DNA of 54,210 bases from an uncultured Aquiluna sp. (GCA_913775595.1 CAJYLB010000001.1:1191135-1245344); one strand, 5' to 3'; counted from the stretch's first letter, positions 1-54,210 are shown. The notes: generated by a model not told the origin, from the sequence alone. A program made the numbers and translations.

Positions 1-230
1 ATGTGAGCGCCCTCGTAGGAGCCCTTTCGGGCATTGATGTTGTCGGTTTCCTGGTCAAAGATGTCGTTGATGCCATAGATCAATAGATTGAACGGGAAGG
101 TAACCCAGATCAGGATCGGCAGGATGTCCCAAGTCCAAAGGTAGCCTGCTAGCCACATGCCCATGACGGTTGTACCTATGGTGTTGACCCAAAGAACGGG
201 CCTCGAGATTTGAATTAGTCGCCAGAGCAC
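1..230 (-). CDS. UbiA-family prenyltransferase, lycopene elongase (CrtEb/LyeJ)-like; 5' part only, runs off the window
   Basis: Manual translation from GTG at 230: VLWRLIQISRPVLWVNTIG...FPFNLLIYGINDIFDQETDNINARKGSYEGAH. It has the SRP motif, the Asp-rich NDxxDxxxD motif and the NxRKG..EGA motif typical of C50-carotenoid elongases. Not in the ORF track. Confidence 0.75.
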   Translation of the reverse strand, partial: MLWRLIQISRPVLWVNTIGTTVMGMWLAGYLWTWDILPILIWVTFPFNLLIYGINDIFDQETDNINARKGSYEGAH

Positions 231-267
231 CCGTTCAGCCTACGGCCTCTCGGCAAAATGAACGTCT

Positions 268-281
268 TGCACAAACGTGCA
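268..281. promoter_or_regulatory. Palindromic operator TGCAC-AAAC-GTGCA, likely SorC-family site (related copies at 331, 3348, 4785)
   Basis: Perfect 5-4-5 palindrome upstream of the operon; the TGCACAAWYGT core recurs four times in the locus. Confidence 0.55.
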
Positions 282-363
282 CTTGCGGACCCTTATTTTC
301 ACCCCTGTGAATTGCCATAATTGGCCAAGCTGCACAATTGTCAGCAAATTTGTGAAGGAAATA

Positions 364-1374
364 ATGGCCACAGTTACACCTTTGTTCGCTCCCGAGCAGG
401 GTCCAATCTCAGCCAGCAAGGAGGCTGCAAGTGCAGCCCTGGAGTCTTTGCTGGCAATTCGCTTCTTTGAGGAGGCAGTAGACGGCCTCTTTGCCAGAGG
501 CCTGATGCACGGGACCATGCACCTTTCTATCGGGCAGGAGGCCGTAGCGACCGGAGTCTGCGCCGCGCTCAGAAAGAGCGACTACATAACATCAACCCAC
601 CGCGGACACTCGCACTGCATCGCCAAGGGTGCTGACCTGACTCGCATGATGGCGGAACTTCTTGCCAAGCAGACCGGCTACTGCCGAGGACGTGGTGGCA
701 GCATGCACATCGCAGATGTTGAGACAGGGAACCTGGGAGCAAACGGCATTGTTGCCGGAGGCATTCCCATTGCTGCTGGGGCTGCCCTAGCTCAGAAGAT
801 GCAGGGTAAAGACAACGTAGTGGTGTCTTTCTTTGGCGATGGTGCCACCAATGAGGGTGCGTTCCACGAGGCTTTGAACCTGGCCGCGGTTTGGGATCTA
901 CCGGTTGTCTTTGTCTGCGAGAACAACAAGTACGGCATGAGCTTCTCCACGGCAAAGAGCATGAAGGTCGAGAAGATCTCTGAGCGAGCTGCGGCATATG
1001 GCTTTCCGGGCGTGACGGTAGACGGCAACGACGTTGACGAAGTGTTTGCTGCAACCCAAGAGGCAGTGGCACGAGCCAGGTCTGGGGGTGGGCCAACCCT
1101 TATTGAGTGCCTTACCTACAGACACAAGGGCCACTCCAAGAGCGACAAGAACCTCTACCGCACCAAGGAGGAAATCGACTTCTGGAAGACGAAGGACCCA
1201 GTTGGGATCTTTGAGACCAAGCTGATCGACAATTCAGTGCTTTCTGCGGAAGAGGTTGAGCAGCTCACCCAAAAGGTTCGTGATGCGGTTCGTCTCGCAA
1301 TCCAGGAGGCAACTCAGGCACCGGATTCGGATCCAGCAGAGCTGCTTTCCTCTGTCTTTAGGCAGGTGGGCTAG
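364..1374 (+). CDS. TPP-dependent dehydrogenase E1 alpha subunit (AcoA/PdhA-like)
   Basis: [25 protein letters not shown]...N TPP motif, YRHKGHS. ATG at 364 follows AAGGAA; the ORF-track start at 277 is too long. Confidence 0.93.
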
Positions 1375-2364
1375 ATGACTGAGCGCATCATCACCTACGC
1401 GGAGGCTGTCCGCGAAGCAATTGGCCAGGCCATGGAGGCTGACAGCAACGTCTTCATGCTCGGGGAGGATATCGGGGTCTACGGAGGAGCGTTTGGCGTT
1501 TCCGGTGATCTCTACCACCGCTTTGGCGAGGAGCGCGTTCGCGATACGCCCATCTCGGAGCTAGGAATTGTGGGCGCTGCGGTTGGTGCCGCACTGGTTG
1601 GAATGAAGCCGATTGTCGAGATCCAGTTCTCTGACTTCACCGCTCAGGCCATGGATCAAATTGTCAATCAGGCCGCAAAGATTCACTTCATGCTCGGTGG
1701 TGAGCTGTCGGTGCCAATGGTTTTGCGAGCACCGTCCGGTTCGGGAACAGGTGCTGCAGCCCAGCACTCCCAGAGTCTCGAGGCGTGGTTCGCGCACGTT
1801 CCTGGGCTAAAGGTCGTGTTGCCATCATCGCCAGCCGATGCCAAGGGCTTATTGCTTTCAGCACTCGATGACCCTAACCCGGTCGTGGTCTTGGAGCACA
1901 AGCTCCTCTACAAGACCTCCGGTCATGTGCCAGAGGAAATGTATAAAACACCAATTGGAGTTTCCAATGTGGTTCGCGAGGGTAAAGACCTAACTATCGT
2001 TGCCACCGGTGTCATGGTTTCGAGGTCAATTGAAGCCGCAGCGCAACTTTCAGCAGAGGGCATCGAGGCGACCGTGATCGATGTTCGCACCCTGAGCCCC
2101 TTGGACATGGATCCAATAAATGACTCTGTGGCCAAAACCGGAAAGCTGATGCTCGTGCAGGAGGCCCCTAAGCACGTCGGCTACATGGCAGAGGTTGCGG
2201 CTCGGGTTTCTGAGGGCCCAGGTATTTACTCTCTCACCGAGCCGGTAACCAGGCTCTGTGGCATGGATGTTCCAATTCCATATGCCCCGCAGCTTGAGAA
2301 ATCGGTTGTCCCGCAGCTCGATGACATAGTCCAGGGTGCAAAGAGTCTTGTGAGGGGCATCTAA
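1375..2364 (+). CDS. TPP-dependent dehydrogenase E1 beta subunit (AcoB/PdhB-like)
   Basis: GEDIGVYGG, DTPISE, EIQFSDF, AAQHSQSLE motifs; abuts E1 alpha. Confidence 0.93.
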   Translation: MTERIITYAEAVREAIGQAMEADSNVFMLGEDIGVYGGAFGVSGDLYHRFGEERVRDTPISELGIVGAAVGAALVGMKPIVEIQFSDFTAQAMDQIVNQAAKIHFMLGGELSVPMVLRAPSGSGTGAAAQHSQSLEAWFAHVPGLKVVLPSSPADAKGLLLSALDDPNPVVVLEHKLLYKTSGHVPEEMYKTPIGVSNVVREGKDLTIVATGVMVSRSIEAAAQLSAEGIEATVIDVRTLSPLDMDPINDSVAKTGKLMLVQEAPKHVGYMAEVAARVSEGPGIYSLTEPVTRLCGMDVPIPYAPQLEKSVVPQLDDIVQGAKSLVRGI

Positions 2365-3452
2365 TGGCTCAGACACCGGTAGTGATGCCAAAGATGAGCA
2401 TGACTATGACCGAGGGCGAGGTCGTAGAGATCCTCGTCAAGGTTGGAGACAAGGTTGAAAAGGGTCAGGTAGTTGCGGTAGTTGGCACTGACAAAACCGA
2501 CATGGAGGTCGAGAGCGACCACGAGGGTGAGGTCACCGAGATTTCCTCCGGTCCCGGGGACGTCATTGAGGTTGGCGCGCCGCTATTTGTTCTAGAGACC
2601 GAGGGCGAGGACTTACTAGCCGGCATGTTTGGGGATGGGCCTGCCGCAGAGACGGTCGCAACTGAGCCGGTTGCGCAAGAGGTTCAGGCGCCCATTGCTG
2701 CTCCAGCACCTCAGGAGAGTTCGAGTGTCCTGGCAATGCCTGGGGCCAGGAAGGCGGCCAAGGAGCAGGGAATCGACCTATCCACAATTACCCCAGCCAG
2801 CCCCTCGGGTGTGATCAAGGTCACTGATCTACCGGCAGCCGGAAGCCGTGAAGAGGCTGCAAGGCACCAGGTTGCACGAGTTGTCGACACCTCGGCTCAG
2901 ATTCCTCAGTTCTCGTTGTCATCCACCATCTCCCTGACCACCGCTCTGTCCGCAGATGCAGTGGAAAGGTTTGTGGTTTTAGCGAGGGCTTGGGTCAGGA
3001 CCCTTCAGGCACGGCCCAGGCTCAACCAGCGTTTCTTGGACGGAGCGTTTTCAACCATTGACCAAATCCGCATCGCAGCGCTCGTGAAGACACCTTTGGG
3101 TTTTGTTGCTCCAACACTGGGAGCTGATTCCATCTCTGAGAGCTCTTGGGCAGAGAGTGCAAAGGCTGTTCTGGATTCAGCTAGGCAAAACAAGATCGCG
3201 CCCGAGAATCTTCAGCCAGCATCCACATCAATTACCGATCTGGGTGAATTTGGTATCAGGCAGGCAAATACCCTGCTGTTCCAGCCGCAGAGCTCGGGGT
3301 TCAATGTTGGTCAGATGCGAAGCGCTGGCGAAAACTACGAAATTGACTGCACAATTGTGATTGACCATAGAATTGCGGACCCGGGCGACGGAGCTGAGGC
3401 ACTAGCTTTCTTCGCCGCAGAGTTGCAGAAGGAGCTCGATGTCAACGGCTAG
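2364..3452 (+). CDS. Dihydrolipoamide acyltransferase E2 (divergent)
   Basis: Lipoyl domain (TDKTDMEV), peripheral-subunit-binding domain (MPGARKAAKEQGIDL), C-terminal DHRIAD catalytic motif. Confidence 0.85.
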   Translation: MAQTPVVMPKMSMTMTEGEVVEILVKVGDKVEKGQVVAVVGTDKTDMEVESDHEGEVTEISSGPGDVIEVGAPLFVLETEGEDLLAGMFGDGPAAETVATEPVAQEVQAPIAAPAPQESSSVLAMPGARKAAKEQGIDLSTITPASPSGVIKVTDLPAAGSREEAARHQVARVVDTSAQIPQFSLSSTISLTTALSADAVERFVVLARAWVRTLQARPRLNQRFLDGAFSTIDQIRIAALVKTPLGFVAPTLGADSISESSWAESAKAVLDSARQNKIAPENLQPASTSITDLGEFGIRQANTLLFQPQSSGFNVGQMRSAGENYEIDCTIVIDHRIADPGDGAEALAFFAAELQKELDVNG

Positions 3453-4410
3453 AGATCGCGCACTCATTGTCAAGGTCGCGCGCATGTATTACGAGCAAAA
3501 CATGAGCCAGGACCAGATCGCCAGGGCGCTCCTCACCAGCCGTTCAAACGTTTCAAGAATTCTCTCGGTTGCCAAAAAGCGGGGCATTGTCGAGATCAAA
3601 ATAAACGAGGCGACCAAGCGCGAAACTGACATTGAAGAGATGTTGATCAGCCGCTTCGGCCTTCACGCTGCAATGGTTGCAAAGGTGCCGAGGTCCACAA
3701 GCGACTACAAAGCAGTGGGTCAGCTGGCGGTTCAAAGTTTTCTTAGCCACCTAAAGCCTCGCGTGAAGGTGGCAATTAGTTGGGGTAGATCAATACAGGC
3801 GATGGTGGACGCCTTAGAGCCTGACAATCGGCCTGATCTGACCTTTATCCCCATCATGGGCGGCATGACGGCAATACCTTCTTCTTACAGTGGTGAGACC
3901 CTGATTCAGTCTTTGGCCGAGAAGTTTCACGCGCAGTACCAGGTGCTGCACGCGCCCACCATTGTTCAGTCCCCGGATATCAAGGTCGCGCTTATGAGAG
4001 AGCCCTCGGTAGCAGCGGTTATCGACTCTGCCCGCACCGCGGATGTTGCCTTTGTGGGCATTGGATCCAAGGGTGCTCACAGCTCCCAGCACATCTTGCA
4101 ATCTGCTGGTATCACTCCGGAGGAGAACCCCGAGTTCTTTGAGGCGTGGAGTGGGGATTTGGCTGGGAGATTCTTTGACAGGGATGGCAAGAGCATCAAC
4201 TCTCGACTTGATAACCGAACCGTCGGCCTAGAGCTTGGCGAGATTGCGAGGATTAAACGCGTGGTCGGTGTTGCTGCCGGAGAAGAGAAAACCGATGGAA
4301 TCCTCGCGGCACTTCGCGGGGGACTAATCTCGGAACTTGTCACGAGCTCCAATTGCGCACTCAAGCTCTTGGAAGCCGCGGAAAGCAAGACACTAGGAGA
4401 GCTGGTTTAG
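3439..4410 (+). CDS. SorC/DeoR-family sugar-binding transcriptional regulator
   Basis: VARMYYEQNMSQDQIA...SRSNVSRIL HTH, ISWGRS, AFVGIG, AALRGG motifs. Confidence 0.92.
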   Translation: MSTARDRALIVKVARMYYEQNMSQDQIARALLTSRSNVSRILSVAKKRGIVEIKINEATKRETDIEEMLISRFGLHAAMVAKVPRSTSDYKAVGQLAVQSFLSHLKPRVKVAISWGRSIQAMVDALEPDNRPDLTFIPIMGGMTAIPSSYSGETLIQSLAEKFHAQYQVLHAPTIVQSPDIKVALMREPSVAAVIDSARTADVAFVGIGSKGAHSSQHILQSAGITPEENPEFFEAWSGDLAGRFFDRDGKSINSRLDNRTVGLELGEIARIKRVVGVAAGEEKTDGILAALRGGLISELVTSSNCALKLLEAAESKTLGELV

Positions 4411-4797
4411 ATGGAAATTTTGATTTGGATCCTTTTTCTGATTGCGGTGATGTGGGTCTTCCAGCTCTATCTAGCCGTAAAGCAGTCCCAGCGTTTCTCT
4501 AACGACTTGCGCGAAATCCGCACTCCCGGAACCACGACAACTGTGGGGATGGGGGGTTATCGCTATCGCGGCGGCAGGGCATTTGTTGCCATGGCGCAAA
4601 AGGACGGGGAAGTTACCGGGGCAAGGATTCTCTCGGGCCTGACCGTATTTGCAAACTCAAAGCCATTTGAGGACATCGTGGGTCACAAACTGACCGATCT
4701 AGTAGAAGGCAAAGGCCTTGAAAATCAGAAGTTCAAGGTTGTTGAAGCTACCAAGCACGCGGCAAAAACTCTGCTTGATCAAAATGCACAAACGTGA
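4411..4797 (+). CDS. gutM: GutM/SrlM-like glucitol operon activator
   Basis: Hydrophobic N-terminus with Q..L...Q, GLTVFA motif, position beside the srl PTS genes. Confidence 0.75.
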   Translation: MEILIWILFLIAVMWVFQLYLAVKQSQRFSNDLREIRTPGTTTTVGMGGYRYRGGRAFVAMAQKDGEVTGARILSGLTVFANSKPFEDIVGHKLTDLVEGKGLENQKFKVVEATKHAAKTLLDQNAQT

Positions 4798-4888
4798 CAG
4801 CTCTAAGCACATTCACCTCCCAGCGATTCCGCTAGCGTAACGAGAAGCACGGTCAGAGTAGACCGTGTCTCGATCCAAAGGAGGGTTG

Positions 4889-5476
4889 ATGAATTTATTC
4901 GCCAGCGCTGACACGGTTGCCGAACCGGAAGGCGTATGGGGAGCGATTGCAGGTGGAGCTGAATACTTCATCGGTATCTTCAACCAAGGTGGTGAGGTCT
5001 TCTTTGGCCTCATGGGAGGAATCCTGCCTACCCTGGTTGTTCTGCTCACAGCTGTGAACGCTCTCATCCGACTAATTGGACCAGAGAAGATCGAAACGCT
5101 CGGAAAGAAAGCCGCGCAGCCCGGTCTCATTTGGTACCCAGTCCGCTACATGGTGCTGCCATTCTTGGCAGTATTCTTCCTAACGAACCCAATGGCTTAC
5201 ACCATTGGTCGTTTCCTACCAGAGCGTTTCAAGCCCGCTTTCTATGACTCAGCGGTCTCGTACGTTCACCCAATCACGGGTCTGTTCCCACACGCTAACC
5301 CAGGTGAGCTCTTCGTTTACCTAGGTATTGCAGCGGGAATCACCCAGCTCGGTCTAGGTCTTGGTGACCTCGCACTGCGCTTCCTGTTGGTTGGTCTTGT
5401 AGTCATCTTCATCCGAGGCATCGTGACCGAGTGGATCACCGCCAGGATGCTAGCTAGGAAGGAAGCGAAAGCCTAA
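4889..5476 (+). CDS. srlA: PTS glucitol/sorbitol-family EIIC component
   Basis: FFLTNPMAYT, GLFPHANPGELFVYLGIA motifs; ATG at 4889 after AAGGAGG. Confidence 0.9.
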   Translation: MNLFASADTVAEPEGVWGAIAGGAEYFIGIFNQGGEVFFGLMGGILPTLVVLLTAVNALIRLIGPEKIETLGKKAAQPGLIWYPVRYMVLPFLAVFFLTNPMAYTIGRFLPERFKPAFYDSAVSYVHPITGLFPHANPGELFVYLGIAAGITQLGLGLGDLALRFLLVGLVVIFIRGIVTEWITARMLARKEAKA

Positions 5477-6015
5477 TGGACGGACTAAATAAAGTTCTGG
5501 TCACTATTGGCCGCGGTGTAGGTGGAGTTGTTGGAACCCTTTACCAAGCAGGGCGCGACACAATCGACACCATCATCCGTAACATCCTGCCTTTCATGGC
5601 ATTCATTGCCTTCATTATCGGTCTGGTTCTTGCCACCGGTATTGGTGATGTCATTGCCAACGGCATCAAGGGACTAGCCGGCAACATCGTTGGTCTTTTG
5701 ATTGTCTCCGTGGTTTGTGCCATTCCGGTGCTATCACCGCTGCTGGGCCCAGGTGCTGTTATCGCACAGGTAGTGGGAACCCTGCTCGGTGTAGAGATCG
5801 GCCGTGGCAACATCCCACCTCAGATGGCTCTTCCAGCTCTATTCGCTATCAACCCTCAGGTTGGTTGTGACTTCATCCCAGTGGGCCTCGCCCTTGGAGA
5901 AGCTGAGCCAGAGACCGTCGAGGTCGGTGTACCAGCTGTTCTGTTCTCGCGACTCATTACCGGTCCGCTAGCCGTTGTTATTGCATACGTAGCTAGCTTC
6001 GGTATGTACAGCTAG
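5476..6015 (+). CDS. srlE: PTS glucitol/sorbitol EIIBC, C-terminal membrane half as a separate gene
   Basis: YQAGRDTID, ILPFMAF, LSPLLGPGAVIAQV, ALPALFAIN.QVGCDFIPVGL. Confidence 0.88.
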   Translation: MDGLNKVLVTIGRGVGGVVGTLYQAGRDTIDTIIRNILPFMAFIAFIIGLVLATGIGDVIANGIKGLAGNIVGLLIVSVVCAIPVLSPLLGPGAVIAQVVGTLLGVEIGRGNIPPQMALPALFAINPQVGCDFIPVGLALGEAEPETVEVGVPAVLFSRLITGPLAVVIAYVASFGMYS

Positions 6016-6022
6016 AAACAAA

Positions 6023-6077
6023 ACAATCCTTTCGGGGGTTGTCAGAGGATGGGTCATTCATTTGGCCCATCCTCTGA
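6023..6077 (+). other. Intergenic stem-loops between the two srlE halves
   Basis: ACAATCCT-TTCG-GGGGTTGT, then TCAGAGGATGGGTCA/TGGCCCATCCTCTGA (15 bp, one GU pair). Confidence 0.6.
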
Positions 6078-6128
6078 TTTACCCAAAGTCAGACTTCCAA
6101 AAAACAAAGAGGTTCAAGGAGCAAACAA

Positions 6129-6500
6129 ATGGCAGAGTACAAGTCAGTCAAAATTGAAAAGGGCCCTGGCGGCTGGGGTGGACCGCTAACCATCAAGCCC
6201 ACAGCAGACCGCCCATACATCTACTCGGTTACCGGTGGCGGAATTCACCCGCTGGCAGCGAAGATCGCTGAGCTTACCGGCGGCGAAGCATTTGACGGCT
6301 TCAACTCTTCTAAGCCCTTTGACCAGATTGCTGTTGCGGTGATCGACTGTGGTGGTACTGCCCGCATCGGCGTTTACCCGATGAAGAAGGTGCCAACCGT
6401 CGACATCCACGCAACCAGCCCCGCAGGCCCGCTTGCGATGTTTATCACCGAAGACCTGTTGGTCACCGGTGTGAAGCTGGACAACATAAACCCAGCCTAA
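6129..6500 (+). CDS. srlE: PTS glucitol/sorbitol EIIB domain (SrlE N-terminal half as a separate gene)
   Basis: KGPGGWGGPL, VTGGG, phosphorylatable IDCGGTAR.GVYP motif; GGAG RBS. Confidence 0.88.
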   Translation: MAEYKSVKIEKGPGGWGGPLTIKPTADRPYIYSVTGGGIHPLAAKIAELTGGEAFDGFNSSKPFDQIAVAVIDCGGTARIGVYPMKKVPTVDIHATSPAGPLAMFITEDLLVTGVKLDNINPA

Positions 6501-6523
6501 AAACTTAGAAAGAAAACGAATCG

Positions 6524-6892
6524 ATGACAGTGCTTTACAAGAGCACAGTCACCGAGATGGGTGAGCTCGTCCCGACTTTTGTAGCCGAAGGCATGCTTGT
6601 CTTCTTTGGTGACGGCGCTCCAGAGGAACTCAAAACCTTCTGCATCATCCACAAAGTGGAGCATCAGGAGGGCCAGGTCAAGCCTGGCGACAAAGTAGCA
6701 ATTGACGGCCACGAGTTCGAGGTCTTGGCCGTGGGATCTGTCGCAAATGACAATCTCTACAACCTCGGACACCTCAACTTGAAGGCGGATGGCAACACCG
6801 TTGCCGATCTGCCGGGGGATGTTTGCATAGCCAAGGTTGATCTGCCTGAGATCAAAGTTGGCAGCAAGCTTGAAATAACTAGGAGCAACTAA
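6524..6892 (+). CDS. srlB: PTS glucitol/sorbitol EIIA component
   Basis: MLVFFGDGAPEEL..FCIIH, AVGSVANDNL.NLGHL, LPG motifs. Confidence 0.9.
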   Translation: MTVLYKSTVTEMGELVPTFVAEGMLVFFGDGAPEELKTFCIIHKVEHQEGQVKPGDKVAIDGHEFEVLAVGSVANDNLYNLGHLNLKADGNTVADLPGDVCIAKVDLPEIKVGSKLEITRSN

Positions 6893-8169
6893 TGCAGTAC
6901 CGCCTGAAGCTAGCCGAGCTAGCCGAGAAGCAAGGCAGGCCTTTCAGAATCGCACTGGTGGGGGCCGGACAGATGGGTAGAGGCTTTGCCTCGCAGTCTC
7001 ACAGGCTTGGCCTGCAGGTTGCTGTTGTGGCAGACATTGCTCCCGAGCGAATCACTCAGGCCTTTGTTGACTTGGGCCTTGGAGAGCCGGTCATCTCCTC
7101 AGATGCTACTGAGCTAAATGCTGCGATTGCTGCGGGCAAGCCAGCCGGAACTACGGATGCTTCGGTTGCGTCCAGCCTCGATGTGGATGTCGTGGTTGAG
7201 GCAACTGGAGTTGCTGCCATTGGTGCCGACGTGATGTATCACGCGCTGAAGGCAAAGAAGCATGTTGCCACCTTGAACGTAGAAGCCGATGTCACGGTTG
7301 GTCCCATGCTGCACAGGATTGCTAAGGAGAACGGTGTTCTCTACAGCGTCTGTAATGGCGATGAGCCAGCGGAGGCCAAGGAGCTGGTTGACTTCGCAAG
7401 GGATCTCTCCTTTGAGGTCGTGATGGCAGGCAAGGGTAAGAACAATCCGTTCGAGCCACACTCAAACCCCGACACAGTGGCGGAGCGCGCAGCCAAGAAG
7501 CACATGAACCCAAAGATGCTTGCTTCGTTTACCGACGGCTCAAAGACCATGATCGAGATGGCGGCGCTCGCAAACGCCACAGGCCTGAAGCTGACAAGGC
7601 GCGGCATGATTGGGCCCGAGTCTTCTCGCACGACCCTTCAGGACGTTTTCAAGCCCGCTTCTGAGGGCGGGGTCCTAGAGGAGACCGGGGTCGTTGACTA
7701 CTGCACCGGCGATGTCGCTCCTGGAGTATTTGTTGTCATCAAGACCGACAGTCCATATGTTGCAGAGGAGATGAGTTACCTCTCAATGGGAGCCGGTCCA
7801 TACTTTGCCCTATACCGCCCCTATCACCTCGCCTCCGTTGAGGCACCGATGACGGTGGCGAAAATGCTGGTTGATGGTTATGAGACCCTGACCTGCGACA
7901 GCTTCATGACCGAGGTCATTGCCTCTACCAAAAAAGAGCACAAAGCCGGAGAAAAGTTCGACGGCATTGGCGGCTATTCAGCAAGGGGAGTTGTTGATCG
8001 GGTCGAAGACGCAAGGAAAGAGAACCTCGTGCCAATTGGACTGCTGCAGAACGCAGTTGCGAAGCGCGATTTACCAATCGATCACCTCGTAACTTACGAT
8101 GATGTTGAGCTTGACGAAGGCGCGACTATCTTCAAGCTGCGCAAAGAGCAAGAGGCCCTCGGAATCTAG
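6892..8169 (+). CDS. NAD(P)-dependent oxidoreductase, homoserine-dehydrogenase-like with C-terminal SAF domain (COG4091 type)
   Basis: GAGQMG Rossmann motif, NVEADVTVG, GDEP, GKGKNN, DGSKTMIEM, DGIGGY...P.GL SAF tail. Confidence 0.85.
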   Translation: MQYRLKLAELAEKQGRPFRIALVGAGQMGRGFASQSHRLGLQVAVVADIAPERITQAFVDLGLGEPVISSDATELNAAIAAGKPAGTTDASVASSLDVDVVVEATGVAAIGADVMYHALKAKKHVATLNVEADVTVGPMLHRIAKENGVLYSVCNGDEPAEAKELVDFARDLSFEVVMAGKGKNNPFEPHSNPDTVAERAAKKHMNPKMLASFTDGSKTMIEMAALANATGLKLTRRGMIGPESSRTTLQDVFKPASEGGVLEETGVVDYCTGDVAPGVFVVIKTDSPYVAEEMSYLSMGAGPYFALYRPYHLASVEAPMTVAKMLVDGYETLTCDSFMTEVIASTKKEHKAGEKFDGIGGYSARGVVDRVEDARKENLVPIGLLQNAVAKRDLPIDHLVTYDDVELDEGATIFKLRKEQEALGI

Positions 8170-8176
8170 GAGTCAA

Positions 8177-8434
8177 ATGGCAGACAAGCCAGAAATTTGC
8201 GGTTTCTGCCATTCTGACAAGGGCCGCGAGATTATCTACGTCGGCAAAATTGAGTACGGTTCTAGGTGTGTGACTTGCGGTGCCACTCAGCAGGCAACCC
8301 AGCGTGAGATGAAACAGTCGGTTCGTGAAACTACCCAGGTCGGATTTGAGAACTCTCCAATAGGTATTGTCTCCAGAATGCTCAAAGATCCTTACAAGTT
8401 CTTCACGGGAAAGAGCCAAGACCCAAAGGACTAG
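8177..8434 (+). CDS. Small zinc-ribbon-like protein (CxxC...CxxC), 85 aa
   Basis: AGGAG RBS before ATG 8177; CGFC and CVTC pairs. Confidence 0.6.
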   Translation: MADKPEICGFCHSDKGREIIYVGKIEYGSRCVTCGATQQATQREMKQSVRETTQVGFENSPIGIVSRMLKDPYKFFTGKSQDPKD

Positions 8435-8475
8435 CGACTACTTGTTATTTTGTCTAGACCCCCTAGACTATTTCT

Positions 8476-9522
8476 ATGACAGAAATTCAGTTTGGACTGG
8501 ACACCTTCGGCGACATTTCACTTGATGACTCTGGCAATCTCAAAAGTGCTGGCCAGGTAATCAGGGATGTAGTTGCGCAGGCAGTCCATGCTGAACAGCT
8601 CGGTTTTGACAGTTTCAACATCGGCGAGCACCACCGGGACGACTACGCCATCAGCGCCCCAGACACAGTCTTGGCTGGCATTGCCACAGTCACCGATCGA
8701 ATCAAGATTGGCACTGGAGTCACCGTTCTGTCTTCCGAAGACCCAGTAAGGGTCTACCAGCGCTTTGCAACGATCGATGCGCTCTCAAACGGACGAGCTG
8801 AGATTACTGCGGGTCGAGGTTCGTTCACCGAGTCCTTTCCGCTGTTTGGATACGACCTCAGCGAGTATCACGTTCTATTTGAAGAAAAGCTGGAGCTTCT
8901 GGTTGAGCTGCTAAAGGAGAACGCCGTGACATGGCAGGGCACAAAGCGAGCCGGGCTTACCAATCAAGAGGTTTATCCCAAGACCGAGCGCGGCAGCATC
9001 CCATTGCGAGTCGGGGTTGGTGGATCACCAGAATCAGTGCTGAGAGCGGCAAGGCTTGGTATTCCTATGGCCCTTGCAATCATCGGAGGAGATCCCGCGC
9101 GCTTCGCACCTTTCGCGAATCTCTACAGAGAGTCCCTTGCCAAGCTCGGCAAGGAGCAGCTGCCAGTTTCGATCCACTCCCCAGGGCACATTGCTGAGAC
9201 AGACGAGCAGGCAATTGAAGAGCAGTGGCCACACTACGAAACTGCCTTTGGCCGTATTGGTCGGGAGCGAGGCTGGGGGCCAACTACCAAGATGCACTTC
9301 ATTTCTGAGGTGAATGGCGGGTCTTTGTACGTCGGGTCGCCAGAGACCGTTGCAAGAAAAATTGCTTATGCGGTTAGCGCCTTGGGTGCCACGAGGTTTG
9401 ACTTCAAGTACGCCAATGGACCTATGCCTCACAGCAAGCTAATGAAATCTCTAGAGCTCTATGGAACCCAGGTAATTCCGAGGGTTAGAGAGCTATTGGC
9501 CGAGGAAAAAGCAACCGTTTAG
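8476..9522 (+). CDS. LLM-class (luciferase-like) flavin-dependent oxidoreductase
   Basis: GEHH, DPVRVYQRFATID.LS.GRAE, GRGSFTESFPLFGY. Confidence 0.92.
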   Translation: MTEIQFGLDTFGDISLDDSGNLKSAGQVIRDVVAQAVHAEQLGFDSFNIGEHHRDDYAISAPDTVLAGIATVTDRIKIGTGVTVLSSEDPVRVYQRFATIDALSNGRAEITAGRGSFTESFPLFGYDLSEYHVLFEEKLELLVELLKENAVTWQGTKRAGLTNQEVYPKTERGSIPLRVGVGGSPESVLRAARLGIPMALAIIGGDPARFAPFANLYRESLAKLGKEQLPVSIHSPGHIAETDEQAIEEQWPHYETAFGRIGRERGWGPTTKMHFISEVNGGSLYVGSPETVARKIAYAVSALGATRFDFKYANGPMPHSKLMKSLELYGTQVIPRVRELLAEEKATV

Positions 9523-9667
9523 AGCCGCTTATTCATGGCTTCGAATATTTCCGAAATGTTCGGGCTTGTTCTTTATTGTTCGTTTGTGATTATTTTGTTA
9601 TGAAATCAGCGACCTGACCCCTAATTGGGGGATTAGTCTTTTCCCAAGAGTCCAATTAGGAGGTTCA

Positions 9668-10963
9668 ATGCTGAACAAAATCGCGAACCACGAAGTTGAC
9701 CGTCGCCTTGTTTTGAAGGGTGCGGCAGCTGGTGGTCTCGGTATCGCTGGTGCCACCATGCTTGCAGGTTGCGCTAGTGGAACCGGCCCAATCTCGTTCG
9801 GTGCCCGCACCGTTGACGAGTCCCCAACAATCCAGCTTCAGGGTTTGGTTGATGCCTATGTAGCGAAGACCGGTAACGAGGTCACCTACAACGCAACCGA
9901 GTCAAACGCCTTCCAGAACAACTTGTCGCAGTACCTCCAGGGAACCCCTGACGACTGCTTCCAGTGGATGGCTGGATACCGCATGCAGTTCTTCGCTGCA
10001 CAAGACCTTCTCGTCGACATCTCAGATGTTTGGGACGAGATCGGTGACCAGTACAACGAGAGCTACAAGATTGCTTCAACCGGTCTAGACGGCAAGCAGT
10101 ATTTCGTTCCTCAGAGCTGGTACCCATGGGGTCTTCACTTCCGCAAGTCAATGATGGCTGAGATCGGAATGAACCCAGAAGACATCTACAACTGGGATGA
10201 CTTCATGTCAGCCCTTGGTGAGCTCCAGGCTCAGGGCCTTATTGGTCTCGCAGCTGCCGACAAGGGTGGCTGGGAAGCAATGGGTACCTTCGACATCCTC
10301 AACGCTCGTATCAACGGATACCAGTTCCACGTTGACCTTCTAGGTGGCCGTGAGAAGTGGACCGACGACAGGGTTAAGGAAGTCTTCCGCCACTGGGAGA
10401 TGCTGCTTCCGTACCAGAACAGCAACGTTCTTGACCTCGAGTGGGATGGCGCCATGCAGCTTCTACTGCAGCGTCAGGCCGGGTTCTTCATGAACGGTTC
10501 ATGGTTCGGTGGAAACTTCCTCGAGCAGAGCCAGGAAGACTACGACGACCTGATGATCGTTCCATTCCCTGAGATCAACCCAGACCACGGACGCGACACA
10601 GTCGACGCTCCGATTGATGGCTTCTGTGTTGCAAAGAATGGTGCAAACAACGAGGGTGGTAAGGACCTAATCAAGTTCGCTGGTGACATGGAGGGTGTAC
10701 AGGCAATGCTTGACACCGGTATCCCAATGACCTCAGCCAACAACGGTCAGGACCGTTCGAGCTACGACGCCTTCCAGAACGCACAGCTTGCTGTGATGAA
10801 CGAGGCTAAGTACATCACCCAGTTCCTAGACCGCGACACTCGCCCTGACTTCGCAGGCCCAGTAGTTGGCCCTGCGTTCCAGAGCTGGTTCAAGGACCCA
10901 TCGAGCGTTGACTCGATCCTTGAGTCCCTACAGTCGCAGTGGGACGCTCTTCCTCCGCTGTAA
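9668..10963 (+). CDS. Carbohydrate ABC transporter substrate-binding lipoprotein (Tat signal)
   Basis: DRRLVLK twin-arginine motif, LAGC lipobox, CUT1-type sequence, followed by two permeases. Confidence 0.9.
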   Translation: MLNKIANHEVDRRLVLKGAAAGGLGIAGATMLAGCASGTGPISFGARTVDESPTIQLQGLVDAYVAKTGNEVTYNATESNAFQNNLSQYLQGTPDDCFQWMAGYRMQFFAAQDLLVDISDVWDEIGDQYNESYKIASTGLDGKQYFVPQSWYPWGLHFRKSMMAEIGMNPEDIYNWDDFMSALGELQAQGLIGLAAADKGGWEAMGTFDILNARINGYQFHVDLLGGREKWTDDRVKEVFRHWEMLLPYQNSNVLDLEWDGAMQLLLQRQAGFFMNGSWFGGNFLEQSQEDYDDLMIVPFPEINPDHGRDTVDAPIDGFCVAKNGANNEGGKDLIKFAGDMEGVQAMLDTGIPMTSANNGQDRSSYDAFQNAQLAVMNEAKYITQFLDRDTRPDFAGPVVGPAFQSWFKDPSSVDSILESLQSQWDALPPL

Positions 10964-10986
10964 GCAGAGGCTAAAAGCAACAGAGT

Positions 10987-11910
10987 ATGACAACAGAAAC
11001 GGCGGCGCTGAGCAAATCACAAGTAGCTCGGCGTCGCCGTTTCTTTTCAAAGCAAGACAAGGTAACCCTCGGATTCTTTATCGGGATACCGACTTTTCTT
11101 CACGTAGCGCTGGTCTGGTTTCCAGCGCTTGCCACAATCGGCCTCTCGTTCACCTACTGGACCGGCATCCGGATCGAAGACATCGTCTGGGCCGGAATGG
11201 CAAACTACGAGAACATATTTTTCAACACACCAATTTTCTGGGACGCCATTCGAGTTAATACGATCTGGCTCCTCTGGTTCTTCTTCATAGCCACGCCACT
11301 GGGCGTGCTGCTCGCTTATCAAATTGACCGCGAGATACGTGGTCACAAGATTTACCAATCGGCCTACTTCTTGCCGGTTGTGCTCTCACTGGCTGTTACA
11401 GGAATTATCTGGAACTTCTTGCTTCGTCCCGACGGCTTCGTAAACGGCCTGCTGGGGTTGCCGATATCAGAGGCAGTCTCCTTCTTTGGGGATGACCGCT
11501 ACAACATCTGGGTAATCATGATCATGGCCTCATGGAGGCACATCGGCTACATCATGCTTCTCTACTTGGCTGGCCTAAAGGCAGTCGATAGTGCCCTAAG
11601 AGAGGCCGCCACCATTGACGGTGCGACTGAGTGGCAGTCGTTTAGAAAAGTAGTTTTCCCTGCGATGAAGCCGGTAAACATCATCGTTATCGTGATCACA
11701 ATCATCGAGAGCCTCAGGGCCTTCGACATGGTCTATATCATCTACGGCTCTTCTGGAGGCCTCCCGATTTTGGGTGTGCTGGTGTTCAACAACATCGCGG
11801 GTGAGGGAGCTTCTATGAAGGGCGCTGCCTACGCGGTGATTCTCTTCCTGCTCTCGATTGTGCCGATCATCACCTATCTGCAGCAGCAGTTTAAGGATGA
11901 CGTCCGATGA
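10987..11910 (+). CDS. Carbohydrate ABC transporter permease
   Basis: EAA loop (LREAATIDGA); multiple TM segments. Confidence 0.92.
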   Translation: MTTETAALSKSQVARRRRFFSKQDKVTLGFFIGIPTFLHVALVWFPALATIGLSFTYWTGIRIEDIVWAGMANYENIFFNTPIFWDAIRVNTIWLLWFFFIATPLGVLLAYQIDREIRGHKIYQSAYFLPVVLSLAVTGIIWNFLLRPDGFVNGLLGLPISEAVSFFGDDRYNIWVIMIMASWRHIGYIMLLYLAGLKAVDSALREAATIDGATEWQSFRKVVFPAMKPVNIIVIVITIIESLRAFDMVYIIYGSSGGLPILGVLVFNNIAGEGASMKGAAYAVILFLLSIVPIITYLQQQFKDDVR

Positions 11911-12809
11911 CCACGACGATAAAGGTTCCAGAGGTTACAGGGCGCAAGAAGAAGCTTCACGCGCAGCAAATCAAAGACCGCATTATTTCCATCTTTATTG
12001 GAGTCTTTGCCGTTGTCTGGGTCTTCCCAATTGTCTGGACGCTCTGGTCTAGCCTCAGGCCCTACGCAGAGATCCGCGCTGGTGGAGTCTTCTCGCCACC
12101 TCAAGAGCTGGGCCTTTTCAACTATGGAGAAGCTGTAGACAGGATGAACCTGCCGCTGTATTTCGCAAATACAGCTTTGATCACCCTTCCTGCCGTATTC
12201 CTGATTCTGCTCTTTGGCTCTTTGATCGCCTTCGTAGTTACGAGGTACTCTTTCCGCTTCAACGTGGCGATGCTTTTGCTATTTACAGCGGGAAACATGC
12301 TTCCTCCCCAGCTTGTATTCATCCCGGTATTCAAGATGTATCTTGCACTGGGCGACCTGTTTGGAGACAGAAGGCTTTTGTATGACAACCACTGGGGTGT
12401 GGTGCTGATCCACGTTGCCTTCCAGATGGGATTTGCCACCTTCGTCCTCTCCTCATATATGAAGACGATTCCGAAGGAGATTTCAGAGTCCGCGATGGTC
12501 GATGGTGCGAGCGTATTCACCCACTACTTCAGGGTCATGCTTCCACTTCTTAGGCCACCACTTGCAAGTCTCGGTGTTCTCATGATCACCTGGATCTACA
12601 ACGACTTCTTCTGGGCGCTGGTGCTCATGTCAAATGACAGCAAGAGGCCAATCACTTCTGCCCTTGGAAGACTCCAAGGCGAATTCGTGACCGACTATAA
12701 CCTGCTCGCGGCCGGCGCGATGATTGCGGCGTTGCCGACCTTGATCGTGTTCTTTGTGCTTCGCAAGCAGTTCGTTGGTGGACTAACGCTGGGCTCAACT
12801 AAGGGCTAA
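11907..12809 (+). CDS. Carbohydrate ABC transporter permease
   Basis: IPKEISESAMVDGAS EAA loop; 4-bp overlap with the upstream permease. Confidence 0.92.
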   Translation: MTTTIKVPEVTGRKKKLHAQQIKDRIISIFIGVFAVVWVFPIVWTLWSSLRPYAEIRAGGVFSPPQELGLFNYGEAVDRMNLPLYFANTALITLPAVFLILLFGSLIAFVVTRYSFRFNVAMLLLFTAGNMLPPQLVFIPVFKMYLALGDLFGDRRLLYDNHWGVVLIHVAFQMGFATFVLSSYMKTIPKEISESAMVDGASVFTHYFRVMLPLLRPPLASLGVLMITWIYNDFFWALVLMSNDSKRPITSALGRLQGEFVTDYNLLAAGAMIAALPTLIVFFVLRKQFVGGLTLGSTKG

Positions 12810-13994
12810 CTAGGCCCGAACGCTTACGCTCTCGTAGCCTCGAAGAACAAATGTAGGCCTTCTGATTGGTTCTGCTGCGAGTTCCAGCTTCGGGAATCTC
12901 TCTAGCAGCATTGGAAGCGATGTAGTCATTTCCATGCGGGCAAGCGGGGCGCCAATACAGAAGTGAATGCCAGCACCAAAACCGATGTGTGGGTTTGGTG
13001 ATCTTGAAAGGTCTAGCTCGTCAGGGTTCTCGAAAATGGCTTCGTCTCGGTTAGCACTTCCGAGAAGCGCGGCTATCTTCTTTCCCTTCGGCACCATCAC
13101 CCCGCCGACCTCGGTGTCCTCTGTTGCCGTGCGCTCAAACAGGTGAAGCGGAGCATCAAATCTAAGGAACTCATCAACAGCAGTTGCCGCCATACCCCTT
13201 GGGTCTGCAATAAGGCTCTGCCATTGCGACTCTGTCTTTAGGGCAGCCACCATTCCGTTGCCAAAACCATTGACGCTCGCCTCGTGACCTGCGTTCAATA
13301 GCAGAACGCAGGTCGCTATGAGTTCTCTCGCGCTGAGCTTTTCTCCCTGCTCTTCAACGAGGGCAAGCTCCGAGATCAGGTCGCTGCCGGGGTCCTTTTG
13401 TCTTTCGACCATTAGGCCATGGACGTACGCGGCAAACTCATCACTTGCCTGTCTCGCAGCGGCTTTCTCCTGCTCCGTAGGCGACGGCTCATACATCTTC
13501 ACAATTGCTTGTGACCAGGGCCTGAGTAGGTGCTCATCGCTCTCTGGGAATCCGAGCAGCTCGGCTATGACCATTACGGGAAGCGGCTCTGCGAAGTCAG
13601 CAATTAGGTCGAAGGTCTCGTTATTTTGCACCTTGGCTTCGATGCGCTGCAACAGTCGCTGCGTGATCCTTTCGACGTCGGGCCTCAGCTCTTCAATGCG
13701 CTTCGGGTTGAAGGCTTTCATAACGAGGCTTCTTAGTCTGGTGTGTTTGGGTGGCTCGGAGTCCAGAATGGAATCTGCATGTAGGTAGTTGAAGGACTCC
13801 CAGGCATCCTCTGGCTCTTTCGGACTAAAGATTCGACCCAGCGTCCTCGTTCTTAAGACCTGGTTTGCATCTTTGTATTTTGCAGCTAGAAACAACTGGC
13901 TTTCGTCGTGCCAGATTGGCCCGCTGTGAGTTCTCAGCTCAGCAAGCTGAGGGTAGGGGTCTGCAACAAACTCGTGATCGGCGAAGCTAAACAT
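12810..13994 (-). CDS. Cytochrome P450
   Basis: FGAGIHFCIG heme motif, EFLR (ExxR), I-helix AGHEAS, PPKHTRLR. Confidence 0.95.
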   Translation of the reverse strand: MFSFADHEFVADPYPQLAELRTHSGPIWHDESQLFLAAKYKDANQVLRTRTLGRIFSPKEPEDAWESFNYLHADSILDSEPPKHTRLRSLVMKAFNPKRIEELRPDVERITQRLLQRIEAKVQNNETFDLIADFAEPLPVMVIAELLGFPESDEHLLRPWSQAIVKMYEPSPTEQEKAAARQASDEFAAYVHGLMVERQKDPGSDLISELALVEEQGEKLSARELIATCVLLLNAGHEASVNGFGNGMVAALKTESQWQSLIADPRGMAATAVDEFLRFDAPLHLFERTATEDTEVGGVMVPKGKKIAALLGSANRDEAIFENPDELDLSRSPNPHIGFGAGIHFCIGAPLARMEMTTSLPMLLERFPKLELAAEPIRRPTFVLRGYESVSVRA

Positions 13995-14718
13995 CTTTGA
14001 GCTTGATGTCCTCGATCGGGAGCCTTTCGGCTTTGAAAGAGTTCACGCTGTGGTCTGATGGGTACCCAAGCGCGATGCCGCAGAGCAGCTTGTAGTTCTT
14101 TGGAATCTCAAACTGGGCCCTGATGGGATCTGACCAGAGTGCTACGGCACCCTGAGCGCAGGTTCCAAGTCCTCTTGCGTGAGCGCCAAGCATTAGGTTC
14201 TGCATAAAGAGTCCGGCATCTGACACCGAGTACTCTCCAAGCCCTTTGTGGGTGAAGATGAATAGTGCTACTGGAGCCCCGAAGAACTCATAGTTTCTTG
14301 CCCACTGGGCCTGTCTAGCCACATGGTCTTCACGCTTGATACCAAGTAGGCCGTAAAGTTCTGCCCCTACTCGCTGTTGCCTGGGAACAAGTTCTTTGGG
14401 GTAGGGGCGAAAGACTCGGTAGTCGCTCTTTGGAAGACCGAAGCGGGTGAAAAATAGTTTGATTTTGCCCCAGGTGCCGCCTCTGAGGGCCTTGGCTGCC
14501 GCGTCCCACCTGGCAAGAAGATCCTTACTGATTTGGTCGCGCTTTTCACCTGTTGCAATGCCGACAAGGTAGGGGCGGGTGTTTGACCAGGAGGGGGCCG
14601 TCATTGCGTCCGTAAGGAGCTCGTCGATGAGCTCGGGTGAAACGGGTTTATCTAGGAAGTCTCTCGTGGTCCTGCGAGATGCGACAAACTGAACCCAGTC
14701 GTCTCTGTTCACAGCCAC
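13987..14718 (-). CDS. Nitroreductase family protein
   Basis: RRTTRDF, APSWSNTRP, MLGAHARGLGTC, IALGYP. Confidence 0.9.
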   Translation of the reverse strand: MAVNRDDWVQFVASRRTTRDFLDKPVSPELIDELLTDAMTAPSWSNTRPYLVGIATGEKRDQISKDLLARWDAAAKALRGGTWGKIKLFFTRFGLPKSDYRVFRPYPKELVPRQQRVGAELYGLLGIKREDHVARQAQWARNYEFFGAPVALFIFTHKGLGEYSVSDAGLFMQNLMLGAHARGLGTCAQGAVALWSDPIRAQFEIPKNYKLLCGIALGYPSDHSVNSFKAERLPIEDIKLKDV

Positions 14719-14727
14719 AGAGGAAGA

Positions 14728-14841
14728 CTAGCGATAGTTTGCTAGGAAACTTGGGAATGCTGCTCCGATGATGAGCATCACGGGAACGGTGAGGGTTAGT
14801 GCAAGGATCTGAATTAGATCCCAGTCAATCTTTTTTCTCAT
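14728..14841 (-). CDS. Small single-pass membrane peptide, 37 aa (MRKKIDWDLIQILALTLTVPVMLIIGAAFPSFLANYR)
   Basis: AAAGGAG RBS upstream of ATG; fills the gap between the rhodopsin terminator and the nitroreductase; basic N-terminus plus hydrophobic helix. Confidence 0.65.
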   Translation of the reverse strand: MRKKIDWDLIQILALTLTVPVMLIIGAAFPSFLANYR

Positions 14842-14856
14842 CTTTTCTCCTTTGGT

Positions 14857-14890
14857 AAAGAAAAGGGGCGCAGGTTGCCCCGCGCCCCTT
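14857..14890 (-). terminator. Intrinsic terminator of the rhodopsin gene
   Basis: AAGGGGCGC/GCGCCCCTT stem followed by TTCTTT on the minus strand, 11 nt after the stop. Confidence 0.8.
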
Positions 14891-14901
14891 CCTTTGGATT
14901 A

Positions 14902-15660
14902 CTAGTCCTTGAACTCGGACTTTGCGAACTCCTTGTCCTCCTCAGCGCTCTTGATGCGAGCGATGGTGAAGATCATCAGACCGAATAGACACTTCGCCAA
15001 GATGTCAGCGATGGTGTATCCGGTTTCACGTAGTACGAAGCCAGTCTCGTCGAAACCGGTTGCGTTCATGTTTGCAATGAAGGCGATTGGGTAAACACCC
15101 CAGGTCGCGAGAAGAAGAAGACGTAGCTCCTTGATCTTGCGCTGTACAGCCTCGCTCTGGCTCGCCAGGCTCTTACCGAGCTCAACGAACAGTACGTAGA
15201 GGATGTATAGGAATGGGATGGTTGAAAGCAGACCCCAAACCGATGGAGCTAGGCCCATGGTCATTCCGGAGTCGCCTGGGTAACCCAGTGCAATCATCAG
15301 GGCTGCTGCTGGTACCAGGCGAACGAGCAGTGAGCTCTGTGCCTGGCGAGCTAGCGCGAGAACTGCGACGGTCTCGACCAGAAGCAGTGGAACAGTTAGG
15401 AACCAGTCAACGTAACGGTAACCGACGTTGTAAGTGGCTCCGGCGACAGCGTCTGGTCCAAACGCGTGGACGAAGCTGTCGAACATTCTGAAGTAGTGGT
15501 AAGCAGCGATCGCCGTAACCGTTGCCGAGACCATGACAGCCATGCGGTAACGGGGGAGAACACGCTCACGTGCTACGAGAAGAAAGGTGGTAGTAAACAG
15601 CATGCTCGCAATTCCAAGCGAGAGCATGTTGAAGACTACGTTATAACCTTCTGCACTCAT
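14902..15660 (-). CDS. actR: Actinorhodopsin (xanthorhodopsin-clade light-driven proton pump)
   Basis: Seven TM helices, RYVDWFLTVPLLLVE (DTE motif), YHY His, WGLLSTIPF, DILAK retinal Lys. Confidence 0.96.
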   Translation of the reverse strand: MSAEGYNVVFNMLSLGIASMLFTTTFLLVARERVLPRYRMAVMVSATVTAIAAYHYFRMFDSFVHAFGPDAVAGATYNVGYRYVDWFLTVPLLLVETVAVLALARQAQSSLLVRLVPAAALMIALGYPGDSGMTMGLAPSVWGLLSTIPFLYILYVLFVELGKSLASQSEAVQRKIKELRLLLLATWGVYPIAFIANMNATGFDETGFVLRETGYTIADILAKCLFGLMIFTIARIKSAEEDKEFAKSEFKD

Positions 15661-15803
15661 TTATTTATTTTCCTTTCGGCCTTAGGTGTAGGCCGATTCA
15701 GGAGCGAATCGAGGTCTTCGAACTGCTCCGTCGTTGACCTACACATATGTCAAACTACACCCAACCTGAGAAAATCCTGATAAATGTAACGTTTTGGTAA
15801 CGG

Positions 15804-16256
15804 CTAGTAACCAAGAATTAAGATGGCCCCTTCAAGTTCGGCCTCTGAGCCCGTGAAGAAGAACTCGATGTATTGCGGTCCCTTGGCGTTGAGAACCAGT
15901 TGCCCGCGCATCGACTCGATTCTCTCCCCGGTCTCGCCCCTGAGGTCAAACCAGAATTCGCGCACACCCAACGCCATTCCGTGGTTGATAACTCTCAGTT
16001 TGGCGTTTACCCCGACCGAGCTTTCTGCAAGGAGCAGCTGATCGGTTATCTCCAAACCGCCGGCAATATCCAGGACCCCGCAGCTTGTTACCTCGCAGTA
16101 TTGAATATTTCCAAGCTCGAGCTGTTCGATAGTTGCTCTCTTCTGGTCAACATCGAGCTGGGTGCTTAGAGGAATGAGGGCAAGCAGGGACACCAGCACA
16201 CCCAGCAACATTGTGAGTTGCTGACCCCTGGGGGTTATCAGCCATGGTCTTTTCAA
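15804..16256 (-). CDS. Hypothetical membrane-anchored protein
   Basis: GAGG RBS before TTG, one N-terminal TM helix, fills the gap between genes. Confidence 0.65.
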   Translation of the reverse strand: MKRPWLITPRGQQLTMLLGVLVSLLALIPLSTQLDVDQKRATIEQLELGNIQYCEVTSCGVLDIAGGLEITDQLLLAESSVGVNAKLRVINHGMALGVREFWFDLRGETGERIESMRGQLVLNAKGPQYIEFFFTGSEAELEGAILILGY

Positions 16257-16329
16257 TTGCTACCTCTTCGAACAAACAATAGTGATTAGCCACCAGGGTC
16301 AGGCATTTAGACTCGGCTAGCCTTGTGGG

Positions 16330-17241
16330 GTGCAAAGACCTGGAATCAAGATTCACCCTGAAGTTGAGAGCGCATTATCTGGTGGCGCGGCAGTGGTTGC
16401 TTTGGAGTCGACCATTATTTCTCACGGCCTGCCGAGGCCTCAGAACCTGATGGCCGCTAGGTCATTTGAGGAGCTGCTCAGGGCACAGGATGTTGTCCCC
16501 GCAACCATTGCGGTTATTCGTGGCACACCGACTATCGGTCTCACCGATGAGGAACTCGAGCTGATTGCCAATGAAGATATTCCCAAAGCCTCGGTGCGGG
16601 ATCTTCCAATGCTTCAAGCTCACGGACTGAGCGGGGCAACGACTGTTGCCGCCACCGCACACCTAGCAGCGAAGGCCGGCGTCAAGGTTTTTGCCACCGG
16701 TGGCCTCGGGGGAGTTCACAGGGGCGCAAATGAAACCTTTGATGAGTCAGCGGACCTAACCACCCTGGCATCTTCCCCCGTCGTGATAGTTAGTGCGGGA
16801 GTGAAGAGCGTGCTAGACATTGGCGCAACTCTCGAGCGCCTAGAAACTCTGAGCATTCCGGTTGTCGGCTACAAAACCGATGTCTTCCCCGCATTTTGGC
16901 TTCCAGCCTCTGAGTTCGGCCTTGACTGGAAGGTTGACTCTCCAGCCGCTGCGGCCAATGTTTTCCGCGCTATGCAGGATCAGCAAACCAGCTCTGCCTT
17001 GGTTGTTGCGAATCCAGTGCCGGCCGAAGAGGCGTGGGAGAAGAGCGAGCATGACGCGGTTTTGGAAAAGGCCTTTACCGCCGCAGATGAGATGGGTGTT
17101 AGAGGCAAAGAAGTAACACCATTTCTCTTGCAATACATAGTTCAAGAGTCAGAGGGTAGGTCGCTGGAAGTGAATCTGAGCCTGGCTCGGAATAACGTGA
17201 ATGTGGCCGGGGAGATCGCCCGGGCTCTGTCGAGCCAATGA
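16330..17241 (+). CDS. psuG: Pseudouridine-5'-phosphate glycosidase
   Basis: VVALESTIISHG, GATTVAAT, FATGGLGGVHRG, DESADL, GKEVTPFLL. Confidence 0.95.
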   Translation: MQRPGIKIHPEVESALSGGAAVVALESTIISHGLPRPQNLMAARSFEELLRAQDVVPATIAVIRGTPTIGLTDEELELIANEDIPKASVRDLPMLQAHGLSGATTVAATAHLAAKAGVKVFATGGLGGVHRGANETFDESADLTTLASSPVVIVSAGVKSVLDIGATLERLETLSIPVVGYKTDVFPAFWLPASEFGLDWKVDSPAAAANVFRAMQDQQTSSALVVANPVPAEEAWEKSEHDAVLEKAFTAADEMGVRGKEVTPFLLQYIVQESEGRSLEVNLSLARNNVNVAGEIARALSSQ

Positions 17242-18068
17242 AGAGAGTCGTTGTCCTAGGCGATGTCATTGAAGATGTCATCGTCATCTCAAAGGGCTCG
17301 AGGCAACCAAACACAGACAATGCTGCGCAGATCAACTCCAAGCCGGGAGGGTCGGGAGCTAACTTTGCAGTTTGGTTAGCATCCCTGGGCGTCGAGGTTG
17401 AGTTGATCTCCCGAGTTGCAGCGAGCGATAGGGCGCGGCTCACTAACTACTTCGAGACCAAGTTTGTAATCGCCAAGCTGGAACCCGATCACGAGCTCGA
17501 CACTGGCAAGATTGTGGTTCTCGTGGAGGGCAATAGCCGCACCTTCTTCACCGACCGCGGGGCAAACCAGAGGCTAACTGCTAACTCGGCTGATCTTTCA
17601 AAGACGGACGTGCTCTACCTTTCTGGTTACGCCGTGATGTCGATGGGCATTGAGCGAACCCAAGAGCTAATAGAAAAGGCGAGCTCAGTCGGCACGCTGG
17701 TGGCAGTCGATCCTGGCAGCAGCAGCTTCATCTCAGAGTTTGGAGCCGGCCGCTTCCTCGAGGCAATCACGGGCGCAGATTTTGTTTTTCCAAATTCCGA
17801 TGAGTATGAGCTTCTATCTAGTACGGCGAACCTCCAAGAGTTGTTTCCCGAGGTAATCGTCACCGGTGGAGAGACTGGTGCAGAGGTGTTGGGTATTGCT
17901 AGCGCCCCAGCAGTCGCTGTTGAGGTTGTCGACTCTACCGGGGCTGGGGATGCCTTCGCTGCTAAGTATCTTGCTCAACGCCTTGCCGGGCTAGATGCCA
18001 AAGAGGCGCTCGTTGATGCCAATGCCTTTGCCGCGCTAGCCGTCACCAAGGCTGGTGGCCAGCCCTAG
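17238..18068 (+). CDS. PfkB-family carbohydrate kinase (probable pseudouridine kinase)
   Basis: PGGSGAN and DSTGAGDAF signatures; coupled to psuG. Confidence 0.88.
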   Translation: MKRVVVLGDVIEDVIVISKGSRQPNTDNAAQINSKPGGSGANFAVWLASLGVEVELISRVAASDRARLTNYFETKFVIAKLEPDHELDTGKIVVLVEGNSRTFFTDRGANQRLTANSADLSKTDVLYLSGYAVMSMGIERTQELIEKASSVGTLVAVDPGSSSFISEFGAGRFLEAITGADFVFPNSDEYELLSSTANLQELFPEVIVTGGETGAEVLGIASAPAVAVEVVDSTGAGDAFAAKYLAQRLAGLDAKEALVDANAFAALAVTKAGGQP

Positions 18069-18071
18069 TTT

Positions 18072-18923
18072 CTAGTGGCCTTTGGGGTGCCAGACGGTCT
18101 TGACCTCCATAAGGTCAAGTATGTGCTGGAGGTTACCCTTTGATTCAGATCTTGGGTAGGTCCCCGGCCTGATAACCCTCTTCACGGTGGTTGCGGCAGA
18201 TATCTCAAGCTCGGTTGGGTTTGAAGTTCCCTCAAGGTCAACCGCGTTCACGTCCATGTGGCCGACTAGCCAGCTGGATAGCTCACTCTCTTTGCCGCTG
18301 AGGATATTCACAACACCGCCCGGCAGATCGCTAGTCGCCAAGACCTCGCCAAAACTTAGTGCTGGCAGAGACAGCTTTTCGCTGGTTACCACAACCACGG
18401 TGTTGCCCGAGAGAATCGCGGGAGCAATCGTGTTCACAAAGCCAACGAGACCGCTGTCCTGAGGAGCAAAGGCGCCCACAACCCCCGTGGGCTGATTGGT
18501 GGAGATGTTGAAGTATGGGCCCGCAACAGGGTTCATGCTGCCTGCTACCGAGTCAATCTTGTCGGTCCATCCCGCATGCCAAACCCAAGAGTCGATGGCG
18601 GCGTTGACCTCAGCCTCAGCCTGCCTCTGGGTCTTGCCCGTTAGAAGGGCGAGCTCAGCGACAAACTGCTCTTTTCTCCCCTCCAGCATCTCGGCAATGC
18701 GGTAGAGAACCTGGCCGCGGTTATAGGCGCTGGCCGATGCCCAACCGGCCTGGGCAGCTCTTGCCGCCTGAACCGCATCGCGAACGTCCTTGCGAGATGC
18801 GAGGGCAACGTTTGCCACATGCCTCGACTTGGAATCTTTTACTTCGTAGCTGCGACCCGATTCGCTTCTTGGGAACTTGCCCGCGATGAAAAGCTTGTAG
18901 GTCTTCTTCACATCTAAACGCAA
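18072..18923 (-). CDS. Short aldehyde-dehydrogenase-family protein (NAD-binding domain only)
   Basis: KTYKLFIAGKFPRSESGR, LPGGVVNILSG, EVKTVWHP; lacks the catalytic Cys domain. Confidence 0.85.
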   Translation of the reverse strand: MRLDVKKTYKLFIAGKFPRSESGRSYEVKDSKSRHVANVALASRKDVRDAVQAARAAQAGWASASAYNRGQVLYRIAEMLEGRKEQFVAELALLTGKTQRQAEAEVNAAIDSWVWHAGWTDKIDSVAGSMNPVAGPYFNISTNQPTGVVGAFAPQDSGLVGFVNTIAPAILSGNTVVVVTSEKLSLPALSFGEVLATSDLPGGVVNILSGKESELSSWLVGHMDVNAVDLEGTSNPTELEISAATTVKRVIRPGTYPRSESKGNLQHILDLMEVKTVWHPKGH

Positions 18924-18924
18924 T

Positions 18925-20352
18925 TTACTTACCTGCTTTCAGGTAGGAAAGGAGGCCCTGGCGGCCACCCTCTCGGCCGTAGCCGGATTCTTTGAAGCCA
19001 CCGAATGGGCTGGTTGGGTCAAACTGGTTGAAGGTATTGCTCCAGATAACACCCGCATTGAGCTGGTCCGCGAGCTTCAGCATCTTGGAGCCCTTCTCGG
19101 TCCAGATTCCTGCGGAGAGACCGTACTCAGTGTTATTTGCCTTCGTTACAGCTTCGGCTGGGGTTCGGAAGGTGATGACGCTGAGTACCGGGCCAAAGAT
19201 TTCCTCCCGAGCAACGGTGTTGGCGGGGCTCACGTTGTCGACAATGGCCGGTGCAAACCAGAAGCCGTTTCTGGGGATCTTGCACTCTGGCTGCCAGAGC
19301 TCGCCACCCTCACTGACTCCCATTTTGACAAGTTTCTTGATCTTGGCAAGTTGGTCGGCCGAGTTGATAGCGCCCACATCTGTGTTCTTGTCCATGGGGT
19401 CACCCAGCCTCAGAGTGCTCATCCTGCGCTTTAGCTTTTTGATGAACTCATCATGAATTGACTCTTGGACCAGCAGTCTCGAACCCGCGCAGCAGACGTG
19501 ACCCTGGTTGAAGAAAATGCCGTTTACTACTCCTTCGACTGCCTGGTCGATGGGCGCATCGTCGAAGACGATGTTTGCAGCTTTGCCCCCAAGCTCAAGT
19601 GTCACCTTCTTATCGCTACCGGCAACCTGCTTGGCGATTAGCTTGCCAACCTCAGTCGATCCCGTGAAGGCAACTTTGTTTACGTCCTTGTGACCCACCA
19701 GCGCAGCTCCTGTGTCACCGAAGCCGGTCACTATGTTTACAACGCCGTCTGGGAGCTCGGCCTGCTGGCAGATCTCCGCGAACAGCAGTGCCGTAAGAGG
19801 CGTGGTTTCCGAAGGCTTCAGCACAACAGTGTTTCCAGCTGCTAGAGCCGGGGCGATCTTCCAGGCCAGCATCATCAGCGGGAAATTCCACGGCACTACC
19901 TGCGCCGCTATGCCAAGGGCCTTGGGGTTGGGGCCGAGGCCCGCATAGTCCAGCTTGTCGGCCCAGCCGGCGTAGTAGAAGAACCAGGAAACAGCCGTAG
20001 GAACATCAAAGTCCCTGGTCTCTTTGATGGGCTTTCCGTTGTTTAGCGTCTCTGCAACTGCCAACTCGCGTCCGCGCTCCTGCATGATTCTTGCGATGCG
20101 GTAGAGGTACTTGCCACGCTCTGCACCCGAGAGCTTGCTCCAAACCTTTTCGTAAGCTGCGCGAGCTGCCTTGACGGCAAGGTCCACGTCCCTTGCGGTT
20201 CCGTGGGAGATCTGAGCGAGCACCTCTTCAGTTGCGGGGTTGATGGTTGGGTAAAGCTTCGCGGGCTTGGTGAACTTGCCGCCGATGAAGTGGCCGTAGC
20301 TCTTTTCAAAACTTGCGAGTTTCGCTTCCGGGGCGGGTGCGTAGTCGAACAT
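18925..20352 (-). CDS. Aldehyde dehydrogenase
   Basis: PWNFP, FTGST, LELGGK, FNQGHVCCAG, EEIFGP. Confidence 0.95.
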   Translation of the reverse strand: MFDYAPAPEAKLASFEKSYGHFIGGKFTKPAKLYPTINPATEEVLAQISHGTARDVDLAVKAARAAYEKVWSKLSGAERGKYLYRIARIMQERGRELAVAETLNNGKPIKETRDFDVPTAVSWFFYYAGWADKLDYAGLGPNPKALGIAAQVVPWNFPLMMLAWKIAPALAAGNTVVLKPSETTPLTALLFAEICQQAELPDGVVNIVTGFGDTGAALVGHKDVNKVAFTGSTEVGKLIAKQVAGSDKKVTLELGGKAANIVFDDAPIDQAVEGVVNGIFFNQGHVCCAGSRLLVQESIHDEFIKKLKRRMSTLRLGDPMDKNTDVGAINSADQLAKIKKLVKMGVSEGGELWQPECKIPRNGFWFAPAIVDNVSPANTVAREEIFGPVLSVITFRTPAEAVTKANNTEYGLSAGIWTEKGSKMLKLADQLNAGVIWSNTFNQFDPTSPFGGFKESGYGREGGRQGLLSYLKAGK

Positions 20353-20360
20353 GATCTCTC

Positions 20361-21317
20361 CTAGTCCACGCTTACGTAGTCAGGACCCAAGTAGGTCTTG
20401 GTCAAAAGTTTCTTGCGCTGCATCAGCACGTCGTTGAGCAGGCTCGATGCGCCAAAGCGGAAAAGGTTCGGGTCGAGCCAGCGCTCACCAGCGATCTCCT
20501 TGACCACTACCAGGTATCTGAGGGCATCTTTGGCAGTTCTGATGCCGCCGGCAGGCTTCACACCAATCAGCTCACCGGTGTCTTCATGCCAGTCACGAAC
20601 TGCCTCGAGCATCAACAGAGTTGTTGGCAAGGTTGCGTTCACGGATACCTTGCCTGTTGAGGTCTTGATGAAATCCGCACCGGCGAGCATCGCTAGATAA
20701 CTTGCCCTCCGGATGTTGTCATAGGTCTGCAGTTCCCCGGTTTCAAGAATCACTTTGAGGTGCGCAGGGGCGCCTTTGGGCCGCTTGCAGGCTTCCTTTA
20801 TGGCCTGAATCTGCTTGTAAACCTCTAGGTAGTTGCCGCTTAGGAATGCACCACGGTCGATGACCATATCAATCTCGTCAGCGCCATTTGCAACGGCGTC
20901 TTTGGTGTCCTGGAGCTTGACCTTCATGCCTGCCCTTCCAGAGGGGAAGGCGGTTGCAACTGCGGCAACATAGATCTTGCTCCTGCCTAAGGCCGCCTTC
21001 GCAAACGTCACCATGTCGCCATAGACGCAGATTGCTGCTGGAGTTGGGCACTCTGGGTCATCCAGGTCTGGTGTCATTGCTTTTTGGCAAAGGCTACGAA
21101 CCCGCTCGGGGGTGTCCATGCCCTCCAGGGTCGTAAGGTCCATCATCTTGATCGCCATATCCAGACCCCAGGCTTTTGAGCTGGTCTTTATGGACCTGGT
21201 GGCGAGGGAGGCTGCTCGAGCCTCGAGGCCTACCTTGTCGACACCGGGCAGCGAGTGGAGCCAACGGCTCAGGCTCTGGTTCGTAATCCTCGAACCAACG
21301 ACTTCTTCGGCTTGCAC
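20361..21317 (-). CDS. deoC: Deoxyribose-phosphate aldolase
   Basis: DLTTL, GADEIDMV, LKVILETGEL, GADFIKTSTGK, KPAGGIR, RFGASSLL. Confidence 0.95.
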   Translation of the reverse strand: MQAEEVVGSRITNQSLSRWLHSLPGVDKVGLEARAASLATRSIKTSSKAWGLDMAIKMMDLTTLEGMDTPERVRSLCQKAMTPDLDDPECPTPAAICVYGDMVTFAKAALGRSKIYVAAVATAFPSGRAGMKVKLQDTKDAVANGADEIDMVIDRGAFLSGNYLEVYKQIQAIKEACKRPKGAPAHLKVILETGELQTYDNIRRASYLAMLAGADFIKTSTGKVSVNATLPTTLLMLEAVRDWHEDTGELIGVKPAGGIRTAKDALRYLVVVKEIAGERWLDPNLFRFGASSLLNDVLMQRKKLLTKTYLGPDYVSVD

Positions 21318-21347
21318 TAATACTCCTAGGACTGAAAAAGCCTACTC

Positions 21348-22202
21348 CTAGGCAAGAAACCTCAGGCCAGTTAGCTCCTCACTTATTTCCCAGAGACGTT
21401 TCATTAGCTCTAGGTCTTGTGAGCGCTTCGATCCTTTTATGAGCGCAGGCCTGCCCCAAGCCTCCCACCTTGGGCCCACAAACTCACCCCCCTTAAGAGT
21501 TGCGTCAGTCGCAGCTTTGATCTGGCTCCGAGCTCCGGTTTGAGCATCTTGGGCGAGAAAGTCAAAGCGGTTTGGGTAGTTGATTTGCAAACCTGTTAGC
21601 GCCCAGCCTGGGTGCGCAGCAATGGACTTCACCCGAGAGCCAGTCTGTTTTGCTCTGAGGTCGAGCTCTCTTGCAAAGAGCAGGCATGCGAGCTTGGTGT
21701 CGGCATAGCGCTGCCAACGGTCATAGGAGTCTTTTTTGGAGCCGCGGATCTCTTCGAGAGAGTCGGCTTTGAGCCTTCCTCTGCGATGAACCACGGAGCT
21801 CAACGAGATCACGCGAGGCTCGTTCGCCTCCTCCAGTTTTTCCCACAGCAACGAGGTAAGCAGGAAATGGCCGATGTGGTTGGTTGCCATTTGAGACTCG
21901 ATGCCCTCAATAGAGAGCGAGAAGTCAGGACCCATGAGACCCGCATTGTTCATCAGAACATCTACCGGTTCTGTGATCTCTCGAGCGAAACCCCTTACCT
22001 CGTCAAGGTTTGAGACGTCGAGAACTCGCTCTTCAATGCGAGCATCGGGGAATTTGAGCCTGAGCTGTTCCGCGGCTTCGAGCAGCCGCTTCTCTCCTCT
22101 GGCAACCAGGGTGATGTTGTGGCCGGCTTGGGCGAAGTGGTTGGCACTTGCCAGCCCCAGACCAGAGCTACCACCGGTGATGATGATGTTTTTGGGTGTC
22201 AA
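21348..22202 (-). CDS. SDR-family oxidoreductase (retinol-dehydrogenase-like)
   Basis: TGGSSGLG, NNAG, TNHIGHF, YADTK, HPG. Confidence 0.9.
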   Translation of the reverse strand: MTPKNIIITGGSSGLGLASANHFAQAGHNITLVARGEKRLLEAAEQLRLKFPDARIEERVLDVSNLDEVRGFAREITEPVDVLMNNAGLMGPDFSLSIEGIESQMATNHIGHFLLTSLLWEKLEEANEPRVISLSSVVHRRGRLKADSLEEIRGSKKDSYDRWQRYADTKLACLLFARELDLRAKQTGSRVKSIAAHPGWALTGLQINYPNRFDFLAQDAQTGARSQIKAATDATLKGGEFVGPRWEAWGRPALIKGSKRSQDLELMKRLWEISEELTGLRFLA

Positions 22203-23185
22203 ATCCGAAGCAGCCTCTCGGTGTCCCCAAACACTTCCATCGCCCCCGATGTAGCTTTTGCTTCTAGAACTGTATTGCCATTGATGCTGTGACGGACCTC
22301 AAAGACTGCATCCATAGTCTCTTCGACCCTTTGGTGCATAGCCTCTCGGAGCGGAGCATGAAGTAGCCCACCACGCTTTCGCTCGGCCCTAATCTCAAGC
22401 AAGCCATCTGGGCCGGCCACTCTCCACGTGACATGGCTATCGTCCAGGGTTAGCTCCAGCTCCTTTGAGCGGTTATAGGTAGTCCAGCTGTGGAGCTTGC
22501 CAGAGTGGTGAAGGCCCATGATGAAACCCCGAAAAGGCTTAGAGAGCCACGGGATAATCGCCGCCGAGGCCACCAGCGATGCGTCACGGTCGCTGTCTAG
22601 GTGGTTGGAGTGCAGCCAGATGTAGCCGCTGGGAAAGTTCTTTCCCCAGTCTTTTTCGATGTAACCCTTGGCGCCTGAGAAGCTCTGCTTTTTTCCCTCT
22701 ACTTCTAATTGCCCCTCGATGCTGTGGCCGAAGGAAACGATTCCGTGGAAGCACTCCATGAACGGCACGAGCCCATACCAACCCATGATCCCTGGACTAG
22801 CCAGGGTTACCGGCCAGGGCTTCAGCTCGCTAGTTATCTCAAGCGTTCCTTTTAGCTGAGGCAGGTCAAGAGTCGCACCTTTGGAGCTGAAGTGATTTGG
22901 TCCGATGTGAACATCGAAGCTATCGGCGCTCGCCCTAAATTCTTCGACTGGGAAGACGTGATACCAGCTTCTCCCTGTTGCCCCGTCCAGCACCTGAACA
23001 AATGCCTCGTCGCGGCTTTCGCCACCGAGACCTCTAAAGATTCCCGGGATCACAGCCCAGCGCTGAGACTGGTCTTGTGAGACGAACTTGAAGTACCAGC
23101 CTTCAAAGAAGTTCTTGGTTTTTCCCTCGCCGTGAAAACCCTCGGGGTGTTTCACACCTGTGATGTAGCTACTCAGAGAGCGCAT
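22199..23185 (-). CDS. Tocopherol-cyclase-family protein
   Basis: FFEGWYFK, MGWY..VPFMECFHG, GYIEKDWGKNFPSGYIW. Confidence 0.85.
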   Translation of the reverse strand: MRSLSSYITGVKHPEGFHGEGKTKNFFEGWYFKFVSQDQSQRWAVIPGIFRGLGGESRDEAFVQVLDGATGRSWYHVFPVEEFRASADSFDVHIGPNHFSSKGATLDLPQLKGTLEITSELKPWPVTLASPGIMGWYGLVPFMECFHGIVSFGHSIEGQLEVEGKKQSFSGAKGYIEKDWGKNFPSGYIWLHSNHLDSDRDASLVASAAIIPWLSKPFRGFIMGLHHSGKLHSWTTYNRSKELELTLDDSHVTWRVAGPDGLLEIRAERKRGGLLHAPLREAMHQRVEETMDAVFEVRHSINGNTVLEAKATSGAMEVFGDTERLLRI

Positions 23186-23241
23186 GGCTGACAGGCTAAT
23201 ACGGCAAGTAAACTAAAGCCAGTTTCGATCCGAGGTGATAA

Positions 23242-24450
23242 GTGCAAGCTGGCACTCGCCTCACCATGCGCCTCGGCATGGCCCAGATCATCGGCTGGGG
23301 TTCTTCCTTTTATCTCCCAGCAATTCTTGCCGTTCCGATAGCTCAGTCATTGGGCATCACAACAGAGCTCTTCTTCTGGGCCTTCACCATCTCACTGCTT
23401 GTTTCAGGCCTACTTGGCCCGAGGGTTGGAAAGGCTATCGATCGATTGGGCGGTAGGAAGGTTCTGCCGTGGGGTTCGGTCGCCTTTGCCATCGGCCTGG
23501 CATTGCTTGCCACCGCCACCGAGCCCGTGCAGCTGTTTGCAGCGTGGATCCTGATCGGGGTTGGCGGCTCAATGGGCAACTACGATGCTGCATTTGCAAC
23601 AGCGGTGAACTTCTTTGGGAACAGGTCAAACAAAGTCATTGCGGGCATCACGGTTTTTGCCGGATTCTCCTCGTCGATCTCTTGGCCCCTTACAACTCTG
23701 CTATTGACTGAGTTTGGTTGGCAGTGGGCGGTCTGGTTCTGGGTTGCAGCACATCTACTTGTTGGCCTGCCTCTCAATCTGACAATTCCTCGCTCTGAGC
23801 GCAGAGAGGTTCCAGACATGACGGGGCCGATCCGGAAGATGGTGAAAAACAAGTTTCGCTTTGATTCGCTTCTGGTTGTTTTTGCAATCATGTTTGCGCT
23901 CGAGGGCTTCATCGTCAGTTCGGTGAATACGACGCTGCCATTCATGCTTGGGGAGCTCGGGGCTTCAATCGAGCTTGCTCTGATTGCGTCGATAGTTCTT
24001 GGCCCTGCTCAGGTGATGGCGAGAGTGCTGCTTTTGGCACTTGGTAAGTGGGCAACGCCAATTAGGGTCGCAGCGATATCTATTGCCGCCCACCCACTTG
24101 GGGTTCTGGCTATCTGGCTCTTTGGCACAAACGGGCTCATGGCCTTTGTGATCCTTCACGGCATTGGGGTTGGACTGAACCCATTTATTAGGGGTTCGCT
24201 GCCGCTGTTGTTCTTTGGGTCAGATCGCTTTGGTCAGCGCCAGGGCTACATCATGATGCTGAGCAAGGTTGTGTCGGCCCTCTCACCAACCGCGCTAACT
24301 CTAATGCTGCTTGCCAATCCGCAACTGGCTATAGCCGCCACCTTCACCATGGGCGTCATCGCGTGCTTGCTGTTGGTGTGGATATATCTTCTCTTCAAGG
24401 CGCGGAACCCTAAACATCCTGAGACTGGTGAGATTCGGGAAATCAGTTAA
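23242..24450 (+). CDS. MFS transporter
   Basis: About 12 TM segments, GKAIDRLGGR motif A. Confidence 0.88.
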   Translation: MQAGTRLTMRLGMAQIIGWGSSFYLPAILAVPIAQSLGITTELFFWAFTISLLVSGLLGPRVGKAIDRLGGRKVLPWGSVAFAIGLALLATATEPVQLFAAWILIGVGGSMGNYDAAFATAVNFFGNRSNKVIAGITVFAGFSSSISWPLTTLLLTEFGWQWAVWFWVAAHLLVGLPLNLTIPRSERREVPDMTGPIRKMVKNKFRFDSLLVVFAIMFALEGFIVSSVNTTLPFMLGELGASIELALIASIVLGPAQVMARVLLLALGKWATPIRVAAISIAAHPLGVLAIWLFGTNGLMAFVILHGIGVGLNPFIRGSLPLLFFGSDRFGQRQGYIMMLSKVVSALSPTALTLMLLANPQLAIAATFTMGVIACLLLVWIYLLFKARNPKHPETGEIREIS

Positions 24451-25046
24451 CGAGAGATCAGGTCTGCTGGGTCGCCGCTTTCTACCCAGTCGATCAGGCC
24501 GGGCCACGGGCCCCAGCCATCGTCAAGGCTGAAGTGACCAGCGCCTTCAAACACGATCGGTTCAATTCCCAGAGCTGGTTTGTAAATCTCAACACCCCTT
24601 GGCAGCCAGCGGTCGTTGTCACCTGCGATTGCCTCCAAAGACCTCGCCCATTTCTTTGCCTGGGGTTCGAGCAAGGGATTGGTTAGGTCCATTGGGTCAC
24701 CCTCAATACCCGAGGTTTCGGAGGTCATTTGCGGGTCTGGGGGAGCAACCAGCAGCACCCTGTCAAAGGGCGCGTTGAACATGTCCCCGAGAGCTCCATA
24801 GAGCCAATTAATGGTTCCCAGAGAGTGGGCAATGCAAATCTTGCTGCCACCAGGAACCTCATCCATCATGTTGCTCTCCTGGCGCAGAAGGTCCTGCCAC
24901 TCGTGGGGCTTGGGGGTGTCAGGGTCTGGAAACTGCGGGTACCAAACCTGGTTGCCTCCTGATCTGAGCTCGGCTGCACTGAGTCTCATCCAGTGGCCCT
25001 CGGGACGGCGATTGGTCCAGCCGTGGAGGAAAAGGATTTTGTGCAT
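24447..25046 (-). CDS. Alpha/beta hydrolase (RBBP9/YdeN-like)
   Basis: LHGW, HW, AHSLG nucleophile elbow, LVAPP, DND, AGHF. Confidence 0.85.
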   Translation of the reverse strand: MHKILFLHGWTNRRPEGHWMRLSAAELRSGGNQVWYPQFPDPDTPKPHEWQDLLRQESNMMDEVPGGSKICIAHSLGTINWLYGALGDMFNAPFDRVLLVAPPDPQMTSETSGIEGDPMDLTNPLLEPQAKKWARSLEAIAGDNDRWLPRGVEIYKPALGIEPIVFEGAGHFSLDDGWGPWPGLIDWVESGDPADLISR

Positions 25047-25073
25047 GAAGAACTTAACCGAGAAAAAGGCCGG

Positions 25074-27149
25074 CTAGTCCTGCAACTTCATTCGAAGGGC
25101 GTTAGCAACTACCGACACAGAGCTAAATGCCATGGCAACCCCTGCAAGCATGGGGTTTAGAAGTCCCGCGGCAGCCACCGGAATCAGCAGGATGTTGTAG
25201 CCGAAGGCCCAGCCAAGGTTTTGCAGGATGTTGCGATAGGTTCGGCGGCCAAGCTTTAGCGAGGAGGGGATCTTTCTGGGGTCGTCATCGAGAACCGTGA
25301 TCGCACTCGCGGCCTGAGCCGCTTGAGCGCCTGATCCCATGGCAATTCCAATGTCCGCACTGGCCAGAGCCGCAACGTCATTGATGCCATCGCCGACCAT
25401 TGCCAGCTTCTCAGGTTGCGATGTTAGGTATTCGAGCTTGCCCTCTGGTGAAGCGGAGGCTAGAGCCTCATCGAGGCCAAGTTGGCCTGCGACCGCGTCA
25501 ACGCGCCTTTGGTTGTCGCCAGATAACATGGCCACCTTTAGACCCATTGAGTGCAACTCACTAACGGTTTCCCTGGCGCCCTCACGCAGGCCATCACTGA
25601 GTTCAATCAGGCCGTGGGCCCAGCCCTCCCAGGCAACTACTACCAGGGTGTTGGGCCCGGCATTTTGGATTGCGGCATCAAGCTCCGCCTGATTTTCGTA
25701 AATGCCAGGCTTTTCAACACTCACCCTGAGAGCGTCGATGTCTCCAGCAACGCCGCGACCTGAGATCTCCTCAATGTTTGAGGCGACGTAAGTGGTTCCG
25801 CTGGCAGCTATGGCCATTGCCACAGGGTGTTTGCTGCCGGCTTCGACGGCTGCGGCCTTAGCCACGGTATCCTCGGCAGTAACGCCGCCGAGACCATGGG
25901 CTTTGACGATACTCAGCTTCCCGTCAGTTAGTGTCCCGGTCTTGTCGAAGACAACCTTGTTTATTCTGGCAAGCAGCCTGAGGCTGTCGGGGTTTCGAAT
26001 TACGACCGACTTTTTGGTGCCGAGACTGGTTGCCACCACCAGGCTCATTGGTACGGCAATACCTAAAGCGCAGGGGCAGGCGATCACCAGCACCGCGACC
26101 GCAGCCTCAAAGGCTCGCGTGCTGTCTCCGAGAGCAAGTGCCCAGACGAAGTAGGTGGCAATGGAAATCACAATGACGCTCGGCACGAACACACTGGAGA
26201 TGCGATCGGTTAGGGAACCAAGTTGGGTCTTGCTCGCTGTTGCCTCGCGGACCAGGTCCGCGATTCTTGAGAGCCGTGAGGTTCCAGCACTTGCGGTTAG
26301 GCGAATGATTACTTCTCCCGATAGCACTGTGGCACCGGCACTCAGTGCCTCCCCAGCCCGCAGCTCAACCGGCAGGCTCTCTCCAGTCAGGGTTGAGTTA
26401 TCTACCGAGGCGAATTCGCTGACCAGGGTCCCATCTGCGGGGACGCGATCACCCGCTACTACAACTACCTCGTCTCCAGCCCTGAGGGTGTGAGTGGGCA
26501 CCTGCTCGCGCGTCCCGTCTCGGATGACTGTTGCACTGTCGGGGATGGCGCTCAGTAGCGCCCTAACAGAATCAGTTGCACTGCGTCTTGCCCTAACCTC
26601 AATGAATCTTCCAAGGAGGACAACCGAGGGAACTACCGCGCTTACCTCGAAGTAGTGGTGAGTGGAGCCGGTGAGCACCAGGTAGATGCTGTAGAGGTAG
26701 GCCACCGAGGAACCAAGCGAAACGAGGGTGTCCATGGTGGTGTCGCCGTGGCGAAGGTTTTTGATGGCAGCCGCATGAAACGGAAAGCTGACATACAGAA
26801 TCACCGGTGTCGCAAGTGCCCAGACCAAGAACTGCTGGCCCTCAAACTCAATACCGGGCACCATCGAAAACACCATCGCCAGCAGGGACAAGACTGCGCC
26901 CGTGATGAGCCTCGGCTTCAGAGTCTTGAGCTCTTCCTTGCCCTCTCCGACTTTGTAGCCGGCGCTCGCAACAGCCTCTTTGAGCACATCAAGTTCAATC
27001 TCACCGGCAAACTGCAGGTGAGCCTTTTCGCTTGCGAAGTCAACGTAGGCAGTTACGCCATCGACTCTATTTAGCGTTTTCTCAACTCTTCGGGCGCAAG
27101 CCGTGCAGGTCATGCCCTCGATGTCGAGCTCTACGAGATTATTAGCCAT
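25074..27149 (-). CDS. copA: Cu(I)-translocating P1B-type ATPase
   Basis: GMTCTAC metal-binding domain, TGES, CPC, DKTGTLT, HP, GDGIND, YN and MxxSS motifs. Confidence 0.92.
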   Translation of the reverse strand: MANNLVELDIEGMTCTACARRVEKTLNRVDGVTAYVDFASEKAHLQFAGEIELDVLKEAVASAGYKVGEGKEELKTLKPRLITGAVLSLLAMVFSMVPGIEFEGQQFLVWALATPVILYVSFPFHAAAIKNLRHGDTTMDTLVSLGSSVAYLYSIYLVLTGSTHHYFEVSAVVPSVVLLGRFIEVRARRSATDSVRALLSAIPDSATVIRDGTREQVPTHTLRAGDEVVVVAGDRVPADGTLVSEFASVDNSTLTGESLPVELRAGEALSAGATVLSGEVIIRLTASAGTSRLSRIADLVREATASKTQLGSLTDRISSVFVPSVIVISIATYFVWALALGDSTRAFEAAVAVLVIACPCALGIAVPMSLVVATSLGTKKSVVIRNPDSLRLLARINKVVFDKTGTLTDGKLSIVKAHGLGGVTAEDTVAKAAAVEAGSKHPVAMAIAASGTTYVASNIEEISGRGVAGDIDALRVSVEKPGIYENQAELDAAIQNAGPNTLVVVAWEGWAHGLIELSDGLREGARETVSELHSMGLKVAMLSGDNQRRVDAVAGQLGLDEALASASPEGKLEYLTSQPEKLAMVGDGINDVAALASADIGIAMGSGAQAAQAASAITVLDDDPRKIPSSLKLGRRTYRNILQNLGWAFGYNILLIPVAAAGLLNPMLAGVAMAFSSVSVVANALRMKLQD

Positions 27150-27363
27150 TTACGGTTGCAAAACCAGTTGCCTGGTAGCCAGCCTCTTCGATTGCTGCCG
27201 AGAGCTGGTCTTCACTAACACCCTCTGACTCAATCGTGGCCTTGCCTGCGGCGTGATCAACCTGTACATTGCTGACTCCCTCTAGGGTTGCAAGTTCATT
27301 GGTGACGCTCATGGCGCAGTGGCCGCATGTCATGCCCTCGATGCTGATTTCAATCTTGCTCAT
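27142..27363 (-). CDS. copZ: Copper chaperone (HMA domain)
   Basis: MSKIEISIEGMTCGHC...AIEEAGY; start at ATG 27363 after AAGGAG. Confidence 0.9.
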   Translation of the reverse strand: MSKIEISIEGMTCGHCAMSVTNELATLEGVSNVQVDHAAGKATIESEGVSEDQLSAAIEEAGYQATGFATVNG

Positions 27364-27890
27364 TACCTTGCTCCTTCGTTTTCTAAGCTGCAGACTCCTC
27401 CTGAGCACAGCTGTGGTTTTTCTTTGGCAAATCTCATGTGTAGCCAGCAGCCGGCACAAAATCCAAATGCTGCCTCTGCAAATAAAAAGCTCATGCAGAG
27501 TGCGCACAAACCCAGCACGATCTCATCTCGCATTCCAAGCCACCCCATCATGAAGCAGGCAACCAGAACCATGCCAAACCCAATTGACCAGGCAGTTTGC
27601 TTGGGTTTTGCATCAACCCACTCGGGTATCTGGTTGCGCACAAAATAATCCGAGATGCGAAGCGTGGGAGAGAATCTCTGTCCGGCAAAAAGCCTTACGA
27701 ACATCTCGAACATAAAAAACGCTCCAAAGGCTCTCAGCAGCGAGAAGTCTGAGGTGAGGGCGGCCGTCATCCAGCCAGCAAATCCGAAGACAAACAGCAA
27801 TCCAGCTGCAGCTCTTACCGAGCGCTCGTTGAAAACCGCATGGTCATGCTGAGGCGTCAGCACGCCAAAGGAGGTGTGTTGGATGCTCAC
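27363..27890 (-). CDS. DUF4395-like Cys-rich membrane protein
   Basis: NERSVRAAAG, PEWVDAKPK..AW.IG, EAAFGFCAGC, CSGGVC. Confidence 0.8.
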   Translation of the reverse strand: MSIQHTSFGVLTPQHDHAVFNERSVRAAAGLLFVFGFAGWMTAALTSDFSLLRAFGAFFMFEMFVRLFAGQRFSPTLRISDYFVRNQIPEWVDAKPKQTAWSIGFGMVLVACFMMGWLGMRDEIVLGLCALCMSFLFAEAAFGFCAGCWLHMRFAKEKPQLCSGGVCSLENEGAR

Positions 27891-28222
27891 TCAAACAGCT
27901 CCGCTATTTGGCCCCAGAGCTCTTTGTTCACGCTGTAGTGGACCCAGGTTCCCCTGCGCTCTGCGCTCAACAAACCCACCTCAGTGAGCTTCTTCATGTG
28001 GTGGGAGATGGTTGGTTGTGATAGCCCAAGGGGACCAGTGAGGTCGCAGGTGCAGGCGCTGCTGTTCTCACCCTGATTGATAAGCGCGAGGATCTGGAGC
28101 CTTGTTGGGTCTGCAACTGCCTTGAGAAGGCTCGCAATTTCATTCGCCTTGGTCCGGGCCATTGGCTCGACTCCAGGCGTGGGTGCGCACTGGGAGATAT
28201 CTAGTTGCACTCTCGTAACCAT
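27887..28222 (-). CDS. arsR: ArsR/SmtB-family metalloregulator
   Basis: KAVADPTRLQIL, ACTCDL, LSQPTISHHMKKL, RRGTWVHY. Confidence 0.9.
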   Translation of the reverse strand: MVTRVQLDISQCAPTPGVEPMARTKANEIASLLKAVADPTRLQILALINQGENSSACTCDLTGPLGLSQPTISHHMKKLTEVGLLSAERRGTWVHYSVNKELWGQIAELFE

Positions 28223-28236
28223 TTGTTCACCTATTC

Positions 28237-28252
28237 ATAGATGGTTATCTAT
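28237..28252. promoter_or_regulatory. Probable ArsR operator ATAGAT-GGTT-ATCTAT
   Basis: Perfect 6-4-6 palindrome in the 62-bp divergent arsR/aquaporin intergenic. Confidence 0.65.
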
Positions 28253-28284
28253 AAACTACCAGAGCATTAGAGAGAAGGTAAGGC

Positions 28285-28953
28285 TTGCAACATCCGCTTT
28301 CAGCGAAGCTTCTGGCCGAGTTTTTAGGCACCGCCCTGATTGTTTCCGGCGTAGTTGGCGCAGGCTTCATGACCGCCACCTTGCAATCTGGTTACCCGCT
28401 TGGCCTCACCATGATCGCCGCAACGGTTGCTGCGATCCTTTTCGTCGCGATCTCAATCTTTGGCCCCATCTCTGGAGCGCACTTCAACCCGGTAGTTACC
28501 CTGGGTTTTCTGGTGCGGAAGGCTATTGCCTCGGGCGAGGCCGGTGCTTACATCGCAGCTCAGGTGCTTGGCGCCATAAGCGGGGCAGTGACTGCAAATC
28601 TAATGTTCGGCTCGGCCTGGCTCGAGGTGAGCAAGCTAGAGAGATTCTCGCTTCCTACCTTTTTGGGTGAGGTGGTTGCTACCTGGGGCTTGGTGCTCTT
28701 GATCCTGCTGCTGGTTCATTTTGAGAAGGCAAATTTGGTTGCTGCCTCGGTTGCAGCCTGGATATTCGCAGGCCACATATTCACCTCTTCAACATCGTTT
28801 GCTAACCCGGCAGTGACCCTGGGGCGTATCTTCACCGAAGCCCCCTCGGGTATCGCACCCGACTCAGCACTCTGGTTCGCCTTGGCCCAGCTAATTGGTA
28901 TGGCCATCGCACTTATTACCTTTGCTCCCCTCACCAAGAAAGTAGGCAGCTAA
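28285..28953 (+). CDS. MIP/aquaporin channel (AqpS-like arsenite channel)
   Basis: SGAHFNPVVT and STSFANPAVT loops; lies between arsR and arsC. Confidence 0.88.
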   Translation: MQHPLSAKLLAEFLGTALIVSGVVGAGFMTATLQSGYPLGLTMIAATVAAILFVAISIFGPISGAHFNPVVTLGFLVRKAIASGEAGAYIAAQVLGAISGAVTANLMFGSAWLEVSKLERFSLPTFLGEVVATWGLVLLILLLVHFEKANLVAASVAAWIFAGHIFTSSTSFANPAVTLGRIFTEAPSGIAPDSALWFALAQLIGMAIALITFAPLTKKVGS

Positions 28954-29369
28954 TGTCAGCCCCAATCGCTTCGGTCATGTTTGTTTGCGTTCACAACGCA
29001 GGAAGATCGCAGATGGCACAGGGTTTTCTGCACCACCTGGCTGGCGATCGCATTGAGGTTCGCTCTTCAGGCACCATGCCGGGAGACCAGGTGAACCCCT
29101 CAGCAGTTGAGGCCATGAACGAGCTGGGCATTGACATCTCAGCTGCAAAACCAAAGGTTCTTACCGACGAGGAGGTTAGGGCTTCGGACTACGTAATCAC
29201 CATGGGCTGTGGCGATGCCTGCCCCTTCTACCCGGGGAAGATTTACCTCGACTGGAAGCTGGAGGATCCAGCCGGAAAAGGCGTGGAGTCGGTTCGACCA
29301 ATTCGCGATGAGATCAAGGTTCTGGTCGAGAATCTGATTGCCGAAATCGACGCAAAAGCCAAATCTTGA
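28953..29369 (+). CDS. arsC: Arsenate reductase (LMW-PTP fold)
   Basis: FVCVHNAGRSQMA P-loop, MGCGDACP, DW.LEDP. Confidence 0.92.
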   Translation: MSAPIASVMFVCVHNAGRSQMAQGFLHHLAGDRIEVRSSGTMPGDQVNPSAVEAMNELGIDISAAKPKVLTDEEVRASDYVITMGCGDACPFYPGKIYLDWKLEDPAGKGVESVRPIRDEIKVLVENLIAEIDAKAKS

Positions 29370-29396
29370 CAAACTAGTTAGGTTTACCTAACCTCT
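29366..29396 (+). promoter_or_regulatory. SigA-type promoter (TTGACA-17-TAACCT) overlapped by an IdeR/DtxR iron box
   Basis: TTAGGTTTACCTAACCTCT (29378-29396) matches 15/19 of TTAGGTTAGCCTAACCTAA; upstream of the Fe3+ ABC genes. Confidence 0.8.
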
Positions 29397-29437
29397 TTGG
29401 GTAATCATCTTTTTACCCAACTTTTGAAGAGGTTTCA

Positions 29438-30421
29438 TTGAGGTTTCGCAGTGCTCTCGCTGTCTTTGTTGTCTCCGGTTTGTTTCTTACCGGTTGCAGC
29501 GCCGAGGACGATTCGCTACTGGTTTATTCGGGCAGGAGCGAGGCACTAATTGGGCCCCTTGTTGAACAGTTTGAGCAGGCTAGCGGCATCGATGTCGAGG
29601 TTCGCTACGCGGGCAGTGCGGAGCTAGCCGCGCAGCTTCTTGAGGAGGGTACCAATTCGCCTGCGGATATCTTCCTCGCGCAGGATGCTGGGGCGTTAGG
29701 TGCGGCCTCCAAGGCGGGTCTGCTAACTGCCATTCCAGATGAGATCTTCTCCCTTGTTCCCCCGGAGTATTCGGCAGCAGACAAAAGCTGGGTGGGGGTT
29801 TCCGGCAGGGCGAGAGTTTTGGTTTATGACCCGGCCGAGGTTAGTGAGCTGCCCGCGAGTATTTTTGATCTTGAGGCTGAGTCTTGGCAGGGCCGAATTG
29901 GCATCGCGCCAACCAATGCTTCGTTCCAGTCTTTTGTGACCGCCATGCGAGTTATCCACGGTGATGAGCGCACCTTGGAATGGCTAGAGGCAATGCGGGA
30001 GAACGCCGTCATCTACGAAAAAAACGGCGCAATACTCGAAGCCGTTGAGTCGGGACAGTTGGCTGCGGGGCTTATCAACCACTACTACTGGTATGCGCGT
30101 GCGATGGATGTTGGTCAGGCTCAGATGAACAGCCGCCTGGCTCAGTTTGGGGCTGCGGACGCGGGCAATCTTGTCAACGTTGCCGGTGTTGGCATCTTAA
30201 ATGCATCCGAGAACGCGAGTGAGTTTGTTAGCTACCTGCTCAGCGAATCGGGCCAGAAGTACTTCGCCGAGGAAACCAGGGAGTATCCACTTGTTGGCGG
30301 CATTAGCCCCGCCGATGAGCTGGTACCGCTTAGCGAGATTCAAACTCCCGCGATTGACCTAAGCGACCTCGACACTCTTGAAAGGACGCTGGAGCTAATC
30401 CGCCAGGCGGGACTGATCTAG
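29438..30421 (+). CDS. Fe3+ ABC transporter substrate-binding lipoprotein (FutA/AfuA-like)
   Basis: LTGC lipobox, VYSGR, SPADIF, GLINHYYW iron-ligand motif. Confidence 0.9.
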   Translation: MRFRSALAVFVVSGLFLTGCSAEDDSLLVYSGRSEALIGPLVEQFEQASGIDVEVRYAGSAELAAQLLEEGTNSPADIFLAQDAGALGAASKAGLLTAIPDEIFSLVPPEYSAADKSWVGVSGRARVLVYDPAEVSELPASIFDLEAESWQGRIGIAPTNASFQSFVTAMRVIHGDERTLEWLEAMRENAVIYEKNGAILEAVESGQLAAGLINHYYWYARAMDVGQAQMNSRLAQFGAADAGNLVNVAGVGILNASENASEFVSYLLSESGQKYFAEETREYPLVGGISPADELVPLSEIQTPAIDLSDLDTLERTLELIRQAGLI

Positions 30422-30427
30422 GCCCAG

Positions 30428-31936
30428 ATGCAAAGACCTCCGATTGCAGCGGTAGCGCTGGGTGTAGTTGCAGCCCTAGCGTCTCTATTGCCGATCGGGT
30501 ATTTGCTGCTTCGGCTCGCCGAGGGCTTTGAGGCAGCGCTGGCGGAACTGCTCAGGACAAGGACGCTGGAGCTGCTTTGGAACTCGATCAGTCTCACTCT
30601 CAGTGTTTCCCTGACGGCATTGGCAATAGGTATCCTGCAGGCCTGGCTCACGGTGAGAACTAACCTTGTCCTCGCCCCGGTATTTGCAGTGCTGGCAACC
30701 CTGCCACTTGCCATCCCGAGCTTCGTCCTTGCACTTGGCTACCTGAGCATATTTCCGTGGTTCAGCGGTTTTTGGGCAGCCTGGCTCACCCTGTCGCTGG
30801 CAACCGCGCCGTACGTTTTTTTGGCAGTATCGGCCGCGCTGATTAGCTCAAATTTCGCAGCCGAGGAGGTGGCTCGTTCGCTTGGGAAAAATCGGCTGCA
30901 AGTTTTCTGGAGCGTGAGTTGGCCTCAGATAAGGCCTGCTGCCCTCGCATCGGGTTTGTTGGTGGCGCTCTATACGCTGAGCGAATTCGGCGCAATCGCG
31001 CTGCTCCGCTTCGACACCTTTACCCGTGCCATCTACAACGCCTACCGCGGATCATTTGATAGAACCAGCGCAGCTGCGCTGGCACTGGTTTTGGTGGCGC
31101 TAACGCTGGTTGTCATCTTCTTCGAGCGCCGCTATCGAGGAGATCGCTGGAGCGCACCGAGCACCTCAGGCCGCAGAAGGCTCATAGATCTCGGCGGTTT
31201 GAGGCTGCCTTCGCTCATGGCCCTTTCCGTGCTTGGCCTTGCAGGGGCGGGGCTACCGATTGTGTCCCTGATTGGCTGGTCTCTGAATCAACGCGCATTT
31301 GATTTGCTCAGGTTGGGAGAACTGGTAGTTAGTTCGCTGCTAGTGGCGCTTGCAGCGGGAGTAATTATCGGCATCTTCGCACTTGCGATCTCGGTTTGGA
31401 ACCTTAGGTTCCAAAGCCGGCTCTCCGGGGTGGTCGATCTAACAGCATGGACCGCACATGCACTCCCAGCGGTTGTGGTTGCGCTGGCGCTGGTGTTCTT
31501 TGGTGCAAACCTCTTGCCAGGCATCTACCAGACCATTTGGCTACTGCTGCTTGCCTACCTCATCTTGTTTTTGCCAAATGCGCTGGGGCTCGTCGGAACT
31601 CCGATTGCGCTTGTGCCGAGGAGTATCGAGGAGGTTGCAAGAAGTCAGGGGCTTAGCAAGAACGCGGCGCTGGGCAAGGTGGTCCTGCCAATTGCCGCGC
31701 CAGGCATCATCGCCGGTATTGCGCTCGCATCCCTCACCGTACTTAAAGAACTCCCCGCCACCCTGCTGCTTCGCCCCAATCAGTTAGACACCTTGGCGAC
31801 AGAGCTATGGCAGGCAACTGAGGTTTTGGCCTATTCGCAGGCTGCCCCCTATGCCCTCGCGCTGATTATCATTGCGGGGGTGCCGGCACTTTTCCTGAAT
31901 GCCCAGGCCAGAAGACTGATTTCGGAGGTTAGCTAG
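30428..31936 (+). CDS. Fe3+ ABC transporter permease
   Basis: Duplicated permease with two EEVARS loops, KELPATLLL. Confidence 0.9.
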   Translation: MQRPPIAAVALGVVAALASLLPIGYLLLRLAEGFEAALAELLRTRTLELLWNSISLTLSVSLTALAIGILQAWLTVRTNLVLAPVFAVLATLPLAIPSFVLALGYLSIFPWFSGFWAAWLTLSLATAPYVFLAVSAALISSNFAAEEVARSLGKNRLQVFWSVSWPQIRPAALASGLLVALYTLSEFGAIALLRFDTFTRAIYNAYRGSFDRTSAAALALVLVALTLVVIFFERRYRGDRWSAPSTSGRRRLIDLGGLRLPSLMALSVLGLAGAGLPIVSLIGWSLNQRAFDLLRLGELVVSSLLVALAAGVIIGIFALAISVWNLRFQSRLSGVVDLTAWTAHALPAVVVALALVFFGANLLPGIYQTIWLLLLAYLILFLPNALGLVGTPIALVPRSIEEVARSQGLSKNAALGKVVLPIAAPGIIAGIALASLTVLKELPATLLLRPNQLDTLATELWQATEVLAYSQAAPYALALIIIAGVPALFLNAQARRLISEVS

Positions 31937-32965
31937 ATGCCACTTCTTGAAGTCAAAGACGTCTCAGTTAGCTTCGGAGAAACGAGAGTTCTTGCCGGCA
32001 TAACCCTTGAACTTGAGAGCAAGCAGCTTCTCGCCGTGCTGGGATCATCGGGTGCGGGCAAGTCAACTCTTCTTAGGCTGATTGCAGGTTTTGACGCTGT
32101 TACTGGCGGATCAATCTCCCTTGATGGGACTCTGCTCAGCAGTAGCGATGCAACCGTTGCTCCGGAGAAGCGAAGCATCGGCATCGTGCCCCAGGACTCT
32201 GCTCTCTTCCCTCATCTCAACGTTCGCCAGAACATTGGTTTTGGTCTTGCTGGGCTATCGAAAGAGGCAAGGGACGAGAGGGTCAATGAGCTCTTGCGAC
32301 TAATCCGGATGGAGCAGTTCGCCGCTCGCATGCCCGAGGAGCTCTCGGGTGGGCAGGTGCAGCGCGTAGCACTTGCGAGGGCGTTGGCTCCAAGACCAAA
32401 GCTGGTGCTACTAGACGAGCCATTTAGTGCCTTGGATGCAGAGCTCAGGCAGCAGCTTCGCGAGGAGGTTCGCGGGGTGCTCAAGGCTGAGGGAGCGACT
32501 GCGGTAATGGTCACACACGACCAAGAAGAGGCACTTTCTTTGGCGGATCGCGTGGCGGTCCTGCGAGATGGCAAGGTGATTCAGATCGGGTCGCCCTCTG
32601 AGATTTACAACTCACCAGCGGATGTTGGCATCGCGACATTCTTGGGAGAGTCGGTGCTTGTGGATGGCAAGGTCTCCGGTGGCAAGATACTCACCGATCT
32701 TGGCAGCCTGACCCCGCTAAACAATGTTGCCGAGGGCGCCACCGGAGTGGTGGCGATCAGAAGCGAAAACTTTTATCTGCAGCCAAACCCCTCAGGAGAC
32801 TCTGAGGTTGTAGGCAGGGTGTTCTTTGGCCACGACGCCCTCGTTGAGGTGCAGACTCCAAAGCTTCGAATCAGAGCAAGGTCAAACGGCCCCTTTGCCC
32901 CAGAGGTTGGCATGAGGGTCACGGTATGGGTTCGTGGGGCTGTGAATTTCTACCCGAGCTCCTAA
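31937..32965 (+). CDS. Fe3+ ABC transporter ATP-binding protein
   Basis: GSSGAGKST, LSGGQ, LLDEPF, VTHDQEEA. Confidence 0.92.
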   Translation: MPLLEVKDVSVSFGETRVLAGITLELESKQLLAVLGSSGAGKSTLLRLIAGFDAVTGGSISLDGTLLSSSDATVAPEKRSIGIVPQDSALFPHLNVRQNIGFGLAGLSKEARDERVNELLRLIRMEQFAARMPEELSGGQVQRVALARALAPRPKLVLLDEPFSALDAELRQQLREEVRGVLKAEGATAVMVTHDQEEALSLADRVAVLRDGKVIQIGSPSEIYNSPADVGIATFLGESVLVDGKVSGGKILTDLGSLTPLNNVAEGATGVVAIRSENFYLQPNPSGDSEVVGRVFFGHDALVEVQTPKLRIRARSNGPFAPEVGMRVTVWVRGAVNFYPSS

Positions 32966-33023
32966 ACCAAACCCCCAGCGGATTACCTTAGAAAACCCCC
33001 ACTCCGCTTCTACACTTAGTCCA

Positions 33024-34115
33024 ATGCGGAAGATAGCCCTTCTAATTGCCTCGGCACTTGTTCTTGCTGGCTGCAGCTCTGAACCCGAGGAAACAATTGC
33101 CCCCACGCCCACCCAGTCCCAGACGGCTTCGCCGACCCCAACTGAGGAGCCCGAGCCGGAACCGGTGATGGTGGCGGCCGCCCTCACCGGCGTTCTCTAC
33201 GAGGAGGGCACCAACCCCCTGCTTGAACTCCCTGCCGTTTCGGCGAAGATCGACAACACCACGCCCGGTAGACCTCAGCTGGCTCTCAACTCTGCAGACA
33301 TCGTCTTTGTCACCCGGGTCGAGATAGGTCTTACAAGGCTTTTGCCGGTTTGGCACTCAAGAACCCCCGAGGTCATTGGCCCGGTCAGGTCAGTGAGGCC
33401 GGTGGATGCGGCAATTGTCGATCCTTTCAACGGCATCTTCGTCTACTCAGGAGGCCAGGCCCCGTTCAAGTCGGCAGCCAAGGCAACCGGGCTGATCATG
33501 AGCGACGAAGACACCGAGATGAATAACGACACTTACTTTCGCGAGAAGTCAAGGGTTGCTCCCTGGAACCTGTTTTTTGAGGCCGCCAAGCTTCAACAGC
33601 TCTACTCTCCAGAGCAGCCAGCTCCAGAACCCGGCTTTGAGTTTGCTGCGATTCCGACCGCTGTAGCGGAGGGAACACCTGTTTTGGGCCTTGGCGTGAA
33701 GTACCCACAGATGCACTCAGAGTGGGAGCTCGGAACCGCCACCTTTGATTGGTCGGTTGCCGAGGAGCCCGCGTGGCTGAGAACCCAAGACGGCTCCGAG
33801 CACACCCAAGAAGGTGGCGAGCGGGTAATTGCCAAGAACGTGGTTGTCATGGAGGTCGCCCACGATTTGAGTTTCGTAGATCCAAAATACGGAGCCATTC
33901 CAAAGGCCATGCTGGAAAACAATGAGGGTATTGCTCACATCTTCTCCGACGGCTACTACCTGCAGGCAGTGTGGTCTAAGGGCGAGATTGGCGAGCCAAT
34001 CCTGCTCTCCACGACAGACGGCCAGCCGCTCCAGCTAGCCATTGGCAACACCTGGGTGGAGATGATGGACGTTCCTAAGAGCAAGCTAACAATCGACCAG
34101 CCAGAGTCTGAGTAG
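33024..34115 (+). CDS. DUF3048-domain lipoprotein
   Basis: LAGC lipobox, Pro/Thr/Glu linker, KIDN...RPQ, GPVRSVR, GNTWVE. Confidence 0.8.
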   Translation: MRKIALLIASALVLAGCSSEPEETIAPTPTQSQTASPTPTEEPEPEPVMVAAALTGVLYEEGTNPLLELPAVSAKIDNTTPGRPQLALNSADIVFVTRVEIGLTRLLPVWHSRTPEVIGPVRSVRPVDAAIVDPFNGIFVYSGGQAPFKSAAKATGLIMSDEDTEMNNDTYFREKSRVAPWNLFFEAAKLQQLYSPEQPAPEPGFEFAAIPTAVAEGTPVLGLGVKYPQMHSEWELGTATFDWSVAEEPAWLRTQDGSEHTQEGGERVIAKNVVVMEVAHDLSFVDPKYGAIPKAMLENNEGIAHIFSDGYYLQAVWSKGEIGEPILLSTTDGQPLQLAIGNTWVEMMDVPKSKLTIDQPESE

Positions 34116-34258
34116 TGCGCGGGGTTAAGAAAGCTAACCTGCCAAAGAAGACCTGTGAGCGCTGCGGCAGGGAAATGGTCTGGCGCAAGTCCTGGGAGAA
34201 AAACTGGGACCAGGTCAAATACTGCTCAGAAAAGTGCAAGCGGACTAAAGCTCTTTAG
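34115..34258 (+). CDS. DUF2256-family small protein, 47 aa
   Basis: Manual translation VRGVKKANLPKKTCERCGREMVWRKSWEKNWDQVKYCSEKCKRTKAL; below the ORF-track cutoff. Confidence 0.8.
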   Translation: MRGVKKANLPKKTCERCGREMVWRKSWEKNWDQVKYCSEKCKRTKAL

Positions 34259-35141
34259 AAAACTCTTTTAGCCAGCTCTTTAGCTCGCCGCCGATATCTT
34301 CTCTGTCAACCGCGATCCTCAGGGTCGCGCGAATAAAGTCCAGCTTGTCACCGGTGTCGTATCGCCTGCCTCGGAAGATCACACCTCTAACTCCCCCTGC
34401 AAGCTCTGGGTTATTAGCTGCATGCTGGAGGGCATCGGTGAGCTGTATCTCCCCACCCCTACCAGGCTCGGTGTTCTCCAAAATCTCAAAGATCTCTGGC
34501 CTGAGCACGTAGCGGCCAATCACCGCAAGGTTTGAAGGAGCGCTCTCAGGCTCTGGTTTTTCAACCAGCTCAGAAATGACCACCGCATCTCCCTCTTGGG
34601 AGCTAATGCTCGCTGCCCCATAGAGATGAATTTGCTCCATCGGCACCTCCATCAGGGCAACCACGTTGTCCCCTGTTGCCTCGTGGAGCTCAAGCATCTT
34701 TGAAAGGCAGGCATCGCGAGAGTCGATGACGTCATCGCCAAGTAGGACAGCAAAGCTGTTCGAACCGACGTGGCTTTTTGCCCTGAGGACCGCGTGACCC
34801 AGTCCCCTCGGGTCGCCCTGGCGGGTGTAGTGGATGTCGGCAAGCTGGTTGGACTCCTGGACGGAGAAAAGCCGCTTCTGGTCACCCTTTGCAGTTAGCG
34901 CCTGCTCCAGCTCGGCCACCCGGTCAAAGTGGTTCTCAAGGGTGTTCTTGTTTCTACCGGTGATTATCAAAAGGTCTGAGAGCCCAGCCGAGACCGCCTC
35001 TTCCACCACGTATTGAATTACGGGCTTGTCAACGATGGGGAGCATCTCTTTGGGCATCGCCTTTGTGGCGGGGAGGAAGCGGGTGCCAAGTCCAGCTGCC
35101 GGAATAATCGCCTTGCTGACTTTTCTACCCGCATCAACCAT
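34245..35141 (-). CDS. galU: UTP--glucose-1-phosphate uridylyltransferase
   Basis: PAAGLGTRFLPATKAMPKEMLP, GLGHA, VEKP, GEIQLTDA. Confidence 0.96.
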   Translation of the reverse strand: MVDAGRKVSKAIIPAAGLGTRFLPATKAMPKEMLPIVDKPVIQYVVEEAVSAGLSDLLIITGRNKNTLENHFDRVAELEQALTAKGDQKRLFSVQESNQLADIHYTRQGDPRGLGHAVLRAKSHVGSNSFAVLLGDDVIDSRDACLSKMLELHEATGDNVVALMEVPMEQIHLYGAASISSQEGDAVVISELVEKPEPESAPSNLAVIGRYVLRPEIFEILENTEPGRGGEIQLTDALQHAANNPELAGGVRGVIFRGRRYDTGDKLDFIRATLRIAVDREDIGGELKSWLKEFSKEL

Positions 35142-35221
35142 GGCTAAAGCCTAGACTCAACTATCAGCGGATGCTCACTTTCTGCGCTTACGCTTGGAGT
35201 TAGAAAACGGGAGAAATCAAC

Positions 35222-36514
35222 TTGAAGACTAAGTTTTTTGCGGCCGTAACAGCTCTTGCAATTTCGCTTTTTGGCTTTGCAGCACCTGCCCAGGCAAACG
35301 TTGTCGAACCTGCCTACACGATGGTTAACGTGGAGTCGGTATGGGAGCTTGGCCACAAGGGCGAGGGAGCCTCGATTGCCTTTATTGACCAGGGCGTAAA
35401 CCTCACCCACGAGTACTTCCAGGACCAGGTCGTTGATGGCTTCTGCCTCTACGCCTCCTACACCTCAAACTTTTGCCCCAACGGCTCCAAGAGCCAGACC
35501 GGCGTTTCCGCCGCATCGCAGCGCATCGTCAATAACTTCCCTGTCTTCGCCGAGAACCACGGCAACATGGTTGCCGGCATCGCTGCGGGCAAGCCCAACT
35601 CAGTTGCGGCCGGCGGCATTGCCCCCGATGCAAAGATCGTGATGGCGAACATCGACCTCACCCTCGAGGGCATCACCGCGGCGGCAAGGTATGTTTCTGA
35701 CCGGGCTGAAGCAAACAAGACCGTCGCACTCTCACTGTCTTTTGGGGGCCTGTTCTCAGAGATGCCAAGAAGCTGGCTGCTCTGTGACACCAACCCGGCG
35801 CTCGCCGAGTTGGCAGGCATCATCTCTGACATGCGAGACCGCGGCATCATCACATTTGCAGCCGCCGGCAACACCCCGGTGTTGGACATCGCCACGTCAG
35901 TCTTTCCAAGCTGCCTCGAGGAAGTCGTGGCGGTTGGCTCGGTTAATGCTCAGCGCGAAGTCTCTTGGTATGTGACCATGAGCAACAAGATTGAGTTCTT
36001 GGCTCCCGACTTCACAAGAAGCGCCGACACCCTCGGCTACATGACAAGCTCGGGAACCTCCGCGGCAACCCCATTGGTTGCAGCGGCATTCACAGTTTTG
36101 AAGCAGGCCTTCCCTGAGAAGACCAGCGAACAGATCCTGCTGGCTATGAAGCAGGGCTCCTCAAAGGTCGACGATGTAATTAGGAAGCAAATACCGCTTG
36201 TCAACATCGCTGGCGCCTACAACCTGCTCGCGGCAGGAGCTACCGCTCCTGTGGACCCAGGAAGTTCAAATGGCGAGCAGAAGGTGACAATTGGTACCTT
36301 CAACGGCTACATCGCCATCTACACCAAGGGCTATGAGGGCCTCAGACTGACAGCAAAGGTGGCGGGTAAGTGGCTCAAGGTCGACCCAATCACCCTGGCG
36401 CCAGGAAAGACCTACTCGCTAACAAAGCGCAACACAGGAGCCGGCTACACAATTAACGTCGAGGTCTACATTGACGGTGTGCTACTCGCACAAGACACGG
36501 TCCTGACCCGCTAG
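35222..36514 (+). CDS. Secreted S8 (subtilisin-like) serine peptidase with a C-terminal surface-protein domain
   Basis: Signal peptide (AQA); triad IDQG / HGNMVAG / GTSAATP; oxyanion AAGN. Confidence 0.88.
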   Translation: MKTKFFAAVTALAISLFGFAAPAQANVVEPAYTMVNVESVWELGHKGEGASIAFIDQGVNLTHEYFQDQVVDGFCLYASYTSNFCPNGSKSQTGVSAASQRIVNNFPVFAENHGNMVAGIAAGKPNSVAAGGIAPDAKIVMANIDLTLEGITAAARYVSDRAEANKTVALSLSFGGLFSEMPRSWLLCDTNPALAELAGIISDMRDRGIITFAAAGNTPVLDIATSVFPSCLEEVVAVGSVNAQREVSWYVTMSNKIEFLAPDFTRSADTLGYMTSSGTSAATPLVAAAFTVLKQAFPEKTSEQILLAMKQGSSKVDDVIRKQIPLVNIAGAYNLLAAGATAPVDPGSSNGEQKVTIGTFNGYIAIYTKGYEGLRLTAKVAGKWLKVDPITLAPGKTYSLTKRNTGAGYTINVEVYIDGVLLAQDTVLTR

Positions 36515-37257
36515 CGCCCGAAAACAAACCTGACTAGGTTCTGTGTTCCCCCGAGCTCAGAGAGCCTCCTAAGCCCAAAGCCAAGGCGAATAATTGGCGC
36601 CATGGTTCTGAAGACACGGGAGAAGACTTTTGCCCTTGCTATTCGGTCGCGGTCGGTGCCCCAGCCAGATCCCGAGGAGTCCTCGGGGTGAGAGGCGATG
36701 GTGATAGGCAGGAACACCCCCTTGCCACCGGCCCTGATGATATCGGCAATGAAGATGTACTCATCGCCCAGGTAGTTCTCTACCCCTGCGCCAAAATCAG
36801 TATCGAAGCTAACCCCGAGAGTGTGGATGCTCTCAACCCGCACCACCATTTCGTAGGTGGCGGCCCTGGCCGAGTTGAAAAGGCTTAGCTGCTCCATGCT
36901 CTTTGGGTAGTTTTTGCGCAGCTTGCCAGTTTGATCAGTGGCCTGGGCCAGCACAATGGCAACCTCGGGGTGCTCGTCCATGTATTGGCAGATAGAAGCC
37001 AGTCCAGCCGGTTCGAATTCAATGTCGTCATCGGCGAAGACCAGGAACCTACCCTTGGCCAATTCAAGTGCCCGGTTGCGACTCTTCGCCACTCCTGTGC
37101 TCGCTAGCTCGTCATAGGTCGCGTCCAGGGTCTTCGCATAAGTTGCTTTGTTTGGGTTCTGGACGACAACGAGCAGCTCGCTATCTGGGACCTTTGGTTG
37201 GCGTATGTTCTTTACCCGCTCTGCAAGGACCGAGTAGCCAATGGTGAGCGAGGTCAT
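36511..37257 (-). CDS. Glycosyltransferase family 2
   Basis: GVAKSRNRAL, FADDD, FGAG...GDE. Confidence 0.85.
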   Translation of the reverse strand: MTSLTIGYSVLAERVKNIRQPKVPDSELLVVVQNPNKATYAKTLDATYDELASTGVAKSRNRALELAKGRFLVFADDDIEFEPAGLASICQYMDEHPEVAIVLAQATDQTGKLRKNYPKSMEQLSLFNSARAATYEMVVRVESIHTLGVSFDTDFGAGVENYLGDEYIFIADIIRAGGKGVFLPITIASHPEDSSGSGWGTDRDRIARAKVFSRVFRTMAPIIRLGFGLRRLSELGGTQNLVRFVFGR

Positions 37258-38027
37258 TAGAAGCTGTGGGCCTTGGCCCTTGCAAAGCGCATGAGAGAAG
37301 AAGACACAGAGCTAAAGGTGGTGTTTTGCAATCTGAGCCCAAGGAAGATCACGATGGTATTTGCAAGGCTTATCTGGCCTGCGATGCTCAGCACGATTAG
37401 CAGCACAAAGAGCAAGACCACTCCGGCGCTCGCTAGCAGGGTGCCAAATTCGGCCTGCTGGATTCTCGCACCTAGCCTCTCGGCCGGGGTGACAACCTCT
37501 TTCGCCCTTCGCTTTTGAACAAACCCGCGCTGAGTCTTGAATTGCCTTACGAACAGCACACCAATTACCTGCAGCAGCACCAGCAAGAACACCAGGTTGA
37601 TCGCGGCAAAGGTCAGATCGAGGAAGAAAAAGAAAGTCGCTATCACGAGCATCTGGGTAATGAACGAGAGCACGTTGACAAGCTCGAGCGCCATCGCCCA
37701 CTCCCAGCTCTCCTCGTTGGCAGTTTTTTCGCGCTCGCTTGCCCCAAAGCTCTTGTCAAAGAACTTCACCCGGTAGGTCTTTTGCAGGTAGTTGGCAACC
37801 CTGGTGGTGGTAAAGAGCAATGCAAATAAGACAACCGAGACGACAATCTGGGTGGTGCTCTGGCCAGAGCCAAAAACAACCAGGTCTGTAAACAGCTTCG
37901 CTACCAAAAGCTCGGTCACCGGTATTGCTGCGGCAATGAAAACAAGGAGTATTAGCTGCCAGCGGTATTTGCCCTTCGGGATCATTTGCCTGGAGGACTT
38001 CCATAGCAGCGAGGTCATACCTTTCAT
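37257..38027 (-). CDS. Multi-pass membrane protein (ABC transmembrane-domain-like) in the glycan operon
   Basis: About six TM helices separated by long charged helices; translationally coupled to its neighbours. Confidence 0.65.
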   Translation of the reverse strand: MKGMTSLLWKSSRQMIPKGKYRWQLILLVFIAAAIPVTELLVAKLFTDLVVFGSGQSTTQIVVSVVLFALLFTTTRVANYLQKTYRVKFFDKSFGASEREKTANEESWEWAMALELVNVLSFITQMLVIATFFFFLDLTFAAINLVFLLVLLQVIGVLFVRQFKTQRGFVQKRRAKEVVTPAERLGARIQQAEFGTLLASAGVVLLFVLLIVLSIAGQISLANTIVIFLGLRLQNTTFSSVSSSLMRFARAKAHSF

Positions 38028-39775
38028 GAGAGCACCTTATTGATTGCCAGCCTGAGGTGATTCTCCACCTCATCCATCTTTTGCTCGGAGACCTTGATCT
38101 CTTTGGCAAGCGAGCGAAGGTCAAGCTTTGTGAGATCAAGCGGCAAAGGTAGCGGGTTAGCGACCTCTACCCCTGCACCGAGCGCGTAGTCCTCGTATTT
38201 GATACCGCTACCGTGAACGTTTTCCTCGTAACCCTCAAAGGTCACCAGGCTGCAGGGGATGCCATAGGAGTGACAGGTGATCATCACGTGCATGGCTGAG
38301 GTGACCACGAAGTCATACTCATTCAGCGCCTGCACAAACTGTTCGATATCTTCCCTGCTAGACATCATGACCGAGAGCTCGTCTATGCCCTCTGGCAGCC
38401 TCAGCGGTATGGAGCTGTGAGAGAAGTGCCTAACCAATACGCCTCGGCCATTGGTCTTGGCTCTGGCAACCGGCAGGATCCGCGAGATAACCAGCCCTGG
38501 ATCCCCAAATGCTGCTACCTCTGGTCCTCCGGAGGCATTTAGAACCTTTGCGGTTATCGGCCCGCGAACCGAGACGTAGGTTGCTTTTTTGTTTAGCTCA
38601 ATGTCTTCGGTTGAGACTCCAGTACCAACAACCACGGAGCTCGAGCGAATGAACCTGCCAATAGAGCCAAGTGCCACAATGTGCTTCTTATTTGTTGGCT
38701 TCACGGGTGACTGGAGCATCACCTTGGCATTCGAGTAGTGAGCAAGAATCAGCGGCGAGAGCCAGTCACCAAAGTTTCCGGGGAAAGGCTTCGCCCACCA
38801 CATCAAACTCAGCTCTTTTTCGCCGCCTGTTGAGTAGTGCAAAAAGGAACTTGCGGCAGCAATGTTTGCAAGCTCTCCCTGCGAGGGCATGAACTTCTTC
38901 TCGAAAGCGCTCAGGGAGTTCTCAAAAAGCTGTCTGTCTCCTCGAAGGCCCCCAGCCATCATTTCGCCCAGGGCCTTGGAGCGCTCAGGATCAATGCCCT
39001 TTGCCTGGCCGGAGGTGAGAACGCCAGTTACGCCAGTGGAGTCCGCAATCCTGCGAAGCGGATTGCGAAGAGAATCGGGGAGGTTCTTTTCAAGCTTCTT
39101 AGCCTGCCGGAGCAGCTTGCGCTTTAGCCCAACCTGCTTACCTCCAGAGTGCTGGACCACCTTGTTTTTGAACTCTGCAACATTGCCAGAGCTACCAAAC
39201 ACAAAAAACGGCATGCGCTGACCTGGTTCCAAGGGAGTGCGGTCACGAACAATTTCGGTGGTCGGGATCATCTGGAAATTCAGCTGCCTGGCATTTGCCC
39301 TCCAGGCCTCTTCGAGAAAGTAGTCGTCCGTTGCCTTCACCTCAGCACGCTTTTCAAGCTCGTCGGCATCGACAATGAGCTTTCTTGCCTGAGAAGAGGT
39401 GCCAATGCCCCAGAAGCTTGGCTCCCAGAACCTAGTGCGGTTTCCATAGCCAATCTGCAACGGTGAGCCAAAGCTTCTCTGGAAACCAATTAGGTCGGCG
39501 GTGGAGTTTGCGATGTAATCAGGCAGGTAGTTGATCCTGCAATCAACATCGATCCAAAAGACCTTTTTATCGGGGTGCTTCTCACACACCGAGCGAATAA
39601 ACCCAATCTTGCGCCGTGTGGTGTCGGCCCAGTCTTCACCCGGTGCCTTTGTTATCTCCAGCAGCTCATGGGCTATGCCCAGACTGTCTAGTTGCTCCTT
39701 GAGCTCACGAGCGTGACCCCCGTAGTACTCATCGGGGGTGTAGAAGCTGCAGACAATAACGCTGGGGTTACTCAC
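38024..39775 (-). CDS. Fusion: N-terminal DxD glycosyltransferase-like domain + C-terminal polysaccharide pyruvyltransferase-like domain
   Basis: SFYT, WIDVDC in the N half; NFGDWLSP, VRGP, GDPG, TSAMH, SYGIP in the C half. Confidence 0.78.
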   Translation of the reverse strand: MSNPSVIVCSFYTPDEYYGGHARELKEQLDSLGIAHELLEITKAPGEDWADTTRRKIGFIRSVCEKHPDKKVFWIDVDCRINYLPDYIANSTADLIGFQRSFGSPLQIGYGNRTRFWEPSFWGIGTSSQARKLIVDADELEKRAEVKATDDYFLEEAWRANARQLNFQMIPTTEIVRDRTPLEPGQRMPFFVFGSSGNVAEFKNKVVQHSGGKQVGLKRKLLRQAKKLEKNLPDSLRNPLRRIADSTGVTGVLTSGQAKGIDPERSKALGEMMAGGLRGDRQLFENSLSAFEKKFMPSQGELANIAAASSFLHYSTGGEKELSLMWWAKPFPGNFGDWLSPLILAHYSNAKVMLQSPVKPTNKKHIVALGSIGRFIRSSSVVVGTGVSTEDIELNKKATYVSVRGPITAKVLNASGGPEVAAFGDPGLVISRILPVARAKTNGRGVLVRHFSHSSIPLRLPEGIDELSVMMSSREDIEQFVQALNEYDFVVTSAMHVMITCHSYGIPCSLVTFEGYEENVHGSGIKYEDYALGAGVEVANPLPLPLDLTKLDLRSLAKEIKVSEQKMDEVENHLRLAINKVLS

Positions 39776-39798
39776 GGGTAAAAACTACCAGTAGCGGG

Positions 39799-40737
39799 CT
39801 ATTTGGCCCCTCTTGCAAGCCCCCACCAAAAACCCAGGCCCCAGGCAAAGTGCATTGTTGGCAGCACAATCATCAGCCACAGCCTCGTGGCTGGCTTGAG
39901 CTCACCGGCATTCATGGCGGCAAAGGCAATTACAAGCAAGTACAAGGTAAAGGGCAAACCAAATAGCGATGCCAGCACCAACATTGGAGGCGCCCAGTAG
40001 CGGGCAGCAGACTCTCCCGGTGCCTCTCTGGTTAGCGCCCCCCGCCAGACACCGGTTGAGAAAAACTGCTTTGCAAGGGCCTGCCAGCTAGATCTCGGGT
40101 AATAAGTGACAGTGAGCCTCGGGTCAAACCAGATCTTTCCCCCGGCTTCTCTTAGCCGCTTGTTGAGCTCCCAGTCCTGGCCCCTAACCCACCTAGGGTC
40201 AAAGCCCCCTACCTTGTCTAACCAGCTGCGCTGGAAACAGCCAAGGTAGACGCTGTCGGCTTCGCCCGCTTTGGTGCCGACGTGAAACGCACCACCGCCA
40301 AGACCAATGCGGTTGTTGTAGCCATAGGCAACAGCTCTTTGAAACTCGGTCTTCCCCTCTGCAACCATCTTGCCGCCGACATTTGCCGCATTGGTCTCAG
40401 CGAGAATCTGGTGAGCAAGCTGGGCATAGCCCGCAGGCAGTGTGCTGTGGGCATCGACCCGGATGACCAGCTTGTACTTACTCTCAGCAATTGCCAGGTT
40501 GAGCCCTGTTGCAGTATCTCCACCCGGGTTATCGACAACCTTGAGTTGGGGGTAGGTCTTTGTTAGCCCCTGTGCAACCTCTGCAGTTTTGTCATGGCTT
40601 GGGCCAATGGCGAGCACCAGCTCGGTGTCTCCCTTGAACTCCTGTTGTAAAACGGCCCTAACGGCCTCGTCCAAATACTTCTCTTCGTTGCGCACCGGCA
40701 TCACGAAGCTGATGCCGGCTTTAGTTCTTGTGGACAT
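39799..40737 (-). CDS. Glycosyltransferase family 2 (ExoA-like)
   Basis: VMPVRNEE, RVDAH, GGFD, QDWELNKR. Confidence 0.88.
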   Translation of the reverse strand: MSTRTKAGISFVMPVRNEEKYLDEAVRAVLQQEFKGDTELVLAIGPSHDKTAEVAQGLTKTYPQLKVVDNPGGDTATGLNLAIAESKYKLVIRVDAHSTLPAGYAQLAHQILAETNAANVGGKMVAEGKTEFQRAVAYGYNNRIGLGGGAFHVGTKAGEADSVYLGCFQRSWLDKVGGFDPRWVRGQDWELNKRLREAGGKIWFDPRLTVTYYPRSSWQALAKQFFSTGVWRGALTREAPGESAARYWAPPMLVLASLFGLPFTLYLLVIAFAAMNAGELKPATRLWLMIVLPTMHFAWGLGFWWGLARGAK

Positions 40738-42043
40738 TTCTCCCTAGCGCAATAAGTCTCCAGCCAGCTCTCTGCCAGCTCTCAACATCGAGCACGTTCC
40801 TGGCATCAATAACGGTCTTTACTGCAACCGCTTTGCCTAGAACCTCAGGATCTAGCTCTTTATATTCTTTCCACTCAGTAGCCAGAACGACTAGTTCCTG
40901 GTCCCTAAAAGCAGCATCAAGAGCTCTAGCTCGCAGGAGCTCCGGATGTCTTTCTCCCAAAGCATCAAGAGCAACCGGGTCATGCACGCTAACCTCAGCG
41001 CCGGCTTTGGCTAGCCCCAGGGCAATGTCCAGTGCGGGGGAGTCCCGCATATCATCAGAGTCGGGTTTGAAGGCAAGGCCAAGAACCAAGATCTTTTTGC
41101 CTGGGAGAGCCCCGAGCTCCTCGTGGGCAACATCAATGACTCTTTGCCTTCGACGCTTATTGATTTGGTCGACTTGACCGAGGAAGCCAACGGCTTCACC
41201 CACGCCAAGCTCCTCAGCCCTGGCTGCAAAGCCGCGAATGTCCTTTGGCAAGCACCCGCCACCAAACCCAGCACCGGTCCGGAGGAACTTGTTGCCAATG
41301 CGCTCGTCATAGCCAATGGCCTTGGCGAGCATCACCGCATCTGCACCCGAGGCCTCAGCGACCTCGGCCATGCCATTAATGAAACTGATCTTGGTAGCGA
41401 GGAAGGCATTGGCCGCAACCTTTACTAGCTCCGCTGTCTCAAGGTCGGTCTCAATCACTGGCACGCCACTTGTTATCAAACTCTCGTAGCAACTAAGCAA
41501 CACTTTGTTTGCTCTTTTGTCGGAAGTATTCGCACTGCCAACAACGATGCGGTCCGGCTTCAGAGAATCCTCAAAAGCTGTTCCCTCGCGAAGGAACTCT
41601 GGGTTCCAGGCAAGCAACACCTCGAAGCCGCAAGCCTCGCTCATCTGGCGCTGCAGCTCTCTTGCTGTCCCTACTGGCACCGTTGACTTACCTGCAACAA
41701 CCGTCTCTGGGCTAATTACCGCTGCAAGCTCCAGGCCTGCTGCAAAAACATAAGAGGTGTCGGCCTTGCCGGTGTCATCGGCCTGGGGCGTCCCGACGCA
41801 AAGAAAATAAAGCTCGCACAGCTCAGCGTCTTTGGGGCTGGCTGCAAAGCTCAAGCTTCCAGAGTCAATGACCTGGGTTAGGGCACTCTCTAGTCCGGGC
41901 TCAAAAAAGGGCAGCTTGCCAGCTGACAGCGCCTCTAGGCGATCGGAGCTGCGCTCAAAGCCAACAACCTCATGGCCAAGCTTGGCCATGGCAACGGCGT
42001 GAGTAGCTCCCAGGTAGCCAAGGCCAATAACGCCAACTCTCAT
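40721..42043 (-). CDS. ugd: UDP-glucose 6-dehydrogenase
   Basis: GLGYLG, CVGTP, KSTVPVGT, NPEFLREG, GFGGGCLPKD, FKP.SDDMR; start at ATG 42043. Confidence 0.93.
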   Translation of the reverse strand: MRVGVIGLGYLGATHAVAMAKLGHEVVGFERSSDRLEALSAGKLPFFEPGLESALTQVIDSGSLSFAASPKDAELCELYFLCVGTPQADDTGKADTSYVFAAGLELAAVISPETVVAGKSTVPVGTARELQRQMSEACGFEVLLAWNPEFLREGTAFEDSLKPDRIVVGSANTSDKRANKVLLSCYESLITSGVPVIETDLETAELVKVAANAFLATKISFINGMAEVAEASGADAVMLAKAIGYDERIGNKFLRTGAGFGGGCLPKDIRGFAARAEELGVGEAVGFLGQVDQINKRRRQRVIDVAHEELGALPGKKILVLGLAFKPDSDDMRDSPALDIALGLAKAGAEVSVHDPVALDALGERHPELLRARALDAAFRDQELVVLATEWKEYKELDPEVLGKAVAVKTVIDARNVLDVESWQRAGWRLIALGRNVHKN

Positions 42044-42114
42044 AAGCAACAGCCTAGGAGCTTTGAGATGACTAGCTGCGTGTTTGGCAGGTGGCCAAAA
42101 AGTGAAGTTAAACG

Positions 42115-42157
42115 AAAAAAGGCCCCGAGCCTGCGAATTCGTTCAGTCTCGAAACCT
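42115..42157 (-). terminator. Intrinsic-terminator-like hairpin on the minus strand, ~70 nt upstream of ugd
   Basis: AGGTTTCGAG/CTCGGGGCCT stem (GU pairs work only on the minus strand) followed by a U-tract. Confidence 0.55.
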
Positions 42158-42339
42158 TTTTCGTTGTTACGTGTACTAGCAGAAGGCTTGGTTTCAACTG
42201 CCTGACATCTTTAGGTAACTGGCGAAGGTCCGTTTTTGTTACGGCAAGAGCAAAAAACACTGGTTTTTTGCGAAAAGAATTAATCAGAAATCTCCGTACA
42301 AGCCGTAATGTCCGTACAGATTGTCCGTTAGCCTAGAGA

Positions 42340-42421
42340 TGTAAGAGTGTGCTATCTCCTGCTTGGTTGGAGGTATCTCGCTCTTGCAGCCTGCTGTCCC
42401 TATGGCAGTGGGTAAACCAAG
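42340..42421 (+). ncRNA. Structured 5' leader RNA, copy 1 (two hairpins plus pseudoknot)
   Basis: Homologous to 46376-46457 with compensatory base changes; see findings. Confidence 0.7.
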
Positions 42422-42435
42422 AAAGAAAGAGACAT

Positions 42436-45162
42436 ATGTCTAAAGCAACTCGTAAAGCACTTGCCATTGGTGCAGGTGCCGCGCTAGGTGCATCTTCTCT
42501 GATTGGACTGCCGGCCCAGGCTGCTGCGTTCGATCTAGAAATTGCCTACGCAGAAGGTAGCAATGCCTCTGTCTTCAACTCAGACACAATGGAAATCGAC
42601 ATCACCCAGGCGGGATTGATTGCCGATGCACTGGCACACGATTCGTTTGCCATTGTTATCTCTAACCCAGATAGCGCCAACCTCCTGGTGGACTTCACCG
42701 GAACTGGCGCTGTTGGTGCCGAGACATTTTCCGTTCTGATGGTTGATGCAGATGGTAACGCTGAGGCCGCTGCGGGTCAGACCCGTGCTGGTGACGGTAT
42801 TGCAGAGGGAACCGCTGAGGCGTTGACCTTCGCAACTGGTGACGCCGTTCTTGCAGTCCTCTACGACTTCAAGGACAATGTTGCCGCTGACCAGGTTCCA
42901 GACTCAATCAAGATCTCCCGTGCCGCAGCTGATGATGACTACGGCGACGACGGAGCCTCGATTTCGGTCTACACCTACTACGACTCTGACCGCGATTTCA
43001 CCGACCAGGATGACACCGGTAAGAGCAACGTCCTAGACGTTAACTTCGTTGACCCAGCAACCGTAAGCGTTGTTATGAAGGCCACCAGGGTTGTAGCTGA
43101 CGGCGCCACCTACCTAAACGAGAACGACTCTGCAAACCTTGCAGCCCTTGTTCGCTTCTCGAACTCCGACATCAACTTAGACACAATCGACTGGACTCAG
43201 TGGCAGTGGCAGGTCAACACCGACGGTGCTGACGTAGCTGCGGACAATGACATTGCTCCAGGCGAAGACTTTGTTGATGGCTTCACATCACATGATGCAT
43301 ACGGCCAGGCGATCCTGACCTTTGGTACCAACACCGCCCTTGCTGGAGCTAAGAGCTACCAGCTGCAGGCTAACTATGACGGTCAGACCAAGCTGTTCTC
43401 AGCCGCTGCCTTCAAGGTAGTTGAGGCTTCAAACGCAGGTGCTGACGGCATCGCGATTGAACTGACCGACTCTGCCAACCTGCTTGACAACGGTGCTGGT
43501 GATGTGGACGTACGTCCAGGTGCCACTTCAGTGCCGATGACCGTTCAGATTGACGACGGTGGAGTTGACCTAGCTGTTGCAAACCAGCCGGTAGTAGTTA
43601 CTCTTACCTCAGTTGCTGGAACCCACAGCCTGTCAGGCGTTTCGGGATCAGCTGCAGCTGGTAAGTCCCTTACCTACAGCACGCTGACCAACGAAGATGG
43701 CCAGGTTGAACTAACCGTTACCAGCTCTGCAGCTCTAGGTGATTCATACACCGTAGAGGCATACCTGCTGGACACCAACGGTGACGAGATTGCCTCAGAC
43801 CAGGCTCAGACAGTTGTTTACACTGCTGCTGCACTGACCTCATGGGCAACCAACACCACTGTTGCTACCGGTTCATCTGTCACCATCACTGCCTCCATCG
43901 AGGACCAGTACGGTGAGCCAATGAGCACTGACAACACCGGCAAGGCAATCTCGGTTGGATTCATCGCAACCGACGCAACTGACCTTGACGAGTATGTTGC
44001 AGTTTCCGGTGGTTCCGCATCTGTAACCTTCGCCAACTTCCTAGTTGACGGCGACAGCGACGTGCTGACCGTTTCTGCACACACTGGTGCAGAGGACGAC
44101 CGCACCAACCTAAATGGCACCCTCTCTGACATCACAGTAACTCTGTATGCAGAGCTAGAGGTTGCCGGTGTAACCACCAATGCAGCTGAGTACTCAGCCA
44201 CCGTCGGATACTCCGACTTTGGTAACGACGTAACCTCAGCTGACGGTACCGCTGCAAGCGTTTCGGGATCTGTCATTGACTCTGTCGGTGCAGGTGTACC
44301 TGGTGCTTCGGTAACCGTCTCCGGTGCAGGCCTTCAGTTCAACGAGGGCAGCAACTGGGCTGTTGGTTCACACACCTTCAACGCAGATGAGGCCGGTGCC
44401 TTCTCCGTTGACGTTTACACCCACCTAGCTGATGACACGACCATGACAATCACCTCTGGTGGTAAGTCAACGACCGTAACCATTGCTGGTGCTCTAAACG
44501 ATGGTGGTGGCGCAGTTTCAGCAGCAGACCTAGTACTGAGCTGGAACCTAGCTGAGGTTGTCATGTACAACACCACTTACCGCGTTGACGCAACCGTAAC
44601 CGACGTATGGGGTAACGCAATTCCTAACGCAGAGGTAACCTTCGCAGGAGAGGCTGCAGCGCAGTTCAACAGCGCAGCTTCTGTTGCAAAGAACACCAAC
44701 GCATCAGGTGTCGCAACCGCATACCTACGTTCGTTGACCGATGTTTCGGGTCTGGCAGCTGTGTCTGTCACTCTGTCTGACAACATCGACTTCGACGGTG
44801 CTGGTGGAGCAAACGTTACTGACGTAGGCGACACCTTCACTGACGACGCGACCACCAGCTGGGACGAGTCAGCAGCAACTGACGTCATCACTGCAGAGGT
44901 TGACTTCCTAACCTCAGCTCCAGCTGCTGCAGCTGACACCAAGGTCAACGCTGGTTCCTTCAAGGGCTACGTTGCAATCTACGCAAAGGGTCACGAGGGC
45001 AAGCGCCTAAGTGCCAAGGTTGGAGCAGACTGGGTAGTAGTACCTGTTCTGGCCTCAAACTTCGAGCGCGTAGTTGAGTTCACAGGCGCTGGTTACACCA
45101 TCGCGGTTCGTATCTACATCGACCGCGTATTGGTAGACACCATCACCGTAACTACCAAGTAA
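42436..45162 (+). CDS. Large secreted acidic Ala/Thr/Asp/Val-rich surface (S-layer-like) protein, paralog 1
   Basis: Signal peptide (AQA), ~908 aa beta-rich and Cys-free, basic C-terminal domain, strong terminator; start at ATG 42436 after a purine-rich RBS. Confidence 0.75.
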   Translation: MSKATRKALAIGAGAALGASSLIGLPAQAAAFDLEIAYAEGSNASVFNSDTMEIDITQAGLIADALAHDSFAIVISNPDSANLLVDFTGTGAVGAETFSVLMVDADGNAEAAAGQTRAGDGIAEGTAEALTFATGDAVLAVLYDFKDNVAADQVPDSIKISRAAADDDYGDDGASISVYTYYDSDRDFTDQDDTGKSNVLDVNFVDPATVSVVMKATRVVADGATYLNENDSANLAALVRFSNSDINLDTIDWTQWQWQVNTDGADVAADNDIAPGEDFVDGFTSHDAYGQAILTFGTNTALAGAKSYQLQANYDGQTKLFSAAAFKVVEASNAGADGIAIELTDSANLLDNGAGDVDVRPGATSVPMTVQIDDGGVDLAVANQPVVVTLTSVAGTHSLSGVSGSAAAGKSLTYSTLTNEDGQVELTVTSSAALGDSYTVEAYLLDTNGDEIASDQAQTVVYTAAALTSWATNTTVATGSSVTITASIEDQYGEPMSTDNTGKAISVGFIATDATDLDEYVAVSGGSASVTFANFLVDGDSDVLTVSAHTGAEDDRTNLNGTLSDITVTLYAELEVAGVTTNAAEYSATVGYSDFGNDVTSADGTAASVSGSVIDSVGAGVPGASVTVSGAGLQFNEGSNWAVGSHTFNADEAGAFSVDVYTHLADDTTMTITSGGKSTTVTIAGALNDGGGAVSAADLVLSWNLAEVVMYNTTYRVDATVTDVWGNAIPNAEVTFAGEAAAQFNSAASVAKNTNASGVATAYLRSLTDVSGLAAVSVTLSDNIDFDGAGGANVTDVGDTFTDDATTSWDESAATDVITAEVDFLTSAPAAAADTKVNAGSFKGYVAIYAKGHEGKRLSAKVGADWVVVPVLASNFERVVEFTGAGYTIAVRIYIDRVLVDTITVTTK
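44941..45162 (+). repeat. 222-bp direct repeat (3' end of paralog 1), second copy at 49007-49228
   Basis: Manual alignment gives 203/222 identical, with the first 50 nt identical. Confidence 0.9.
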
Positions 45163-45193
45163 CGTTGTTCTAGGAACTAACTAAGAACTAACC

Positions 45194-45227
45194 ACTAACC
45201 CCCCTAGGGAAACCTAGGGGGGTTAGT
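45194..45227 (+). terminator. Terminator hairpin after paralog 1
   Basis: Perfect 15-bp stem ACTAACCCCCCTAGG-GAAA-CCTAGGGGGGTTAGT. Confidence 0.85.
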
Positions 45228-45391
45228 CATTTCCAGGGCGCATTGTCCGGCAATAGAGTGCAATGCCGTAGCTGAGGCTGACTCAATTTTCGATCATTGA
45301 GCCTACTGTTCCTAAGCCAATTTTTTTGAGACCAAACTGCTGCTTTGTGCGGCACCACTTGCAAGCCTAGGAGTGCCTATTCGACAACTAA

Positions 45392-45414
45392 CCCCCCTGG
45401 AAAACCCAGGGGGG
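45392..45414 (-). terminator. Hairpin downstream of the luxR-like gene
   Basis: CCCCCCTGG-AAAAC-CCAGGGGGG, 21 nt past the stop codon. Confidence 0.6.
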
Positions 45415-45435
45415 CAAGTCGTCTCTTGGAGCTAG

Positions 45436-46143
45436 TCAGACCGTATGGGTCTCTTGGGGAATCGACCCCATAGCTTTAGCCTTGATAGCTGCTTGTTGCC
45501 TATTGGCAACACCAAGAGACCTAAAAATCTTCACCGTTTCCTGTTTGATTGAAGACTCGCTCAGGATGAGCTCATTTGCAATTTGAAGGTTTGTCTTCCC
45601 CATTCCAATGCCCATGAGGATTTTGAGTTGTCTCTCTGTCAAAGGCTCGTTGGTAGCGCTTCTCTTTACCTGTTCAAGTGGACCAAACCCAGCAGAAGCT
45701 ACAAACAGACCAAGGCTTAGGTAGTAGGCCTGCTCCATTTTTGTCTCCATTTCAAATTCTTCGGTGCCGCCTTTGCCTTTCTCAAGGATTGTCAAGATGA
45801 CTCCGTTGACAACGTCTGCCTTGATAGCTGGGCATGCCTGCACATCTACCTCTTCGTTGAGAGATCTCCTAGCGACGCGGCGAGTCTTGATCGCCTCAGC
45901 AAGCACTGAGTCATCGAATGAGCTGAACTCCTTTGTGTCTTCAAATGGGTATTGGCCGTAGCCACCCATGAGCTGCAAGGTACCTGTCGAGGAGAGGAGA
46001 AACAGGTGATTGCCGCGCATACCTACTCCGAGAACGGTGTCGAGAGTAAGGCGCCTGCAGTAGTCATGAGGAGTCGAGGACCTGTTCAATAGGTCGATAG
46101 CCGGGAGGTCCCAACCCCCTTTTAGCTCTTTAGTTGCACTCAT
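45436..46143 (-). CDS. LuxR-family HTH transcriptional regulator with an N-terminal sensor (GAF-like) domain
   Basis: LTERQLKIL...GKTNLQIANELILSESSIKQ...LGVANR; ATG 46143 after GAGGGG. Confidence 0.85.
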   Translation of the reverse strand: MSATKELKGGWDLPAIDLLNRSSTPHDYCRRLTLDTVLGVGMRGNHLFLLSSTGTLQLMGGYGQYPFEDTKEFSSFDDSVLAEAIKTRRVARRSLNEEVDVQACPAIKADVVNGVILTILEKGKGGTEEFEMETKMEQAYYLSLGLFVASAGFGPLEQVKRSATNEPLTERQLKILMGIGMGKTNLQIANELILSESSIKQETVKIFRSLGVANRQQAAIKAKAMGSIPQETHTV

Positions 46144-46375
46144 AATCAATCCCCTCGTTTACAACAGTCCCCCAGCCTGCCCTAGCGCTTGCCCAAAAAA
46201 AAGGGGGGGAGGGGTATCTGCTTTGTACTTTTATACGACTGTAAACGGACAATAAGACCAAAGAAACCACAATCCTGTCCCCCGTTTTGGGTTATACGGA
46301 CAGACAATTGGACATCTAGTACAGACCACGGCACCCCCTAGTAACTTCTAGCCGTCCTCGCTGGTTATCTAGCTT

Positions 46376-46457
46376 TGTAAGGGTTTGCTATCTCCTGCTT
46401 GGTTGGTGGTATCTCACCCTTACAGCCCTTTGTCCCTATGGCAGGGGGTAAACCAAG
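46376..46457 (+). ncRNA. Structured 5' leader RNA, copy 2
   Basis: Homologous to 42340-42421 with compensatory base changes. Confidence 0.7.
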
Positions 46458-46471
46458 AAAGAAAGAGACAC

Positions 46472-49228
46472 ATGTCTAACAATAAGTTCCGTAAGGGACT
46501 GGCGCTTCTATCTGGAACCGCCCTGGCCTCAGCTTCGCTGATTGCTGGCCCAGCTGCAAATGCAGCCGGTGGCTTCGATCACGCTCTGGCGTCGGGTTCG
46601 AGTTTCGGAATGTTCAGTGGAGAAGGTTTGAGGGTTGACTTCGCAATCTCACCTCTGCTGGCCGAAGCAGACCTGTCCCCACTTTGGGCCGCAAATGTGA
46701 CCTCGGCGGAGTCCACGGATGTCAGCTTGACCTTCCACGACTTGGCTGCGACCGACACAGTGGATTACGTGATGTACGACTCTCGTGGAGTTGAGGTCGC
46801 CGCTGCGACCCTAACTCTAGACGCCAACAGAGCGGTGGTCATTCCGTTCGCCGCCAATGATGGCGTCTCAGCAACCCTTTACAACCTAGAGGACGCAGCT
46901 AACGCCGACCTAGCAGCTCTATCGGACATTACCGTGGCTGATGACGATCTAGGTTTTGGAGACGGTGGAAACACAATTACTCTTCAACAGTGGATTGAAG
47001 AAGCGGGCACACTTGCTTCGGTAGATAGCAAGGCCACCTCGGTAGCTACTTTCACCGTTGTTGACCCAGCTTCGACCACAGCCACCATCAAAGCAACTCG
47101 CACGCTCAATGACACTCCTGCCCTAGACGCAAACGATGCCGGTGATGCAGGACTCTATGTTCGAGTTACCTTCAACAAGGATGTAAACCTGGACCAGATG
47201 TCTTCCGACTCATGGGTTTTCGGTATTGAAGCATCAGACGGCGATGGAGACGACGCTACAGCGGCCTTCACAGCCGACTTCCCTGTAGGCCAGGACAGCT
47301 TTGATGACCTGGGTCATTGGTACGGCCTGGTTGCGCTCGATGCTCAGGTGATGGATGCCGGTAACTGGTACAAGGCGAGCATCGCGTACGATGCTGTCGG
47401 CGCCAAGACCTACAATTCCAGCGCCTTTACAGTTCCGGTTGCCCCAACTGATGCGGATGTTGACGTCGATGGCGTGACCGTCGACCTCGCAGCATCTGCT
47501 GAGGGTAACGCTGTAATTGATGGCGATGTAACCATCTCCACTGGAACAGACTCAGTTACATACGTTGCAACCACAGATGATGGTGGCACCGCTGTGACTA
47601 ATGCGAACAGCCCAGTTATCGCAGTAATCACTGCAGGTGACTACATGCCAACAGGAGCGTCAATCACAGTCGCTGGGTCCGCTGACAGCATTACTGCTGC
47701 AGACCAAGCAATGACTGTTTCTGGCCTAACAAACGCAGATGGTGAGTTCTCGATTACCGTCACGTACACGGGTAACGATGACGCTGTTGAATACGATGTC
47801 GACTTCTACGCAATAACTGAAGCCGGTGCCGTAGCTGCTGCTGACAACCTAACTGCAACCTATGCAGACGCTGCTGTTGACACAGCTGTGGCGGACACAG
47901 CTGTTCTGTCTGGAGCCAACTTGACCCTCAGCGTTGACTTCGCAGATCAGTTCGGAAATGCCGTTTCGGAGAATGCCGACGGCGCCCTGAAGGTAGTGCT
48001 CTATGCAACTGACACTGACGACCTGGAGATCTTTGCTCCTGTTGTAGGTGGAACTGCTGACTTCAGCTTCGCAAACTTCTTGACGGGAGACGAAGTTGAC
48101 ACCCTAACTTGGGCAACCTTTACGGGAGATGATGCAGATTACGCGGACAACCTTGTTGCTGGCCTAACAGACACCGTTACCCTCTATTCGGCTCGCGATG
48201 TCTATGGAATCAACGTTGGTGCTGCAACATTGGACACCTCAGTTGTGTACGAGGACTTTGTGACCGGTGACGAGGCGTTCGTCCAAGATGGCGACAAGGT
48301 AACTGTTTCTGGAACTGTCATTGACGAAAACGGCGGTGGCGTTCCGGGTGCACAGGTAACGATTTCGGGAGCGGGTCTTCAGTTTGAGAACAGTGGGGAT
48401 TACACCATTGGCTCAATAACAGTCACAGCGGACGAAGGCGGAGCATTCGAGGCAGATGTTTGGACCCATGTTGCTAGCGCAACCGGTGTTGACATTACTG
48501 TGACCTCTGGCGGCGCATCGGCAACTGTAGAGATGACCTCTGCAGTTCCTTCCGGTGCCGGTGACAACAGTGCTGCCAACTACTCATTGACCTGGAACGT
48601 CCCTGCAACGGTAGTCGTTGACACCACCTATGCAATTACCGCAACTATGGCGGACAAGTGGGGCAACCCTCTCAAGAACGCAGACCTGGAGTTCCTAGGA
48701 ACTGCTGCTGCTGAGTTCAATGGAAGTGGAGTTGTAGTTGAGAAGACCACTAACTCCAAGGGTCAGGCAACCGTCTACCTACGTTCGCTTGAAGGTGTGA
48801 CTGGTCTGTCAGCAATTCAAGTACAGGTTGTATCGGTTGACGTTGACGGTGGTGGCGCGGAAGACGCTGCTGATCTAGCCGATACTCTTACCGACAATGA
48901 GGACACCGCTTGGGATGAGTCATTGTGGTCTGATACGGTCGAAGCTGAGATCAACTTCCTGGCCTCAGCCCCAGCTGCAACTGGCGACGCTGGATCTGAC
49001 TCAGTGAAGGTCAACGCTGGTTCCTTCAAGGGCTACGTTGCAATCTACGCAAAGGGCTACGAAGGTAAGCGCCTAAGTGCCAAGGTTGGAGCTGACTGGG
49101 TAGTAGTACCTACTCTTGCTTCCAACTTCGAGCGCGTAGTTGAGTTCACCGGTGCTGGTTACACCATTGCGGTTCGTATTTACATCGACCGCGTACTGGT
49201 AGACACCATCACAGTTACCACAAAGTAA
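46472..49228 (+). CDS. Large secreted acidic surface (S-layer-like) protein, paralog 2
   Basis: Signal peptide (ANA), ~918 aa, colinear with paralog 1 (DQFG, FANFL, VPGA.VT.SGAGLQF, YLRSL, WDES), near-identical C-terminus. Confidence 0.75.
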   Translation: MSNNKFRKGLALLSGTALASASLIAGPAANAAGGFDHALASGSSFGMFSGEGLRVDFAISPLLAEADLSPLWAANVTSAESTDVSLTFHDLAATDTVDYVMYDSRGVEVAAATLTLDANRAVVIPFAANDGVSATLYNLEDAANADLAALSDITVADDDLGFGDGGNTITLQQWIEEAGTLASVDSKATSVATFTVVDPASTTATIKATRTLNDTPALDANDAGDAGLYVRVTFNKDVNLDQMSSDSWVFGIEASDGDGDDATAAFTADFPVGQDSFDDLGHWYGLVALDAQVMDAGNWYKASIAYDAVGAKTYNSSAFTVPVAPTDADVDVDGVTVDLAASAEGNAVIDGDVTISTGTDSVTYVATTDDGGTAVTNANSPVIAVITAGDYMPTGASITVAGSADSITAADQAMTVSGLTNADGEFSITVTYTGNDDAVEYDVDFYAITEAGAVAAADNLTATYADAAVDTAVADTAVLSGANLTLSVDFADQFGNAVSENADGALKVVLYATDTDDLEIFAPVVGGTADFSFANFLTGDEVDTLTWATFTGDDADYADNLVAGLTDTVTLYSARDVYGINVGAATLDTSVVYEDFVTGDEAFVQDGDKVTVSGTVIDENGGGVPGAQVTISGAGLQFENSGDYTIGSITVTADEGGAFEADVWTHVASATGVDITVTSGGASATVEMTSAVPSGAGDNSAANYSLTWNVPATVVVDTTYAITATMADKWGNPLKNADLEFLGTAAAEFNGSGVVVEKTTNSKGQATVYLRSLEGVTGLSAIQVQVVSVDVDGGGAEDAADLADTLTDNEDTAWDESLWSDTVEAEINFLASAPAATGDAGSDSVKVNAGSFKGYVAIYAKGYEGKRLSAKVGADWVVVPTLASNFERVVEFTGAGYTIAVRIYIDRVLVDTITVTTK
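49007..49228 (+). repeat. 222-bp direct repeat (3' end of paralog 2)
   Basis: About 91% identical to 44941-45162. Confidence 0.9.
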
Positions 49229-49254
49229 CTACCCGTCTATTGGAATAGATGAAC

Positions 49255-49298
49255 GATTCCCCTCCCCCCTCCTGGGGGGAGGGGAATCTTCTTTTTTG
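49255..49298 (+). terminator. Intrinsic terminator after paralog 2
   Basis: 15-bp stem GATTCCCCTCCCCCC-TCCT-GGGGGGAGGGGAATC followed by TTCTTTTTT. Confidence 0.88.
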
Positions 49299-49406
49299 TT
49301 GGTGAAAGTAATCGCAGAGATGGGGCAAATATGCTCCTGATGTTGAACGCAAGTTCGTTTCAGACTTTCAAAGTTCATTAGAAAAGGGTTCGTTTTGGGT
49401 GGAGAG

Positions 49407-50393
49407 ATGCCAAAAAATCGGCGCTTGAGAGAACTAGCCAACGCTAGGAATCTGTTTTTGATCCTTGTGGTTGTTCTTGCCATCGCGATGCCTGGTGTGT
49501 CTTACTGGGCTAATTCAATCTCCCCAAGTGGCGTGAAGGTAATTGACACGGGCATCTATGGCGAGTCAAGTACAGACTTTGATGCGAACTCGATTGCGAT
49601 TTATGTGCAAATGCTCGAATTCGTGCCTGAAACCCAGAGAGCCGAGATGGCTTTCTATCCTTGGCCCACCGATGACATCGCCAAGCAGCTCTCATCATCA
49701 GTCGTTACGGATGTTCCGATTCAGTTCCTGGTTGATAGTCAGAACGGGTCGGTAGCCAGATTTGACGCAGGTAGCCAAGTTGGTGCCGTGTATGCAACGG
49801 TTGATGTGTTGAGCACCGATTATTCTGAGCTTGCTTCAGACTCTCTCTACCCTTTCGACGCTTACGTAATGGATTCGTTCGCTCGGGTGCAAATTATGGG
49901 TGAGGATGGTGAGTTCGGGCCAGTTCAAACTTTTGACTACTTTTATAGCTCTCCCGTGCCTGGGTTTGATGTGACCTACCAGCGATTAGGCGCGTTTGAC
50001 AGTGGTTATGCGGGGGACCCGGGCTCACAGGACCTCGCGCAGATTGACCTTGAGAGGTTCTACGGCAAGATCTCTTTTTATGCGTTCATCGAAAGATCGT
50101 TTGCGGTTAAGGCCATTGCATTGTTTATCTACGGATTCATCTTGATCGCGTCATTGGCACTGGTCTGGGTCGCCAGTCAAATGGTGATCGGCAGACGCCC
50201 CCCCAGCATGGAATCTCTAATTTGGGCGGCAGCTTCAATGCTGGGAATACTCGAGCTCAGAGCCCTCGCCCCGGGAGAGCCGCGCATCGGTGTTTTTGCA
50301 GACTTAATTTTCTTCTTCCCATCACTCATGATGTCGCTGGTCTCAGTCGCAGCTATCACCTATCTCTGGTCCACAAGGGAAAATATCCAGTAA
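49407..50393 (+). CDS. DUF4436-like membrane protein
   Basis: N-terminal TM helix, extracellular domain with YPFD, three C-terminal TMs with LR.LAPGEP.IG..D. Confidence 0.7.
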   Translation: MPKNRRLRELANARNLFLILVVVLAIAMPGVSYWANSISPSGVKVIDTGIYGESSTDFDANSIAIYVQMLEFVPETQRAEMAFYPWPTDDIAKQLSSSVVTDVPIQFLVDSQNGSVARFDAGSQVGAVYATVDVLSTDYSELASDSLYPFDAYVMDSFARVQIMGEDGEFGPVQTFDYFYSSPVPGFDVTYQRLGAFDSGYAGDPGSQDLAQIDLERFYGKISFYAFIERSFAVKAIALFIYGFILIASLALVWVASQMVIGRRPPSMESLIWAAASMLGILELRALAPGEPRIGVFADLIFFFPSLMMSLVSVAAITYLWSTRENIQ

Positions 50394-50556
50394 GTTCAGG
50401 GCCGAGTTTCATTTCCCTTCCATGCGGAGCGTACATAACGAACAGACATTCGGCCAACACGGTTATTTCTTGTCATCCCTACTATCCCGCAAGAACCAAA
50501 GGTGGTCTGCTTGAAGTGTCGAAGACGACACCCGCAATTCTTTATTAGGGGGAATC

Positions 50557-52398
50557 ATGAAGAAATTGAAAAGCCTATTGGCAGGGAGCGCCTCTCTTGG
50601 GCTCCTAGTAGCTGTGCTAACTCCGGTCGCGGCACAAGCAGACTTGGCAGTGCCCAAGACCACTTGGCCAGTTTGCGACGATTTCAGGGTCGATTTCTGC
50701 ATCGAGTCGATTGCAGTTCGACCGCTTGGAACAAATCAAGATCTGGTCTTGACTTGGTATGACTCAGGAAGTGGACCTGAGGTCGAACCCGTGGTCTCAC
50801 CTGCTGACTTCATCGATGGGCCCGAGGTCCTCGAGCCCGGTTCAGTTGGTAACTACGTTTCAGTGCTGCCGGAGCTATACGCCGAGGTTCCTCGTAAATT
50901 CATTTTCACCGGCTCAGCCGGAACACTTGCATCTCAAGATGGCATTGACGCGTCGGCCACGTTGACTGTCCCTGCGAATGTTGAGCAGGGAGACGGCACT
51001 CTAGAGCTCTTTGCCGATCTCAACCTGGATGGAGAGTTTGCTCCTGATGAGATCGTTGCTTCTAAGTACATTGCATTTGGAACTCCCTCTGTCGTGGGAA
51101 CGGGAGCGGTCGAGACGCAAGCAGGCAGGGCAACTTCAGGTCGTTGGACGCATGACAAGTGGGTTGACTACGGCCTAAATGCTTACGGCTATGACGGATT
51201 GACTATTGACCTCAAGACGGCCAACCTCTTTACTAACCACCTCTTCTTCACTGTTTATCCAGTGAAGGCTGATGAATCCAATGTCACGACTATCGCAACT
51301 AGAACAGATGGATCTGGACTGGCAGCGAACCTGAACATGGACGACAAGATCACAGTGAAGGTAAGAACAGGCGAGATTCTCACCGGAGTCTCAATTGCAG
51401 TTGCTAACAGCATGAGCTTCCTGGCCGAGAAGCCAGAGACCGTTGAGGCCGAGGAAGAGGGCGGTGAGCCAACAATTGTCAATGGAACTTTGACGATTAG
51501 CGGAACTCCCGTGCCAGTGCCTCAGATTCGCTCCATCACCCAGTGTGAGGGAGAGGAGTCAACCGCATCCGCAGTCGTTAACACCATGCAGGGCTTTGTG
51601 ATCGTCGAAAATGACAACATGGGCTTTGGTGTTGACGGGCTCTCTGGGCGTCTAGTCGTTGGTTCTAACGGAGCCTCGTGTGGAATCAGTACCCCAGTAT
51701 GGGATGACCAAACCGAAGCCTTGTCCTGGCAGGCTGGTGCACCGCACTTTGAGCCAGACGGCGTGACTACCAACAAGGGTTTCTACAAGGCGATCATCCC
51801 AGCTAACGACGCACTATTGCTGTGGGGCCTTGAAGACCCCAAGGCTGCAGTTACCGCGCTGACCATTCAGGTCACTGAGGAGACCGGGGGACCAGCAGTT
51901 GCTGCATCCAAGATCTCTTACCTGCACGGCAACATCATTATCGACATCACGGGCTTTACATACTCAAAGCCAAAGATCAAGATAACCAAGAATCCAGGTG
52001 CGAAGTTTGCTACCAAGCGGACGATAACCTGCACCGATCCGAACACCAAGGAACGGATTGTTCTGACTGACTCATACGGCTGCCCAACGGCTGAAGTGGC
52101 CGCATTCAAGCAGACCAAGCTAACGAACCACACCCAGTACACGTTGAACTCGTCTCAGAAAGCACAGGTTCGAAGGAGCCTAGATCGCTACATCGAGGCA
52201 AACAAGTTCATCTGCACTGGCATCTGGCTCGAGGGTGCAACTTTGAAGCAGAAGATCGACGCTAGGCGAAACGCGAAGCAGGCTTGCGAGTACGCCAAGT
52301 CCCTTGATCCAACGCTTTCTTACTGGTACCAAACCAAGTCGACCAAGGCCCCAAGCTACAAGAACACGGTCTTGATCACGATGAAGGCTCAGTACTAA
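50557..52398 (+). CDS. Secreted hypothetical protein with a basic C-terminal domain
   Basis: Signal peptide (AQA), GGGGG RBS, paired Cys residues, basic tail with QKAQVR...KFICTG...AKQACEYAK. Confidence 0.85.
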   Translation: MKKLKSLLAGSASLGLLVAVLTPVAAQADLAVPKTTWPVCDDFRVDFCIESIAVRPLGTNQDLVLTWYDSGSGPEVEPVVSPADFIDGPEVLEPGSVGNYVSVLPELYAEVPRKFIFTGSAGTLASQDGIDASATLTVPANVEQGDGTLELFADLNLDGEFAPDEIVASKYIAFGTPSVVGTGAVETQAGRATSGRWTHDKWVDYGLNAYGYDGLTIDLKTANLFTNHLFFTVYPVKADESNVTTIATRTDGSGLAANLNMDDKITVKVRTGEILTGVSIAVANSMSFLAEKPETVEAEEEGGEPTIVNGTLTISGTPVPVPQIRSITQCEGEESTASAVVNTMQGFVIVENDNMGFGVDGLSGRLVVGSNGASCGISTPVWDDQTEALSWQAGAPHFEPDGVTTNKGFYKAIIPANDALLLWGLEDPKAAVTALTIQVTEETGGPAVAASKISYLHGNIIIDITGFTYSKPKIKITKNPGAKFATKRTITCTDPNTKERIVLTDSYGCPTAEVAAFKQTKLTNHTQYTLNSSQKAQVRRSLDRYIEANKFICTGIWLEGATLKQKIDARRNAKQACEYAKSLDPTLSYWYQTKSTKAPSYKNTVLITMKAQY

Positions 52399-52412
52399 AC
52401 AGAGGCTGCTTG

Positions 52413-52448
52413 CCCCGCGGAGACTAACCTGACCAAGTTTCCGCGGGG
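52413..52448 (+). other. Intergenic hairpin between the two secreted paralogs
   Basis: CCCCGCGGAGACT/AGTTTCCGCGGGG stem without a U-tract. Confidence 0.6.
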
Positions 52449-52478
52449 AGCACTCTCCAACAAAGGAGCAGTCTGAAG

Positions 52479-54210
52479 ATGTCAGTGAGATTTAGAGGTT
52501 TAGGGCTAGCTCTCTCGGCCGCGTTTGTGGTGATTGGATCCACGACCCCAATTGTCGCGAATGCCGTGGAGGCATGGCAGCCCGACGTCAAAGCAATTGA
52601 GGCATCCGGTTTCGAGGTCGACTACACGGCCGGTAACGAGCTTCTTTTTGTTGAAGATGTTCGTTCCCCGGGGACCAGCGGAGTGTATTCGCAGTTCTTG
52701 ACCGGTAACGACGCAATGCGCGAGACCATAGAGCTTTGTGGAGACCTCGGGCCAAATCTTGACTGCGACAAAGTCTTCGTAGACCCTGAGGCTCCCGGTG
52801 ACGAGGCGACTGAAGAGGAACTCGCAAGCTACACGCCTCCCCCAAGCCCTCCGGTGGCCGTTGGGGGCATGGCCCTGTTACCGTATTGCGGCCAGATCAC
52901 AGAAAGCTGCATCGAGTCCCTAGAACTGAAGGATCCTGAGACAGGTGAGTATGTCGCAGCGACGTATGTTGGCACAACCTCGGGTACTTACTTCACCGGG
53001 AACCCTTCGGTAGGCGTGCCTTCTGGTGTTGGCCCCGCGATCTTTGAATCTCCCGTGGCTCACACAGGCGGTAATGAATACACCCTGAAAGCCAGCCTCG
53101 ATTTCTGGTACACGAAGAGTCCTCCGCAAGGCCGCGAGAAGCTTGAGGCGAGGGAATTCATCCTCGAGGCCTTTGCCACGAAGCGAGAGGTTGGCCAGCA
53201 GTACTTCGCCAGCTATGCAGATGTTTGTAGGGACACGATAGACAATAAGTCCATTACCCCCTGTTCCAGTGGACCCATGCAGACAGAGTGTGTGTATTCG
53301 GATGACGGTGTCTGCGGTGTTGAGCACTACATGACAGAGGGTCAAGTGGTTAAGGTTTCGCTAATCCTTACCAACCAGCTCACGGGCTGGTTCAAAGGTC
53401 GACTAAAGGACCCAGGTATTGAGGTTTTACCGATCGACGAGAACTACTCCCGAGTAGTGATTTCGGGAGAGTCAGTGCAGGTTCCGAGGTTTCTTGCGAC
53501 GTTCTCTCTAGAAAAGGGCGATCCCGACATTGTTGGTCCTCTGGAAGATAACGCTCACGGAGGTCCATACACGCTTTTCAATGCAGCAAGTCCTCGAGCC
53601 ATGGAAATTATTCAAGGTATGAGGGAGCGCGTTAACGATACGGCGGCCGGGGTCTCTACCATTTGGTCAATTGGTTCCATCAGTGCCGACAGAGCAGTTT
53701 CGAATGGGCAGGGTTCTTCGGCTTGCCTAGCCGACACCACAAGGCTTTTGGGCATTGTCACGACTAATGCAATGACGTACTTGGGTAGCGCACCAACCTT
53801 CGACTCCGGCTATCTCTCCTATAAAGTCGCCGGACTCCACTACGCCCCAGATGGCGAGACGGTCAATGAGGGAACCTACGACCTAGTGATGCGATCTGAT
53901 GTTGCTCGGTGCCTCTACGGCTTCAAGAACGCCCCAATCTCCGCCACCGTTGCAGTTGTTGGAGAGCAGGGCGAGGAAAAGGTTGCAACGACAATCGTCT
54001 CTGAAAAAGACGGTTGGCTAAAGCTTGCAGCTTATGGATTCACATTCTCGGAGAATGAAATTAGAGCCCAGCTTCGTCAGTCACAGATGAAGACTCTGAA
54101 AACCTTCAGCGGATCTAGAACCTCGCTAACATCCGCACAAAAAGCAGAGATCCGCGATGTCCTAGAAAAATCAGATGGGAACACAAAGTTCATCTGCACA
54201 GGCATCCGCT
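52479..54210 (+). CDS. Secreted hypothetical protein, paralog of 50557-52398; truncated by the window end
   Basis: Manual translation MSVRFRGLGLALSAAFVVIG...CIESL...LHYAPDGETVNEGTY...GFTFS...LTSAQKAEIR...KFICTGIR, open to the end; AAGGAG RBS; missing from the ORF track. Confidence 0.85.
   Translation, partial: MSVRFRGLGLALSAAFVVIGSTTPIVANAVEAWQPDVKAIEASGFEVDYTAGNELLFVEDVRSPGTSGVYSQFLTGNDAMRETIELCGDLGPNLDCDKVFVDPEAPGDEATEEELASYTPPPSPPVAVGGMALLPYCGQITESCIESLELKDPETGEYVAATYVGTTSGTYFTGNPSVGVPSGVGPAIFESPVAHTGGNEYTLKASLDFWYTKSPPQGREKLEAREFILEAFATKREVGQQYFASYADVCRDTIDNKSITPCSSGPMQTECVYSDDGVCGVEHYMTEGQVVKVSLILTNQLTGWFKGRLKDPGIEVLPIDENYSRVVISGESVQVPRFLATFSLEKGDPDIVGPLEDNAHGGPYTLFNAASPRAMEIIQGMRERVNDTAAGVSTIWSIGSISADRAVSNGQGSSACLADTTRLLGIVTTNAMTYLGSAPTFDSGYLSYKVAGLHYAPDGETVNEGTYDLVMRSDVARCLYGFKNAPISATVAVVGEQGEEKVATTIVSEKDGWLKLAAYGFTFSENEIRAQLRQSQMKTLKTFSGSRTSLTSAQKAEIRDVLEKSDGNTKFICTGIR

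Follow-up and report, generated by a model that had tools for sequence, protein, structure and literature searches.

The eleven genes carried by the plus strand between positions 364 and 8434 of the window (the whole 54,210-nt stretch analysed here, GCA_913775595.1 CAJYLB010000001.1:1191135-1245344, from an uncultured Aquiluna sp.) probably form an accessory operon for the catabolism of 2-C-methyl-D-erythritol (ME) or of a closely similar 2-C-methyl-tetritol. In the proposed pathway, the Gut-family PTS would import ME and deliver MEP, with EI and HPr encoded elsewhere. The DRL/DXR-II oxidoreductase would run the DXR reaction backwards (MEP + NADP+ -> DXP + NADPH), and the AcoAB-like E1alpha-beta would split the methyl ketol DXP at C2-C3 into glyceraldehyde-3-P (GAP) and hydroxyethyl-TPP. 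The hydroxyethyl group would pass with oxidation to the E2 lipoyl arm and leave as acetyl-CoA, the lipoamide being reoxidised by the single LpdA of the genome. The DXR equilibrium favours MEP, which counts against the proposed direction; the irreversible acetyl-CoA step of E2 would pull this unfavourable reverse reaction. SorC and GutM would control the operon, and the ligand of SorC would probably be MEP or DXP.

The original prediction had supposed that the substrate is not sorbitol, that the oxidoreductase converts a polyol phosphate to a ketol, and that E1/E2 breaks this ketol down to an acyl-CoA and an aldehyde. The comparative evidence (no srlD, an accessory E1/E2 and a linkage across phyla) favours these ideas, and the identification of a DRL turns the vague polyol phosphate into the proposal MEP -> DXP -> acetyl-CoA + GAP. 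Testa is said to have reported in 2004 that the Salmonella sorbitol PTS transports ME, and pyruvate dehydrogenase and acetoin dehydrogenase reportedly form 1-deoxyketoses (work attributed to Yokota, 1986). A mutant AceE makes DXP in vivo, according to the available part of PMC3424233. The literature search recovered no paper describing the breakdown of ME by a DRL and an E1/E2.

Organization of the operon

All the predicted genes were found, in the predicted order and on the same strand (Table 1). They are tightly packed, the junctions being overlaps or gaps of 0 to 23 nt except for 67 nt before the IIC gene and 113 nt before the IIB gene. RNA-library contigs span all the junctions, which is weak evidence of co-transcription. 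The gene upstream of E1alpha is divergent (3-230, minus strand). The sigma-70-like site is a consensus match only (three found, 3.7 expected from shuffles), as is the terminator-like hairpin. The Aquiluna host is a freshwater actinobacterium with a streamlined genome of 1.245 Mb.

Table 1. Features of the operon and of its borders (positions in the window)
Feature	Position	Strand	Evidence or remark
Intergenic region 5' of E1alpha	231..363	+	sigma-70-like site 338-365
E1alpha, TPP-binding subunit, AcoA/PDH-y-type heterotetrameric E1	364..1374	+	PF00676, 311 bits
E1beta	1375..2364	+	PF02779 + PF02780
E2	2364..3452	+	lipoyl domain, E3-binding domain, weak/divergent 2-oxoacid_dh domain (58 bits)
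SorC/DeoR(Bacillus)-type sugar-phosphate-binding regulator	3439..4410	+	PF04198, 216 bits
GutM-like activator	4411..4797	+	PF06923, 56 bits
PTS IIC (SrlA-like)	4865..5476	+	PF03608, 241 bits; 52% identical to E. coli SrlA
IIC half of SrlE (C-terminal domain)	5476..6015	+	SrlE model positions 158-330; 54% identical to E. coli SrlE
15-bp-stem hairpin	6042..6077	+	within the 113-nt gap separating the SrlE halves
IIB half of SrlE (N-terminal domain)	6129..6500	+	SrlE model positions 1-118; 50% identical to E. coli SrlE
PTS IIA (SrlB-like)	6524..6892	+	PF03829, 122 bits; 39% identical to E. coli SrlB
DRL/DXR-II-family NAD(P)-dependent oxidoreductase	6892..8169	+	PF21135 DRL_cat, 226 bits
Small zinc-ribbon protein, 85 aa, CxxC...CxxC	8177..8434	+	start with AGGAG 5 nt upstream
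Terminator-like hairpin closing the operon	8452..8468	+	T-rich tail; 3' of the small ORF

All the components of a Gut-family PTS are present, with the families PF03608, PF07663, PF03612 and PF03829 far over their cut-offs, and IIC attains the SrlA equivalog level (NF049923, 230 bits for a cut-off of 150). The two genes initially called EIIC2 and EIIB exist; they are the halves of a split and permuted SrlE, the IIC half being encoded ahead of the IIB half. These halves and the SrlB-like protein score under the full-length NCBIfam cut-offs. The regulator has as nearest NCBIfam models DeoR (188 bits) and LsrR (134 bits), both under cut-offs, and SrlR-like matches of 27-30% identity are found elsewhere in the genome. 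A tblastn search of the whole genome with E. coli SrlD, the SDR-type sorbitol-6-phosphate dehydrogenase, gave a best match of only 25% identity (58 bits), outside the operon, so the predicted absence of srlD extends to the entire genome; the search with E. coli GutQ gave no match in the genome. E3, EI and HPr, expected to lie outside the window, were located in the genome: HPr and EI are adjacent at 70144-71981 (HPr over its cut-off, EI with 331 bits just under 341.7) and LpdA is at 547145. The zinc-ribbon ORF is also present, its start being most likely 8177 and not 8099 as first proposed. It matched no Pfam family and lies 3' of DRL in eight of the nine same-genus loci.

The DRL/DXR-II oxidoreductase

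The oxidoreductase had been recognised as a COG4091/SAF protein; the gene is there, and its family, overlooked at that stage, is DRL/DXR-II. The protein aligns over its full length with the Brucella DRL structures 3upy and 3upl (3upy_A, E-value 5.8e-92, query residues 10-423). The available text of PMC3847144 presents K191, K193 and T229 as the fosmidomycin/substrate anchors and His250 as the signature of DXR-II versus the DLO clades. The three anchors are conserved in the window protein, as are the dimer residues E174, F178, R320 and Y322, and position 250 is occupied by Ile, which departs from the signature. Among the 27 aligned rows from loci with both E1 and PTS, position 250 is H in 10, I in 9, N in 3, Y in 3 and L in 1, and position 229 is T in 20, A in 6 and S in 1.

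A quick IQ-TREE phylogeny of 98 rows, built without labelled DLO1 or DLO2 sequences, places the window DRL in an actinobacterial clade of 31 rows (support 98) inside the DXR-II-like ingroup. This ingroup also contains homologues from B. anthropi, M. ciceri, Chelativorans, B. safensis and Halanaerobium. Within it, the sister of the B. anthropi homologue is a 10-row clade (Mesorhizobium, Chelativorans, Bosea, pRM41A), nine rows of which are linked to E1. Five homologues of 34-37% identity form long outgroup branches; five loci with only distant DRL homologues in this identity range contain none of the partner genes.

According to the sections available of PMC3847144, 11 members of the DXR-II clade complement a dxr mutant, some of them from organisms lacking the MEP pathway, DXP/MEP is the sole activity shown for the clade, and the occurrence of DXR-II alongside DXR-I is called an unexplained redundancy. 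The distribution of DXR-II has so far no defining pattern, in the available part of PMC13001223. Since all five sampled genomes of one actinobacterial family contain IspG and DRL without DXR-I, it is very likely from gene content that actinobacterial DRLs carry out the DXP/MEP reaction. DXS, DXR-I and IspD are encoded in the window genome, which therefore does not depend on DRL for biosynthesis.

The E1/E2 complex

The association of E1alpha-beta of the PDH-y/Aco type with a lipoyl-bearing E2, seen in the profile search, is shared with the acetoin dehydrogenase system. E1beta exceeds the cut-off of NF006667 (364 bits for 321), and neither E1alpha (373 bits against the PDH E1alpha model TIGR03182, cut-off 393.85) nor E2 (best model 120 bits, cut-off 445) attains the level of a PDH complex equivalog. 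As the E1alpha score sits just below the PDH cut-off, an activity on pyruvate is compatible with its sequence. The nearest solved structures to the E1 subunits are mitochondrial-type PDH E1, and no structure named acetoin dehydrogenase occurs among the PDB sequence matches listed for E1. E2 retains the DHR catalytic motif and evolves fast, being 49-58% identical across the genus (73% for the closest genome), versus 77-93% for E1alpha and E1beta.

The same genome also encodes an AceE-type PDH (AceE, 1318 bits), a second E1alpha-beta/E2 set and Kgd. The window E1alpha is 32% identical to the other E1alpha of the genome and 54-75% identical to DRL-linked E1alpha of other phyla; E1beta is 40% identical to its own-genome paralogue. 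By these comparisons the E1/E2 of the operon is identified as an accessory fourth complex, distinct from the housekeeping PDH, and the gene context suggests, as its putative reaction, a non-decarboxylating cleavage of a methyl ketol.

Conservation and linkage of the module

Each of the nine loci fetched from the genus carries the same ten genes in the same order, and so does a genome of another family (G039), where the identity to the window is 52% for DRL, 68% for E1alpha and 73% for E1beta. The operon is accessory, the DRL family having been detected in 15 of the 36 other genomes of the genus, and the search did not find the operon block in 20 of these 36. The block is present or absent as a whole in 16 of 17 genomes of the genus. 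Outside the genus, the module occurs again in Actinomycetota, in Bacillota, in Chloroflexota and in Alphaproteobacteria, two plasmids also carrying it.

The linkage was surveyed in 80 loci of species-representative genomes, E1alpha-beta being counted at 50% identity or above within 10 kb of DRL. E1alpha-beta was near DRL in 31 loci and the Gut PTS in 25; 17 loci have both and 41 neither. Of the 39 loci flanked by 8 kb or more on each side, 19 have E1alpha-beta and 15 the PTS; 13 have both, six E1 alone, two the PTS alone and 18 neither. From 301 Actinomycetota genomes, 42 contain both E1alpha and DRL, four E1alpha only, four DRL only and 251 neither. The two genes are at most 5.5 kb apart in 20 of these genomes, which belong to five families; two of the 20, G077 and G178, are unpublished. 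In one family, E1alpha and DRL are both present on different contigs in 22 of 22 genomes, and a DRL examined in one of them (G072) has an unrelated context; an identity of 50% or more is therefore not enough on its own to mark an E1 as DRL-specific.

The alphaproteobacterial clusters are composed of SorC, an ABC transporter, DRL, E1alpha, E1beta, E2 and a PfkB kinase; the cluster of the S. meliloti plasmid pRM41A further includes LpdA and LipA. A Priestia plasmid carries GutM and the PTS next to E1alpha, E1beta, E2, LpdA, SorC, MFS, SorC, DRL and an FGGY kinase. E1alpha-beta/E2 travels with the oxidoreductase across phyla together with either the Gut PTS or an ABC transporter and a kinase, and these two uptake modules appear from the gene neighbourhoods to be interchangeable. 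Because no further enzyme is needed, the products of the module must already be central metabolites, which fits acetyl-CoA and GAP.

Alternative interpretations

The same enzymatic logic could serve another substrate, such as a 1-deoxy-alditol, a different branched tetritol or pentitol, or an isomer of the isoprene-derived 2-methyltetrols: the polyol or deoxy-polyol would be imported and phosphorylated, and DRL would turn it into a ketol phosphate that E1/E2 would split to an acyl-CoA and an aldose phosphate. We consider this unlikely, although several observations speak for it. DRLs of the same ingroup are also found in clusters of the type SIS - Zn-ADH - DRL - FGGY (Chloroflexota, Clostridia, Spirochaetota), one of them with a split transketolase, and for this reason the family may act on other sugar phosphates. 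Position 250 and, in part, position 229 of the window clade do not follow the DXR-II signature, and the specificity of a Gut-family PTS is not readable from sequence. Where DRL is missing, E1alpha-beta orthologues pair with different upstream enzymes: G031 has E1alpha-beta, E2 and SorC next to a Gat/Asc-type PTS, G087 has a ROK kinase, a Zn-ADH and SorC together with E1alpha-beta and E2, and G096 has IspD, E1alpha-beta and E2 with an SDR. Against another substrate, oxidised hexitol or pentitol phosphates are already central metabolites, which would make E1/E2 superfluous; the DXP/MEP reaction is the only one in the available text of PMC3847144 for this clade, and one actinobacterial family seemingly relies on DRL as its sole DXR. 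The linked cytidylyltransferases also resemble IspD: all 11 tested match best the ispD model (140-165 bits versus 54-94 for ribitol-5-P cytidylyltransferase, both below cut-offs).

IspD-like genes lie beside DRL in 10 of 26 loci with E1 and PTS (three at only 27% identity) and in four of six short-flank PTS loci. This linkage, seen in many actinobacterial loci, speaks for the ME reading and agrees as well with a role mainly in salvage, where ME would give MEP for isoprenoids through IspD, DRL would provide DXP for thiamine and pyridoxal, and E1/E2 would only clear the excess. A locus in which DRL-IspD lacks both PTS and E1 within 10 kb (L061) is in line with salvage, and a streamlined genome would benefit from such a salvage. 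This role is nevertheless improbable, as the window operon has a full E1alpha-beta/E2 and no IspD, the genome retains DXS and DXR-I, and the LpdA/LipA owned by some clusters are an investment typical of a carbon and energy pathway. Far less credible still is a plain sorbitol operon where DRL takes the place of SrlD and an acetoin or pyruvate dehydrogenase operon lies upstream by chance. The resemblance of the PTS proteins to E. coli SrlA/E/B, the presence of GutM, the tight packing of genes throughout this streamlined genome and the E1alpha score near the PDH cut-off would accord with it. Opposed to it are the persistence of E1alpha-beta-E2 near DRL when an ABC transporter and a kinase replace the PTS, the gene order conserved in another family, the position of the regulator between E2 and GutM, whose coding regions its own overlaps or abuts, the AceE, second E1alpha-beta/E2 and Kgd already in the genome, and the presence or absence of the block as a whole in 16 of 17 genomes of the genus.

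Implications of the proposed methylerythritol pathway

If the degradation of ME is true, it would constitute a new pathway for a carbon source, would extend the 2-oxoacid/acetoin dehydrogenase superfamily to a new substrate, and would give a physiological reason for the puzzling redundancy of DXR-II. ME is a plant and microbial polyol. It would become a metabolite exchanged from phototrophs and plants with the MEP pathway to heterotrophs, including streamlined planktonic actinobacteria and carriers of rhizobial plasmids. Imported ME could bypass DXS and DXR, which bears on the escape of bacteria from inhibitors of both steps.

A broader idea, which we put forward tentatively, is that the DXR-II family is primarily catabolic and, with an unrecognised DXP dehydrogenase (acetyl-transferring, GAP-forming), reverses the MEP pathway's first two reactions. 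The biosynthetic use would then be a secondary co-option, as in Brucella-like bacteria and in the actinobacterial family without DXR-I. In that case, abundant freshwater, marine, soil and plant-associated bacteria would feed on ME, and perhaps on isoprene-derived 2-methyltetrols.

Comparison with known systems

The operon shares with the enterobacterial srlAEBD-gutM-srlR-gutQ system the SrlA/SrlE/SrlB-like PTS (39-54% identity to E. coli), GutM and the need for general EI/HPr. Contrary to that system, it has neither SrlD nor GutQ, its regulator is of the SorC type and not SrlR (DeoR-type), SrlE is split and swapped, and DRL and E1alpha-beta/E2 are added. With the Brucella DXR-II/DRL (3upl, 3upy), the window DRL has in common the PF21135 fold family, the full-length alignment, the shared residues and the tree ingroup. 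It differs by the Ile in place of His250, by its location in a PTS/E1 operon of a genome that already has DXR-I, and by its proposed role, which would be catabolic and reversed (MEP -> DXP).

As in AcoA/AcoB/AcoC/AcoL, the proposed cleavage of a methyl ketol to an acetyl group and an aldehyde would fall to an E1alpha-beta of heterotetramer type acting with a lipoyl E2. The DRL-linked E2 of one locus (L132) has a lipoyl and alpha/beta-hydrolase architecture, which we take to be of the AcoC type, and, as in butanediol/acetoin clusters, a 61%-identical E1alpha adjoins a Zn-ADH. In contrast to the acetoin system, the proposed substrate is the phosphorylated C5 ketol DXP and the product GAP instead of acetaldehyde, the window operon contains no E3 and no AcoR-type regulator, and the 2-oxoacid_dh domain of E2 is divergent. 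The proposed route has the same intermediates as DXP synthase and DXR (GAP, hydroxyethyl-TPP, DXP, MEP) and the TPP chemistry at C2-C3 of DXP. It would run in reverse, with enzymes that are non-homologous (DRL) or distantly related (E1alpha-beta), and would be made irreversible by a lipoyl-dependent oxidation and not by a decarboxylation.

In the Lsr pathway (LsrK, LsrR, LsrG, LsrF), phospho-AI-2, a 1-deoxy C5 sugar phosphate obtained by uptake and phosphorylation, is converted to acetyl-CoA and a triose phosphate, under a sensor of the SorC family. The phosphorylated C5 substrate proposed here and the SorC-family regulator, with its 134 bits against the LsrR model, recall this pathway, whereas the transporter, the kinase and the isomerase differ and the Lsr cleavage is carried out by a thiolase-like enzyme of aldolase fold instead of a TPP/lipoyl complex.

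Organization of the operon

The prediction that 364-8434 forms a single same-strand run was borne out by ORF listing and profile scans, and the family assignments of its genes are clear from their sequences (Table). The genes overlap or abut, except for gaps of 67 nt before the IIC gene and of 113 nt before the IIB gene. The 113-nt spacer, which separates the two SrlE halves, contains a hairpin (6042-6077; 15-bp stem, 93% complementary), and contigs from RNA libraries break at this hairpin, with loose ends at 6055. Rfam gave zero RNA families over the whole window, and thus no TPP or other riboswitch in it. No candidate SorC operator (inverted repeat, seed of 6) was detected in 200-400 or 4780-4880. 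Weak tblastn matches linked the zinc-ribbon ORF to the extended N-terminus of an IspD-like ORF from another locus (L066); the idea of a relationship was dropped after BLASTP gave an E-value of 16.

Table. Genes and elements of the operon (window positions).
Feature	Position	Strand	Evidence or remark
E1alpha	364-1374	+	ORF listing, profile scan
E1beta	1375-2364	+	ORF listing, profile scan
E2	2364-3452	+	ORF listing, profile scan
SorC-type regulator	3439-4410	+	ORF listing, profile scan
GutM	4411-4797	+	ORF listing, profile scan
PTS IIC, SrlA-like	4865-5476	+	ORF listing, profile scan
SrlE C-terminal IIC half	5476-6015	+	ORF listing, profile scan
SrlE N-terminal IIB half	6129-6500	+	ORF listing, profile scan
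PTS IIA	6524-6892	+	ORF listing, profile scan
Oxidoreductase (DRL)	6892-8169	+	ORF listing, profile scan
Small zinc-ribbon ORF, 85 aa	8177 (likely start)-8434	+	AGGAG 5 nt upstream, two CxxC pairs
Terminator-like hairpin	8452-8468		3' of small ORF

On the 3' side of the operon, the region 8476-12809 encodes an LLM-class monooxygenase (TIGR03858, above cut-off) and a sugar ABC transporter. Both are found near the operon in most relatives, with insertions between, and they were treated as a separate unit because their distance from the operon varies. Elsewhere the window contains a rhodopsin gene (PF01036; 14902-15660, minus strand), as expected in a planktonic Luna-type actinobacterium, and a tocopherol-cyclase-like gene (22199-23185). 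In the region 18072-20352 (minus strand), a truncated aldehyde dehydrogenase ORF (283 aa; profile positions 12-232 of 461) directly follows a full-length one (475 aa) and could represent a split gene or a remnant.

Identity of the oxidoreductase

The oxidoreductase matches PF21135 (DRL_cat), and its full-length alignment to the Brucella DRL structures 3upy and 3upl has an E-value of 6e-92. In PMC3847144, this family is presented as DXR type II: a dxr mutant was complemented by 11 members of one clade and the sister clades DLO1 and DLO2 failed. PMC3847144 also states that the DXR-II clade coexists with the other type, DXR-I, in many genomes and is present even in organisms without the MEP pathway, and the authors term this an unexplained redundancy. 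According to a review of February 2026, a defining pattern for the distribution of Dxr-II has still not emerged (PMC13001223). The window DRL retains the substrate and fosmidomycin anchors K191, K193 and T229 as well as E174, F178, R320 and Y322. His250, listed among the DXR-II signatures in PMC3847144, is replaced by Ile.

A quick IQ-TREE phylogeny of 98 DRL rows placed the window sequence in an actinobacterial clade (support 98) whose 31 rows are nearly all PTS-linked. A clade of 10 rows, nine of them E1-linked, is the sister group of the B. anthropi homologue. Five distant homologues form long outgroup branches; this outgroup was assumed to correspond to DLO, the tree containing no labelled DLO sequences.

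Conservation in Actinomycetota

The DRL family was found in 21 of 61 related genomes, including 15 of the 36 other genomes of the genus. Gene order was compared in 15 DRL regions fetched from related genomes. Ten genes occur in the same order in all nine same-genus loci and in G039, a genome of another family, and the partner genes are wholly missing from five loci whose DRL homologues are just 34-37% identical. E1alpha sequences of at least 66% identity occur in 17 of the 61 related genomes (next-best matches at most 47%), and 16 of these 17 genomes also have a DRL. The exceptions are G029, where a contig end cuts the DRL gene, and G031, where E1alpha, E1beta, E2 and SorC are followed by a Gat/Asc-type PTS without DRL. 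At the G031 locus (L147, G031:C1:104000-123000, about 6640-13120), these four genes are kept at 79%, 82%, 53% and 63% identity, respectively, and EIIA_2, a Lac/Cel-type IIB and an EIIC-GAT permease replace GutM, the Gut PTS and DRL. No DRL was found anywhere in the G031 genome. This variant may import a ketol directly, for example 1-deoxyxylulose.

Among 301 genomes of Actinomycetota, 42 contain both E1alpha and DRL, four E1alpha only, four DRL only and 251 neither. The two genes lie at most 5.5 kb apart in 20 of the 42 genomes, from five families; since the unpublished genomes G077 and G178 are among these 20, the counts rest partly on unpublished genomes. The remaining 22 genomes come from a single family, f40, and carry the two genes on different contigs. 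"At least 50% identity to the window E1alpha/E1beta" was rejected after this survey as the definition of a DRL-specific orthologue group. We report linkage and not orthology, because E1alpha is off the DRL contig in one family and without DRL in four genomes.

In f40, an actinobacterial family of small genomes, a DRL homologue is present in 22 of 22 genomes. Its context is unrelated in G072, the one genome inspected, where the neighbours (locus L154) are PsbP-like, ApbE and RnfC genes, a non-sugar context. In the five f40 genomes sampled (G072, G102, G132, G186 and G324), IspG is present and the DXR-I domain absent, so that DRL is probably the sole DXR of this family. This pattern of gene content supports a putative DXP/MEP activity for actinobacterial DRL members; the co-occurrence of E1alpha and DRL in f40 shows nothing about a joint pathway.

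Distribution across phyla and other genomic contexts

Species-representative genomes were scanned with a 7-sequence alignment, and neighbours were detected by tblastn with the window proteins. This yielded 80 loci, whose DRLs have 38-97% identity: 31 have E1alpha and E1beta (at least 50% identity, within 10 kb), 25 the Gut PTS, 17 both and 41 neither. For the 39 loci with at least 8 kb on both sides, the counts are 19 with E1, 15 with PTS, 13 with both, six with E1 only, two with PTS only and 18 with neither. Among the carriers are Planktophila, Nocardia, Mycolicibacterium, Streptomyces, Cryobacterium, Kineosporia and a Rubrobacteraceae MAG, and also Neobacillus, Brevibacillus, Salinicoccus, Salibacterium, Halanaerobium, a Caldilineaceae MAG and many Alphaproteobacteria. 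Cultured carriers are exemplified by Sinorhizobium meliloti Rm41 (pRM41A), Priestia aryabhattai, Mesorhizobium ciceri, Cryobacterium ruanii and Salibacterium salarium. In Alphaproteobacteria an ABC transporter and a PfkB kinase take the place of the PTS, and a PfkB gene was found in eight of 16 E1-only loci. The module is also present on two plasmids: S. meliloti pRM41A (kinase, ABC transporter, SorC, DRL, E1alpha, E1beta, E2, LpdA, LipA) and a Priestia plasmid, with the PTS version, LpdA and an FGGY kinase. E2 exists in four forms: with a canonical catalytic domain (L119), as a lipoyl domain with an alpha/beta-hydrolase (L132), with the divergent domain of the window, where DHR is kept, and in Candidatus Planktophila sp. 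(L060) with the catalytic His of DHR lost (DLN).

Ingroup DRLs also occur in a second conserved context, (SorC/RpiR)-SIS-Zn-ADH-DRL-FGGY kinase (L086, L088, L100 and relatives), which spans Chloroflexota, Spirochaetota and Clostridia. One of these loci, L088, contains a pair of DRL paralogues together with a split transketolase. These clusters suggest a further sugar or polyol route that is likewise undescribed, and other substrates for part of the DRL family.

Host genome and expression

The window is the final 54 kb of a single contig of 1,245,344 bp (97% complete), and the oxidoreductase is matched at 97% identity by a copy in an Aquiluna sp. MAG. HPr and EI are encoded elsewhere in the genome, as is LpdA, whose gene adjoins an E2. 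The genome also encodes AceE, Kgd and a second E1alpha-E1beta/E2 set, with 32%, 40% and 25% identity to that of the window; given these other lipoyl-dependent systems, the window complex is a fourth, accessory one in a very small genome. DXS, DXR-I and IspD are all present. The absence of srlD, part of the original prediction, holds for the genome, where the best match to E. coli SrlD has just 25% identity (58 bits). GutQ has zero matches in the genome, and the plain sorbitol pathway is therefore not encoded.

Four RNA-library runs, from three studies, yielded contigs that cover the operon. Contigs of at least 99% identity span the E1alpha/E1beta and E1beta/E2 junctions, and others span every later junction down to that between DRL and the small ORF. 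As RNA libraries can contain DNA and a contig is not equal to a transcript, this coverage lends weak support to expression and co-transcription. One seawater RNA library (X3) has contigs at 4713-6012, over the IIC genes only, at a depth of 600-1200; their identity of ~92% indicates that they come from a relative, whose PTS permease genes seem highly represented in that library. Contig depth was not used for ranking genes.

A putative methylerythritol route

The operon very probably serves a polyol other than sorbitol, with DRL and E1/E2 acting in one pathway. This agrees with the original prediction of a ketol cleaved by E1/E2, which can be sharpened to named compounds. We lean slightly towards a route in which 2-C-methyl-D-erythritol (ME) would be phosphorylated to MEP, oxidized to the ketol DXP and cleaved to acetyl-CoA and glyceraldehyde-3-P (GAP). 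Several lines argue for ME as substrate. The sorbitol PTS of Salmonella is reported to transport it. IspD-like genes are linked to DRL: they adjoin it in 10 of 26 loci with E1 and PTS (three weak, 27% identity) and in four of six short-flank PTS loci, and one DRL-IspD pair is without PTS or E1. For all 11 IspD-like sequences tested the best model was ispD (140-165 bits versus 54-94 for ribitol-5-P cytidylyltransferase, both below cut-offs). Moreover, DXP/MEP interconversion is the only activity shown for the DXR-II clade in PMC3847144. As the clusters encode nothing other than uptake, phosphorylation, DRL and E1/E2(/E3), central metabolites would have to be the products, namely acetyl-CoA and GAP. 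Searches of literature largely outside subscription journals turned up no account of ME catabolism, of DXR-II in a catabolic role or of an acetoin-dehydrogenase-type enzyme that cleaves DXP.

Several observations count against the ME route. The actinobacterial PTS clade departs from the DXR-II signature at position 250 and partly at 229. The ingroup DRLs of the SIS-Zn-ADH-DRL-FGGY clusters, with their suggested other substrates, also weigh against it. E1alpha/E1beta orthologues also occur with other upstream enzymes and without DRL, in G031, G087 and G096. In the latter two (L150 and L151, respectively), E1alpha/E1beta and E2 have 52-61% identity; they adjoin a ROK kinase, a Zn-ADH, SorC and a lipoate ligase in G087, and an IspD-like gene and an SDR in G096, with Gut PTS genes ~6 kb off. 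The equilibrium of DXR favours MEP.

The assignment of the cleavage step to E1/E2 in the ME route is consistent with the nature of DXP, which, like acetoin, is a methyl ketol. Pyruvate and acetoin dehydrogenases reportedly form 1-deoxyketoses. DXP is made in vivo by a mutant AceE (PMC3424233). An AcoAB-type E1 would split DXP into hydroxyethyl-TPP and GAP, which is the carboligation of DXS reversed.

What the first reader, a model, noticed from the sequence alone, without database searches (positions are those of the whole stretch)
42340..46457. Covarying pseudoknotted RNA leader duplicated in front of both S-layer-like genes
Seen: 42340-42421 and 46376-46457 are homologous 82-nt elements ending just before the RBS, while the DNA upstream and the N-terminal coding DNA downstream differ. 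Most differences preserve pairing. P1 is TGTAAGAGTG/CGCTCTTGCA vs TGTAAGGGT/ACCCTTACA (A-U to G-C swap). P2 is GCCTGCTGTC/GGCAGTGGGT vs GCCCTTTGTC/GGCAGGGGGT around an invariant CCTAT loop. The invariant P1 apical loop TGCTTGGTT is complementary over 7 bp to the invariant AACCAAG (42415-42421; 46451-46457) directly ahead of the AAAGAAAGAG RBS, forming a pseudoknot. Known: structured leaders stabilise S-layer mRNAs in Lactobacillus. Inference: this is a cis-acting RNA motif (stabiliser, translational enhancer or switch) that I do not recognise as a named family.
Basis: partly seen in the sequence, partly recalled or inferred. Interest (0 to 1): 0.85.

Follow-up and report, generated by a model that had tools for sequence, protein, structure and literature searches.

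The report
Conserved structured leader of surface-protein mRNAs
Both large secreted surface-protein genes here are preceded by the same folded RNA leader, an undescribed motif shared by Aquiluna and Rhodoluna water bacteria that probably protects the message and controls its translation, although the proposed pseudoknot is unproven.

Summary
Window 42340-42421 and 46376-46457 are homologous 82-nt elements. They differ at 10 positions, all in stems, and 8 of the 10 changes keep pairing.

I collected 100 distinct homologues: 54 from genomes and 46 from metagenomes. All lie before genes for secreted proteins that start MSKNxTRKG... All come from Aquiluna or Rhodoluna-like Microbacteriaceae, with 1-3 copies per genome.

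Two hairpins are strongly supported by covariation. In a set independent of the model, 28 of 28 pairs show compensatory changes and 86% of cells pair, against 60% when shuffled.

A promoter-like GTAAY-N16/17-SGTTA sits at a fixed distance, which places P1 at the predicted 5' end. Rfam 15 has no match, and six literature searches found no description.

The pseudoknot is not supported as drawn. CUUGGUU and AACCAAG never vary, so covariation cannot test it. The tail starts 0-6 nt after P2, at the foot of P1, while the loop sits at the tip of a 17-23-layer rod. Cis pairing with both hairpins folded therefore looks sterically excluded.

Best reading: a new 5'-terminal leader that stabilises the mRNA and organises translation, carrying a loop/tail recognition pair whose partner (in trans, an alternative fold, or a protein) is unknown.

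The parts
42305..42330 (+). Promoter-like motif of copy A: GTAAT (42305-42309), 16-nt spacer, CGTTA (42326-42330). It resembles an ECF-sigma-type -35/-10 pair and predicts a TSS near 42337-42339.
   Evidence: The motif GTAAY-N16/17-SGTTA sits at the same distance before 47 of 57 leaders by a strict pattern; the rest show CGCTA or GTTGA variants on inspection. The TSS is inferred, not measured.
42340..42388 (+). P1 of copy A, a long imperfect hairpin: P1a 10 bp, an internal loop with a central G-C pair, and P1b 7 bp.
   Evidence: Minimum-free-energy fold. Covariation of 18 pairs in 54 leaders and in 46 independent leaders.
42360..42368 (+). Apical loop of P1, UGCUUGGUU. The core CUUGGUU (42362-42368) is invariant.
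   Evidence: 57 of 57 aligned matches carry CTTGGTT. 60 of 62 tail-anchored metagenome leaders carry it too.
42389..42413 (+). P2 of copy A, a 10-bp hairpin around CCUAU. In the family the stem can have any sequence but a constant length.
   Evidence: P2 is 9-10 bp in 79 of 100 leaders.
42415..42421 (+). Invariant tail AACCAAG, complementary to the loop core, 1 nt after P2.
   Evidence: 57 of 57 aligned matches. Loop:tail duplex -9.7 kcal/mol.
42422..42438 (+). Purine-rich RBS AAAGAAAGAG (42422-42431) and start codon ATG (42436). There is no GGAG core. AGAAAG complements the 16S 3' tail CUUUCU.
42436..45162 (+). Gene A: a 908-aa secreted protein (P0001) with a signal peptide, a weak Big_1 match and a conserved C-terminal beta-sandwich.
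46341..46367 (+). Promoter-like motif of copy B: GTAAC (46341-46345), 17-nt spacer, GGTTA (46363-46367).
46376..46424 (+). P1 of copy B, with loop UGCUUGGUU at 46396-46404.
46425..46449 (+). P2 of copy B.
46451..46457 (+). Invariant tail AACCAAG of copy B.
46458..46474 (+). RBS AAAGAAAGAG (46458-46467) and start codon ATG (46472) of copy B.
46472..49228 (+). Gene B: a 918-aa secreted paralogue (P0002), 41% identical to P0001 overall, with a near-identical last ~70 residues.

Best explanation
This is a previously undescribed family of structured 5' leaders, about 95 nt from the predicted TSS to the AUG. It sits on the mRNAs of the major secreted surface proteins (S-layer candidates) of Aquiluna and Rhodoluna-like Microbacteriaceae.

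**Shown**
- Two hairpins are maintained by compensatory evolution. P1 is a 17-23-layer imperfect rod. P2 is 9-10 bp of any sequence.
- P1 presents an invariant 9-nt loop.
- P2 is followed after 0-6 nt by an invariant AACCAAG and a purine-rich, non-canonical RBS.

**Inferred mechanism**
- Transcription starts 1-3 nt before P1, from a dedicated ECF-sigma-like promoter.
- P1 is therefore a 5'-terminal hairpin. It would shield the message from 5'-end-dependent decay, as the structured 5' UTRs of the Lactobacillus slpA and E. coli ompA mRNAs do.
- The rigid P1/P2 block would keep the A/G-rich ribosome landing site from pairing with upstream sequence.
- The invariant, mutually complementary loop and tail are a sequence-specific recognition pair that tunes ribosome access. 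It probably does not act as a static cis pseudoknot, because the tail lies at the foot of P1 and the loop at its tip.
For: **Homologues and structure**
- Model R1 was built from 17 sequences. It found 57 matches, 54 of them distinct.
- In that set 88.4% of cells pair, against 67.1% when shuffled. 26 of 35 pairs change on both sides. 0 of 500 shuffles reach the observed score. Sliding the partners by 1-3 columns drops pairing to 36-53%.
- An independent set of 46 metagenome leaders, found by the tail/RBS alone, gives 86.3% against 60.2% and 28 of 28 pairs with double changes.
- RNAalifold recovers P1 and P2 on its own.
- Frequent G-U pairs tie the structure to the + strand.

**Geometry.** Helix lengths and linkers are conserved across 100 leaders.

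**Promoter.** The promoter-like motif lies at a fixed distance in 47 of 57 by a strict pattern, with variants in the rest. In this genome it occurs before these two genes and at only three other places.

**Gene association**
- Every leader precedes an ORF with an MSKNxTRKGLA-type signal peptide and a divergent mature part.
- Only 2 copies exist in this genome.
- Other ORFs in this genome that carry the same C-terminal domain lack the leader. In three relatives, an anchor-domain ORF each showed no MSKN start; only one had an upstream stretch printed.

**RBS.** It lacks the AGGAG-type core that is enriched before this genome's ORFs, and it matches only the 16S 3' tail CUUUCU.

**RNA libraries.** Contigs from RNA libraries of 4 of 4 runs (3 studies) cover the leader and gene A. 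Some join the leader to other gene bodies.

**Analogue.** Lactobacillus S-layer mRNAs owe 14-15 min half-lives to a structured 5' UTR (PMC3666127, passages read).
Against: - No TSS, half-life or expression measurement exists for any member. The 5'-terminal position rests only on a promoter-like motif.
- A plain stabiliser does not need an invariant loop and tail, so stabilisation cannot be the whole story.
- The RBS region is only moderately open in ensemble folds: mean unpaired probability 0.61 for the RBS and 0.49 for the AUG. The 'insulator' idea is therefore weakly supported.
- The RNA-library contigs may include DNA, and they cannot show transcript ends.
- The downstream proteins match no S-layer family. 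High expression is assumed, not shown.
Confidence: 0.5

Rival explanations
1. One reading: a cis H-type pseudoknot (loop CUUGGUU with tail AACCAAG). It acts as a switch or riboswitch-like element that occludes or exposes the adjacent RBS, possibly stabilised by a ligand or as an alternative to P1b.
For: - Two invariant 7-mers are perfectly complementary. The duplex is -9.7 kcal/mol, while P1b in its common GGUGG form is only -3.1 kcal/mol.
- P1b carries a conserved mismatch in 46 of 54 leaders.
- A conformer with P1b open and the pseudoknot formed is therefore energetically conceivable.
- The tail abuts the RBS.
Against: - All 7 pairs never vary (54 of 54), and there is not even one wobble-compatible transition. 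There is thus no covariation, and the constraint goes beyond pairing.
- With P1 and P2 folded, the linkers (0-4 nt and 0-6 nt) cannot span a 17-23-layer helix.
- P1b itself covaries, so it does form.
- No conserved K-turn-like internal loop exists that could bend P1.
- There is no terminator or RBS-sequestering platform in the predicted folds.
- The genes are structural, not metabolic.
Confidence: 0.15
2. Pairing in trans. P1 is an antisense-type recognition hairpin: a long imperfect stem with a loop holding CUUG, a YUNR-like turn motif (concept recalled, from no call). Its target, AACCAAG, lies beside the RBS of the same family of mRNAs. Leaders would pair between molecules: mRNA-mRNA dimers or chains, cross-talk between paralogues, or a processed P1 fragment acting as a small RNA. 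This would give concentration-dependent control of translation.
For: - Cis pairing looks sterically blocked, yet the complementarity is invariant.
- No other partner exists in the genome: extended complements of the loop or tail occur only in the two leaders, and nothing convincing lies in the rRNA operon.
- An antiparallel dimer would satisfy both loop-tail pairs geometrically (inference).
- All paralogues in a genome share identical loops and tails but have different stems.
Against: - It is purely inferential, and I know of no precedent for bacterial mRNA self-dimerisation through a leader.
- No evidence for a processed P1 RNA exists.
- Pairing alone would tolerate G-U transitions, and none is seen.
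Confidence: 0.15
3. A protein operator. The invariant loop (with the conserved C-G closing pairs and the U-U mismatch) and/or the tail are bound sequence-specifically by a protein. Candidates are a dedicated RNA-binding regulator, a ribosomal or platform component, or the surface protein itself in feedback. The complementarity would be secondary.
For: - Absolute base identity without wobble changes is typical of base-specific contacts.
- The stem lengths are conserved.
- P2 ends about 22 nt before the AUG, where folded leaders dock on the 30S platform (established knowledge, recalled).
Against: - It does not explain why two separate invariant 7-mers should be exact complements (chance about 6 in 100,000 per register).
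- No candidate RNA-binding gene is linked to the locus. The neighbours are a LuxR-type DNA-binding regulator, glycosyltransferases and unknowns.
Confidence: 0.12
4. A DNA-level element. CTTGGTT and AACCAAG are inverted half-sites of a DNA-binding regulator inside the transcribed region, and the hairpins are incidental.
For: The two motifs form an inverted repeat in DNA, and a LuxR-family gene lies between the two surface-protein genes.
Against: - Half-site spacing varies continuously from 50 to 60 bp with no helical phasing.
- The intervening sequence evolves by compensatory base-pair changes, including G-U pairs that are strand-specific.
- The regulator gene cannot fit between tandem copies spaced about 3.4 kb apart in other genomes.
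Confidence: 0.03

Closest known systems
Structured 5' UTR of Lactobacillus S-layer mRNAs (slpA 'UTLS')
   Same: A folded leader ahead of the gene for a very abundant surface protein. It confers an unusually long mRNA half-life (PMC3666127, passages read). This is what I think the present leader works like.
   Different: It belongs to a different phylum and shows no sequence or structure homology that I could test. No invariant complementary loop/tail pair is reported for it. The Lactobacillus function is experimental; here it is inferred.
SLH RNA motif (Stav et al. 2019, PMC6429828)
   Same: An orphan covarying RNA motif. About 60% of its 80 examples lie upstream of S-layer-homology-domain genes, and its ligand or function is unknown (passage read).
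   Different: It is found in Synergistaceae and Firmicutes. The present genes have no SLH domain, and no Rfam 15 family matches the present leaders. I did not see the SLH consensus itself.
5'-terminal stabiliser hairpins such as the E. coli ompA 5' UTR (recalled, not read here)
   Same: A stable hairpin within a few nucleotides of the 5' end, plus a ribosome binding region, protects an outer-surface protein mRNA from 5'-end-dependent RNases.
   Different: The 5' end is only predicted here. Actinobacterial decay enzymes differ. ompA has no invariant loop/tail pair.
H-type pseudoknot translational operators and riboswitches (e.g. preQ1-II, SAM-II; recalled)
   Same: A hairpin loop is complementary to a 3' segment next to the RBS.
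   Different: In those, the stem below the loop is short enough for the connecting loop to span it. Here the stem has 17-23 layers, the connector is one closed hairpin plus 0-10 nt, and the pairing shows no covariation.
Recognition stem-loops of antisense RNAs (CopA, Sok, RNA-OUT type; recalled)
   Same: A long imperfect stem, a 6-9-nt loop with a YUNR-like turn, and a target just upstream of an RBS.
   Different: Here the hairpin and its target are on the same transcript, and no separate antisense gene exists in the genome.

Membership tests
Any Rfam 15 family | Score at or above the family's gathering threshold | tested here: not met
   0 matches in the whole window. 0 matches in 16 other leader loci. 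At E<=10 only two sub-threshold matches appear, both on the opposite strand: MIR399 at 12.1 bits against a threshold of 57, and U6 at 10.9 against 44.
H-type (hairpin-loop to 3'-tail) pseudoknot | Loop and downstream segment are complementary | tested here: met
   CUUGGUU and AACCAAG give 7 of 7 Watson-Crick pairs, and 57 of 57 aligned matches carry both. Duplex -9.7 kcal/mol.
H-type (hairpin-loop to 3'-tail) pseudoknot | Pairing supported by compensatory changes | tested here: inconclusive
   All 7 pairs never vary in 54 distinct leaders. The only loop-core variant is a 1-nt deletion in two identical metagenome contigs, which leaves 6 bp.
H-type (hairpin-loop to 3'-tail) pseudoknot | The connecting loop is long enough to span the first stem | tested here: not met
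   In 100 leaders P1 has 17-23 layers in 95. The P1-P2 linker is 0-4 nt and the P2-tail linker 0-6 nt, with P2 a closed 9-10-bp hairpin. This is a geometric inference; no 3D model was run.
5'-terminal mRNA stabiliser hairpin | A stable hairpin conserved by selection | tested here: met
   All 18 P1 pairs show changes on both sides in the independent set. Fold z-scores are -5.2 and -3.1.
5'-terminal mRNA stabiliser hairpin | The hairpin begins within a few nt of the transcript's 5' end | tested here: inconclusive
   A promoter-like -35/-10 at a fixed distance predicts a TSS 1-3 nt before P1. The contig data cannot show transcript ends.
5'-terminal mRNA stabiliser hairpin | Lengthens mRNA half-life | not testable with these tools
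   Needs rifampicin chase experiments with leader mutants.
Riboswitch | An expression platform (terminator or RBS-sequestering helix) coupled to a conserved aptamer | tested here: not met
   No U-tract follows P2. The RBS is unpaired in the minimum-free-energy folds. Conserved bases lie only in one apical loop and the tail.
S-layer protein genes (downstream ORFs) | A recognised S-layer or anchoring domain (SLH and the like) | tested here: not met
   Pfam gives only sub-threshold Big_1, BIg21 and CarboxypepD_reg matches. NCBIfam gives none. The C-terminal domain is a generic 7-strand beta-sandwich.
S-layer protein genes (downstream ORFs) | A secreted, abundant, cell-wall-associated major protein | tested here: inconclusive
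   Signal peptides occur in all members. The C-terminal module is shared with a subtilase and other secreted ORFs. Pyruvyl-transferase and glycosyltransferase genes lie adjacent. An S-layer on planktonic Actinobacteria is cited in PMC7669872 (passage read). Abundance was not measured.

The most novel reading that the evidence does not exclude
The leader is a self-recognising mRNA. An antisense-style recognition hairpin (P1 with its invariant loop) and its own target (AACCAAG beside the RBS) sit on one transcript, held too far apart to pair in cis. Leaders would therefore pair between molecules, as antiparallel mRNA dimers or chains, as cross-talk between paralogous surface-protein mRNAs, or through a processed P1 fragment. 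In cells of very small volume this would give dose-dependent translational feedback, or mutual exclusion among variant surface proteins.
Probability: 0.15. Interest if true: 0.85.

Novelty: new member of a known kind. Interest (0 to 1): 0.62.

Why it matters
Aquiluna and Rhodoluna are abundant, genome-streamlined bacteria of lakes, estuaries and coastal seas. Their cell surface is thought to govern resistance to grazers and phages.

This leader marks the genes for their major, hypervariable surface proteins. It is one of the best-supported orphan RNA structures one could ask for: 100 distinct sequences, with every stem pair covarying.

It offers three practical things:
- a handle for annotating these genes in metagenomes;
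- a likely strong expression element for the genetic tools now available in Rhodoluna;
- a clean test case for how an invariant loop/tail pair that cannot close in cis controls translation.

If the pairing works between molecules, it would be a new kind of bacterial mRNA regulation.

Tried and rejected
**Pseudoknot tests**
- Covariation is impossible because the pairs are invariant.
- A tail-anchored metagenome scan meant to expose loop variants returned 118 rows. 60 carry the canonical loop. 2 identical contigs have a 1-nt shorter loop. 47 of the 49 rows with enough upstream sequence and no loop motif are chance A-rich matches. 9 have too little upstream sequence to judge.

**Search for a trans partner**
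- No extended complement of the loop or tail exists elsewhere in the genome.
- The rRNA operon holds one AACCAAG downstream of the 16S gene and no CTTGGTT. The best loop:rRNA duplexes are interrupted.
- The third TGCTTGGTTG in the genome lies inside coding sequence.

**DNA half-site model.** Rejected, because the spacing is unphased.

**TSS from public RNA runs.** Contigs only. The bin 42034-42300 has no cover in the 4 runs, but a part without cover is not evidence, and contig ends are not transcript ends. Depths cannot rank genes there. Gene B's body was uncovered, and I draw nothing from that.

**Wider distribution**
- The first genome contigs pattern was too loose: 54 of 80 fetched loci were chance matches in unrelated phyla and gave no CM hit.
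- Four short blastn matches in other genera (L014-L017) were not confirmed by the CM.
- A weak CM hit at window 6037-6119 (15.9 bits, E 0.33) was ignored.
- Nothing was found in 150 other genomes of the order, nor in 5 small-genome relatives at E<=1.

**Proteins and promoter**
- Other anchor-domain proteins of relatives (L197-L199) were inspected for diverged leaders. None showed an MSKN-type start; an upstream stretch was printed for only one of the three.
- A fold search of the C-terminal domain gave only generic FN3/Ig-like matches with E above 0.01.
- A genome-wide search for TGTCCG-type box clusters in this genome found nothing near the locus.
- The RBS-accessibility calculation was not clearly informative.

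**Not available.** Tarao et al. 2009 is not held. The supplements of the Rhodoluna RNA-seq paper were not opened.

Full report
**Observation**

An alignment of 361 nt around each shows near-identity from 42340/46376 to just past the start codons, with little similarity on either side.

Within the 82 nt there are 10 differences, and all are in stems. Two pairs change on both sides and stay paired. Four changes are one-sided and keep a pair. Two break a pair. Loops, linker and tail are identical.

Each element folds into P1 plus P2. Copy A reaches -38.1 kcal/mol (z -5.2, 0 of 200 shuffles as good). Copy B reaches -34.3 kcal/mol (z -3.1, 1 of 200).

The genome is a single 1.245-Mb contig and holds only these two copies.

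**Homologues and distribution**

A blastn search over 401 genomes of the family found full-length matches in all 6 other sampled genomes of the same genus and in one genome of genus g38. It found tail/RBS matches in 4 of 7 genomes of genus g10. Four 20-25-nt matches elsewhere were later not confirmed.

I built a covariance model, R1, from 17 leaders. Its results were:

| Sample | Genomes with a match |
|---|---|
| Own genus g1 | 26 of 61; most misses are fragmented or incomplete assemblies, and many hits lie at contig ends |
| Genus g10, wider sample | 13 of 61 |
| Genus g38 | 1 of 6 |
| Other genera of the family, one genome each | 0 of 28 |
| 23 other families | 0 of 60 |
| Order-wide sample, other genomes | 0 of 150 |
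| Small-genome relatives, at E<=1 | 0 of 5 |

Record titles of the CM-confirmed loci read Aquiluna, Rhodoluna, Microbacteriaceae, Micrococcales or Actinomycetota. 26 of 80 fetched loci were confirmed; the other 54 were chance pattern matches in unrelated phyla. Genomes carry 1-3 copies, often in tandem about 3.4-4 kb apart.

**Structure**

Aligning 57 matches (54 distinct) to the model gives 88.4% of cells paired, against 67.1% after shuffling. 26 of 35 pairs change on both sides, and 0 of 500 shuffles reach the observed covariation score. Sliding the partners by 1-3 columns drops pairing to 36-53%.

That alignment leans towards the model, so I collected a second set by a criterion independent of the hairpins: an exact match to the tail plus RBS in metagenome contigs. 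Of 118 rows:
- 60 have the canonical loop upstream;
- 2 identical contigs have a loop shortened by one U;
- 47 are unrelated A-rich matches;
- 9 have too little upstream sequence to judge.

46 of these leaders are new and distinct. All 46 score 52-120 bits with R1. On them, 86.3% of cells pair against 60.2% shuffled, and 28 of 28 pairs show double changes. RNAalifold predicts P1 and P2 on that alignment by itself.

The many G-U pairs would be A-C mismatches on the other strand, so the structure belongs to the mRNA-sense strand.

P2 can have any sequence but is 9-10 bp long in 79 of 100 leaders. P1 has 14-19 pairs in 93 of 100 and spans 17-23 layers in 95 of 100. One position three pairs below the loop is usually a mismatch: 46 of 54 leaders have non-pairs there.

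**The proposed pseudoknot**

CUUGGUU and AACCAAG are present in 57 of 57 aligned matches. All seven proposed pairs never vary. Covariation therefore says nothing for or against it.

The invariance is stricter than pairing requires. Seven single transitions would keep a G-U or U-G pair, and none is seen. The flanking stems, by contrast, use wobble pairs freely.

Exact complementarity of two invariant 7-mers is not plausibly chance. The DNA half-site alternative fails because the spacing runs continuously from 50 to 60 bp.

The geometry is against a static cis pseudoknot. The P1-P2 linker is 0-4 nt (77 of 100 have 1 nt or less). The P2-tail linker is 1-2 nt in 74 of 100 and never more than 6. 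The tail therefore leaves the structure at the foot of P1, while its partner is at the tip of a helix about two turns long. The internal loop of P1 is not conserved in sequence, so a K-turn-like bend is unlikely. This is inference from counts; I could not run a 3D model.

An alternative conformer is conceivable. P1b is only -3.1 kcal/mol in its common form, against -9.7 kcal/mol for the loop:tail duplex. But P1b covaries, so it does form.

No other partner exists in the genome or the rRNA operon.

**Context**

Both promoter regions look unrelated, but they share GTAAY-N16/17-(C/G)GTTA ending 9-10 nt before P1. 47 of 57 leaders match a strict pattern, and the rest show CGCTA or GTTGA variants on inspection.

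The motif resembles ECF-sigma promoters (recalled knowledge). The genome has four sigma-70-family ORFs, two of them small. With the strict pattern the motif occurs before these two genes and at only three other places in the genome. This predicts a TSS at about 42337-42339 and 46373-46375, which makes P1 5'-terminal.

The RBS AAAGAAAGAG lacks the AGGAG-type core that is enriched before this genome's ORFs. It complements only the 16S 3' tail CUUUCU.

Every leader precedes an ORF with an MSKNxTRKGLA-type signal peptide and a divergent mature sequence. Most are about 900 aa; a few Rhodoluna-type ones are 310-320 aa.

P0001 has 343 relatives at E<=0.001. Of the 120 listed, those that carry a name are called hypothetical, except one labelled a cupredoxin-like copper-binding protein. 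Neither Pfam nor NCBIfam gives a match over its cut-off.

The last ~75 residues form a predicted 7-strand beta-sandwich (mean pLDDT 73) with only generic FN3/Ig-like matches. That module also ends a subtilase at 35222-36514 and other secreted ORFs in Aquiluna and g38. It was not found in g10 with this query.

Upstream lie genes for a polysaccharide pyruvyl transferase, two GT2 glycosyltransferases and a UDP-glucose/GDP-mannose dehydrogenase. This recalls the pyruvylated-polymer anchoring of S-layers in Firmicutes, which is an inference. A paper states that planktonic Actinobacteria have an S-layer that helps resist grazing (PMC7669872, passage read). The primary study, Tarao 2009, is not held.

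Contigs from RNA libraries of 4 of 4 runs (3 studies) cover the leader and gene A. Several join the leader directly to the conserved C-terminal part, skipping the body, which fits relatives that share the leader but have other gene bodies. Such libraries may contain DNA, and contigs show neither ends nor levels.

**Mechanism**

I commit to a 5'-terminal expression leader. P1 at the extreme 5' end shields the message from 5'-end-dependent decay. The P1/P2 block keeps a weak, purine-rich RBS from pairing with upstream sequence. The invariant loop and tail provide a specific control of ribosome access.

The structure, conservation, gene association and promoter-like motif are shown. The TSS, stabilisation and translational effect are inferred.

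The best functional analogue is the structured 5' UTR that gives Lactobacillus S-layer mRNAs 14-15-min half-lives (PMC3666127, passages read).

How the loop/tail pair acts is open. I put a cis pseudoknot or alternative fold at about 0.15, trans pairing at about 0.15, a protein operator at about 0.12, and a DNA element at 0.03.

**Novelty**

There is no Rfam 15 match at gathering thresholds in the window or in 16 other leader loci, and only two sub-threshold opposite-strand matches at E<=10.

Six full-text searches of the held library found no description. The library lacks most subscription journals.

The nearest described object is the SLH motif, an orphan RNA upstream of S-layer-homology genes in Synergistaceae and Firmicutes (PMC6429828, passage read).

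I classify the leader as a new family within a known kind, a cis-acting structured 5' leader. Its distribution is narrow, but its support is exceptionally clean and it carries an unexplained invariant loop/tail pair.

Noticed in passing
window 42305-42330 and 46341-46367; upstream of all leader loci (e.g. L003-L021): Two otherwise unrelated promoter types share GTAAY-N16/17-(C/G)GTTA, which resembles ECF-sigma promoters, ending 9-10 nt before P1. With the strict pattern the motif occurs before the two leader genes and at only three other places in this genome. The genome has four sigma-70-family ORFs (408, 209, 514 and 177 aa).
   Followed up: partly
window 42309-42329 (TGTCCGTACAG-ATTGTCCGT) and 46279-46312; clearer in L005, L018, L019, L038: TGTCCGGACA-like boxes accompany the promoters. 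In the CGTTA type they overlap the spacer. In the GGTTA type they lie about 55-100 nt upstream. This would fit a regulator acting oppositely on paralogues. No clusters of such boxes occur elsewhere in this genome.
   Followed up: partly
window 46266-46285; L005, L007, L025, L036, L038, L071: The GGTTA-type upstream regions also share a GTCCCCC(A/G)TTT..GGT box about 95 nt before P1.
   Followed up: no
window ~46195-46215: A homopolymer tract (a run of A, then a run of G, A, GGGG) lies in the divergent intergenic region between the LuxR-type gene (45436-46149, minus strand) and leader B. It could be a slipped-strand site. Similar G runs occur upstream in L026 and L051.
   Followed up: no
window 44940-45159, 49006-49225, 36263-36508; G000:C1:946744-947013: A ~75-aa C-terminal beta-sandwich module is shared by both surface proteins, a subtilase and a 3999-aa ORF. 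It occurs up to 9 times per Aquiluna genome and matches no Pfam or NCBIfam family. It is a candidate cell-wall anchoring domain.
   Followed up: partly
window 36511-42049 (minus strand): A cell-wall glycopolymer cluster lies next to the surface-protein genes: a polysaccharide pyruvyl transferase (38024-39775), two GT2 glycosyltransferases and a UDP-glucose/GDP-mannose dehydrogenase. This recalls CsaB-dependent anchoring of S-layers.
   Followed up: no
L240 and L307 (metagenome contigs): This is the only natural variant of the loop core. One U is missing (CUUGGU), in a GC-rich P1b, with a normal tail. Loop:tail complementarity drops to 6 bp.
   Followed up: partly
L059, L061, L063, L249, L254, L255: A Rhodoluna-type subfamily has loop UACUUGGUU (G to A outside the 7-mer). 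Where the ORF is complete in the locus held (L059, L061, L063) it precedes small 310-320-aa secreted proteins that start MSKKLIAVASA..., rather than ~900-aa proteins.
   Followed up: no
window 42373: In run X3 one contig carries an Illumina adapter directly abutting position 42373, inside the 3' strand of P1b. This marks a fragment end there. It is a single contig and remains unexplained.
   Followed up: no
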